IMG/VR virus record: IMGVR_UViG_3300045988_098207
Reading direction: 5' to 3' (one strand)
DNA length: 47,994 nt
Source: a virus
Shown one piece after another: positions 1 through 47,994 of this stretch. Numbering within the stretch: position 1 is the first letter of the stretch; each line of letters starts with the position of its first letter. The position numbers and the translations under genes were made by a program. Below the pieces are notes generated by a model. The model saw nothing but the letters and a program-made list of their open reading frames with translations. It was not told the origin of the DNA and made no database searches.

Positions 1-55
1 TTGTTTGCTCTGACCCCGCAAAGTTCAACGACAGCAATTATGAGGGTTATTCTCA
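1..55. repeat. Terminal self-overlap of the contig (identical to 47940-47994); circular or circularly permuted genome of 47,939 bp
   Basis: nt 1-55 (ttgtttgctctgaccccgcaaagttcaacgacagcaattatgagggttattctca) recur exactly at 47940-47994. One ORF runs through the junction in frame. Confidence 0.9.
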
Positions 56-338
56 TGTCGGCAATGAAGCCCGTACAGAGGGTTATGTGAAAGAGGTCAT
101 TTTCGGAGAGGGTGGCGAGATTATGCCAAAGACAGTCGGTGGCGGTTCTACCACTTATTTCTGTGATTATCATTACACAAACATTCCAACGACTGAAACA
201 CTCCGTGGGGTTCTGTTCGGCGGTAGTGCGAATTCCGGCTCGTCTGCGGGCTTCGCTTATGCGTATTCGTCTTTCGCCCCCTCGGCTGCGAATTCGTACT
301 TCGGTTCTCGCCTTTGCTTTTTCCCCGCAACAGCGTAA
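1..338 (+). CDS. C-terminal part of the wrap-around fibre/receptor-binding candidate, carrying VR-like repeat 1
   Basis: In frame with 46826-47994 across the junction. Ends ..LRGVLFGGSANSGSSAGFAYAYSSFAPSAANSYFGSRLCFFPATA, stop TAA 336-338. This is the Gly/Ser/Asn-rich C-terminus typical of DGR target domains. Confidence 0.75.
   Translation, partial: VCSDPAKFNDSNYEGYSHVGNEARTEGYVKEVIFGEGGEIMPKTVGGGSTTYFCDYHYTNIPTTETLRGVLFGGSANSGSSAGFAYAYSSFAPSAANSYFGSRLCFFPATA
246..320 (+). repeat. VR-like repeat copy 1 (partner 13129-13203)
   Basis: 68/75 nt identical to 13129-13203. All 7 mismatches are at codon positions 1-2. The 3' 26 nt are invariant. Confidence 0.7.
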
Positions 339-384
339 CACGCCCCTCGTTTATCGTTTAACCCTTTAACTCAATCAAAAGACA

Positions 385-776
385 ATGGAAGAAAATAAGA
401 AGCCCGATGACGGTTCACTTGCCTTTCTGAACATACCCCGTGACGAAAGCAACCGTTCTTTCAACTTGAAGACGGTCTGTCCTTGAAGATAAAAGGCAAC
501 TATCAGATATTCCCCGTGGCGAAGAACCGTTATGACAGACACGGGCGTGCGCTTGATTATGTCGGTTACAAGTTCTTCCGAGAACAGAAGTTGATGCGCA
601 AGTCAATAAAACAGAATTTCTGCCGTGAAGTCGCCCGCCTGAACAAACGGGAGAAGCCGTTAAGCCAAAAGGCATACAAACAGGCTGTCTGCCCGTGGTT
701 GGGTTGGGCGAAACACAGCAATTCAAGACATCTTTTGAAAACAATTATTAAACAGAAGTATTATGGCATTCTATGA
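385..776 (+). pseudogene. Remnant of a DGR-type reverse transcriptase (C-terminal thumb region only; fingers and palm deleted)
   Basis: Frame-0 translation from 444 reads FFQLEDGLSLKIKGNYQIFPV..GRALDYVGYKFFREQKLMRKSIKQNF..WLGWAKHSNSRHLL..KYYGIL. By eye this matches the last ~110 aa of Bordetella phage Brt as I recall it (GLKISHWQVAPVSRGINFLGYRIWPTHKLLRKS..WSGHAQWADTHNLF..QYGI). The shifted ORF 385-486 (..KKPDDGSLAF..) may hold the YxDD remnant. Only ~50-100 nt separate it from the upstream stop. Confidence 0.7.
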
Positions 777-1170
777 CAACAAGCCCTCCAAGTTGGAGGC
801 AGTGGGTAACGGTTCTTACTTGTACCGTTGGAATATTCAGGAGGTAAAGCCTGAGAGCGTTGAAAAGACCTCAGAAGAGGGCGCAGAGGCTCAGGCAGAG
901 AAAGCCCCTCAGTTCTCATGTGAAGAGGTCTCAGTATGGGAACCGCTGACCTCAAACAAAATCACAGAGGCGGTAATTACCTCAAAGTGGGACGCTAATT
1001 ACGAGCAGAAACTTGTCAACGAGTACAACGCCGCACAGCTCGGTTTATACGGCGCAAAGACATCTGACGAGGCGAAAGCCCACATTAAGGCTTACACAGA
1101 TTATCTTACAGAGCGTGCCGCCCTGAAAACTCAGGTAGATGCGGACTGCGCCGAGTTCGGTATTCTCTAA
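763..1170 (+). CDS. Hypothetical protein (135 aa) in the tail-fibre region
   Basis: ATG-initiated ORF on the same strand, overlapping the end of the RT remnant by 14 nt. No motif recognised. Confidence 0.5.
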   Translation: MAFYDNKPSKLEAVGNGSYLYRWNIQEVKPESVEKTSEEGAEAQAEKAPQFSCEEVSVWEPLTSNKITEAVITSKWDANYEQKLVNEYNAAQLGLYGAKTSDEAKAHIKAYTDYLTERAALKTQVDADCAEFGIL

Positions 1171-1295
1171 CTCTCTGTTTCAGGAGTGAGGGGCGGGCGG
1201 TTCAGACTGTCAGCCTCTCTACTCTTTGAAAAATGGCGGTAACTCATTCTAAAGCCCCACAAAGCGTTTTGAAGTGATTACCTTATAAGCATACC

Positions 1296-1342
1296 ACAGA
1301 GAAAAGTAAACGCCGTGTGCGTCAAATTCGCAAAAAATAACT
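1296..1342 (+). promoter_or_regulatory. Intergenic repeat element, partial copy (3' box only), 16 nt upstream of the fibre gene start
   Basis: agagaaaagtaaacgccgtgtgcgtcaaattcgcaaaaaataact closely matches 37035-37080 and the 3' boxes at 21507-21539, 24441-24475 and complement(29922-29954). Confidence 0.6.
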
Positions 1343-1358
1343 CTCAAATAAAACGACA

Positions 1359-4300
1359 ATGATAATTTACAACGACAAAGGCAAAAAGCTCCTTGAAATT
1401 GAGGTTGACGATAACAGTTATCGCCACAGAGTTATCATGGGCGATTATAACCTCACGCTTTATTACAGCCTCGCAGAACACGTTGAGTTGCCCGTGGGCT
1501 GTTATTGTGACTATCAGGGAGAACGCTTCACGCTTGAACGCCCTGAGGCTTTCAAGATGAAACACAGCCGCAGTTTTGAATACACCGTGACAATGGAGAG
1601 CAGTCAGGCAAAGGCGAAGATTTGGAAGTTCAGAAACCCCGTTGACGGGCGACTGAAATTCAGCCTGACCGCCAAGCCCCATGAGCACCTCCAAATGTTC
1701 GTTGACAACATGAACCGCCGTGACACGGGTTGGGCGGTCGGCTCTTGTGTGTCAGGCGATGAAGTCTGCATATCGTACAGCCACGCTTTCTGTTATGAGG
1801 CGTTGGAACAAATGGCTTCAACCCTGAACACGGAATTTGAGTTCAACGGCAAGACCGTCTCGCTCCGCAAGGTTGAATATAACAAGAACAACCCGCTGCC
1901 GCTCTCATACGGGCGGGGTAACGGCTTCAAGCCAAATGTGGGGCGTTCTAACTATGGGGACACGCCACCGACTGAAATTCTCTACGTTCAGGGCGGTTCA
2001 GACAATATAGACCCGAGCAAATACGGAAGCTCAGAACTTCTTTTGCCGAAGTCTCAGTCAATAGGCTTTGACGGCGTTTACTTTGAAGACGAAGAGGGCT
2101 TCAACGCTGACAACGCCCGTTACTATATGACTGACGATTTGGGGTTCTCAATCAGAAGAAAGGACAAAGACCTGACAAGCCTCGCCGAGAGCAGTCTTGA
2201 CTGTTCAGACATCTACCCGAAGCGTGTCAGCGAAATATCTTCTGTTGTGTGTGTTGACAAAGACAAGAACTTTTACGACATCATAGACAACTCAATCCCT
2301 GAGAACCTTGACTACGAGAAATGCCTGATAGACGGCGAGACCATGACAGTTATCTTTCAGACGGGCATGTTAGCGGGAAAAGAGTTTGAAGTGAAATACT
2401 ACCACAACTCAATTCTGAACCCTGACGGCTCTTTGAAGAAAGCCGCCCGCCGCTTTGAGATAACGCCGCAAGAGATTGACGGGCAGACCATGCCGAATGA
2501 GACCTTTTGCCCACGGGCTAACGAGAAATACGCTGTCTTCAAGTGTATGTTGCCTGACGCTTATATCTGCGACAACGCCACAAAGTCAGGGGCTTCATGG
2601 GACATGTTCCGTCAAGCCGTGAAAAGTCTCTTTGACAACGAGGAGACTAAGTTCACGTTCACGGGAGACCTTGACGGCATTTGGGCAAAGAAAGATTGGC
2701 TGAACATAGGCGGGCGCATCAAGCTCGGCGGGTATATAAAGTTCTCCGATGAACGCTTTCAGAAAGACGGCGTTCTCGTCCGCATCACGGGCATTAAAGA
2801 TTATATCAACAAGCCGCACAGCCCCTCTCTTGAACTGTCAAACGAGACGAAAAGCGCATCTTTCTCTTCAAAGTTGAAGCAGCTTGAAAGCGAGGAGGTG
2901 GTCATTGAAGACAACCACCGTGAGGCTATTCAATTCACAAAGAGACGGTTCAGGGACGCAAAAGAGACAATGAGCATGTTGGAGGCTTCGCTGCTTGAAA
3001 ACTTCACTCAGAGCATAAGCCCAATCGCCATACAGACCATGCAGATGCTTGTCGGCGATGAAAGTCTTCAATTCCGTTTCGTCTCTTCAAAGACAAACCC
3101 GACACAGGTCAGCCATACGATAAACTACGATCAGGAGACAAAGACCCTGAAAGCGGCTGCGGGTCTCATTCAGCACCTGACGCTCGGCGTGTCTTCTTTG
3201 AGTTCATCGCATAAGCCCGAAGAATACTTATATTGGAACGTTGAAGAGTTTGAGAGCGCAAGACTTGAAGACGGGTCAAAGAAGTATTATCTATACGCAA
3301 AGGTTAGCAAGACAGCCGACAAGGGCGTTTTCTTTCTCTCTGAGAGCGCAAAAACGTTGAATGGGGTTGACGGTCACTACTGCCTCCTTGTCGGCGTTCT
3401 GAACAGCGAATACAACGGGGAGAGAAGTTTTGCCACGCTCTACGGCTTCACAGAGATATTGCCAGGGCGAGTAACGACCGACAGAGTTGTTTCAGGTGAC
3501 GGCAACAGCTATTTTGATATGCTCGCCAACGCCATGAAGCTCGGGGACGCTCTTGACTTCAATTCGGCGGGGGACGGTAAGCTCAGAATAAAAGGCACAA
3601 TCGTTCAGAGCCAAAGCGGTCAAGAGAGCTATATCGGCTGTTATATGGGCGAATACAACGCCTCATACACTTATTATAATGGCGATGAGGTTACTTTCAC
3701 AAAAGACGGCAATACGTCAACATACAGAATGTTCAGCGACACGCCTGTCAAAGGCGTTGAGCCGACAAACTCTCTTTATTGGCAAGTCGTAGCTCAGGGT
3801 TCAAAGGGGGCTGACGGCACTTCTGTTAAAATCAAGGGTCAGGCTTACGCACATTATTCAACAAAGGAAGAATGGAAGCCTGACAGAAGAAAGCCCGTTG
3901 TCCTGATTGATAAATATACGCTGACATCGGGGGAAACGACCGAGGATAAATATTGTGTTGTCAAGAAGCTCGGAAGACCCTTTGCGGGAGCGGCTGAGGG
4001 TTGGGTGACCGTTTACGCAGAGGAGGGAGACGCTTATATGATGAACTCGGACGATGAAGCCTTGAACGGTTGTATGTATGTGCCTCAGACAGACAAATGG
4101 CAAAACGTGGGTCGGATAAAAGGCGACAAAGGCGACACGGGTCAAGAAGGCGCAGCGGGTAAGTTCACTGAACTACGTTACGCCAAGAACGGCTCAACAA
4201 CAACGCCGCCCGCTCTGTCAAAATCAAGCCTGAACCCGTCAGGGTGGACTACTGAGGTGCCAACGGTTGCAAGTCTTGAATATCTATGGCAGACAACAGC

Positions 4301-5747
4301 CGTGAAGTCAGGTGACGGAAAGACGCTTCTTTCTCAGTGGTCAACCCCCGTGAGAGTAACTCCGTACAACGGTGTTGACGGTCAAGACGGCGCAGACGGT
4401 AAGGACGGAACAAACGGGCGTGGTATAAGAAGTGTGACAGAGTACTACGGGGTCAGTCAGAACAGCAATGTCAGACCAACCGTTTGGTCTATTTCTTCTG
4501 TGCCTACACTCTCTGAGACAAACAAGTATCTTTGGAATTATGAACGCATCATTTATACTGACGGCTCTTCTGTCACTACTCCCGCTGTTATTATCGGCTG
4601 TTATGGCGACAAAGGGCGTGGTATTGTTTCGATAACGGAAATGTACCTTGCCACGAACCTCTCAACGGGCGTGACAAAGAACACTATCGGTTGGAGCAGT
4701 TCTGTTCAGGATATTTCAGCCTCGCGCCCGTACTTATATAATTATGAGATTATAAAGTACTCAGACAACACAACAGAAGAGACAGGCGTTGCCCTGATTG
4801 GGCGTTGGGGAGCTGACGGCTCAGACGGTCAAGACGGGCGGGACGGCGTATCTGCTGCCTCAGTCTATCGTGGAGAATACTCTTCAACAAAGCGGTATTA
4901 CGGTAACTCATTCAGGGTTGACATCGTGAAGTATAACTCGGCTTATTATATCAGCCGTGTTGACGCTCCAAACGGGTCAGGCGGCTTCACGGGCGTTGCG
5001 CCAACCAATACAAATTATTGGAACGCATACGGGGCGAGCTTTGAGAGTGTGGCGACAAGTCTTTTGTTGGCTGAACTTGCCAATATTGCGGGGTTCATCT
5101 TCCGCAACAACCGTCTTGAAAGTCAGACCCTTTCAGACGGTTCAACAACAGACGGGGCGACAAGCAAAACTCCTATGGTGTTCCTGAACGGTCTCACGGG
5201 TCAGGTTTCATTTGCGGGCGGTAAGGTTGTATTCAACTCTGACGGAACTGTGAACATCGGCAACGGCAAATTCACTGTTGACAAGAACGGCAACACAACG
5301 ATGAACAATGTCACGATGAACAACATCACAGCGAACTCAGGAACATTCAAAGGGGTTATCAATGCCGATGCGGGCTTGATTATGAAAGTGGAGAAATTCA
5401 CGGCTAATCAAGAGTATTATTACCTGAAATCAGAAACAACGGTTTTAATAGTTCAAACCCCCTATGGCAAAGAACAGGGAGACGCACATTTTCAAAAAAT
5501 AGTCTTGCCTCAGAACCCGAATGTCGGTCAAGTTCTGACAATAATCAACAACAACGCCTATCCTTGGTACACAGAGTTGAGAATTTACGGGAACGGTCAC
5601 AGAATTATCCCGTCATGCGGAGACACATTATGGGGGAACAAGACTTGGGATGCGGGTTATTATTTGCCGCTCGCCTCACAGAGGGGTAAGCAACTCATTT
5701 TTGACGGCTCAATGTGGTGGCAGATAAATATGTTCAACGGGTATTAA
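1359..5747 (+). CDS. Large tail-associated fibre / antireceptor protein (Tal-like N-terminus, collagen-like stretches, repeated fibre domains), 1462 aa
   Basis: N-terminus (MIIYNDKGKKLLEIEVDDNSYRHRVIMGDYNLTLYY..) resembles siphophage minor structural/tail endopeptidase N-terminal regions. G-X-Y runs: GDKGDTGQEGAAG, GVDGQDGADGKDGTNG, GADGSDGQDGRDG. Three tandem ..YLW(N/Q).. domains. Confidence 0.7.
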   Translation: MIIYNDKGKKLLEIEVDDNSYRHRVIMGDYNLTLYYSLAEHVELPVGCYCDYQGERFTLERPEAFKMKHSRSFEYTVTMESSQAKAKIWKFRNPVDGRLKFSLTAKPHEHLQMFVDNMNRRDTGWAVGSCVSGDEVCISYSHAFCYEALEQMASTLNTEFEFNGKTVSLRKVEYNKNNPLPLSYGRGNGFKPNVGRSNYGDTPPTEILYVQGGSDNIDPSKYGSSELLLPKSQSIGFDGVYFEDEEGFNADNARYYMTDDLGFSIRRKDKDLTSLAESSLDCSDIYPKRVSEISSVVCVDKDKNFYDIIDNSIPENLDYEKCLIDGETMTVIFQTGMLAGKEFEVKYYHNSILNPDGSLKKAARRFEITPQEIDGQTMPNETFCPRANEKYAVFKCMLPDAYICDNATKSGASWDMFRQAVKSLFDNEETKFTFTGDLDGIWAKKDWLNIGGRIKLGGYIKFSDERFQKDGVLVRITGIKDYINKPHSPSLELSNETKSASFSSKLKQLESEEVVIEDNHREAIQFTKRRFRDAKETMSMLEASLLENFTQSISPIAIQTMQMLVGDESLQFRFVSSKTNPTQVSHTINYDQETKTLKAAAGLIQHLTLGVSSLSSSHKPEEYLYWNVEEFESARLEDGSKKYYLYAKVSKTADKGVFFLSESAKTLNGVDGHYCLLVGVLNSEYNGERSFATLYGFTEILPGRVTTDRVVSGDGNSYFDMLANAMKLGDALDFNSAGDGKLRIKGTIVQSQSGQESYIGCYMGEYNASYTYYNGDEVTFTKDGNTSTYRMFSDTPVKGVEPTNSLYWQVVAQGSKGADGTSVKIKGQAYAHYSTKEEWKPDRRKPVVLIDKYTLTSGETTEDKYCVVKKLGRPFAGAAEGWVTVYAEEGDAYMMNSDDEALNGCMYVPQTDKWQNVGRIKGDKGDTGQEGAAGKFTELRYAKNGSTTTPPALSKSSLNPSGWTTEVPTVASLEYLWQTTAVKSGDGKTLLSQWSTPVRVTPYNGVDGQDGADGKDGTNGRGIRSVTEYYGVSQNSNVRPTVWSISSVPTLSETNKYLWNYERIIYTDGSSVTTPAVIIGCYGDKGRGIVSITEMYLATNLSTGVTKNTIGWSSSVQDISASRPYLYNYEIIKYSDNTTEETGVALIGRWGADGSDGQDGRDGVSAASVYRGEYSSTKRYYGNSFRVDIVKYNSAYYISRVDAPNGSGGFTGVAPTNTNYWNAYGASFESVATSLLLAELANIAGFIFRNNRLESQTLSDGSTTDGATSKTPMVFLNGLTGQVSFAGGKVVFNSDGTVNIGNGKFTVDKNGNTTMNNVTMNNITANSGTFKGVINADAGLIMKVEKFTANQEYYYLKSETTVLIVQTPYGKEQGDAHFQKIVLPQNPNVGQVLTIINNNAYPWYTELRIYGNGHRIIPSCGDTLWGNKTWDAGYYLPLASQRGKQLIFDGSMWWQINMFNGY

Positions 5748-5769
5748 TACTCACTTAAATAAAAAGAAA

Positions 5770-6006
5770 ATGAAACAGAAAATTTTCAAATGGTTATCAG
5801 CGAGCAATCGTTGGAAACATTTTGTCGGCGGGGTCATGATTGGACTTGGGGCTGACGATTGGTATTGCGCCTGTTATACGGGTGCGGGTGTTGGAGGTGC
5901 TCTTGAACTGAAAGACGTTCTTTATGGCGGCTCTTGGGATTGGATAGACTTCGCTCTGACAGCGAGCGGGGCGGTTGTCGGACATTCAATCAGGGCGGTG
6001 CTATGA
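5770..6006 (+). CDS. Small membrane protein, holin candidate (78 aa)
   Basis: Gly-rich hydrophobic segments (FVGGVMIGLGA, TGAGVGGAL, FALTASGAVVG). Sits at the head of the lysis cassette, with an ATGA overlap to the next gene. Confidence 0.4.
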   Translation: MKQKIFKWLSASNRWKHFVGGVMIGLGADDWYCACYTGAGVGGALELKDVLYGGSWDWIDFALTASGAVVGHSIRAVL

Positions 6007-6605
6007 ATGAGGTTCAACAAGTTACAGAGATAGCCAAAGGCATAAGCGACTATGGCTTAATGGCTGTCACGGCGGCTTTCTTTCTTCTTCTGTCGGCGGC
6101 GATGATGATAGCCATTTTCAGATGGTTCAAATCAATGATTAACCGCATGTTAGAACAGCAAGAATGCCTGAGACAGTTGTTAGACATTCTTCAAGACAAC
6201 AACGCAGCGATAAAAAACCTTGCTGAACGTCTTGAACCTGAGACACAGATGCGCATCAGAAACCTGACGGGCTTTGCCTTTGACCTCACGGTGGAACAGG
6301 TCTGCCGCCTTATTAAGAGGGTCAGAAAAGAAAACCACATCATCGACCATGAGGCAACGGCAGAGAAGATACGAAAGTCTCTCAAAGTCATTCATGAAGA
6401 CAGAAACAGCCGCTTTGACCCGTTCACATACCACGGGAAACCGCTGTCAGACTTCTGCGCCCCTGAATGGGTTGAAGACGTGGCAAAGGTCGTTGAGAGT
6501 GAAATCTACAATGCGGACGGGGAAAACAACGCCCGTGCTTACACGAATGTTAAACTTGCGTATGATAATATCAAAACAGAGTTTTATCAACGCTTAAACG
6601 GTTAA
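6003..6605 (+). CDS. N-terminally membrane-anchored protein in the lysis cassette (holin/antiholin or i-spanin-like), 200 aa
   Basis: ATG 6003 overlaps the upstream stop. One TM helix (GLMAVTAAFFLLLSAAMMIAIF) is followed by a charged, helical region. Start chosen over the track's upstream alternative at 5934. Confidence 0.35.
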   Translation: MNEVQQVTEIAKGISDYGLMAVTAAFFLLLSAAMMIAIFRWFKSMINRMLEQQECLRQLLDILQDNNAAIKNLAERLEPETQMRIRNLTGFAFDLTVEQVCRLIKRVRKENHIIDHEATAEKIRKSLKVIHEDRNSRFDPFTYHGKPLSDFCAPEWVEDVAKVVESEIYNADGENNARAYTNVKLAYDNIKTEFYQRLNG

Positions 6606-6611
6606 AATGAT

Positions 6612-7211
6612 ATGATAGTAATTATTGACAACGGTCACGGAGAAGACACAGCGGGCAAGCGTTCTCCTGACGGAAGACTGAGAGAGTACGCCTACGCCCG
6701 TGAGATTGCCAAGCGTCTGCAGTGTGCTTTATGCCATGAGCTTGGGGCTGGTCATGTTTTTCTCTTAACCCCTGAAACAAACGACATCAGCCTGAAAGAA
6801 CGCTGTCAGAGGGCAAACAACCTCTGCAAGGCTCACGGGGCTTCAAACGCTCTGTTGGTCTCAATTCACAACAACGCAGCGGGGGCTGACGGCAAATGGC
6901 ATGAAGCCCGTGGGTGGTCGGCACACGTCTCTCTGAATGCCTCTCAGAAGAGCAAGACGCTTGCAACGTATCTTGCTCAGGCGGCAGAGAAAAACGGACT
7001 GAGAGTGAGAAAATACACGCCACAGCAGCCGTTCATCACTCAGAACCTCGCTATCTGCCGAGATACAAGCTGCCCCGCCGTTCTGACTGAGAACCTTTTT
7101 CAGGACAACAAAGAAGACGTAGATTTTCTTCTGAGTGAAGAGGGTAAGCAGCTCATTACAAAGGTTCATGTGGACGGCATTCTGTCTTATATCAAAAGCG
7201 TGAAGAAATGA
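6612..7211 (+). CDS. N-acetylmuramoyl-L-alanine amidase endolysin (Amidase_3-like)
   Basis: IIDNGHGEDTAGKRSPDG.. near the N-terminus, ..LLVSIHNNAAG.. and ..PAVLTENLFQDN.. These are motifs typical of zinc amidase endolysins. Confidence 0.75.
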   Translation: MIVIIDNGHGEDTAGKRSPDGRLREYAYAREIAKRLQCALCHELGAGHVFLLTPETNDISLKERCQRANNLCKAHGASNALLVSIHNNAAGADGKWHEARGWSAHVSLNASQKSKTLATYLAQAAEKNGLRVRKYTPQQPFITQNLAICRDTSCPAVLTENLFQDNKEDVDFLLSEEGKQLITKVHVDGILSYIKSVKK

Positions 7212-7690
7212 CAAAGAAACTGTTCATCTTATTGGCGGCGGTCTCACTCATGTGGGGCTGCTGCCCTTGCAGAAACCTGACAACAGAAACAGACCGTCAG
7301 GACAGCACCCGTGTTGAGGTCAGGACGCAGACAATTCTCGTTCCTGATACGGTCTTTCTTGAAATACCCGCTCAGACGGCAGAGCGCACAACCCGTGACA
7401 GCGTTTCACACCTTGAAAACGAATATGCCACCTCTGACGCTCGTATCAACCCTGACGGCTCTCTGTTTCACGATCTGCGGACAAAGCCTCAGAAGAAAGC
7501 CATTGAGACGGACAAGAAGATTGAGAAACGGGACAGCGTAGTTTATCGGTACAGATACCTGAAAGTCAAAGAAAAAGTTTCAGTTCCCCGTGACCTGACA
7601 AAGTTTCAGAAATGTGAAATCTTCGGTTTTTGGTTCTTGTTGGCAATCTTCGCCTTGGTTGTGTACCTGAAACGGCTTCAAAAACAGTGA
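7208..7690 (+). CDS. Lipoprotein with a C-terminal TM helix: unimolecular spanin candidate
   Basis: Signal/lipobox-like N-terminus (MTKKLFILLAAVSLMWGCC) and C-terminal TM segment (IFGFWFLLAIFALVVYL). Last gene of the lysis cassette, with an ATGA overlap to the amidase gene. Confidence 0.4.
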   Translation: MTKKLFILLAAVSLMWGCCPCRNLTTETDRQDSTRVEVRTQTILVPDTVFLEIPAQTAERTTRDSVSHLENEYATSDARINPDGSLFHDLRTKPQKKAIETDKKIEKRDSVVYRYRYLKVKEKVSVPRDLTKFQKCEIFGFWFLLAIFALVVYLKRLQKQ

Positions 7691-7759
7691 AAACGCTAAA
7701 AATGATTAAGGCGTAAGCACAAAAATCGGAAATTCTGTCGGAATTAAAAAAGAAATTCT

Positions 7760-7767
7760 TACCTTTG
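7760..7767 (+). promoter_or_regulatory. Bacteroidota-type -7 promoter box TAccTTTG upstream of the HsdR_N-like gene
   Basis: Exact match to the TAnnTTTG consensus in an intergenic region. Confidence 0.4.
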
Positions 7768-7855
7768 TGACAAAATTTGAAAATATAGCGTTTGCTATTG
7801 TTTTGAGGGTCAAGAAAATCGCCAAAATTTCAGACAGCCTTAAAAGCAATGGTAG

Positions 7856-7952
7856 ATGCCCACGTATATCGTGGGCATTTTCCTTGTAGGCTGTTCGGGT
7901 GTTTGGCGATACCTCTTGACCGACAAGGGGATGCCCACGTTTTTACGTTGGG
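7856..7952 (+). promoter_or_regulatory. Leader with two hairpins sharing the arm gatgcccacgt (possible attenuator or terminator)
   Basis: atgcccacg(7856-7864)/cgtgggcat(7870-7878) form a 9-bp stem with loop tatat, followed by TTT. The arm atgcccacg recurs at 7931-7939 and pairs with 7945-7952, so 7870-7878 could pair with either copy. Confidence 0.35.
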
Positions 7953-8016
7953 TCTCTGTGACAACGGCGAGCCGTGTTTTGCAAAGGTACAGAGTTTTAA
8001 CGTAAAAACAGCAGAT

Positions 8017-14754: not shown

Positions 14755-16128
14755 ATGATACAGTTACGTTCAAATCAGGTTGAGCCGATAGAAAAGGCTA
14801 TCAGTTTCTTTCAAGAGAAGAAGCCGAAGCCCTCTTTGATTGTTCTCCCGACAGCATGGGGAAAATCAATTCTGACAGCCTTTGTCGCGAAGAACACGAA
14901 CGATAAAATGATTGTTCTTCAACCCTCAAAAGAGTTGTTGGAACAGAACTATTTGAAGTATGTGAACCTCTGTGACGGGTTCGCAAATGCGGGTATATAC
15001 AGCGCAAGTTTCGGGAGCAAGGAAATCGCTCAGATAACCTACGCCACGATAGGTTCAATCAAGACGCTCGGGGCGAAGTTCAAGGCTCTCGGCTTCACAA
15101 AAATGCTGATAGACGAGGCACACCTCTTCCCCCGTGAGGCTGACAGCATGCTCGGCACGTTTCTCAAAGAGAGCGGCATCACTCACGTTCTCGGCATAAC
15201 GGCGACACCTGTCAAGCTGCAGACGGGCAGAGACCAATTCGGACAGAATTATTCAAAGCTCGTCATGCTGACATCAAGAAGCAAAAAGGGAAATTTCTTC
15301 AAAGACATTATTCATGTCGGTCAGGTCTCAGAAATGGTGCGCCTCGGCTTTTGGTCTCCCCTGACTTATGAGGCTTCACAGTTTGACAATAGCCAACTTG
15401 TCTTCAACAGTTCAAAAAGCGAGTACACGGAGGACAGCGTTCAAAGGGCTTTTGAAGAGAACGGCGGCACACAGACGATTGTCAACGCTCTTGACGCTCA
15501 CCCTGAACGGCAGCACATTCTCGCCTTTGCCCCCTCAGTTCAGGACGCTATCAGCCTCTCAGAGCGTTATCCGAACTCGGCTGTCATATACGGCGATATG
15601 GATAAGCGTGAGAGGGCTTCAATCATTGAGCGTTTCAGAAAGGGCGAAATACGGGTCATATTTAACGTAAGAGTGCTTTCAACGGGCTTTGACTATACAG
15701 GTATCGATTGCATTGTTTTAGGCGTTTCTACGGCTTCTATCGCCCTCTATTATCAAATCATCGGACGAGCCACCCGTATTGACCCTCAGAAGAAAGACGC
15801 TCTGATAGTTGACCTCGGCGGCAACGTTCAGCGTTTCGGGCGTGTTGAAGACCTGACCTTTGAGAAAGGCAGAATGTGGCGTTTGTTCGGTTCAGGCGGG
15901 CGGCTGCTCTCAGGCATACCAATCGCAGACATCGGTCAGTACACCCGTGAGGACACTCAGGCTATTGACGCTCAGGCGGCGCAGCCTATTCAGGTTATGC
16001 CTTTCGGCAAATATAAGGGGGAAAAGATAAGCAACATACCTCTTGACTACCGCAAATGGATGATACGGGCTTTTGAGTGGAACAGCCGAAACGTGAAACT
16101 GAAAAAATCAATCATGGCAACCCTTTAA
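14755..16128 (+). CDS. Superfamily-2 DEAD/DEAH-box helicase
   Basis: Motif I LPTAWGKS, motif II LIDEAH, motif III TATP, motif VI QIIGRATR. C-terminal MPFGKYKGEKISNIPLDYRKWM module. ATG 14755 preferred over 14662. Confidence 0.85.
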   Translation: MIQLRSNQVEPIEKAISFFQEKKPKPSLIVLPTAWGKSILTAFVAKNTNDKMIVLQPSKELLEQNYLKYVNLCDGFANAGIYSASFGSKEIAQITYATIGSIKTLGAKFKALGFTKMLIDEAHLFPREADSMLGTFLKESGITHVLGITATPVKLQTGRDQFGQNYSKLVMLTSRSKKGNFFKDIIHVGQVSEMVRLGFWSPLTYEASQFDNSQLVFNSSKSEYTEDSVQRAFEENGGTQTIVNALDAHPERQHILAFAPSVQDAISLSERYPNSAVIYGDMDKRERASIIERFRKGEIRVIFNVRVLSTGFDYTGIDCIVLGVSTASIALYYQIIGRATRIDPQKKDALIVDLGGNVQRFGRVEDLTFEKGRMWRLFGSGGRLLSGIPIADIGQYTREDTQAIDAQAAQPIQVMPFGKYKGEKISNIPLDYRKWMIRAFEWNSRNVKLKKSIMATL

Positions 16129-16141
16129 TCAAGACAACATT

Positions 16142-17128
16142 ATGGCAAGACCAAAACGAACGACAGTTGATTATTACCCGCATTATGTGAAATGCGGGCG
16201 CACGATCTACATTCTTGAAGCCCGCTTCGGGAATGACGGTTATGCTTTTTGGTTCAAGGTTCTTGAAGTTCTCGGGGAGAGCGAGGGGCATTTCTATGAC
16301 TGTTCTGTTTCTTCAAATTGGGAGTATCTTCTTGCAAAGACACGGGTCAACGCTCAGACGGCGACAGAAATAATCGGGGTTCTTATCAACCTCGGGAAAA
16401 TTGATGCAGAGCTATGGGAAAAGAACCGTGTTATTTGGATAGAGAATTTTGTCAACAACCTCACAGAGGTTTACAGAACCCGCCGAACGGAATTGCCTCA
16501 AAAGCCTGTTTTCAAAGAAGAAAAACAACAGCCTGAAAAGGTTATCTCCGAGAAAACCCCTGATAAAGAGCCGTTAAAAGAGATAAAACCCGCCAAAGGA
16601 GAGAAGAGTAAAGGAGAGGAGAGCAAAGAGAAATATCCTTATCAGGATATAGTCGCCATGTGGAACTCTGTCTGTCTCTCATGCCCAAAGGTTCTCAAAG
16701 TCACAGAGGCGAGAAAACAGAAAATGAAGACCCGCTTTCAAGAGTTCGGCGTGAAGCGTGAAGAACTGACAGATTACGTGATGCGCCTTTTTCAGCGTGT
16801 TCAGGCTTCTGACTTTCTCACGGGGCGCAGCACTGACAAAATGGGTTGGGTTGCAAATTTTGATTGGGTCTTTGAGAATGAGAAAAACTGGGTCAAGGTC
16901 TCTGAGGGCAACTACGACAACAAGAGGGGCGGCGGCTCAAACACGGCACAGAAGCCCGTACAAGCCGCTGACGGCTCTCAGGTTCAGTTGGGCGTTGGAG
17001 AATACATAGACGGCTCAGGGCGGCGTACATACGGCACGGGGCGGGCTAATATCCCAATGACGGCAGCACCCCGCCCGTCTGAGCGTTATTCATGGGACGC
17101 TGCTTCACATACATGGATTTTGCAATGA
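16142..17128 (+). CDS. Replication initiation / DnaD-like protein (DUF4373-type N-terminus)
   Basis: ..DYYPHYVKCGRTIYILEARFGNDGYAFWFKVLEVLGESEGHFYD.. Position between the helicase and primase genes. Confidence 0.55.
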   Translation: MARPKRTTVDYYPHYVKCGRTIYILEARFGNDGYAFWFKVLEVLGESEGHFYDCSVSSNWEYLLAKTRVNAQTATEIIGVLINLGKIDAELWEKNRVIWIENFVNNLTEVYRTRRTELPQKPVFKEEKQQPEKVISEKTPDKEPLKEIKPAKGEKSKGEESKEKYPYQDIVAMWNSVCLSCPKVLKVTEARKQKMKTRFQEFGVKREELTDYVMRLFQRVQASDFLTGRSTDKMGWVANFDWVFENEKNWVKVSEGNYDNKRGGGSNTAQKPVQAADGSQVQLGVGEYIDGSGRRTYGTGRANIPMTAAPRPSERYSWDAASHTWILQ

Positions 17129-17301
17129 AACAGAAGAAAACGGACATCAGCCTTGAAGAAAAGGCGGGCAAACGGTCTCAGCCGTTCTTGCTCAAAGTGT
17201 AATCATTTCCCCTGTTCAGAAGTCTTTTCAAGGCTCTGCAGCGAGGCTTTTATTGAGGGCTTCAAAAAGGGTTATCAAAAACACAGAAAGGAATTATCAA
17301 A

Positions 17302-19116
17302 ATGAAAAGTTATTCAGACTTCGGCATAAATATCCCCTACGGGCGCACATCGGGAAAGGTCAAGACCTATTGCCCGAAATGTCACGACCAAAGGCATGAC
17401 AGACGCGACAAAAGTCTTTCTGTTGACCTTGACAAAGGTCTTTGGAATTGTCATTATTGCGGTTGGGGCGGGTCTCTTGAAACAAAAGAGCCTTGGGAGC
17501 GTGAAGAACGCCCGTGGCACAACTACGCTCCGATAAAGCGTCAGAAGTCTGTCTACAAGAAGCCCCCTCAGCACGCTTTGACGGCTGTCAGCGAGAGAGC
17601 CTTGAAGTGGTTTGAGGGAAGAGGAATAAGCGCAGCGACCCTGAACGCTCTGAAAGTCTCAGAGGGCATGGAATGGATGCCGCAGAACAACGCTCAGTCG
17701 AACACGGTTCAGTTTAACTACTTCCTGAACGGTCAGCTCGTCAACACAAAATACCGCACGGGCGACAAGAAGTTCAAGCTCGTTTCAGGGGCGCAGCTTA
17801 TCCCGTACAACATTGATGCGATCAAGGGTCAGAAAGAGTGTATCGTGACAGAGGGCGAAATGGACGCTCTCTCATTCTACGAGATTGGCTTTCATAACGT
17901 TGTCAGCGTCCCGAACGGGGCTAACGCAAACCTTGAATACCTTGACGATTTCATCGAAGAGTATTTTGACGACAAAGAGACAATCTACATAGCCTCTGAC
18001 ACAGACACAAAGGGCGTTCTCCTGAAAGACGAGCTTTTGAGACGCTTCGGGGCTGAACGCTGCCGCATACTTGACTACGGTCAGGACTGCAAAGACGCTA
18101 ACGAGGTCTTGATGAAATACGGGGCGGCGGCTCTGAAAAAATGTCTGTCAGAAGCTCCCGAGGTCAAGTTGGAGGGGGTCTTCACGGTCTCTGACTTCGA
18201 ATCGAACCTTGACGCTCTCTTTGAACACGGTATGCAGAAAGGCGCAACGATAGGGCTTGAAAACCTTGACCGCCTTATTTCATTTGAGACGAAACGCATC
18301 TGTGTCGTGACGGGTATTCCTGGCTCGGGTAAGTCTGAGTTCATTGACCAAATCGCCGAGAGGCTCAACATGCGCTACGGGTGGAAATTCGCGTATTTCA
18401 GCCCTGAGAACGCTCCGCTCGAATACCATGCTTCAAAACTGATTGAGAAGTTCACGGGGCAGCACTTTGACCGTCAACACCTGACGCTCCCCGCTTACCG
18501 TCAGATAAAAGAATATCTGAACACGAACTTTTTCTTTATCAGCCCAAAGGAAGATTACAGGCTCGACACAATTCTTGAAAAAGCCCGCTTTCTTGTCAGA
18601 CGGCGTGGCATAAAATGTCTTGTCATTGACCCGTACAACCGCTTGGAGGACGAGAGTGACGGACACAACGAAACAAAGTATATTTCAAAGCAGCTTGACC
18701 GTCTGACGAACTTTGCACAGCGCAATGACGTTATGGTCATTCTCATGGCGCACCCGACAAAACAGTCAAAGAACAAAGACGGGGTTATCGAAGCCCCCAC
18801 CCTTTATGACATCAGCGGCTCGGCGCACTTTTATAACAAAACAGACTTCGGTATTGTCGTTCACAGAAACAGAATTGACAACACGGTGGAGGTTCACGTT
18901 CAAAAGGTGAAATTCAGGCACCTCGGAGAGTGCGGAACGGCTCTCTTCAAATACAACCTGAACAACGGGCGTTACAGCCCATATACGGCGGGGGTTGAAC
19001 CCGTATGGGACAACTCAAACCATCTTCAAGAGGAAATGAACAGACGGGCGAAAGAGGCGGAGGAGGCTGCGGTCTTTGACTTCACGGCTCAACCGCTTGA
19101 CGATTGCCCGTTCTGA
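17302..19116 (+). CDS. Bifunctional DNA primase / DnaB-like replicative helicase
   Basis: Zinc finger CPKCHD..CHYCGWGG, Toprim ..CIVTEGEMDALSF.., Walker A VVTGIPGSGKSEF, Walker B CLVIDPYN. Ends ..PLDDCPF. Confidence 0.85.
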   Translation: MKSYSDFGINIPYGRTSGKVKTYCPKCHDQRHDRRDKSLSVDLDKGLWNCHYCGWGGSLETKEPWEREERPWHNYAPIKRQKSVYKKPPQHALTAVSERALKWFEGRGISAATLNALKVSEGMEWMPQNNAQSNTVQFNYFLNGQLVNTKYRTGDKKFKLVSGAQLIPYNIDAIKGQKECIVTEGEMDALSFYEIGFHNVVSVPNGANANLEYLDDFIEEYFDDKETIYIASDTDTKGVLLKDELLRRFGAERCRILDYGQDCKDANEVLMKYGAAALKKCLSEAPEVKLEGVFTVSDFESNLDALFEHGMQKGATIGLENLDRLISFETKRICVVTGIPGSGKSEFIDQIAERLNMRYGWKFAYFSPENAPLEYHASKLIEKFTGQHFDRQHLTLPAYRQIKEYLNTNFFFISPKEDYRLDTILEKARFLVRRRGIKCLVIDPYNRLEDESDGHNETKYISKQLDRLTNFAQRNDVMVILMAHPTKQSKNKDGVIEAPTLYDISGSAHFYNKTDFGIVVHRNRIDNTVEVHVQKVKFRHLGECGTALFKYNLNNGRYSPYTAGVEPVWDNSNHLQEEMNRRAKEAEEAAVFDFTAQPLDDCPF

Positions 19117-19150
19117 CGAGATATAAGTTTAACCAAAACAGACAGACAAA

Positions 19151-19702
19151 ATGGAAAGTAAAAAAGAATTTGACAGCCTGAAAGACAAACTGAAAAAGTT
19201 AAAGGCTCTCGCAGAAAGAGGCTGCGGAGGAGAGGCAGAAAACGCACAGAGGCTCTTAGAGCGTCTCTGTGCCGCTAACGGCATTGACTTGGAATTACTT
19301 AACGATGAAGAAAAGAAAAGCCGTTATACGTTCAATATCGGGCGTAATCGGGTCTTTATAACTCTGTTCACGCAATGTTACTGCAAGGTCACAGATAGCT
19401 CGAAAATGAGTTACAGACAAGAATCCCGCTCTGAAATCTCTCTTGAACTCACTCAGGTTGACTATGCAGAATTGAAAGGGCTGTATGAATGGCATAAGGC
19501 AAATTTTGAAAAAGAACTTGAAGACATCAAAAAGACAATTATTCATGCTTATTGCCAAAAGCACAGACTTTATCCTGAAAGCCCCTCTGAGACCTCAAAC
19601 GACAAGCCCCTGACAGAAGAGGATTTGGAAATGCTCAGAAAGGTTATGAAAATGGAGGGGCTTCTTAACGACAAGACTTATCAACACTTAATCGAAGAAT
19701 GA
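19151..19702 (+). CDS. Hypothetical protein, DUF2786-like N-terminus (183 aa)
   Basis: ..KLKKLKALAERGCGGEAENAQRLLERLCAANGIDL.. Confidence 0.4.
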   Translation: MESKKEFDSLKDKLKKLKALAERGCGGEAENAQRLLERLCAANGIDLELLNDEEKKSRYTFNIGRNRVFITLFTQCYCKVTDSSKMSYRQESRSEISLELTQVDYAELKGLYEWHKANFEKELEDIKKTIIHAYCQKHRLYPESPSETSNDKPLTEEDLEMLRKVMKMEGLLNDKTYQHLIEE

Positions 19703-19740
19703 TATGGAAAGAAATAAGTTTAACCAAATAAACAGACAAA

Positions 19741-20262
19741 ATGAAAACATTTGTGATTACACTATCAAAGACGTTCCCGAGAACGCACATTCATTCAGGG
19801 CGTGAGACTAATTTCGCTCATCTACTCGGCAACGGGTTGAACCTGACAGAAGACGGCTTGAAAATTTGCCGTCACAAAATTCACACGGTCAGGACAAACC
19901 TCCCATTATGGGAGAAACGAATTTCTGAAATACAGAGCGGGCAAGCGGTTCTCTCAATCAGAGAATGGACGGGCAGACCATACGGAAGCCCTCAGAAAGA
20001 ACTCGCACGACTCACAGGTTCTGACGGCGTTGGGGTTCAGGCTCTTAAACTTAAAGACCTTTTCTGTTCGACAGTTATTGACGGAGAAAAGGTTGAATTG
20101 CCCGATTTAGCGGCGCATGACGGGCTTTCGTTCTCAGATTGGTATGATTGGTTCAGAAAGGTTGATTTAAGACAGCCAATGGCAATTATTCACTTTACAA
20201 AATTCAGATATGGAAAGACAAGTGACAGTAGAAGAAGTGAGAAGTTTCCTCTCGGCTTCTGA
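19741..20262 (+). CDS. Hypothetical protein (173 aa)
   Basis: ORF with a translation-initiation region nearly identical to that of 19151 (ataagtttaaccaaa..acagacaaaATG). Confidence 0.5.
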   Translation: MKTFVITLSKTFPRTHIHSGRETNFAHLLGNGLNLTEDGLKICRHKIHTVRTNLPLWEKRISEIQSGQAVLSIREWTGRPYGSPQKELARLTGSDGVGVQALKLKDLFCSTVIDGEKVELPDLAAHDGLSFSDWYDWFRKVDLRQPMAIIHFTKFRYGKTSDSRRSEKFPLGF

Positions 20263-20407
20263 CAGACAATTTGTGAAAAGCGGCATCAGAGTTTCCCGTG
20301 TCCGCTTCAAACGTGATGAAGAGGGCAACTGCACGGACATTCTCCTTGACTACGAACAGACAGTTTCAGAAACAGGGGAAAATAACGCTCAGGAGGGTTC
20401 AAAATGA
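20210..20407 (+). CDS. Hypothetical protein (65 aa)
   Basis: ATG ORF overlapping the upstream gene by 53 nt. Coding assignment for 20298-20586 remains ambiguous. Confidence 0.35.
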   Translation: MERQVTVEEVRSFLSASDRQFVKSGIRVSRVRFKRDEEGNCTDILLDYEQTVSETGENNAQEGSK

Positions 20408-20586
20408 CAAAACACAGACTGACCCCGCAGACACGGAAAAAAGCCCCGCAAAGGGTCTCGAACCCTCAGACAAGGGCAAGGGACAACCCTCAGGGAAAAA
20501 GACAGAGAGAAGAGAGAAAACCGTGAACGCAAATGTTCTGAACTTTCTACCGAAATCGGAAGTTAAACCATAAAAATAAAAAGAAA

Positions 20587-20955
20587 ATGGAAATTATCAG
20601 CAAAATGACAATCAACGGAAAGACCCGTGTCAACGGTCGCTATGTGAACCTGACAGGGCAGAATATAACAATAACAGACGGAGGCATATTCGTGAACGGC
20701 AAGCCGCTTGAAGAGTTTGACGAGAGCCAAGTGCCTGTTCTGAGAATTGAGATAACGGGCAACGTTGAGAGCCTGACAACAGAGAACGGCGAGGTTACCG
20801 TGAACGGGCGTGTTGGCACAGTTGTCTCAAAGAACGGCAATGTCAACTGTCAGACGGTTGAGGGCAACGTGGAGAGCAAGAACGGCAATGTCATGTGCGG
20901 CAAAATCATGGGAGACTGTGACACAAAGAACGGCAACATCATGCGTGGCTATTAA
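20587..20955 (+). CDS. Repeat protein with a bactofilin-like beta-helical pattern (122 aa)
   Basis: Recurrent ..NG.V..G.. units, including SKNGNVNC / SKNGNVMC / TKNGNIMRG. Confidence 0.45.
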   Translation: MEIISKMTINGKTRVNGRYVNLTGQNITITDGGIFVNGKPLEEFDESQVPVLRIEITGNVESLTTENGEVTVNGRVGTVVSKNGNVNCQTVEGNVESKNGNVMCGKIMGDCDTKNGNIMRGY

Positions 20956-20990
20956 ATCATCATTCAATAACATTTCAAAACAGAAAGAAA

Positions 20991-21356
20991 ATGGGAAATT
21001 ACAGCATTAAGGCAAACCTCCTGAAAATAAAGGGGGCTTTTGTGACAAACCTCAAAGGCAAGACAGCCACAAGGCGTTGCCTCGTTATTGACATTGACGA
21101 GAGCGGAATGTTCCTCGGCGAGAAAGGTTGTTACCTGAACATGGCGGCGATAGAAATGAATGAGAGCCGCTACGGGGACACTCACGTTGTCAAGGTCTCA
21201 CTCGCCAAGGAGGTTGTTGAGAAAATGACAGAAGAAGAGCGCAAGGCAATCCCTATCCTCGGCGGCATGCACCCGCTTCAATCTCAGGCGCAGCAAATTC
21301 AGGGTCAGTTGGACGGGGCTTCTGTATGTGAGAATATGGACGATCTGCCGTTCTGA
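20991..21356 (+). CDS. SSB-like protein candidate with a bacterial-SSB-type acidic tip (..ENMDDLPF)
   Basis: 121 aa in the replication module. The C-terminus DDLPF equals the canonical SSB C-terminal peptide. The fold is not verifiable by eye. Confidence 0.45.
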   Translation: MGNYSIKANLLKIKGAFVTNLKGKTATRRCLVIDIDESGMFLGEKGCYLNMAAIEMNESRYGDTHVVKVSLAKEVVEKMTEEERKAIPILGGMHPLQSQAQQIQGQLDGASVCENMDDLPF

Positions 21357-21406
21357 TAATCATCAGGCGGGCGCAGCCTCTTCTGAGACTGACAGAATTT
21401 CAAGGG

Positions 21407-21431
21407 CGGGGAGTTAAATCCCCGTTCTTTT
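21407..21431 (+). terminator. Rho-independent terminator after the early/replication block
   Basis: cgggga-gttaaa-tccccg stem-loop followed by ttctttt. Confidence 0.6.
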
Positions 21432-21441
21432 GTCCCAAAAG

Positions 21442-21539
21442 CCGATTGCGCCCCCACAAAAGACTTTCCAATGACGAGTGATAAATTACAGCAATCAACA
21501 AAGAAAAGCCGACAGCGGTCAAATTCGCCAAAATTAACT
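21442..21539 (+). promoter_or_regulatory. Intergenic repeat element, partial copy (short 5' box ccgattgcg plus 3' box)
   Basis: 3' box aagccgacagcggtcaaattcgccaaaattaact ends 3 nt before GTG 21543. Confidence 0.5.
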
Positions 21540-21542
21540 GAC

Positions 21543-21857
21543 GTGTTCACGACCATTTGTAAGACCGACCTCCATGTTGTGTGTGTTAAAGAGTTCAAGT
21601 TCCACCCCGTCAGGAAATGGCGTTTTGATTATGCCATACCTGACCACAAAATCGCCCTTGAAGTTGAGGGCGGCGTATGGACGGGCGGGCGGCACACCTC
21701 TTCTGTCGGCTTTATGAAAGACATGGAGAAATACAATACGGCTACCCTCATGGGGTGGCGGGTGTTCAGAACAACGCCTGACGAGCTGTACCGCTTGAAG
21801 ACCCTGAACTTGCTCAAAACGGCAATTTCAGGCGTTTTTGACCCCGAAAAGGCTTGA
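21543..21857 (+). CDS. PD-(D/E)XK endonuclease (Vsr/DUF559-like); start uncertain (GTG 21543 or ATG 21471)
   Basis: ..RFDYAIPDHKIALEVEGGVWTGGRHTSSVGFMKDMEKYNTATLMGWRVFRTTPDEL.. The upstream part of the track ORF overlaps the conserved repeat element. Confidence 0.55.
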   Translation: MFTTICKTDLHVVCVKEFKFHPVRKWRFDYAIPDHKIALEVEGGVWTGGRHTSSVGFMKDMEKYNTATLMGWRVFRTTPDELYRLKTLNLLKTAISGVFDPEKA

Positions 21858-21895
21858 TTTTGGGCTTTATGTGATTATATTGTAATCATTTTGAG

Positions 21896-21903
21896 TATTT
21901 TTG
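21896..21903 (+). promoter_or_regulatory. -7 promoter box TAttTTTG upstream of the ParB-methyltransferase gene
   Basis: Exact TAnnTTTG match, preceded by tgtaatcattttgag (shared with 33810-33824). Confidence 0.45.
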
Positions 21904-21941
21904 CAAACGGATAAGGTATAATAATTCAAACAGATAAAGAC

Positions 21942-23498
21942 ATGAAAACAGAAACTGTAAAACTTTCTCAGGTTCAAGTGAATGAGGCGAACCCGAGAAC
22001 AATCACAAATGAGAAGTTTCAGAAACTTGTCAACAGCGTTCTTGCACTCCCGAAAATGCTTGAACTCAGACCGATTGTCGTTGACAACATGATGGTTGCC
22101 CTCGGCGGCAATATGCGTTTCAGGGCTTTGACCGCCATTTCTGACCTCTCAGAAGACGAACTGAAAAGCCGCCTTTTCTCTATCAATGACGTGAAGAAGA
22201 AGACAGAGGGCGAGCAGCAAGCCCTCCTGACACATTGGCTGCGTTGGCGTGACAGCCCGACCGCAATCATCATCAAGGCTTCGGAGCTGTCAGACGCAGA
22301 GCAGCGTGAGTTCATCATCAAGGACAACATCGGCTACGGAGAATGGGACACGGACAGCCTGACCGCACAATGGGACAATGAAGAGTTGGTGGATTGGGGC
22401 ATTGAGTTCCCTGACGCTGAAAACGCCCTGAACGCTCAGAACGGAAGCGGCTCAGGTTCAGAGAAGCAGAACAGCGCACCCGAAAGCAGCCTCTTTGACC
22501 GCTTCATCGTACCGCCTTTTTCAATTCTTGATACCCGCAAGGGATATTGGCAAGACAGAAAGAAGAAGTGGTATGACCTCATCGGCGATATGGGCGAGAG
22601 CCGTAACGACACCCTTGTCACGTCTCTTGAAATCAAATACAAAGACCTCTATCAAAGAACCCGTGAACACAGAAAAGAACTCGGCATTTCTTTCAAAGAG
22701 TACATCGACAAGTACGTCAGCCAAGAAGACCTTGAAAAAGAACAGGCGAAAATCGTTGCTCAGGGCGTTTCAATTCTTGACCCAGTTATGGCTGAAATCG
22801 TCTGCCGTTGGTTCGGTCAGGAGAACGGCAAAGCCTTTGACTGTTTTGCGGGCGATAGCGTCTTCGGCTTTGTGGCAGCTTATCTCGGCAATGACTTCAC
22901 GGGCGTTGAACTGAGAGAGAAACAGGCGGCTTTGAACAACGAGCGTGTGGAGGGCATGAACGCCCGCTATATCTGCGATGACGGTCAGAACGTGGCGCAG
23001 CACATTGAGCCTGAAAGCCAAGACCTCCTGTTTTCTTGCCCGCCGTACTTTGACCTTGAAAAGTATTCAGACCTTCCGAATGATGCATCAAATCAGGGGT
23101 CATACGAGGATTTCATCAAGATTTTGGAGAACGCTTTCACGGGGGCTGTTTCTTGTCTGAAAGAAAACCGCTTCGCCGCTATCTGTGTCGGAGACGTGAG
23201 AGACAAGAACACGGGCTTTTATTATGACTTCTGTGGCGACATTAAGCGCATATTCAAGCAGAACGGAATGCGCCTTTATAATGAGATTATCTTGGTCGAA
23301 CAGACCGCTTCAACGGCTCTGAGGGCTTCACGTTACATGGATAGCCGCAAGGTTGCCAAGACGCATCAGCACCTCTTGGTCTTCTTCAAGGGCGACCCAA
23401 AGAAAATCAAGAAAGAGTTCCCAAAGATTGAGTACACGGAAGAAGACCTGTCAAAGACCGATTCAGGAGAGACGGGTTCAGAGAGTGAAACAGAGTAA
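21942..23498 (+). CDS. ParB-like nuclease domain fused to an N6-adenine/N4-cytosine-type DNA methyltransferase
   Basis: N-terminal ParB/Srx-like region (..VNEANPRTITNEKFQKLVNSV..LGGNMRFRAL..). Methyltransferase motif I FDCFAGDSVFG and motif IV LLFSCPPYF. Confidence 0.8.
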   Translation: MKTETVKLSQVQVNEANPRTITNEKFQKLVNSVLALPKMLELRPIVVDNMMVALGGNMRFRALTAISDLSEDELKSRLFSINDVKKKTEGEQQALLTHWLRWRDSPTAIIIKASELSDAEQREFIIKDNIGYGEWDTDSLTAQWDNEELVDWGIEFPDAENALNAQNGSGSGSEKQNSAPESSLFDRFIVPPFSILDTRKGYWQDRKKKWYDLIGDMGESRNDTLVTSLEIKYKDLYQRTREHRKELGISFKEYIDKYVSQEDLEKEQAKIVAQGVSILDPVMAEIVCRWFGQENGKAFDCFAGDSVFGFVAAYLGNDFTGVELREKQAALNNERVEGMNARYICDDGQNVAQHIEPESQDLLFSCPPYFDLEKYSDLPNDASNQGSYEDFIKILENAFTGAVSCLKENRFAAICVGDVRDKNTGFYYDFCGDIKRIFKQNGMRLYNEIILVEQTASTALRASRYMDSRKVAKTHQHLLVFFKGDPKKIKKEFPKIEYTEEDLSKTDSGETGSESETE

Positions 23499-23509
23499 AC
23501 AGAAACGCC

Positions 23510-23788
23510 ATGCAAGCAAAGATTTGGAATTTCTCTCAGTGGATAAAAGAGACAGACCCGAAGCGTCTCAGGGACATTTTCGATGAAGCCCTGAAAAAGT
23601 CAGGTTTCAACGTTCTCTGCTTCACTGACCACCATTTTCAGCCTCAGGGTTACACCGCCCTGTGGCTTCTGACAGAAAGCCATTTCGCCGTTCACACTTT
23701 CCCTGAGTTTGAAAAGTCGTATATCGAGCTTTCAAGTTGTAACTTGGAATTTTATCAAGAATTCCTGAAACTGACAAAAGAACTATGA
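23510..23788 (+). CDS. S-adenosylmethionine decarboxylase-like protein (pyruvoyl AdoMetDC fold, 92 aa)
   Basis: ..HHFQPQGYTALWLLTESHFAVHTFPEFEKSYIELSSCN.. matches the bacterial SpeD/SpeH core (..[31 protein letters not shown]..) including the E-S self-cleavage site. Confidence 0.7.
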   Translation: MQAKIWNFSQWIKETDPKRLRDIFDEALKKSGFNVLCFTDHHFQPQGYTALWLLTESHFAVHTFPEFEKSYIELSSCNLEFYQEFLKLTKEL

Positions 23789-24375
23789 GTGCAGCACAAG
23801 ATAAGAGACAAAGACAGATGAAGCTCGCCCGCCTTGAAATCGTGGCGCAGCTCTTCAAGCGTGGTTACAGCCGCCGCAAGATACGGGAAGAGGTCAAGAA
23901 CCGTCTTGACCTGAAAAGCTATTCCCTCGGCACGGTTCAGAGTGACGTTCAGACCTTGTTGGCTGAATGGCGTGAAGACCGTATCGAAAACACCGATGAT
24001 TTGGTGCAGCTTGAACTTGAACGCATTGACGATGCGGTGCGTGAGTTGTGGGAACAGTGGGAGAAGTCAAAGACAGACTACAACAAGACACAACGCAAGC
24101 AGAAAGGCTCTCCCTCCCGTGACAGCGAGACGGGTCAGACCTCAATCAAGACGTATCAGACTGAGCGAACGGAAACAGAGGTTATCTGCCTTGGCGATGC
24201 TTCTTATATCGCCGAGATACGAAAGCAGCTTGAAGAACGCCGCAAGCTCCTCGGCTTGTACGCCCCTGAAAAGAAAGACATCAACGCCAACGGATCATTT
24301 GCCGCCTATCTCATTGAGAGCGGCATGATAGATGAAGCCGAGCAAGAGGCGGGAGAGGTCAAGGAAGACGAATAA
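23785..24375 (+). CDS. Terminase small subunit candidate
   Basis: 196-aa basic/helical protein immediately upstream of terL. Assignment by position only. Confidence 0.45.
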   Translation: MSAAQDKRQRQMKLARLEIVAQLFKRGYSRRKIREEVKNRLDLKSYSLGTVQSDVQTLLAEWREDRIENTDDLVQLELERIDDAVRELWEQWEKSKTDYNKTQRKQKGSPSRDSETGQTSIKTYQTERTETEVICLGDASYIAEIRKQLEERRKLLGLYAPEKKDINANGSFAAYLIESGMIDEAEQEAGEVKEDE

Positions 24376-24378
24376 GCC

Positions 24379-24475
24379 CGATTGCGGCTCTCTGTCGGCG
24401 TAAGTATTCTGAGTGGTTCACTTATCCCATTCAAAAGCGTACCGCCGACATACTCAAAATTCGGAGAAAATAACT
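24379..24475 (+). promoter_or_regulatory. Intergenic repeat element, full copy (5' box, variable core, 3' box) abutting the terL start codon
   Basis: 5' box cgattgcggctctctgtcggcg (24379-24400) and 3' box accgccgacatactcaaaattcggagaaaataact (24441-24475). tgtcggcg/cgccgaca form an 8-bp stem closing a 40-nt core. Confidence 0.65.
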
Positions 24476-26071
24476 ATGGCAAAGAAACAACGGAAAGAAA
24501 CTATCAAGAAACTCAGTTTTGAGGTCATAAACTCATGGCGGGCAGATTGGAATAAATTTGTCCGTGAAGCCTTTGGCGTGAACCTTGACCCCGAGCAGCA
24601 AGAAATTCTGTCAAGCGTTCAACACAACAGGCGCACGTCCGTTGCCTCAGGCACAGCCCGTGGCAAAGACTTTGTCGCCGCTTGTGCCGCCATATCGTTT
24701 CTTTATCTCACGCCCCGTTGGAGGCGCACAAAGAACGGGGGCGCAGAGTTGGTTGAGAACACGAAAGTGGCTCTGACAGCCCCGACCGACCGTCAGGTAA
24801 AGAACATCATGATGCCTGAGATTAGCCGCCTTTACAACAGAGCCAAGGCAAGAGGCATACAACTGCCAGGGCGTTTGAACGCTTATGACATCAGAACAGA
24901 AAGCGATGAATGGTTTCTGACGGGCTTCAAGGCTGACGAGAACAACCATGAAGCGTGGTCAGGCTTTCACGCCGTTCATACAATGTTTGTCGTTACCGAG
25001 GCAACGGGTATCGGCGATGATACGTTTGGGGCTATTGAGGGTAACTTGCAAGGCGACTCACGCATCTTGATTGTCTTCAACCCGAACACAACAGTTGGCT
25101 ACGCTGCCCGCTCTCAGAAAGGAGACCGTTGGCACAAATACCGCCTGAACAGTCTGACAGCCCCGAACATCGTTCAGAAAAAGACCGTCATTGCGGGTCA
25201 GGTTGACTATGAGTGGGTTCAAGACAAGTTGGCGAACTGGTGTACTGAAATCAGAGAAGAAGAAGCCACGGCAGAGTTTGACGATTTTCAGTTTGAGGGC
25301 AAGTGGTATCGCCCCGAAGACCTTTTCAGAAAGAAAGTCTTGGGTAAATTCCCCAAGGTGGGCGAAGACGTTCTTATCCCTGAACAGTGGTTGGAAATCG
25401 CACATCAGCGTTGGAAAGAGGCTCACGGGCGGCAACCCGTCTCAACAGAGCCACGGATCATGGGCGTTGACGTTGCAGGCATGGGACGAGACTGCACTTG
25501 TTTTGTTGAGCGTCAGGGCTGTTGGGCTTCTGAGTTCAAGACACACAACAGCGGCGGCTCGGCTGACCACATGAAGATTGCGGGGGCTATCACAGACCGC
25601 CGCCGACATGAGATTGAAATGTATGTCAGCATTGACACAATCGGCGAGGGTGCGGGCGTGTTCTCCCGTTGTGTTGAGAATGAACGGCGTGAGAACTCTC
25701 ATTACATCATCAGTTGCAAATACTCAGAGGGAGCGAAAGGCTTCAACGGCAAGAACCTGACCGACACAACGGGTCAGTATGAGTTCCTGAACATGAGGGC
25801 GTACCTCTTTTGGGCTGTGCGTGATTGGCTGAACCCGAAGAACGAGACGGGTGCCATGCTGCCGCCTGACCCTCAGTTTGATGAAGAGGCGACAGAAATA
25901 AAATGGTCTTTCAGGTCAGACGGGCGCATATACATTGAGCCGAAAGAAGACATCAAGAAGAGACTCGGGCGAAGCCCCGATAAGTTTGACGCTTTCGCGA
26001 ACACGTTCTATCCGCTCAGAGGAAGCCGCCGCATTGACCTGAACCGTATCGCCCGTATGGTACACAGATAA
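24476..26071 (+). CDS. terL: Terminase large subunit
   Basis: Walker A VASGTARGKDF, Walker B MFVVTEA, nuclease-domain acidic motifs GVDVAGMGRD and SIDTIGEG. ATG 24476 preferred over the track start 24413, which lies in the repeat element. Confidence 0.9.
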   Translation: MAKKQRKETIKKLSFEVINSWRADWNKFVREAFGVNLDPEQQEILSSVQHNRRTSVASGTARGKDFVAACAAISFLYLTPRWRRTKNGGAELVENTKVALTAPTDRQVKNIMMPEISRLYNRAKARGIQLPGRLNAYDIRTESDEWFLTGFKADENNHEAWSGFHAVHTMFVVTEATGIGDDTFGAIEGNLQGDSRILIVFNPNTTVGYAARSQKGDRWHKYRLNSLTAPNIVQKKTVIAGQVDYEWVQDKLANWCTEIREEEATAEFDDFQFEGKWYRPEDLFRKKVLGKFPKVGEDVLIPEQWLEIAHQRWKEAHGRQPVSTEPRIMGVDVAGMGRDCTCFVERQGCWASEFKTHNSGGSADHMKIAGAITDRRRHEIEMYVSIDTIGEGAGVFSRCVENERRENSHYIISCKYSEGAKGFNGKNLTDTTGQYEFLNMRAYLFWAVRDWLNPKNETGAMLPPDPQFDEEATEIKWSFRSDGRIYIEPKEDIKKRLGRSPDKFDAFANTFYPLRGSRRIDLNRIARMVHR

Positions 26072-26102
26072 TTCAAGTTTAACAAATAAATCATCAAAGA
26101 AA

Positions 26103-27491
26103 ATGACTATCGAAGAAATCCTTGCCTCACTCAGGACAGAGGCTCAGAAAATAGCCTTTTTGAAAGAGAAGACTATCAACGTCCCATTGTGGCGTGGTCG
26201 CTTTGGTCTCATTCAAGAATTTGACCCGACAAAGCACCCTGTTATGAACAAAGCCAAATACCCTGATATTGTCACGGACAGCGACATTCAGGAGGTAACC
26301 CGTGTGACGTGTGACTTGCAGCGGCTCGCCGTGAAGCGCATGACAGAACTTGTTACGGGCATACCCGTGAAACGTGTTTACAGCCCTGAGAATGACCGTC
26401 AGAAAGAAGTGGCGAACTATCTTGAAAAGATATTTGCCAAGAACCGCATTGACAGCGTGAACATCGAACGCTGCAACATGCTCTTTGCGGGCTGTGAAGT
26501 TATGACGTTATGGTACGCCGTTGAACAGAAGCACACAACCTACGGTTTCTCTTCAAACCTGAAATTCCGCTGCCGCAACTTCTCCCCTATGCACGGCGAT
26601 GACCTTTACCCGCTCTTTGATGAATACGGCGACATGATAGCCATGTCAGTGGCTTACACCCGTAAGAACGGCAAGAAGACCGTTCAGTACTTTGACTGTT
26701 ATATGGCGACCCGCCACATCAAATGGTCAACAGAGAGCGGCGAATGGGCTGTCATTGAAGACGAGCAGATAACTTTGTTAAAGATACCGTGCATCTATAT
26801 GTGGAGACCGACCCCGATATGGGAGGACACCTCAAAGACCGTCTATGAGATTGAATGGTCTCTGTCAAGAAACGGAAATTATCTCCGTGAGAACTCAAAG
26901 CCTCTCTTCGTTGTTCTCGCCGATGATATTATTCAGTTCGGCGATGAGAAAAGTTCAAATGAAGAGGCGAAGAGCGTTATGCAATATCCGAAAGGCTCAA
27001 CGGCTCAATACGTCACATGGCAACAGGCGACTGAAAGCCTGAAATACCATGTCGACACCCTGAGAAATCTTTTCTTCACTCAGCTGCAGTTGCCTGATTG
27101 GTCATACGAGAAGATGTCGCAGCAAGCCCTCTCAGGTGAGAGCCGCAAGCAAATGTTTATTGATGCGCAGCTCAAAGTCAAGGACGAAAGCGGTCGTTTG
27201 ATTGAGTTCTTTGACCGTGAAATAAATGTCGTGAAAGCGTTCTTGAAGATTGCTCTTGGAGAGGCTTATGCCGCCGACATTGACGCTCTCCCCGTTGAGA
27301 CCGTTGTCACGCCTTTCGCTATCACAGACAAACAAGACTTGGCGAACTACCTCATGTCTGTGAACGGCGGCGAGCCTATCATGTCACAACGTGAGAGCAT
27401 TGAACGCCTTGGCGAGAGTGATGATGTGGACACCACCCTGAAAGAAATTCAGGATCAGAAGACGGTGGACGTGTTTGAACCGACAGAATAA
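26103..27491 (+). CDS. Portal protein (SPP1 gp6-like)
   Basis: 462 aa, directly after terL. Size, position and general sequence character support the call. Confidence 0.8.
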   Translation: MTIEEILASLRTEAQKIAFLKEKTINVPLWRGRFGLIQEFDPTKHPVMNKAKYPDIVTDSDIQEVTRVTCDLQRLAVKRMTELVTGIPVKRVYSPENDRQKEVANYLEKIFAKNRIDSVNIERCNMLFAGCEVMTLWYAVEQKHTTYGFSSNLKFRCRNFSPMHGDDLYPLFDEYGDMIAMSVAYTRKNGKKTVQYFDCYMATRHIKWSTESGEWAVIEDEQITLLKIPCIYMWRPTPIWEDTSKTVYEIEWSLSRNGNYLRENSKPLFVVLADDIIQFGDEKSSNEEAKSVMQYPKGSTAQYVTWQQATESLKYHVDTLRNLFFTQLQLPDWSYEKMSQQALSGESRKQMFIDAQLKVKDESGRLIEFFDREINVVKAFLKIALGEAYAADIDALPVETVVTPFAITDKQDLANYLMSVNGGEPIMSQRESIERLGESDDVDTTLKEIQDQKTVDVFEPTE

Positions 27492-27500
27492 CGTGAGAGC

Positions 27501-27725
27501 ATGGCACCAACAAGAAGACCCCCGAACAGAAAGAAGCCTGAGCAGCCGAAATACCGCTGCCGTGACTGCCGTCACAGTTATGATTGGCACAGCAAGGCTC
27601 TTGACGGTCATTTGATTTTGTGCCGCTGCCCTCATGATGAAAAGACAGAACACGGGCGGTGGTGCAAATTTCTGAATGACTTTCAATGTGATAAATTTAT
27701 TCTGAGAGACAATGGCACTCAATAA
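27501..27725 (+). CDS. Small Cys/His-rich zinc-ribbon protein (74 aa)
   Basis: CRDCRH..H..CRCPH..C..C pattern. Confidence 0.45.
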   Translation: MAPTRRPPNRKKPEQPKYRCRDCRHSYDWHSKALDGHLILCRCPHDEKTEHGRWCKFLNDFQCDKFILRDNGTQ

Positions 27726-29646
27726 ATACGACAAACAACATCTGCGCAACCTGACAGCCTACGAGCGTCAGGTTGACGCTATATACAGGGCGGCGGTCAA
27801 GGAAGCCGCTGCCCTTGGGCTTTCTATCCGTGATTTAGACCCGACACGGCTCTTTTCTTTCTCTGACTATCCAATTACACGCAAAAGGCTCGAAAGTCTC
27901 TTAGAGAGCCTAAAAAGCGGGTTGTCGGCTGTCATAGTGAACGGCGTGAACCATGAATGGACGCTCGCCAACAACAAGAACAACGAGCTGTGCCGTCAGG
28001 TCTTCGGCGATAACGTGGGCAAGCTCTCAAACGCCCAATATCGCCGATATTTCAAGAACAACGAAGAAGCCCGTGACGCATTTCTCGCCCGCAAGGTTCA
28101 GGGCTTGAACCTCTCTGACAGAGTTTGGAAATATACAAATCAGTTCAAAGAGGAAATCGAACTCGGGCTTGACATCGGTCTGAGAAGCGGCAAGGCGGCT
28201 GAACGTCTTCAAAAAGACTTGCAACTGTTTCTTCAACACCCTGACATGCTCTTTCGCCGTGTCAGGGACGAACACGGGCAGTTGGTCTTGTCAAAGCGTG
28301 CGGCGGCTTTCCACCCTGGGCGTGGCGTGTACCGAAGCTCATATAAGAACGCCCGCCGCCTCGCAGCCACAGAGACGAACATCGCATATCGGTCGGCTGA
28401 CTTTGCCCGTTGGCAAGACCTTGACTTTGTTGTCGGCATTCGTGTTGTTATGAGCAATAACCACACACTTTTAGGGGCTGACGGGAAGCCGCACAAGTTT
28501 ACAGACATCTGCGATGAACTGAGCGCACCCGTGGGCAGTAAGGCTGTCAAGGGTCAGGGCTGTTACCCAAAGGACTTCAAGTTCACGGGGTGGCACCCTC
28601 ATTGCCGCTGTCACGCTGAAACAATTTTGAAGACAGAGGAAGAAATGATGCGTGACAACGAAAGGCTGCTCAAAGGCGAAGAACCTCTGAAAGAAAGCGT
28701 GAACACGGTCACGGACGTACCTCAGGAGTTCAAAGATTGGTTAGACGATAACAAAGAACGTGTCAAGTACGTTTCCTCTGTGCCTTATTTCATCAGCGAC
28801 AACGCAAAGTACATACCCAAGAGTTTTATCAACAACATCGGAACACTGAAAGCGGGGCTGTCAGAGGTTCAGGCGGTCAACGTCAAAGAAGCCCTCCTGA
28901 AAATCAAAGACCCAACCTTTGTGACAGAAAAAGAAGTGAAAACAGCCCTGACAGATTTCGCCACGGCTAACCAATCACTCTTCAACGGCGGTTTGGCTAA
29001 AATTGAGATAACAAGAAAGAAGAGTGCAACGGCATTCATGGCGAACAGAAGATATTATACAAAAGACGGGGCTTTTGATAAGAAAAGCGGCAACACGTTG
29101 GTAATAACAAACAAAGATTTAACTATTACCTCAGGTGTCGTTTTCAACCCTCTTCACGAAGTCAAAGGGGCGATGAAAGCAATCACAGAGAAAACGGCTC
29201 TCACGTTCAATCAAGAATATGCCCTTGAAAGTGTGTGGCATGAGTTCAGGCACGCTGCTGCAGTCGGATGGAAAAACGTGAACATGAAAACGCCCGTTTT
29301 GATAAATTCAATGGAGGTTATAAATCAATTCTGCGCCCGTCTCTCTTATCCGAGTTTCATCAGAGGACTTGGCGGCAAAGCCTCTCACGCCAAAAAAATT
29401 ATGGAGAAAGGCTATGGTTACGGGCGGCGGGTCTCGAACTTCTGTACGCTTCTGAAACAGATGAAAGTCAGTCAAAAGTCAGCATACAGACATTTTCAAG
29501 ACCTGATAATAAAGTCGCCGTATGAAGACATTCACGGCGAATTGGTAAGGTTTGTTGAGTTGAGAGGCAAATACGACAAGAAGAAAGCCGAAGACATTGT
29601 TTGTGGTCTTGGCTTTCTTCCTGACGCTTTTAAGGCTCTTTTGTGA
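27712..29646 (+). CDS. Head morphogenesis protein (MuF / SPP1 gp7 family) with an extra C-terminal domain containing HExxH
   Basis: MuF hallmark ..FTGWHPHCRCHAETIL.. The C-terminal ~240 aa contain ..ESVWHEFRHAAA.. (HEFRH at nt 29239-29253). Confidence 0.75.
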   Translation: MALNKYDKQHLRNLTAYERQVDAIYRAAVKEAAALGLSIRDLDPTRLFSFSDYPITRKRLESLLESLKSGLSAVIVNGVNHEWTLANNKNNELCRQVFGDNVGKLSNAQYRRYFKNNEEARDAFLARKVQGLNLSDRVWKYTNQFKEEIELGLDIGLRSGKAAERLQKDLQLFLQHPDMLFRRVRDEHGQLVLSKRAAAFHPGRGVYRSSYKNARRLAATETNIAYRSADFARWQDLDFVVGIRVVMSNNHTLLGADGKPHKFTDICDELSAPVGSKAVKGQGCYPKDFKFTGWHPHCRCHAETILKTEEEMMRDNERLLKGEEPLKESVNTVTDVPQEFKDWLDDNKERVKYVSSVPYFISDNAKYIPKSFINNIGTLKAGLSEVQAVNVKEALLKIKDPTFVTEKEVKTALTDFATANQSLFNGGLAKIEITRKKSATAFMANRRYYTKDGAFDKKSGNTLVITNKDLTITSGVVFNPLHEVKGAMKAITEKTALTFNQEYALESVWHEFRHAAAVGWKNVNMKTPVLINSMEVINQFCARLSYPSFIRGLGGKASHAKKIMEKGYGYGRRVSNFCTLLKQMKVSQKSAYRHFQDLIIKSPYEDIHGELVRFVELRGKYDKKKAEDIVCGLGFLPDAFKALL

Positions 29647-29650
29647 GTTC

Positions 29651-29872
29651 TTACGGGTGTGTAAGTGTTCTCCACAAATCATTCTTGACATCGGGCGGCA
29701 GTTCTTCTGAAAGGGCTGTTGCCCGTTCTTTGTCGCCCCTGAGATAAAACAGGGTTACGATGTCCGCTTTTGCCGTGTCAGGATCAACAGAAGACAAATA
29801 AGTTTCTTTTGTCATTCCCTTAATTTTTGCCCATTCCTCAGGGCTGATTTTATAGTCAAAAACAGTTTTCAT
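29651..29872 (-). CDS. Hypothetical protein (73 aa), last gene of the opposite-strand island
   Basis: ATG ORF preceded (minus orientation) by a -7 box, a full repeat element and a second repeat motif. Confidence 0.5.
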   Translation of the reverse strand: MKTVFDYKISPEEWAKIKGMTKETYLSSVDPDTAKADIVTLFYLRGDKERATALSEELPPDVKNDLWRTLTHP

Positions 29873-29921
29873 TTCGTTTTCTCTGATAAAACACGGGTTT
29901 TCTCGTAGAATATCCCGTTAT

Positions 29922-30019
29922 AAGTTATTTTTCTCGAATTTGACGCACACGGGCTTTGGTTTTCTCTTTGGTGTAATTATTCACTTAGAAAATTATCGCC
30001 CGACAGAGAGCCGCAATCG
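29922..30019 (-). promoter_or_regulatory. Intergenic repeat element, full copy on the minus strand
   Basis: The reverse complement reads cgattgcggctctctgtcggg..(45 nt)..gcccgtgtgcgtcaaattcgagaaaaataactt. The stem cgggc/gcccg covaries with cggcg/cgccg of the 24379 copy. Confidence 0.65.
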
Positions 30020-30070
30020 CCTTTTGAACCTGAAATCGAAACTAAGTTCTGATTTTATCAAGTCACGGGG

Positions 30071-30078
30071 CAAAGATA
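30071..30078 (-). promoter_or_regulatory. -7 promoter box TAtcTTTG (minus strand) upstream of the repeat element and gene 29651-29872
   Basis: caaagata on the plus strand. This places the repeat element inside the predicted 5' leader. Confidence 0.4.
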
Positions 30079-30225
30079 AGCCCTTTTACTGAGATAACGG
30101 TAAAAAGCCCGATTTATTGTCTCGGTGGGTCGAAAACGGGCGTTCAGGCTGCAAGCGCAGTTATGCTAAAACCTGAAATAAGCCCGATTTGCCCGTTTTT
30201 AGCCCCTCTGACGGCTTTTCTCTCG

Positions 30226-30549
30226 TCATTGGTGTAATTTATCATCTGACGGGTCAAAACACGCTGTACGGGCTTTATTTTGCCTTTTCGTGTGAAGCGG
30301 CTCACGGGTCACGGTTGTTTTCGCCCCCGTGTATGGGTTGCCGTCTGAAACGCCGATGTTCCAAAGGCGGCTGACCTTGCACCCGATTTGTTCAGGGCTG
30401 AAACGCTCATAGATAGCCGAAAGAGACGTGAAGAAGAAATACCGTTTCCCCGTCTGTTCGGGCGGCTCTCTGAATGTCACTCGGTAGATGAACCCGCAGC
30501 GGGCTTTGTCTTTCTCTTCCCCGCCTGTTGTCTGTCTGTTGTCTGTCAT
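30226..30549 (-). CDS. Hypothetical protein (107 aa), resembles small proteins of Bacteroidales mobile elements
   Basis: ..FIYRVTFREPPEQTGKRYFFFTSLSAIYERFSPEQIGCKVSRLWN.. Family resemblance is from memory only. Confidence 0.5.
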   Translation of the reverse strand: MTDNRQTTGGEEKDKARCGFIYRVTFREPPEQTGKRYFFFTSLSAIYERFSPEQIGCKVSRLWNIGVSDGNPYTGAKTTVTREPLHTKRQNKARTACFDPSDDKLHQ

Positions 30550-30682
30550 TTGTTTTTTCGTTTTGCTCGCCTGATTATCTGAGGCGAAAATTCAACTTCA
30601 ATTCAAGGGGCGAAATCGCAGAGTACGTTAGTACTTTTTCTCTCCTTTTCTTTGCTCTCCTTTATACGCGCGCAGGTAGCGC

Positions 30683-30742
30683 ATTTTCTCGTAGAAAACT
30701 TGGGTTTTCTCAGAGATAACCACCCGTTATCTACGAGAAAAT
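30683..30742. repeat. 13-bp perfect inverted repeat (attttctcgtaga / tctacgagaaaat) with a nested 7-bp inverted repeat (agataac / gttatct)
   Basis: 30683-30695 pairs with 30730-30742, and inner 30714-30720 with 30726-30732. Lies between minus-strand genes. Confidence 0.6.
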
Positions 30743-30757
30743 TAAAATTTTTAACAA

Positions 30758-31243
30758 TTAAACCTCCTTTTCTTGAAAAAGGCTTTTGAGTGAATAGAAC
30801 GGAGAAAAACGTTTGATGCGTGAGGCTGTTTCTTGACCCCATATTGCCGCTATCAGACGTATTGCGTCCACGTCCCCGTCAAAGGCGATTGCGCTCTCAT
30901 GGTTGTTGAACTCATAACAGTAAACCTCCTGAGGGTCGCACTCAGTTCTTATGCGGTTCTGAATGTCATGAATGTGGGCGAACATCTTGTTTATACCGCC
31001 CTGAGTGCCGTAGCCCCCGCCGCCGAAAGAAACAAGCCGCTCGTTGGGTTTCAGCCTGATAGACTTCTGACCCTGTTCAAACTGTTCTTTTGAGAAAGCG
31101 TAGAAACAGCGGTATTTCTTTGCGTCTGTCTTGTCACGCTCTTCACATAACTCATGGTAGCGTTTCAGGGTCTTTGCGTTCTTATAGACCAACATGCCGT
31201 CATTGTCCCAATCCTGACGAACTTCAAATTTCTCTGTGCTCAT
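30758..31243 (-). CDS. Hypothetical protein (161 aa)
   Basis: Well-formed ORF in the island. No motif recognised. Confidence 0.55.
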   Translation of the reverse strand: MSTEKFEVRQDWDNDGMLVYKNAKTLKRYHELCEERDKTDAKKYRCFYAFSKEQFEQGQKSIRLKPNERLVSFGGGGYGTQGGINKMFAHIHDIQNRIRTECDPQEVYCYEFNNHESAIAFDGDVDAIRLIAAIWGQETASRIKRFSPFYSLKSLFQEKEV

Positions 31244-31289
31244 AATATAAACTTTGTTTTGATTGAATTATTGCCTTTCGACTTATGAA

Positions 31290-31324
31290 GCCCGTCAGGG
31301 GCTTTCTGCGGCTCTCTGACGGGC
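31290..31324. repeat. Hairpin (9-bp stem gcccgtcag / ctgacgggc) whose loop and arm contain a copy of the 5'-box core tgcggctctctgacggg
   Basis: 31307-31323 match the 5' box of the intergenic repeat at 16 of 17 positions, here on the plus strand. Confidence 0.5.
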
Positions 31325-31339
31325 TTTCATTGTTCATGC

Positions 31340-31549
31340 TTATAACTCTCGCAGAATGTCACTGAAAGCCTTATATGCGGTCTCTTTCACGCCTTCGGGG
31401 TCTCCGTAGAACTTCTGTGCGGCTTGAAGAATTATCAACATCGCCCGTCCGAGGGCTGTCATGATGACTGACGGGTCGTTTGTTCTCTCTTGAAGAACTT
31501 TCAGAACCTCTTGATACAGGTTCTCTTGATTGCTGTTCATTGTTGCCAT
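31340..31549 (-). CDS. Hypothetical protein (69 aa)
   Basis: Compact ORF, 12 nt downstream of the preceding minus-strand gene. Confidence 0.5.
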   Translation of the reverse strand: MATMNSNQENLYQEVLKVLQERTNDPSVIMTALGRAMLIILQAAQKFYGDPEGVKETAYKAFSDILREL

Positions 31550-31561
31550 TGTGTCTTTGAT

Positions 31562-32743
31562 TTATTTGTTTAACTTTACTCGGTTCATCAACTGTCCTGA
31601 GAGTTCATGCAGCTCACGGCTTCTTTCAGGCGTGAGTTCACGGGCGTGAGCCGTTATCGCCTGAGTGAGCTTCCAAAGGGTTGCCCCGCCCTGAACGCCG
31701 TCCTCGGGGTCGTTGCGCATCAATATCTTTTCGACCTCCTTGCTCTCTTGTTTCAGAAGACCGCCGCTGCTTGTCAGGCGTTTCAGTTCATGGTCGAAGT
31801 CAACATCAATCTCCGAAGCCCCCTGTATCTCAATCGCCTTTTGCATGAGATTGTCCTTGCTGAACAGACCCTTTGTGAGGTCTTTGACAGCCGAGACGGT
31901 TGTCTTCGTGTCGAGTTCATAGGTCTTGTTGGATAGTTGCAGATTGTCAGGCAGCTTTGAACCCAAGTGAACTTGCTTCATAACGCTCTCCCTGACCATA
32001 CCGTTAAGGCAAGCCCCGTTCAGGAGAAAGGCTCTCATATCAACAGCCCCGTCCCCGTAGTCAGAGGTTGAGAAGCGTGCGCCCGCAAAGATTGTGACAG
32101 TCCCGTTCTTCACGGTCGGTATCTCAATCGGTGTCGGAAGAATTGTCTCCGCCCATACCTTGGTGTCGTTCATATAAGCGTCAGAAATGACTGCGCCCTG
32201 ACCCGCTGCCTCCTGAACAAACGCCGTGAGAATTTCAACTGAGTTCAGGCGGCGATAACTGTCAGAAAGAACGCCCCTCACTTGCTGCCCTACGGTTCTG
32301 ACAAGAACACGGCTGCGCTGCGTCCAATCGCTGTGTTGGTTCAGAAGATGTGCAGCGAGGGCTATTGCCCAGGGCTCGCCGCTTGCAAGCCCTCTGAGAT
32401 AACGCTGCGGTATGCCCATGCGCTCGGCGAGCTGTCCGATTGCGTTGTCGTGGAGAGAAAACTGACCGTCAGGCATGTTCATCGTCAGAGGCTGTGAACT
32501 TATCTCTTCAACCTCTGCGAAGCCGTCTGTCGGCTGACCGCCCGAGAACGTGATAACGGGCGTGTGGCTCTTCGCTTTCAGGTTCACGCCGATAGGTGCG
32601 ATATAATCCTGAGCGATTTTGCCCTCATTGATAAGGCGTTCCATGGTAGCCTTAACACCCGCTGCCTTACCGTCTATCATTCTGTGAACTTTGTTCATTA
32701 CTACCTCGTTCAAACCTTTCTGTAAGTCTGTTGTTGCTGTCAT
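31562..32743 (-). CDS. DUF932-like protein (phage/plasmid/conjugative-element family), 393 aa
   Basis: ..LHDNAIGQLAERMGIPQRYLRGL..RVLVRTVGQQVRGVLSDSYRRLNSVEILTAF.. resembles the DUF932 pattern as I recall it. ATG 32743 preferred over 32809. Confidence 0.5.
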   Translation of the reverse strand: MTATTDLQKGLNEVVMNKVHRMIDGKAAGVKATMERLINEGKIAQDYIAPIGVNLKAKSHTPVITFSGGQPTDGFAEVEEISSQPLTMNMPDGQFSLHDNAIGQLAERMGIPQRYLRGLASGEPWAIALAAHLLNQHSDWTQRSRVLVRTVGQQVRGVLSDSYRRLNSVEILTAFVQEAAGQGAVISDAYMNDTKVWAETILPTPIEIPTVKNGTVTIFAGARFSTSDYGDGAVDMRAFLLNGACLNGMVRESVMKQVHLGSKLPDNLQLSNKTYELDTKTTVSAVKDLTKGLFSKDNLMQKAIEIQGASEIDVDFDHELKRLTSSGGLLKQESKEVEKILMRNDPEDGVQGGATLWKLTQAITAHARELTPERSRELHELSGQLMNRVKLNK

Positions 32744-32762
32744 AATTTTGAAATTTATATGG

Positions 32763-32885
32763 TTATTGAATATTCGATAAAAACTCTTCTGCCTCTTCAA
32801 AGAGTTCATCAGGGGTCAGGCTCTCAGAGCTTGGCTCGAAGCCTGAGAGATAAGCCGCCTCTATGATCGTGCTTCTTTCACTCAT
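32763..32885 (-). CDS. Small acidic ORF (40 aa), uncertain
   Basis: [40 protein letters not shown]. The ATG overlaps the stop codon of the MutS-I gene. Confidence 0.3.
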
Positions 32886-33157
32886 TGCGCTGCCCTCCCC
32901 TGTTTGAGTTCATCACAAATGGCGATACGGTGTCCCGCTCTTATCAGTCTCGGCAGATATGTGTCAAGGGCGTGATACGGGAAGCCCGCCTGACGGTCGC
33001 CCGCCTTGTCTCTTGTCAGGGTTATGCCGAGTATGCGTGATGCGCTCTCTGCGTCTTCCTGATAACTCTCATAGAAATCCCCGCATCTGAATAACAGCAG
33101 AGTGTCGGGGTGCATCTCTTTCAGTTTTGTGAACTGTTTCTTTTTTGCTTCTGTCAT
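32882..33157 (-). CDS. Stand-alone MutS domain I (mismatch-binding N-terminal domain) protein, 91 aa
   Basis: [83 protein letters not shown] matches the MutS N-terminus, including the GDFYE (Phe-x-Glu) region. Nothing beyond domain I is present. Confidence 0.7.
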
Positions 33158-33179
33158 AATTCTGACCTCCTGTTTCTGA

Positions 33180-33440
33180 TTATTTGTAGTAGAAAGAAAA
33201 CTTGATACCTCTGCGGAGCTTGCAGACACAAACATCGTCCATGCATGCAAATGCTCTCTTCAAAAGTTTGTTCAGCATCTCAACGCCGATGAGAGCTATC
33301 GCTCCCGCAACGCCTACGAGCTTATGAACCTTGCGTCCCTGAGCGTCAACGCCGCTTACCTTGATGCGGAAGTTTCTGTTGATGTCCTTTGAACTGTAAA
33401 CGAGACCGTTCTTGTTATTGTTTGTTGAGACCTTAATCAT
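33180..33440 (-). CDS. Hypothetical protein (86 aa)
   Basis: ORF in the island. No motif recognised. Confidence 0.45.
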
Positions 33441-33476
33441 TTTTCTTTCGTTTTGAGTGATACTTTCGTTTCTATT

Positions 33477-33599
33477 TTATTTGCTCCAACGCATTTTCAG
33501 AAGACGTTGAGTTTTTTCGTAATCGGCTTTTCTATAATCGCTCCACCCTTTCATATCAGGTTTCTTTGTATCTGCTTGTGATAATCTTAATCCGTTCAT
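33477..33599 (-). CDS. Small ORF (40 aa), uncertain; first ORF downstream of the minus-strand promoter
   Basis: MNGLRLSQADTKKPDMKGWSDYRKADYEKTQRLLKMRWSK. Confidence 0.25.
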   Translation of the reverse strand: MNGLRLSQADTKKPDMKGWSDYRKADYEKTQRLLKMRWSK

Positions 33600-33660
33600 T
33601 TTTTCTTTGAATTTGAATGTTAAACTTATGTTTGAATGTGATTACCTTGAAATTACGTTG

Positions 33661-33668
33661 CAAAGATA
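33661..33668 (-). promoter_or_regulatory. -7 promoter box TAtcTTTG (minus strand) driving the opposite-strand island
   Basis: caaagata on the plus strand, in the 33600-33876 divergent region. Confidence 0.45.
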
Positions 33669-33833
33669 AGTGAAGTATTTTGGAGATAACAAACCTTTCT
33701 CCGAGTATTTTTAACCAAACAGGTAAATTTAACCTTTATTAAGAGTAATCGCTCTAACCCCGTCCCTATATAGAAAAATTCCATATAACCAAACATTTTG
33801 TGGTTATTATGTAATCATTTCGAGAAAATATCG

Positions 33834-33841
33834 TATCTTTG
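33834..33841 (+). promoter_or_regulatory. -7 promoter box TAtcTTTG for the capsid/tail operon
   Basis: Exact TAnnTTTG match 36 nt upstream of ATG 33877, preceded by tgtaatcatttcgag. Confidence 0.45.
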
Positions 33842-33876
33842 TCGCAGTTTACCGTACAGTTAAATATTTCATAATT

Positions 33877-34584
33877 ATGAGAAAAGCAATTTTAGATGCG
33901 CTGAAAGCCAAATTTCAGGGGGTCAGCGAATCAGTCTTGAACAGGATTGCGGACAAACTCTGCAAGACTGTCACAACCGCTGAACAGGTTCAAACCGCCG
34001 TTGACGGGGTGACAATTCAGCAAGTAATCGAGGGCTACGCCGATAGCCGAGCAACAGAGGCTTCACAGACCGCCGTTCACACTTACGAACAGAAATACGG
34101 TCTCAAAGACGGCGCAAAGGTTGAACAGCCCTCAGGGGGCGGCGGCTCAGGTCAGGGCGGCGCACCCGTTCAAACACCACAAGGAGGGGGTACAGACCCC
34201 GTGCTGCTTCAAACGCTTCAATCGCTTCAAGAGAGCAACAAAAAGTTGTCTGAGCGTCTTGACCGTATGGACAGCGAGCGTACAACCTCATCACGCAAAC
34301 AGCAACTTTCAGGCATTATCGCCAAGTTGCCTGAGAACCTCAAAAAGGCATACGAGCGAACACCCGTTGACGGCTTGACCGATGAAGAGTTCAACACTCT
34401 CATCGGAGAGGTCACAACAGAGGTGGACGGCATTGTTCAGGCGACACAACAGAAAGGGGCTATCTTCGGTCGTCCGTCAGCCACGGGCGGCTCAGGTTCT
34501 CAGGGCGGAGAACTGACCCAAGAGCAAAAGGACGCTATCGCACATCGTGATAACAAACCCGCCTCAGGTGGTCAGCCGTTCTAA
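33877..34584 (+). CDS. Scaffolding protein candidate (235 aa)
   Basis: Helical/charged protein with Gly-rich linkers, positioned before the capsid genes. Confidence 0.45.
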   Translation: MRKAILDALKAKFQGVSESVLNRIADKLCKTVTTAEQVQTAVDGVTIQQVIEGYADSRATEASQTAVHTYEQKYGLKDGAKVEQPSGGGGSGQGGAPVQTPQGGGTDPVLLQTLQSLQESNKKLSERLDRMDSERTTSSRKQQLSGIIAKLPENLKKAYERTPVDGLTDEEFNTLIGEVTTEVDGIVQATQQKGAIFGRPSATGGSGSQGGELTQEQKDAIAHRDNKPASGGQPF

Positions 34585-34612
34585 TGTTTAACAATCAAAA
34601 CAACAAAGAAAA

Positions 34613-35188
34613 ATGGGCATGCAAGTAAACAGACGTAAGGACGTGAGAACACCCCGTGTCCTTATGCACCGTATCGCTGACATCAGAGGCGGCGTATCTG
34701 TCAAGGCTTCTGAGCTTGGTGGCGATTTCCTCTATGAGGGAGCTGTCCTGAGCGCAGCCGATGAAAAGGGTCTTTGTCACGTTGTGAAAATCGCTCAGGT
34801 TGTTGCAGAGGTCGGAGCGTCCGACAAGACAATCAAAGTGAAGAAAGGTCACAACTTCGCAAAGGGCGATTTCATCATGACAAAGGTCGGTGGCGTGGCT
34901 TATGACATCACAGCCATTGACACAGAGGGCAGCAAGACCTTTGACACAATCACAGTAAGCACCACCCTCGGTGCAATCTCAAAGGACGGGTTCATCATTG
35001 AGGCAAAAGCGAAGTCAACCGCCACAACCTCTGAACTGAAATACGTTCCTCAGTCAATCAACGGAACGGGCAAGCCGTACACTCCCAAGTCAAACCTTGA
35101 CACGGACGCTTGGCTTATCGCCGTAACAAAGGGCAACCCGCTTCCCGATTTCATCATGGCGTACCTCAAAGGTATCGTCAATTATTAA
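34613..35188 (+). CDS. Capsid accessory / head decoration candidate (191 aa)
   Basis: Position between the scaffold and major capsid genes (lambda D/E-like order). No motif verified. Confidence 0.35.
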   Translation: MGMQVNRRKDVRTPRVLMHRIADIRGGVSVKASELGGDFLYEGAVLSAADEKGLCHVVKIAQVVAEVGASDKTIKVKKGHNFAKGDFIMTKVGGVAYDITAIDTEGSKTFDTITVSTTLGAISKDGFIIEAKAKSTATTSELKYVPQSINGTGKPYTPKSNLDTDAWLIAVTKGNPLPDFIMAYLKGIVNY

Positions 35189-35210
35189 CAGTTAAAAGTT
35201 CATCATTTAT

Positions 35211-36302
35211 ATGGCAACAGTAGTAAATACTCTCATTCAGGGTCTTACCGAGCAGATGGTTCAGTCACGTTTGAACACGGCTGACGCAACGGGCTTTCTG
35301 TTCGGCACTTATTTCCCCGTGAAGAGAGTTCAGGGCTTCCAATGGAAGACCCTCTCAAATCAGCTTGCTAAGAAGAACGTAGCCGCCGACCTCCACACCG
35401 ATAACGGTTCAATTCTTCGCAAGCAGCGTCCTATCTTTGAGAGCGCAAGAGGAGATATTCCTTTCATCAGCATTTCCCGTGAGTTGAAACGCTCTGAGAT
35501 AAAAGAGTATCAGACCGCTCTCGCTTTCGCTCAGGATGAAGACGCAACAAAGCTCGTCCAATATTGGGGCGAAGACGTTGATTTCTGTTTCAACGGCGTT
35601 CAGTCAGAGTTGGAGTACATCGCATGGAAGCTCGCTTCCCGTGCGGGTCAGTTGGCTTTCACAACAACAACCAACGCAACATACGCCAATGAGTTCGACT
35701 TGGATTATGACGTTGACCCTGAGTTAAAAGTCAAGACAAGTCAGAGTTGGGGCAACGCCTCTTCTGCTGATATTCTCGGCGATTTCCGAACCGTTATAAA
35801 AATGGCAAAGGCAAAAGGCTTGAACCCGAAGTTCGCCTTTGTCAACCTTGACGAGTTCTATAAGATAGCATCGTCCGATCAGATTATCAAGGCTTGTGCG
35901 TCATTCGCTTCAAACGCCCTGAATATCTCTCAGACCCCTGACCTTACCACGGTCAACTCAATGCTCGCCCGCCAAGCATGGCTGAACGGCATTCAGTTGA
36001 AAGTCATTGACCAAACCATTACCCGTGAGTTCACTGACGGCTCTCAGGAATCAGGCAACCCATTTGAGGACTGCCGTTGCGTTCTCTCAGAAACAGAACG
36101 CCTTGGCACCACTCAGTATGACATCCTGACTGAGAACGAGAACCTGATTTTGCGTGCAGAGCGTGCCCACACAATCATCAAGAAGTACGGCACAATCGAA
36201 CCGAAGTCAGAGGTTACAATCGGTCAGGCAGACGCTGTGCCTGTCTTTGACACGGCTTACCGCAACATCTATATGAGAACAGACGGTAAGGATTGGGAAT
36301 AA
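35211..36302 (+). CDS. Major capsid protein
   Basis: 363 aa. Position and size fit, and the sequence resembles GpE-type major capsid proteins by eye. Confidence 0.7.
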   Translation: MATVVNTLIQGLTEQMVQSRLNTADATGFLFGTYFPVKRVQGFQWKTLSNQLAKKNVAADLHTDNGSILRKQRPIFESARGDIPFISISRELKRSEIKEYQTALAFAQDEDATKLVQYWGEDVDFCFNGVQSELEYIAWKLASRAGQLAFTTTTNATYANEFDLDYDVDPELKVKTSQSWGNASSADILGDFRTVIKMAKAKGLNPKFAFVNLDEFYKIASSDQIIKACASFASNALNISQTPDLTTVNSMLARQAWLNGIQLKVIDQTITREFTDGSQESGNPFEDCRCVLSETERLGTTQYDILTENENLILRAERAHTIIKKYGTIEPKSEVTIGQADAVPVFDTAYRNIYMRTDGKDWE

Positions 36303-36322
36303 ACATTTAACTGAGGCATAAT

Positions 36323-36655
36323 ATGGCAGCAACAGTTCTTGAAGCATTAAAAAGCATTACCGCTTACCCCGTTCCGCTTCGCACCCTCGTAGAGACTGCG
36401 GAGCGGCGGGGTCTTTCGCTTTCAGATGAAGCCACGCAAGAGACGCTGAAAGGCAAGGCGTTCAACCTCTCAAAGGCTGACACGCTTCTGTGGCTCTCTC
36501 TCGCCCCGAATGTCACTCAGGGCGGGCAATCATACTCTTTCACAGATGAACAGCGCACAGAGTTCAAAAACAGAGCCTATAAACTGTTCAACGAGTTTGA
36601 GGACGAGGCGGTAAAGCCCAAACCTATATACGGATATAAAGGTTCGCGATTATGA
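36323..36655 (+). CDS. Head-tail connector protein candidate (110 aa)
   Basis: Position after the capsid gene and small size. Confidence 0.4.
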   Translation: MAATVLEALKSITAYPVPLRTLVETAERRGLSLSDEATQETLKGKAFNLSKADTLLWLSLAPNVTQGGQSYSFTDEQRTEFKNRAYKLFNEFEDEAVKPKPIYGYKGSRL

Positions 36656-36981
36656 TAATAACCAACGGAACAATCGAAGTGAAGAGAAAGATGGCGGGCG
36701 GCATTGACCCTGAAACGGGTTTCCCCGTCAAGTCTTCTGAGGTCTCTTGGGGTAGCCCGATAGACTGTCAGTACACGGCAAACAAGTACAACAAGCTCGG
36801 CAAGGTCAATGGGGAACACTTCACGGTGGCGCAGTATTCAATTCTGATTGAAGAACAGCCGCTCGGGGAGTTTGACCAAATCAGGCTTACAGACAGTTTG
36901 ACGGGAAAGAGCCTCGGGGAGTTTTCTGTCATTCAGGTTGAGCCGTTGGAAGCCGTATGCGAATTGAGAATAATGGTCTAA
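36652..36981 (+). CDS. Head closure / head-tail adaptor candidate (109 aa)
   Basis: ATGA-coupled to the upstream gene. Position and size typical of the class. Confidence 0.4.
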   Translation: MIITNGTIEVKRKMAGGIDPETGFPVKSSEVSWGSPIDCQYTANKYNKLGKVNGEHFTVAQYSILIEEQPLGEFDQIRLTDSLTGKSLGEFSVIQVEPLEAVCELRIMV

Positions 36982-36984
36982 CGG

Positions 36985-37080
36985 CGATTGCGGCTCTATG
37001 TCGGCTTTACTTTTTCTGTGCTTATAATCCACCATGAAAAAGAGTAAACGCCACATACGTCAAATTCGCCAAAAATAACT
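36985..37080 (+). promoter_or_regulatory. Intergenic repeat element, full copy, ending 8 nt before ATG 37089
   Basis: 5' box cgattgcggctctatgtcggc (36985-37005) and 3' box acgccacatacgtcaaattcgccaaaaataact (37048-37080). The two halves fold into a long irregular hairpin (atgt-ggc-tttac-tttttc / gaaaaa-gtaaa-gcc-acat). Confidence 0.65.
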
Positions 37081-37088
37081 CAGAAACT

Positions 37089-37529
37089 ATGCCAATAAGA
37101 CAACTTACCCCCATGTCTGAGATTGACCGATACACAGAACAGGAGTTGAAAAGGCTTCAAACGGTTCTGATAAGGTCTTTGCAGTACTGCGGGGAACAGG
37201 TTCTGAATAAAGCCCGTTCGACCAATTCATATAAAGACCAAACGGGCAACCTGAGAAGTTCACTCGGCTATGTCGTTGCCGTGGACGGACGGGTTGTTTA
37301 TCAGTCAGACTTTCAGACCGTGAAACAGGGGCGGGACGGTTCAGAGAAAGGCGCAGCGTTCGCGAAGAAACTTGTCAGGCGTTTCCCTCACGGGGTCTGC
37401 CTGATAGTTGTTGCGGGAATGGAATACGCCGCTCACGTCAAGAACAAAGGCTACGATGTGCTTGACAGTTCAGAACTGCTTGCAGACAGAATTGTGCCGA
37501 GTATGCTGAAACAGCTTGGCTTCACTTAA
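37089..37529 (+). CDS. HK97 gp10-like tail-completion / neck protein
   Basis: ..KDQTGNLRSSLGYVV.. motif typical of the gp10 family, plus position. Confidence 0.55.
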   Translation: MPIRQLTPMSEIDRYTEQELKRLQTVLIRSLQYCGEQVLNKARSTNSYKDQTGNLRSSLGYVVAVDGRVVYQSDFQTVKQGRDGSEKGAAFAKKLVRRFPHGVCLIVVAGMEYAAHVKNKGYDVLDSSELLADRIVPSMLKQLGFT

Positions 37530-37544
37530 CATTAACAAGAGACA

Positions 37545-38057
37545 ATGGCAAAGACATCAAAACAAGTTCAAGGGGACGTGTACAGACTTCTGAAAGACAG
37601 CACCCTTTATTCGATGATTTCAGGTGAGGTTTACAGACAAGGCTACCGCCCTCGCGACAGCCGCCTTGAAGATGCCGTGGTTATATTCACAGCGGGTCTT
37701 CCTGACCAAATTCAGACGGGCGTGGTTACGGTTCACATCTATTGCCCTGACATTGACCCTTACGGGAACGGCGTGCTCGTTGAGGACGGTCAGCGCACAG
37801 AAGAACTTGAAGCCCTTGCGCAGCGTTGGGTTGACAGTCTTACGGCTGAGGTCTCTTGTTATAAGTTCAAGTTGCAGCAGACGATCTGCACAGACTATGC
37901 CGAAGACATCAATCAGCATTTTGTCGTTGTCTGTCTGAAATATAAGTATTTCGGCTCTGACGATGAAACGCTGAATATCCCTCAGGCGGCTGTTATTGTT
38001 ACCGAGGACGGCGATGTGCCGATAACGCAGCCTGTCATAAAGAAAAAGAATGTTTAA
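37545..38057 (+). CDS. Tail terminator / neck protein candidate (170 aa)
   Basis: Position immediately upstream of the major tail protein gene. Confidence 0.35.
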   Translation: MAKTSKQVQGDVYRLLKDSTLYSMISGEVYRQGYRPRDSRLEDAVVIFTAGLPDQIQTGVVTVHIYCPDIDPYGNGVLVEDGQRTEELEALAQRWVDSLTAEVSCYKFKLQQTICTDYAEDINQHFVVVCLKYKYFGSDDETLNIPQAAVIVTEDGDVPITQPVIKKKNV

Positions 38058-38075
38058 CAATTAAATTAAAAGATT

Positions 38076-38531
38076 ATGTCACAACTTTCATGGGGTAAGT
38101 GCACCATTGAGAAAGCTACCTCAACAAAAGGCACTCCCGCCGAGCAGTGGACAGCTATCGACACCCCTAAAGAGGATACAACGAAGCTGACCCCGACAGC
38201 GGGAACAAGTAAAGAAGCCACAGAAGAGGGTGGCGAGTTGGTGGATTCAAGAACAGGAAAAAACAAATTCACATTTGAATTTGACCTGTTCGTCAAAAAG
38301 GGCGGCACACGTCCGTTTGAAGACAATGACGGATTGATTGCGGGAGAGTGGGCTTTCCGTCTCACACCTGAGGACGAAGAGTGCGAGGGCATTCAGATTG
38401 ACCGCTCAACAGTCAGATGCGATGAGAGTTATTCAACGGCAGACGGTAAGTTGCTTCATTATGTTGCAACAGTTCTGAAACCCGCAACGGGCAAGAGCGT
38501 GAAGCCGTACACAAAGACTGCCTCCAAATGA
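38076..38531 (+). CDS. Major tail protein (151 aa)
   Basis: Position upstream of the chaperone and tape-measure genes. Size and composition fit siphophage tail tube proteins. Confidence 0.55.
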   Translation: MSQLSWGKCTIEKATSTKGTPAEQWTAIDTPKEDTTKLTPTAGTSKEATEEGGELVDSRTGKNKFTFEFDLFVKKGGTRPFEDNDGLIAGEWAFRLTPEDEECEGIQIDRSTVRCDESYSTADGKLLHYVATVLKPATGKSVKPYTKTASK

Positions 38532-38534
38532 CTG

Positions 38535-38624
38535 ATGGGCGTAAGGTTCTCAACCAACGGAGCTTTGCGCCTTACAAACGGAGGTTCGTTTCGGTTCAAT
38601 AACCTGAATGTTCATCTGCACTGA
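38535..38624 (+). CDS. 29-codon ORF in frame with the major tail protein gene, beyond its TGA (readthrough extension or separate micro-protein)
   Basis: MGVRFSTNGALRLTNGGSFRFNNLNVHLH carries three units of the h-R-(F/L)-x-x-x-G module found at the C-termini of the tail-tip proteins. The strong hairpin follows this ORF's stop, not the tail gene's stop. Confidence 0.3.
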   Translation: MGVRFSTNGALRLTNGGSFRFNNLNVHLH

Positions 38625-38660
38625 GGGAGCGTGGCGGTCAGGCGCAACCGCCCCTCCCTC
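38623..38660 (+). terminator. Strong GC-rich stem-loop after the tail-protein extension (terminator or RNA-stabilising hairpin; no U-tract)
   Basis: gagggag(38623-38629)/ctccctc(38654-38660) plus ggcggt(38633-38638)/accgcc(38647-38652). Confidence 0.5.
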
Positions 38661-38749
38661 TCCAAGGGTCAGAGGTCACAAAAGAAAGACGCTCACGGCG
38701 GTTCGTTGCCGCCATGACCCACTTATACATCAATAAAAGTTTTATAATC

Positions 38750-39292
38750 ATGGCAGAAGAAAAGACTATCGAACAAAAAGCCGCCGAGACCATTCTTCAA
38801 ACACCCGTTGAAGTCAAGGTCGGCAGCAAAACTTATATGACAGCCCCGCCAAGCACGGCAACGCTTATTCTCGCATCAGAGGCTGTTTCACGTTTGCCAC
38901 ACGTTGTTCTTGACCCGAAGAACGTTGTGGAAGAAAGCCTGTCAATCGCAAAAGATTGTCGGGCTTTAGGCGATATTGTCGCAATATTCATTCTCGGAGC
39001 AAAGAACCTGAAAGAAAAAGTCAAGGTTCAGAAGAACCGAGAGAAACGCTATCTGTGGGGGCTGTTCAAGCGTCAGGTCGTTGAAGAGGTTGAAGAAGTC
39101 ATAGACCGCAAGGCAGAACTCGCCCAAGAACTTCTTGAAGAACTCACGCCCGCTGAACTTTATGACCTCACGGTTACGGTTCTGCAAAGAATGAACCTGA
39201 CCGATTTTTTCGGTCTTACCACTTTCCTGATAGAAATAAATCTGATGCGGCAGACGAAAGTGGAAACAGAAGCGACAGCCCCTGGGCAATAA
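38750..39292 (+). CDS. Tail assembly chaperone (G-like)
   Basis: Position between the major tail and tape-measure genes. Contains the slippery heptamer. ATG 38750 preferred over 38714. Confidence 0.6.
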   Translation: MAEEKTIEQKAAETILQTPVEVKVGSKTYMTAPPSTATLILASEAVSRLPHVVLDPKNVVEESLSIAKDCRALGDIVAIFILGAKNLKEKVKVQKNREKRYLWGLFKRQVVEEVEEVIDRKAELAQELLEELTPAELYDLTVTVLQRMNLTDFFGLTTFLIEINLMRQTKVETEATAPGQ

Positions 39293-39501
39293 TCGCCGCA
39301 ACGGTCAAGGCTTACGGGCTGACCTTTGAAGAGGTTCTGTACAACATGAGTTATCCCAACCTGATATTGTATAACGCCGTTCTGCCGTCTTATAACACAA
39401 AAGACAAGTCAGACGGCTCAGGCTCAGGGCAAGAGGTAATCAAGGCTGACGACCCGAGAAATAAAGAACGAGTTAAACAATTCTTTGACAGTATCGAATA
39501 A
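38750..39501 (+). CDS. Tail assembly chaperone frameshift product (GT-like)
   Basis: The -1 frame after 39211 encodes ..RSYHFPDRNK..IAATVKAYGLTFEEVLYNMSYPNLILYNAVLPSYN..KERVKQFFDSIE and has no start codon of its own. Confidence 0.55.
39205..39211 (+). other. -1 programmed frameshift slippery heptamer T_TTT_TTC
   Basis: X_XXY_YYZ is in register with the chaperone frame (gat ttt ttc). The -1 frame is open from here to TAA 39499-39501, abutting the tape-measure ATG. Confidence 0.6.

Positions 39502-47994: not shown

What the first reader, a model, noticed from the sequence alone, without database searches (positions are those of the whole stretch)
246..320. Paired 75-nt repeats at the 3' ends of two unrelated genes carry a DGR variable-region signature
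Nt 246-320 (C-terminus of the wrap-around fibre candidate) and nt 13129-13203 (C-terminus of early gene 12691-13281) are 68/75 identical and lose similarity abruptly at the 3' boundary. The 7 mismatches are at 264, 265, 270, 274, 286, 292, 294 versus 13147, 13148, 13153, 13157, 13169, 13175, 13177. All fall on codon positions 1 or 2 and none on position 3. At 6 of the 7 sites one of the two copies carries A. The last 26 nt (tacttcggttctcgcctttgcttt) are invariant, like an IMH-type boundary. The peptides (AGFAYAYSSFAPSAANSYFGSRLCF and AGFAYAASTYAPSDATTYFGSRLCF) resemble the variable C-terminal strand of C-type-lectin/FGE-fold DGR targets. This is what two variable regions written from one adenine-rich template would look like. 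Neither copy can be the template itself, because each has non-A bases at sites where the other differs. A DGR-type RT remnant lies just downstream of copy 1.
Basis: partly seen in the sequence, partly recalled or inferred. Interest (0 to 1): 0.8.

Follow-up and report, generated by a model that had tools for sequence, protein, structure and literature searches.

The report
Two orphan variable regions, dead retroelement
The two 75-base repeats are the two hypervariable target sites of a diversity-generating retroelement in a gut Bacteroides phage, left frozen because a 1.4-kb deletion removed the template and most of the reverse transcriptase; two-target phage retroelements of this kind are already published.

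Summary
Nt 246-320 and 13129-13203 are 68/75 identical, and all 7 mismatches fall on codon positions 1 or 2. The window has no third copy and no template repeat (TR).

Close relatives carry an intact cassette: tail-protein target, 118-aa accessory gene, 120-nt TR, 389-aa reverse transcriptase (RT). Against the TR of the nearest relative (L038):
- VR1 (true extent 203-322) differs at 21 sites, all TR adenines (0 of 91 non-A sites).
- VR2 (13129-13203) differs at 12 sites, all TR adenines (0 of 56 non-A sites).
- All 7 copy1/copy2 mismatch sites are A in the TR.

The window lost 1,390 bp between two 7-nt repeats (TTCAACT, junction 460-466). The deletion removed accessory-gene codons 28-118, the TR and RT residues 1 to about 284. 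Both VRs are therefore orphaned.

VR1 lies in a tail protein (phrog_5302). VR2 lies in a 196-aa protein of unknown function (phrog_11581) inside the replication/recombination module. That protein is homologous to the published second, non-structural DGR target of Quimbyvirus/LoVEphage.

Verdict: a new, degenerate member of a known kind, of modest interest.

The parts
46827..47994 (+). 5' part of the VR1 target gene. The 483-aa tail protein continues at window position 56 because 1-55 repeats 47940-47994.
   Evidence: The ORF is reconstructed across the circular junction. It matches phrog_5302 'tail protein' over its full length, E=1.9e-141. It lies after the tape-measure and tail genes.
1..338 (+). 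3' part of the VR1 target gene, ending with the stop codon at 336-338.
   Evidence: Relatives encode the same 483-aa protein directly upstream of the DGR cassette.
203..322 (+). VR1, the full variable region (120 nt). The finding's copy 1 (246-320) is its 3' part.
   Evidence: It aligns without gaps to the L038 TR. There are 21 mismatches, all at TR adenines (21 of 29 A sites, 0 of 91 non-A sites; Fisher p=3e-17).
299..320 (+). IMH-like 3' end of VR1: CTTCGGTTCTCGCCTTTGCTTT. The TR reads CATCGGTTCTCACCTATGCTTT here.
   Evidence: Three TR-specific bases in this stretch never appear in any of the 39 distinct VR1/VR2 sequences examined.
385..486 (+). Truncated accessory gene: codons 1-27 of the 118-aa protein, then 6 out-of-frame codons and a stop.
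   Evidence: tblastn matches accessory residues 1-28 at 86% identity. Translation.
460..466 (+). Deletion junction. One copy of TTCAACT remains where relatives have two copies 1,390 bp apart.
   Evidence: Window 320-466 equals L038 6909-7055, and window 460-1400 equals L038 8446-9387. Both flanks in L038 carry TTCAACT.
467..776 (+). RT pseudogene: the C-terminal part only (about residues 285-389), lacking the IGNYLSQ and YADD motifs.
   Evidence: The intact RT in relatives passes Pfam RVT_1.
12691..13281 (+). VR2 target gene: a 196-aa protein of unknown function in the replication/recombination module.
   Evidence: It matches phrog_11581 over its full length, E=3.4e-62. Its neighbours are a RecE/YqaJ-like exonuclease, a helicase, a replication initiator and a primase-helicase. 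It is a homologue of LoVEphage CDS 33613-34197, which carries that phage's second VR.
13129..13203 (+). VR2 (75 nt), corresponding to TR positions 44-118 only.
   Evidence: 12 mismatches to the L038 TR, all at TR adenines (12 of 19 A sites, 0 of 56 non-A sites; Fisher p=2e-9). Among 11 relatives with conserved flanks, 15 of 19 A sites vary against 3 of 56 non-A sites.
13182..13203 (+). IMH-like 3' end of VR2, identical to that of VR1.
13205..13217 (+). Small hairpin AGAGC-GAA-GCTCT just after VR2. It is a possible target-recognition element but is unproven.
   Evidence: DNA fold of 13180-13263 gives z=-2.5. VR1 has no comparable hairpin, so the evidence is inconclusive.

Best explanation
The two repeats are the two variable regions (VR1 in a tail protein, VR2 in a small early-region protein) of one diversity-generating retroelement (DGR) in a temperate Bacteroidota siphovirus-like phage.

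In intact relatives the cassette sits directly after the tail-protein gene. It consists of a 118-aa accessory gene, a 120-nt adenine-rich template repeat (TR, with ten AAY codons) and a 389-aa RT.

The mechanism below is inferred from the Bordetella phage BPP-1 paradigm. The TR transcript is reverse-transcribed with errors opposite adenines. The cDNA then replaces the VR, with its 3' end fixed at an IMH-like sequence (CTTCGGTTCTCGCCTTTGCTTT) that differs from the TR at three bases.

Both targets are written from the same TR. VR1 takes all 120 nt. VR2 takes only the 3' 75 nt, because upstream homology has been lost in this lineage.

In this window a 1,390-bp deletion between two TTCAACT heptamers removed accessory-gene codons 28-118, the whole TR and RT residues 1 to about 284. 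Diversification has therefore stopped, and the two VRs are frozen products of the last writing events.

Shown here:
- the TR-to-VR adenine-specific pattern for both VRs;
- the deletion;
- the absence of any other RT or TR in the window;
- hypervariation of both VRs among relatives.

Inferred: the retrohoming mechanism itself, and the function of the VR2 protein, which is unknown.
For: - Adenine specificity: VR1 and VR2 differ from the nearest relative's TR only at TR adenines (21/0 and 12/0 mismatches at A/non-A sites). All 7 copy1/copy2 mismatches fall on TR-A sites; the chance of that is 2.5e-5.
- Same pattern within single genomes: in two complete relatives that hold TR, VR1 and VR2 on one contig, the counts are 12/0, 14/1, 13/0 and 15/0. 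Non-A TR polymorphisms (GCT/GCC, AAT/AAC) are mirrored in both VRs of the same genome.
- Population variation: 15 of 19 TR-A sites vary against 3 of 56 non-A sites in VR2, while its flanks are conserved. At the protein level, variation is confined to AGFAxAxSxxAPSxTxxxxGSRLCF.
- Intact cassette in relatives: target, accessory gene, TR and RT are present. The RT passes Pfam RVT_1 and carries IGNYLSQ and YADD.
- Deletion: it is mapped to the base, with a 7-nt microhomology.
- Nothing else in the window: there is no other RT (tblastn), and the TR matches no third site (word-4 ungapped blastn).
- Frozen VR2: exactly this VR2 protein occurs on 7 contigs, each from a different ENA assembly record, which fits a frozen VR.
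- Published counterpart: LoVEphage has a homologous second target that carries a VR of its own TR. Two-VR phage DGRs are described in PMC8008677 and PMC12629997.
Against: - No TR or functional RT exists in this genome, so the DGR assignment rests on relatives.
- A C-type-lectin fold could not be shown for either target.
- The accessory protein matches no Avd family.
- No downstream hairpin is shared by the two VRs.
- The deletion is seen only in this contig and in one identical ENA scaffold that may come from the same data. The junction was not found in IMG/VR or in JGI metagenome contigs.
Confidence: 0.93

Rival explanations
1. The DGR is still functional for this phage. The VRs would be rewritten in trans by an intact cassette from a co-resident related prophage or co-infecting phage, or the 1.39-kb deletion is carried by only part of the population or is an assembly error.
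For: - Both VRs keep an intact IMH-like end identical to that of active relatives.
- Intact relatives with an identical TR are very common in gut metagenomes.
- From my own knowledge, trans-complementation of TR and RT is established for BPP-1.
Against: - A 7-nt microhomology is far shorter than assembler k-mers, so a mis-join there is unlikely.
- An ENA scaffold is identical across the junction.
- The same VR2 protein recurs unchanged on 7 contigs.
- Other relatives show independent deletions in the cassette, so decay is a real and recurrent process.
Confidence: 0.1
2. The repeats are ordinary paralogous segments, or the result of gene conversion between two genes that share a C-terminal motif, with no retroelement involved.
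For: The GSRLCF-KSEELA-YxGKQF end is conserved across the whole phrog_11581 family. The two proteins share a 40-aa module.
Against: - Differences fall only on template adenines and never on third codon positions.
- Both segments are hypervariable among otherwise near-identical genomes.
- TR polymorphisms are copied into both VRs.
Confidence: 0.02
3. One of the two copies is itself the template for the other.
For: Six of the seven mismatches involve an A in one copy.
Against: - The As are split, with 2 in copy 1 and 4 in copy 2, and one site is T versus G.
- Both copies carry the VR-type 3' end rather than the TR-type.
- Both copies lie inside protein-coding sequence.
Confidence: 0.01

Closest known systems
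Quimbyvirus / LoVEphage DGR with two variable repeats (Benler et al. 2021, PMC8008677; also four two-VR prophage species in PMC12629997)
   Same: - One TR writes two targets. One is a tail or tail-collar protein next to the cassette. The other is a distal gene of about 195 aa among DNA-metabolism and methylase genes.
- The distal target is homologous to the window's VR2 protein: 31-39% identity by tblastn, and the window protein matches phrog_11581.
- I confirmed the LoVEphage TR, VR1 and VR2 directly.
   Different: - The phage backbone is different: 48 kb against 71 kb, with no detectable DNA similarity.
- VR2 here covers only 75 of the 120 TR bases, whereas the LoVEphage VR2 covers about 110 nt.
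- VR2 is on the same strand as the cassette here.
- The cassette in this genome is deleted.
Bordetella phage BPP-1 DGR (Mtd / TR / Brt / Avd), from established literature
   Same: - Adenine-specific TR-to-VR information flow.
- AAY-rich TR.
- VR at the C-terminal end of a tail protein.
- A VR 3' end (IMH) that differs from the TR (IMH*).
- Gene order: target, accessory gene, TR, RT.
   Different: - There are two targets.
- The IMH has no 14-bp G/C-only block.
- The accessory protein has no detectable Avd similarity.
- No clear downstream hairpin follows VR1.
- The cassette is inactivated here.
Hankyphage and crAss-like phage DGRs (PMC6199706, PMC7290462)
   Same: These are gut Bacteroidota phages with tail-protein targets. 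The VR1 protein is 36-50% identical to tail proteins of crAss-like phages.
   Different: In those descriptions, which I saw only as abstracts, the target named is a tail protein and no non-structural target appears. I did not read either paper.

Membership tests
Diversity-generating retroelement (DGR) | TR/VR pair whose mismatches are restricted to TR adenines | tested here: met
   Tested against the TR of the nearest relatives. VR1 has 21 mismatches at A sites and 0 at non-A sites. VR2 has 12 and 0. Same-genome tests in two relatives agree.
Diversity-generating retroelement (DGR) | TR present in the same genome | tested here: not met
   The TR query hits only 203-322 and 13129-13203. The TR lies inside the 1,390-bp deletion.
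Diversity-generating retroelement (DGR) | Intact DGR-type reverse transcriptase near the TR | tested here: not met
   - Window: only residues from about 285 to 389 remain, with no IGNYLSQ or YADD motif and no other RT.
- Relatives: an intact 389-aa RT that passes Pfam RVT_1, carries IGNYLSQ at 217 and YADD at 262, and scores below the group II intron cut-off.
Diversity-generating retroelement (DGR) | VR 3' boundary element (IMH) that differs from the TR (IMH*) and is not overwritten | tested here: met
   The VRs read CTTCGGTTCTCGCC-TTT-GC and the TRs read CATCGGTTCTCACC-TAT-GC. The three TR bases never appear in 39 distinct VRs.
Diversity-generating retroelement (DGR) | Accessory gene (Avd or HRDC type) | tested here: inconclusive
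   Relatives have a conserved 118-aa ORF between the target and the TR (phrog_19665). It matches no Pfam or NCBIfam family. In the window it is truncated to 27 native codons.
Diversity-generating retroelement (DGR) | Hairpin or cruciform just downstream of the VR | tested here: inconclusive
   VR2 is followed by AGAGC-GAA-GCTCT (z=-2.5). VR1 has no significant structure (z about -1).
Diversity-generating retroelement (DGR) | Target VR displayed on a C-type-lectin (or Ig-like) fold | tested here: inconclusive
   - Neither target has a Pfam hit above threshold.
- The VR2 protein model is confident (pLDDT 88.8), but its best PDB fold match has E=4.5, with no C-type-lectin protein among the 15 matches listed up to E=10.
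- The VR1 protein model is too poor to judge (pLDDT 58).
Quimbyvirus/LoVEphage-type second (non-structural) DGR target, phrog_11581 | Sequence homology to the published distal target | tested here: met
   phrog_11581 matches over the full length, E=3.4e-62. tblastn gives 31-39% identity to LoVEphage and other Bacteroides phages. The LoVEphage homologue carries that phage's VR2.
Quimbyvirus/LoVEphage-type second (non-structural) DGR target, phrog_11581 | Located outside the structural module, among DNA-metabolism or counter-defence genes | tested here: met
   In the window it lies between phrog_3657 and a RecE/YqaJ exonuclease, helicase, replication initiator and primase. The context is similar in phage Versailles and LoVEphage.
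Quimbyvirus/LoVEphage-type second (non-structural) DGR target, phrog_11581 | Actually diversified by the phage's TR | tested here: met
   Adenine-restricted variation among relatives with conserved flanks.

The most novel reading that the evidence does not exclude
The phrog_11581 protein may not be a C-type-lectin protein at all. It could be a distinct, mostly helical cytoplasmic scaffold onto which the same TR-encoded module of 25-40 aa has been grafted.

If so, one template would simultaneously diversify an extracellular receptor-binding tail protein and an intracellular early protein. The early protein would probably bind a variable host factor such as a defence component.

The family is very large: 1,643 clusters at 50% identity across sipho-, podo- and crAss-like gut phages. 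It sits in early modules, and it would then be a major uncharacterised class of hypervariable phage effectors.
Probability: 0.3. Interest if true: 0.55.

Novelty: new member of a known kind. Interest (0 to 1): 0.3.

Why it matters
The finding shows that a DGR can be recognised from its products alone. Two orphan VRs that differ only at first and second codon positions were enough, even after the template and RT had been deleted.

It adds a 48-kb Bacteroidota phage lineage, widespread in gut metagenomes, to the few known phages whose DGR writes both a tail protein and a non-structural early protein.

It links that early protein to a very large uncharacterised family (phrog_11581), whose confident predicted structure has no solved relative.

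It also documents that DGR cassettes in this lineage decay repeatedly by small deletions, which fixes the specificity of both targets.

None of this changes current understanding of DGRs.

Tried and rejected
- **Closer than independent products?** The window's VR1 and VR2 agree at 8 of 15 variable A sites, 5 of them with the same non-A base. That is within the range of cross-genome VR1 x VR2 pairs (P about 0.08-0.09). Rejected.
- **Deletion hotspot in the RT?** The first three decayed relatives had right breakpoints at RT residues of about 268-284. A wider survey added breakpoints at residues 70 and 201, so there is no hotspot.
- **Shared hairpin after both VRs?** Only VR2 has one.
- **Fold of the VR1 protein.** The AlphaFold model had pLDDT 58, so the fold search was meaningless.
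- **Sequence-level annotation.** Pfam gave nothing above threshold for either target, the RT remnant or the accessory stub. PDB sequence searches of the two targets gave only chance-level matches.
- **Deletion junction elsewhere.** Exact scans for the junction in IMG/VR and JGI metagenome contigs found nothing.
- **VR1 and VR2 in one locus.** I tried fetching flanks around the amidase gene. This failed because in prophages the two VRs lie at opposite ends of the element.
- **Known phage relatives at DNA level.** Megablast of half the window against GenBank phages found no match.

Full report
**Observation**

The window is a circular contig. Bases 1-55 repeat 47940-47994, so the true length is 47,939 bp. 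Copy 1 (246-320) lies near the end of a 483-aa ORF that starts at 46827 and wraps round to 338. Copy 2 (13129-13203) lies in the 196-aa ORF 12691-13281, 26 codons before its stop.

The copies are 68/75 identical. The seven mismatches are at the stated coordinates, and all fall on codon position 1 or 2 in both frames. One copy carries A at six of the seven sites. Similarity ends abruptly at 320/13203. Sub-segments of 18 and 24 nt occur exactly twice in the window even with three mismatches allowed, against none expected in shuffles.

**Relatives**

An exact scan of IMG/VR for TTCGGTTCTCGCCTTTGC returned 40 loci. They fall mainly into two sequence contexts, one like the tail gene and one like the early gene. 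Within each context the flanks are conserved, while the segment varies in the pattern GCGnnnTCGnnTnnCGCCCCCTCGnnTnCGnnTnCGnnC.

Relatives carry a complete cassette directly after the 483-aa gene: a 118-aa accessory ORF, a 120-nt repeat rich in AAT/AAC codons, and a 389-aa RT. The RT passes Pfam RVT_1 and has IGNYLSQ at residue 217 and YADD at 262. Fourteen template repeats were recovered.

**The decisive test**

Each comparison below is against a TR, counted as mismatches at TR adenines versus mismatches at non-A positions.

| Comparison | Mismatches at A sites | Mismatches at non-A sites | Source |
|---|---|---|---|
| Window VR1 (203-322) vs L038 TR | 21 of 29 | 0 of 91 (Fisher p=3e-17) | |
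| Window VR2 (13129-13203) vs L038 TR | 12 of 19 | 0 of 56 (Fisher p=2e-9) | |
| L011 VR1 vs L011 TR | 12 | 0 | |
| L025 VR2 vs L011 TR (same contig) | 14 | 1 | |
| L035 VR1 vs L035 TR | 13 | 0 | |
| L023 VR2 vs L035 TR (same contig) | 15 | 0 | |

L038 is the nearest relative, 99% identical in the flanks. Its TR core (7406-7480) is identical in L008, L057 and L058.

All seven copy1/copy2 mismatch sites are A in the TR; the chance of that is 2.5e-5. Non-adenine TR polymorphisms (GCT/GCC, AAT/AAC) are mirrored in both VRs of the same genome. That shows information flowing from the TR to both sites. The window's VRs carry the L038-type alleles, which identifies the lost template.

Among 11 VR2 relatives, 15 of 19 TR-A sites vary against 3 of 56 non-A sites. 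In 64 proteins, variation is confined to AGFAxAxSxxAPSxTxxxxGSRLCF.

The VR 3' end (CTTCGGTTCTCGCCTTTGC) differs from the TR (CATCGGTTCTCACCTATGC) at three bases. Those three TR bases never appear in 39 distinct VRs. This behaves like an IMH/IMH* pair.

**The cassette is deleted here**

- Window 320-466 matches L038 6909-7055, and window 460-1400 matches L038 8446-9387.
- The missing 1,390 bp are bounded in L038 by two copies of TTCAACT, of which one remains at 460-466.
- The deletion removed accessory-gene codons 28-118, the TR, and RT residues 1 to about 284.
- What remains is a 33-codon stub (385-486) and an RT tail (to 776) without catalytic motifs.
- No other RT is detectable. With the parameters used in the literature for finding remote VRs, the TR hits only the two VRs.
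- An ENA scaffold is identical over window 1-8747, including the junction. It may derive from the same data.
- Exactly this VR2 protein occurs on seven contigs, each from a different ENA assembly record, as expected for a frozen VR.

Decay is recurrent in this lineage. L053, L071, L077 and L018 carry independent deletions in the cassette, and L068 lacks both the target and the cassette.

**The targets**

The VR1 protein matches phrog_5302 'tail protein' over its full length. It lies after the tape-measure and tail genes and before a 1,462-aa fibre-like protein and the lysis genes. It is 36-50% identical to tail proteins of crAss-like phages.

The VR2 protein matches phrog_11581 (unknown function). 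It lies among a RecE/YqaJ-like exonuclease, a helicase, a replication initiator and a primase-helicase. Its family is very large: more than 7,800 clusters at 90% identity and 1,643 at 50%. The conserved motifs are ITERIKTFEDAC, AYLKLRIIAAALNEGW, RWYPWF and GSRLxFKSEELAxYxGKQF.

A profile of the family aligns to the tail protein only over the 40 residues encoded by the VR. The AlphaFold model of the VR2 protein is confident (pLDDT 88.8), largely helical, and least confident across the VR-encoded stretch. Its best PDB fold match has E=4.5, with no C-type-lectin protein among the matches listed. It matches only uncharacterised viral proteins. The tail-protein model was too poor to use.

Host context (SusC/SusD genes and integrases next to prophage copies, and Bacteroides-named homologues) indicates a temperate Bacteroidota phage.

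**Comparison with what is known**

Benler et al. (PMC8008677) described Quimbyvirus, whose DGR has two variable repeats. One is in a structural gene. The other is in a distal, probably non-structural gene near methyltransferases and a tRNA ligase. A 2025 study found four prophage species with such a second VR (PMC12629997).

The window's VR2 protein is homologous to LoVEphage CDS 33613-34197, which lies in exactly that neighbourhood. I verified that this CDS carries a VR matching the LoVEphage TR (49393-49500, minus strand) and the tail-collar VR. The kind is therefore already known.

This lineage differs in four ways. The backbone is a 48-kb genome with no DNA match in GenBank phages. VR2 uses only the 3' 75 nt of the TR, with only 13 nt of homology before the first variable site. 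VR2 is on the same strand as the cassette. The cassette in this genome is dead.

**Verdict**

This is a new, degenerate member of a known kind. The most interesting open point is what the phrog_11581 protein does and whether it is a new scaffold for DGR diversification.

Noticed in passing
window 1-55 and 47940-47994: The two ends of the window are an identical 55-nt overlap. The contig is therefore circular or circularly assembled, with a true length of 47,939 bp.
   Followed up: yes
L053 3515-3740; L071; L077; L018; L068: Relatives show independent decay of the DGR cassette.
- L053 has an 861-bp RT deletion (microhomology CTGAAA) and a 48-nt deletion inside the TR between two CTCGAAT repeats.
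- L071 is deleted from accessory codon 78 to RT residue 201.
- L077 retains only RT residues 70-389; no accessory-gene match was found.
- L018 has an in-frame RT deletion from residue 66 to about 268.
- L068 lacks the tail target and the whole cassette.
The right breakpoints first looked clustered, but the wider survey shows no hotspot.
   Followed up: partly
L055 2615-2660: The 5' part of this relative's TR carries VR-like substitutions at adenine positions (TTCGGCGGTAGTGCGCATTAC instead of TTCAGCGGTAATGCGAATAAC). This suggests VR-to-TR conversion or a chimeric assembly.
   Followed up: no
window 7849-8977 versus L043 1-1600: L043 has the same VR2 and is 99.99% identical over window 8690-23281. 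It has a tyrosine integrase immediately left of the position equivalent to 8690. The window has no integrase homologue there, and its HSDR_N-like gene is 312 aa instead of the 416 aa seen in prophage copies. A second rearrangement or module difference may exist near the attachment site.
   Followed up: partly
L033 (VR2-type context) and LoVEphage L089 34003-34115: In other lineages the early-gene VR spans the whole TR, including the RGxxFGG part. In the window's lineage only the 3' 75 nt remain homologous, and the upstream codon is TGG or TAT.
   Followed up: partly
window 13205-13217: The hairpin AGAGC-GAA-GCTCT starts two bases after VR2. Some relatives could form GAGCG-ACA-CGCTC at the same place. 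VR1 has no equivalent.
   Followed up: partly
TR of relatives, e.g. L038 7363-7482: Three TR adenines upstream of the IMH-like end (in the codons AGC, AGC and ACC) are G in the VRs examined (checked by eye; two divergent VR1 loci, L005 and L006, differ at the third). This presumably reflects selection for Gly/Gly/Ala scaffold residues after each writing event.
   Followed up: no
L042-L048: The window's exact VR2 protein occurs on seven contigs, each from a different ENA assembly record. Three of the records are labelled PRJNA217052 or BRIT16.
   Followed up: partly

Follow-up and report, generated by a model that had tools for sequence, protein, structure and literature searches.

The phage genome analyzed here carries several copies of a repeat of approximately 95 bases that is real and far beyond chance, and which belongs to a conserved cis-element family of gut Bacteroidales prophages, apparently undescribed so far. 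The evidence supports a regulatory element that is conserved, locked in orientation and associated with start codons. As to its function we tentatively favour a transcribed leader or intercistronic module that could set up translation initiation of late genes, and perhaps mRNA processing, a reading suggested by the sequence comparisons below and in our view quite possible. Almost nothing is known of how phages of Bacteroidota control their late genes; in this phylum, the dominant Gram-negative one of the human gut, the hosts have unusual promoters and ribosomes that ignore Shine-Dalgarno (SD) sequences. Throughout a large clade of gut prophages the element precedes terminase, tail and tail-fibre genes, and it offers a compact, conserved, multi-copy handle on this control, being a sequence-defined candidate for post-transcriptional, alternatively transcriptional, regulation of late genes. 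It is also a possible expression part for Bacteroides engineering, and can serve in the annotation of late operons and start codons, the nuclease start corrected below being one case.

The window, by which we mean the whole stretch of 47,994 nucleotides that was analyzed, begins with 55 bases that recur exactly at its end, and it therefore represents one complete phage genome of approximately 47.9 kb. It contains a CI-like repressor gene with divergent host-type promoters near 9983 and 10024, a rightward replication operon, terL, and genes for an SPP1-type portal, a head-morphogenesis protein with a Bxa-like domain, the major capsid protein, a tape-measure protein, a 1462-aa tail-fibre-like protein and an amidase. 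A megablast search against cultured phages gave no match, and the nearest terL among cultured phages is only 29% identical. Relatives sharing 60-80% terL identity occur as integrated phages in Prevotella, Bacteroidaceae and Muribaculaceae chromosomes or contigs, and Bacteroides ovatus has an annotated nuclease homologue, P0092, which together place the phage in a large clade of temperate Bacteroidales siphophages. Candidate lysogens that carry a relative are the Bacteroides ovatus with the prophage encoding P0092 and the Prevotella chromosomes OZ006989 and OZ006992.

The repeat was originally described from two boxes, and both were found at the positions given in the earlier note. Exact matches to the 5' box CGATTGCGGCTCTNTGTCGG are located at 24379-24398(+), 36985-37004(+) and 30019-30000(-), three occurrences where 0.01 is expected by chance. 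When one mismatch is allowed, the 3' box GTCAAATTCGNNAAAAATAACT is present at 1321-1342, 21518-21539 and 37059-37080 on the plus strand and at 29944-29923 on the minus strand (0.00 expected by chance), and a degenerate version is found at 24454-24475, ahead of terL. An iterated nucleotide profile (nhmmer) seeded from five copies was run on 80 loci around terL homologues and converged with 123 matches, 78 of them unique. In the window the profile gave full-length matches at five places and a sixth, 3'-truncated copy. The copies and the features surrounding them are as follows.

1178-1231, plus strand: strong stem-loop directly upstream of copy e, from folding
1250-1342, plus strand: copy e, nhmmer model positions 6-93, with orthologous copies before the same gene in relatives
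21402-21432, plus strand: predicted intrinsic terminator, an 11-bp stem followed by UUCUUUUG, from folding; it ends the early/replication operon
21439-21539, plus strand: copy a, nhmmer model positions 1-93, the 5' third being leader and the 3' two thirds coding
21471-21857, plus strand: gene for a Vsr-like (PD-(D/E)xK) endonuclease of 128 aa, from a conserved ATG, PHROG_503 and public homologues
24376-24475, plus strand: copy b, filling the space between terS and terL and abutting the terL ATG at 24476
29922-30022, minus strand: copy c, ahead of a 73-aa ORF with its ATG at 29872
30071-30078, minus strand: host-type -7 box TAtcTTTG, a sequence match
30204-30273, minus strand: sixth copy, 3'-truncated, model positions 4-73
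31307-31318, plus strand: isolated 12-mer TGCGGCTCTCTG, identical to the 5'-box core, not a member of the family
36982-37080, plus strand: copy d, between the stop at 36981 and the ATG at 37089, with the strongest hairpin

The copies that had been called partial, at 1296 and 21442, are thus full-length by the profile (copies e and a). Copies b and d begin 3 nt past the upstream stop codon, which bears out the placement of the 5' box just after a stop in the full plus-strand copies. The distances from the end of the element to the downstream ATG are 0, 8, 16 and 49 nt in copies b, d, e and c, as previously given; the 16-nt gap of copy e leads to ATG 1359 of the gene for the 1462-aa tail-fibre-like protein, and the 49-nt gap of copy c, to ATG 29872, holds a small hairpin. 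The distance to a GTG at 21543 has to be withdrawn, since this codon is not a true start (see below). The sixth copy, at 30273-30204(-), overlaps the end of a 107-aa ORF at 30226-30549. A further 5'-box core had been placed at 31307-31323. The sequence there is indeed non-random (TGCGGCTCTCTG occurs three times where 0.01 is expected), but the identity is limited to the 12-mer, which lies inside another hairpin between two minus-strand genes in the orientation opposite to the flanking genes, and the site is not recognised by the family profile. The copies mark the starts of functional late modules.

Across the family the element is approximately 88-93 nt long and contains few indels. Block A at the 5' end, (t)AGCCCC or GCGCCCC, is followed by a variable 5' arm, and 3' of this arm lies the T-rich block B. 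Next come block C, (G/T)ATAAnTTACACCA, which is AT-rich, conserved and apical, then block D, GAAAAGnAAA, and block E, GCCGACAGACGGCGAAT, in which AAT is invariant and after which approximately 7 variable nt separate it from block F, AAAATAAC(T), with AAATAA (nearly) invariant. The most conserved parts are the loop and the 3' tail, both outside the stem described below. Two descriptions based on the window are revised by the family comparison: the core, believed to be conserved in length only, contains the conserved block (G/T)ATAAnTTACACCA, and the boxA-like GCTCT core of the 5' box is limited to the lineage of the window, the family consensus at this place being AGCCCC. A scan of viral contigs with the short pattern TTCGNNAAAAATAACT was non-specific, and the exact 3' box gave one chance match only in reference genomes. 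In IMG/VR, the 5' box and the 3' box each yielded 31 stretches, which come from approximately 20 closely related contigs.

The element is found at the same five gene junctions in related phage contigs, the number of which is put at hundreds, as well as in prophages of Prevotella and Bacteroides. All of the approximately 120 matches share the orientation of the downstream gene, the minus-strand copy included. Type a follows the terminator ending the early operon and precedes the small nuclease gene, while type b fills the approximately 100-nt spacer between terS and terL and ends 0-13 nt ahead of the terL ATG. Type c is located on the opposite strand approximately 5.3 kb downstream of the terL start, before an ORF of 60-87 aa. 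Type d is present before the orthologue of gene 37089 in approximately 60 of the 80 relatives, at protein identities down to 60%, and type e precedes the tail-fibre-like gene in relatives as well. Close relatives differ in whether they carry it. Where a relative lacks type b or d, the stop codon overlaps the following start codon at the junction (TAAATG, TGATATG), which implies co-transcription of the flanking genes. An SD-like box is absent from all 78 distinct upstream regions that bear the element, whereas AGGAGG is found in 6 of approximately 19 element-less orthologues and replaces the element in some relatives without type d or e.

It is clear from type d that the element is under purifying selection, since its identity to orthologues (0.53-0.76) is above that of third codon positions in the adjacent gene (0.37-0.48). 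Orthologous copies are on average more alike than paralogous ones, the most similar paralogues being c/e (86%) and d/e (80%). Copies within a genome also share variants, GTCAAATTCG and CGATTGCGGCTCT in the window versus CGGCGAAT and TCAGCCCGAAT in contig 087449, which points to partial gene conversion among them or to a factor with which they co-evolve.

Copy a differs from the others in being partly coding. Type-a elements have a conserved ATG within block C, at 21471 in the window, and the frame from this ATG traverses blocks D to F into the conserved core of the Vsr-like PD-(D/E)xK endonuclease. The block-C ATG is the sole possible start codon in three relatives; starting the protein at ATG 21471 raises the PHROG_503 alignment, covering residues 6-124, from 127 to 133 bits, and gene calls for public homologues are 124-131 aa long with a variable basic tail ...KKSRQ..N..K(I/L)(R/T)DVFT. 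The conserved ATG, the PHROG_503 extension and the public gene calls show that the GTG at 21543, in front of which this copy was thought to end, is wrong as a start, and that translation begins inside the copy. The 3' two thirds of copy a encode the basic N-terminal tail of the endonuclease, so its “3' box” consists of codons. Either the element existed first as a leader and was later captured by the nuclease gene, or the 5' end of the nuclease gene was duplicated.

The remaining copies have no conserved start codon, and in them conservation by codon position is 1.05/1.07/0.91, third positions not being relaxed. Two coding explanations were rejected for these copies. One frame would give a leader peptide KRxxRRIRxK with its stop at the invariant TAA, but it has neither a conserved start nor codon periodicity. 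An N-terminal extension of terL would use a frame that is open in some copies, but the gap is 0-13 nt and no start is conserved.

The earlier note further claimed a conserved pairing between the end of the 5' box and the start of the 3' box, and this holds for some of the types only. Single-sequence folds in the window predict a long imperfect hairpin in copy b (z -2.5) and copy d (z -3.0 to -4.7) and no such hairpin in copies a, c and e; for copy e, the 5' arm CACAAAGCG is predicted to pair with CGCCGTGTG. The pairing was then evaluated per type in an alignment-free partner-swap test, where the folding of cognate 5' and 3' halves is compared with that of swapped halves, with the following results.

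Type d: n=17 (<90% identity), mean folding z -3.06, cognate -22.8 versus swapped -17.7 kcal/mol, 0 of 20,000 permutations as good (p<5e-5)
Type e: n=18, mean folding z -1.77, partner-swap p=5e-5
Type b: n=11, mean folding z -1.30, partner-swap p=0.17
Type a: n=8, mean folding z -0.74, partner-swap not significant
Type c: n=8, mean folding z -0.65, partner-swap not significant

The signal is type-specific, the partner-swap test over the whole family being not significant (p=0.24). RNAalifold applied to a MAFFT alignment of the whole family gave only a 4-bp mini-hairpin, GCCG-N5-CGGC, at -1.6 kcal/mol, and for type d alone it gave nothing, i.e. no positionally fixed consensus. This failure is explained by bulges that shift the register of the stem between orthologues, which is the reason why alignment-free tests were used. 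A three-helix structure proposed by hand was in addition tested on a sequence-only MAFFT alignment of 14 diverse type-d and type-e elements. In this model the stem has at its base block A paired with the G-rich end of block E, followed by the pairing of blocks B and D, with block C at the apex, and AAATTCG..AAAATAACT is left unpaired ahead of the start codon. Among the 14 elements, which are the same sequences that the structure was derived from, 71% of cells pair compared with 63% in shuffles (0/500) and 33-51% with slid partners, both sides have changed in 11 of 22 pairs, and the covariation score is 0.219 versus 0.128 for shuffles and 0.05-0.14 for slid controls.

Additional support for the stem comes from a natural inversion. 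The apical 22 bp of copy b (24411-24432) are the reverse complement of the L172/L173 version at 21 of 22 positions while the stem is unchanged, and the lineage with the flipped apical block in its terL copy is widespread. Sense and antisense strands fold equally well, and G-U usage can therefore not separate RNA from DNA pairing. Collectively, the folding and covariation tests support a hairpin between the 5' and 3' parts in the gene-37089 and tail-fibre copies; this support is weak for the terL copy and absent for types a and c. The covariation first proposed between the terL copy and the minus-strand copy is not family-wide, as it is significant only in the 37089-type and tail-fibre-type copies.

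The surroundings of the copies were also examined for known signals. The -7 box TAtcTTTG was found at 30078-30071(-), approximately 50 nt upstream of copy c, and no sense-strand TAnnTTTG match was found near the other copies, both in agreement with the previous description. TAnnTTTG-type matches inside the element occur in two copies only, and there they are formed by the A-rich tail read in reverse complement. Sigma-70-like, ECF-like and Bacteroidota -33/-7 promoter layouts were tried and gave nothing consistent, and a transcription start in the AT-rich block is disfavoured by the ATG that copy a has at this place. The terminator at 21402-21432 lies a few nt upstream of copy a, and a hairpin with a T-rich stretch precedes this copy in eight of nine relatives examined. 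The region around the stem-loop upstream of copy e (1171-1256) folds at -31.6 kcal/mol with z -2.8, and relatives have a canonical terminator at the position of the stem-loop. Rfam gave no match at gathering threshold in the window, none at E up to 10 for 36960-37110 and none in relatives, and ARAGORN found no tRNA or tmRNA in the window. A c4-2 RNA was considered as a trans partner and rejected, the complementarity being 5 nt only.

What these data establish is the family with its positions and orientation, purifying selection on it, and hairpin covariation in types d and e. We infer transcription of the element into RNA, an influence on translation or on processing, and the existence of a trans-acting factor. 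According to the proposed mechanism the module would be transcribed together with the late genes and act in cis on the mRNA. In the copies before terL, gene 37089 and the tail-fibre gene, the 5' half would pair with the 3' half to form an imperfect hairpin of approximately 85 nt with the stem base just ahead of AAATTCG, and the invariant A-rich tail, (A)AAATAAC(T), would stay single-stranded 0-16 nt before the start codon. The hairpin is expected to sequester G+C-rich upstream sequence and may double as a nuclease processing or stabilising site, and the open A-rich tail could be the SD-independent ribosome landing region needed in Bacteroidota. The apical block and the tail may also be recognised by a phage or host factor. 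Translation initiation in Bacteroidetes has been shown to depend on upstream adenines and low structure (PMC6847099), and two further reports likewise describe upstream adenines and low structure in Bacteroidota instead of SD pairing (PMC7797042, PMC13000453).

We prefer a role at the level of mRNA because the copies lie inside operons after stop codons and in the orientation of the genes, the changes in the stem are compensatory, and the apical flip is tolerated. Moreover, the A-rich tail adjoins the starts, AAATAAC is also found directly ahead of several early-gene starts, and element-bearing and element-less regions differ with respect to the SD-like box. The predicted accessibility of the tail and start codon is 0.66 with the native 5' arm versus 0.61 with shuffled arms (33 of 39 cases, p=2e-5), an effect that is small and vanishes when compared with simple deletion of the 5' arm, and which we take as a weak indication from modelling for a translation role. 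Counting against an mRNA-level function, the distance from tail to ATG of 0-49 nt is loose for a translation signal, copies a and e directly follow terminators in a layout typical of promoters, and types a and c are without hairpin signal, with type b not significant and no fixed RNAalifold consensus. The conserved primary sequence of loop and tail calls for a trans-acting factor as explanation, and none was found. A more far-reaching version, which we regard as rather unlikely in its entirety, would be a portable SD-independent expression cassette of Bacteroidales phages, in which a clamp hairpin and a specific A-rich landing sequence are recognised by a dedicated RNA-binding factor of phage or host that turns on a late regulon post-transcriptionally; the cassette would have a common origin with the 5' end of a nuclease gene, and its copies within a genome would be kept similar.

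The terminators in front of copies a and e, an arrangement kept in relatives, and the position of the copies at module starts are what one would expect of a late control site in the DNA, either a non-canonical late promoter or a stoperator-like site for a phage activator or repressor, that was duplicated before late units. The sequence blocks are conserved with no need of pairing, the AT-rich block C resembles TATAAT/TATAAG, the genome encodes candidate early DNA-binding proteins (HTH_17, winged HTH and a weak Mor-like match), with early HTH genes at 10086-10301, 11186-11479 and 11395-11715, and the lineage variants GTCAAATTCG and CGGCGAAT could reflect co-evolution with such a factor. Against this stands copy a, where the AT-rich block holds the ATG and the downstream blocks are coding, so any transcription start must be upstream of the conserved 3' module. 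Furthermore, relatives without copy e have a terminator, approximately 35 nt, AGGAGG and the ATG, which leaves no room for a promoter, and late transcription evidently crosses such terminators. The copies have no sense-strand match to the Bacteroidota -33 TTTG/-7 TAnnTTTG promoter, Pfam and PHROGs searches of the genome found no gene for a phage sigma factor or RNA polymerase, and a weight-matrix scan of blocks D-E found no convincing site in the early control region 9943-10086. The arms covary instead of being conserved as half-sites, and a lineage that thrives has the apical block of its terL copy inverted. We consider DNA-level control unlikely, although it is the main competing reading. 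That the flip is tolerated would also suit a hairpin serving purely for processing or stabilisation by RNase III or another endonuclease, like the T7 R sites and with no direct role in translation, as would the several sequence-related copies per genome and the predicted stems of approximately 25-30 bp with internal loops between cistrons. Such a function does not explain why conservation is greatest outside the stem, in the loop and the 3' tail, why types a and c have no stem, or why the tail is always near a start codon with an SD-like box in its place in element-less relatives, and as a complete explanation it seems rather doubtful.

A largely neutral or selfish repeat and a nut/put-like signal are less likely. 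In the former case the copies would be remnants of a duplicated Vsr-like nuclease 5' end (leader and approximately 24 codons), spread by recombination or by mobility of the nuclease gene in the manner of MITE, ERIC or Correia repeats. Copy a is indeed a coding nuclease 5' end homologous to the other copies, the frame is intact up to the terL ATG in several type-b copies, presence differs among closely related phages, the architecture is palindromic and the c/e and d/e paralogues are very similar. The single orientation and the synteny of the five positions across phages whose neighbouring proteins are only 60-80% identical speak against neutrality, as do conservation well above synonymous sites, a stem maintained by compensatory changes and orthologues that on the whole are closer than paralogues, which together make this origin improbable as the full account. 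A processive antitermination RNA signal would fit with late transcription that seems to traverse terminators, with the small GCCG-N5-CGGC hairpin as the sole RNAalifold consensus and with the GCTCT core in the 5' box of the window. Since GCTCT is not conserved in the family, and the nut/put proposal also lacks positional logic, with copies a and e downstream and not upstream of their nearest terminators and five sites spread across the late genes, it appears highly improbable; in addition the small hairpin is weak and often missing, and Rfam gave no match. Among the four roles that had been put forward, i.e. a phage-specific late regulatory signal, antitermination, processing and a start-associated translational signal, the last two fit best, as predictions, while nut/put is unsupported.

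Several known systems share some features with the element. The lambda nut site (boxA/boxB) and the HK022 put site are cis-acting RNA signals of temperate phages with a small hairpin, which is the extent of the likeness, as the present element has no conserved boxA (CGCTCTTTA-like), an unfitting placement, no N-like factor found and no Rfam match. The RNase III R sites of T7 are related hairpins between cistrons of long transcripts, often before the next initiation region. A T7-type site has approximately two helical turns and an internal loop. The resemblance would lie in several related intercistronic hairpins of tens of bp with internal loops, which are predicted for types b, d and e and not for a and c; it ends with the sequence conservation of the loop and of the single-stranded 3' tail, with the two of five types that are without stem, and with the overlap of one copy and a coding region. 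Cluster A stoperators (L5, Bxb1) are asymmetric repressor sites of 13-14 bp related to the early-promoter operator. They too are found in many copies near gene boundaries of temperate phages, oriented in the direction of transcription, but the unit here is approximately 95 nt and no related motif is present in the early control region 9943-10086. The bacterial repeats ERIC, REP/BIME and Neisseria Correia are numerous and are inserted in either orientation at sites that are not syntenic; folded within mRNA, they can influence its stability or be cut by RNase III. With these repeats the element has in common imperfect palindromes of approximately 100 nt, transcribed intergenic regions and loci varying in presence, whereas its orientation is fixed, its five junctions are syntenic and it is associated with start codons.

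Of the known systems, SAS/ESAS of cluster K mycobacteriophages comes nearest, although the element is not a member of that family. In both cases a conserved motif stands just before many start codons in one orientation (PMC3203893, PMC12699233), a subset is preceded by imperfect inverted repeats, and the element is kept at orthologous genes across related phages while it is sometimes wholly missing. The SAS is a 13-mer, GGGATAGGAGCCC, with an SD-like core, and the ESAS arms are 17 bp, imperfect, with a conserved consensus, and separated by a spacer of 4-13 bp (PMC3203893, PMC12699233). With up to two mismatches GGGATAGGAGCCC has a single chance-level match in the window (17043-17055(-), intragenic, 0.43 expected). 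Here the arms are longer, with approximately 40 nt and a conserved apical block between them, and they covary between orthologues; the number of copies is only five to six per genome, and the host phylum largely ignores SD sequences.

The window carries an exact 55-bp terminal repeat (positions 1-55 are the same as 47940-47994), which shows that it is a complete genome, either circularly assembled or terminally redundant. Three of the proteins encoded in it are notable:

21471-21857: Vsr-like mismatch endonuclease
27712-29646: head-morphogenesis protein containing a Bxa-like ADP-ribosyltransferase region
32882-33250, minus strand: stand-alone MutS domain I protein

In the copy of the element upstream of terL, a 22-bp apical segment is inverted between lineages (24411-24432 in the window versus approximately 9940-9961 in the related loci L172/L173), and once reverse complemented the two segments are identical at 21 of 22 positions, as is typically seen when template switching has occurred within a quasi-palindrome. 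Downstream of the minus-strand copy, a strong terminator-like hairpin of 15 pairs (29692-29725) is located where the head-morphogenesis gene converges with the 73-aa ORF on the minus strand. Because the hairpin falls within this ORF, the reality or extent of the latter is uncertain; ORFs of 60-87 aa downstream of the same copy in relatives count in its favour.

A stretch resembling blocks D-E of the element, AAAAGAAAAGCCGTTATACGTTCAATA, was seen at 19311-19337 (plus strand) inside a DUF2786 gene. Its in-frame translation is KKSRYTFN, similar to KKSRQTAN in the basic N-terminal tail of the Vsr-like endonuclease, a tail encoded by the 3' two thirds of copy a. The score is borderline and the likeness may be due to chance. 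Elsewhere, a 75-nt direct repeat with 91% identity (246-320 and 13129-13203) has its copies 12.9 kb apart, within or close to small ORFs.

Besides the element, another junction motif recurs in the window: (A/G)GTTTAAC(A/C)AA(A)TAAA is present approximately 20 nt upstream from the ATG of many genes, as seen for genes 19151, 19741, 20587, 26103, 34613, 38076 and, on the minus strand, 31549; at some of these junctions (e.g. 26103, 34613 and 38076) the gap to the preceding gene is short. In relatives devoid of the element (L255, L377, L381-L383 and L387), a canonical AGGAGG is present 6-9 nt upstream from the ATG of the orthologues of gene 37089 and the tail-fibre gene. Such boxes are odd in phages of Bacteroidia, since the ribosomes of these hosts have been reported to ignore Shine-Dalgarno sequences.

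A structured RNA was matched in the early region:

14652-14732, plus strand: c4-2 RNA (Rfam family RF02944; score 49.4 bits, threshold 41)

It is also present in the related locus L176 (positions 363-440). A helicase gene lies downstream, the true start of which is probably the ATG at 14756 and not 14662. The second loop of the RNA, GCUGUUAU, is the exact complement of AUAACAGC, found at 12679-12686 and 13299-13306, in each case just upstream from a start codon (genes 12691 and 13310, respectively), and this complementarity suggests an antisense control like that of P1 c4.
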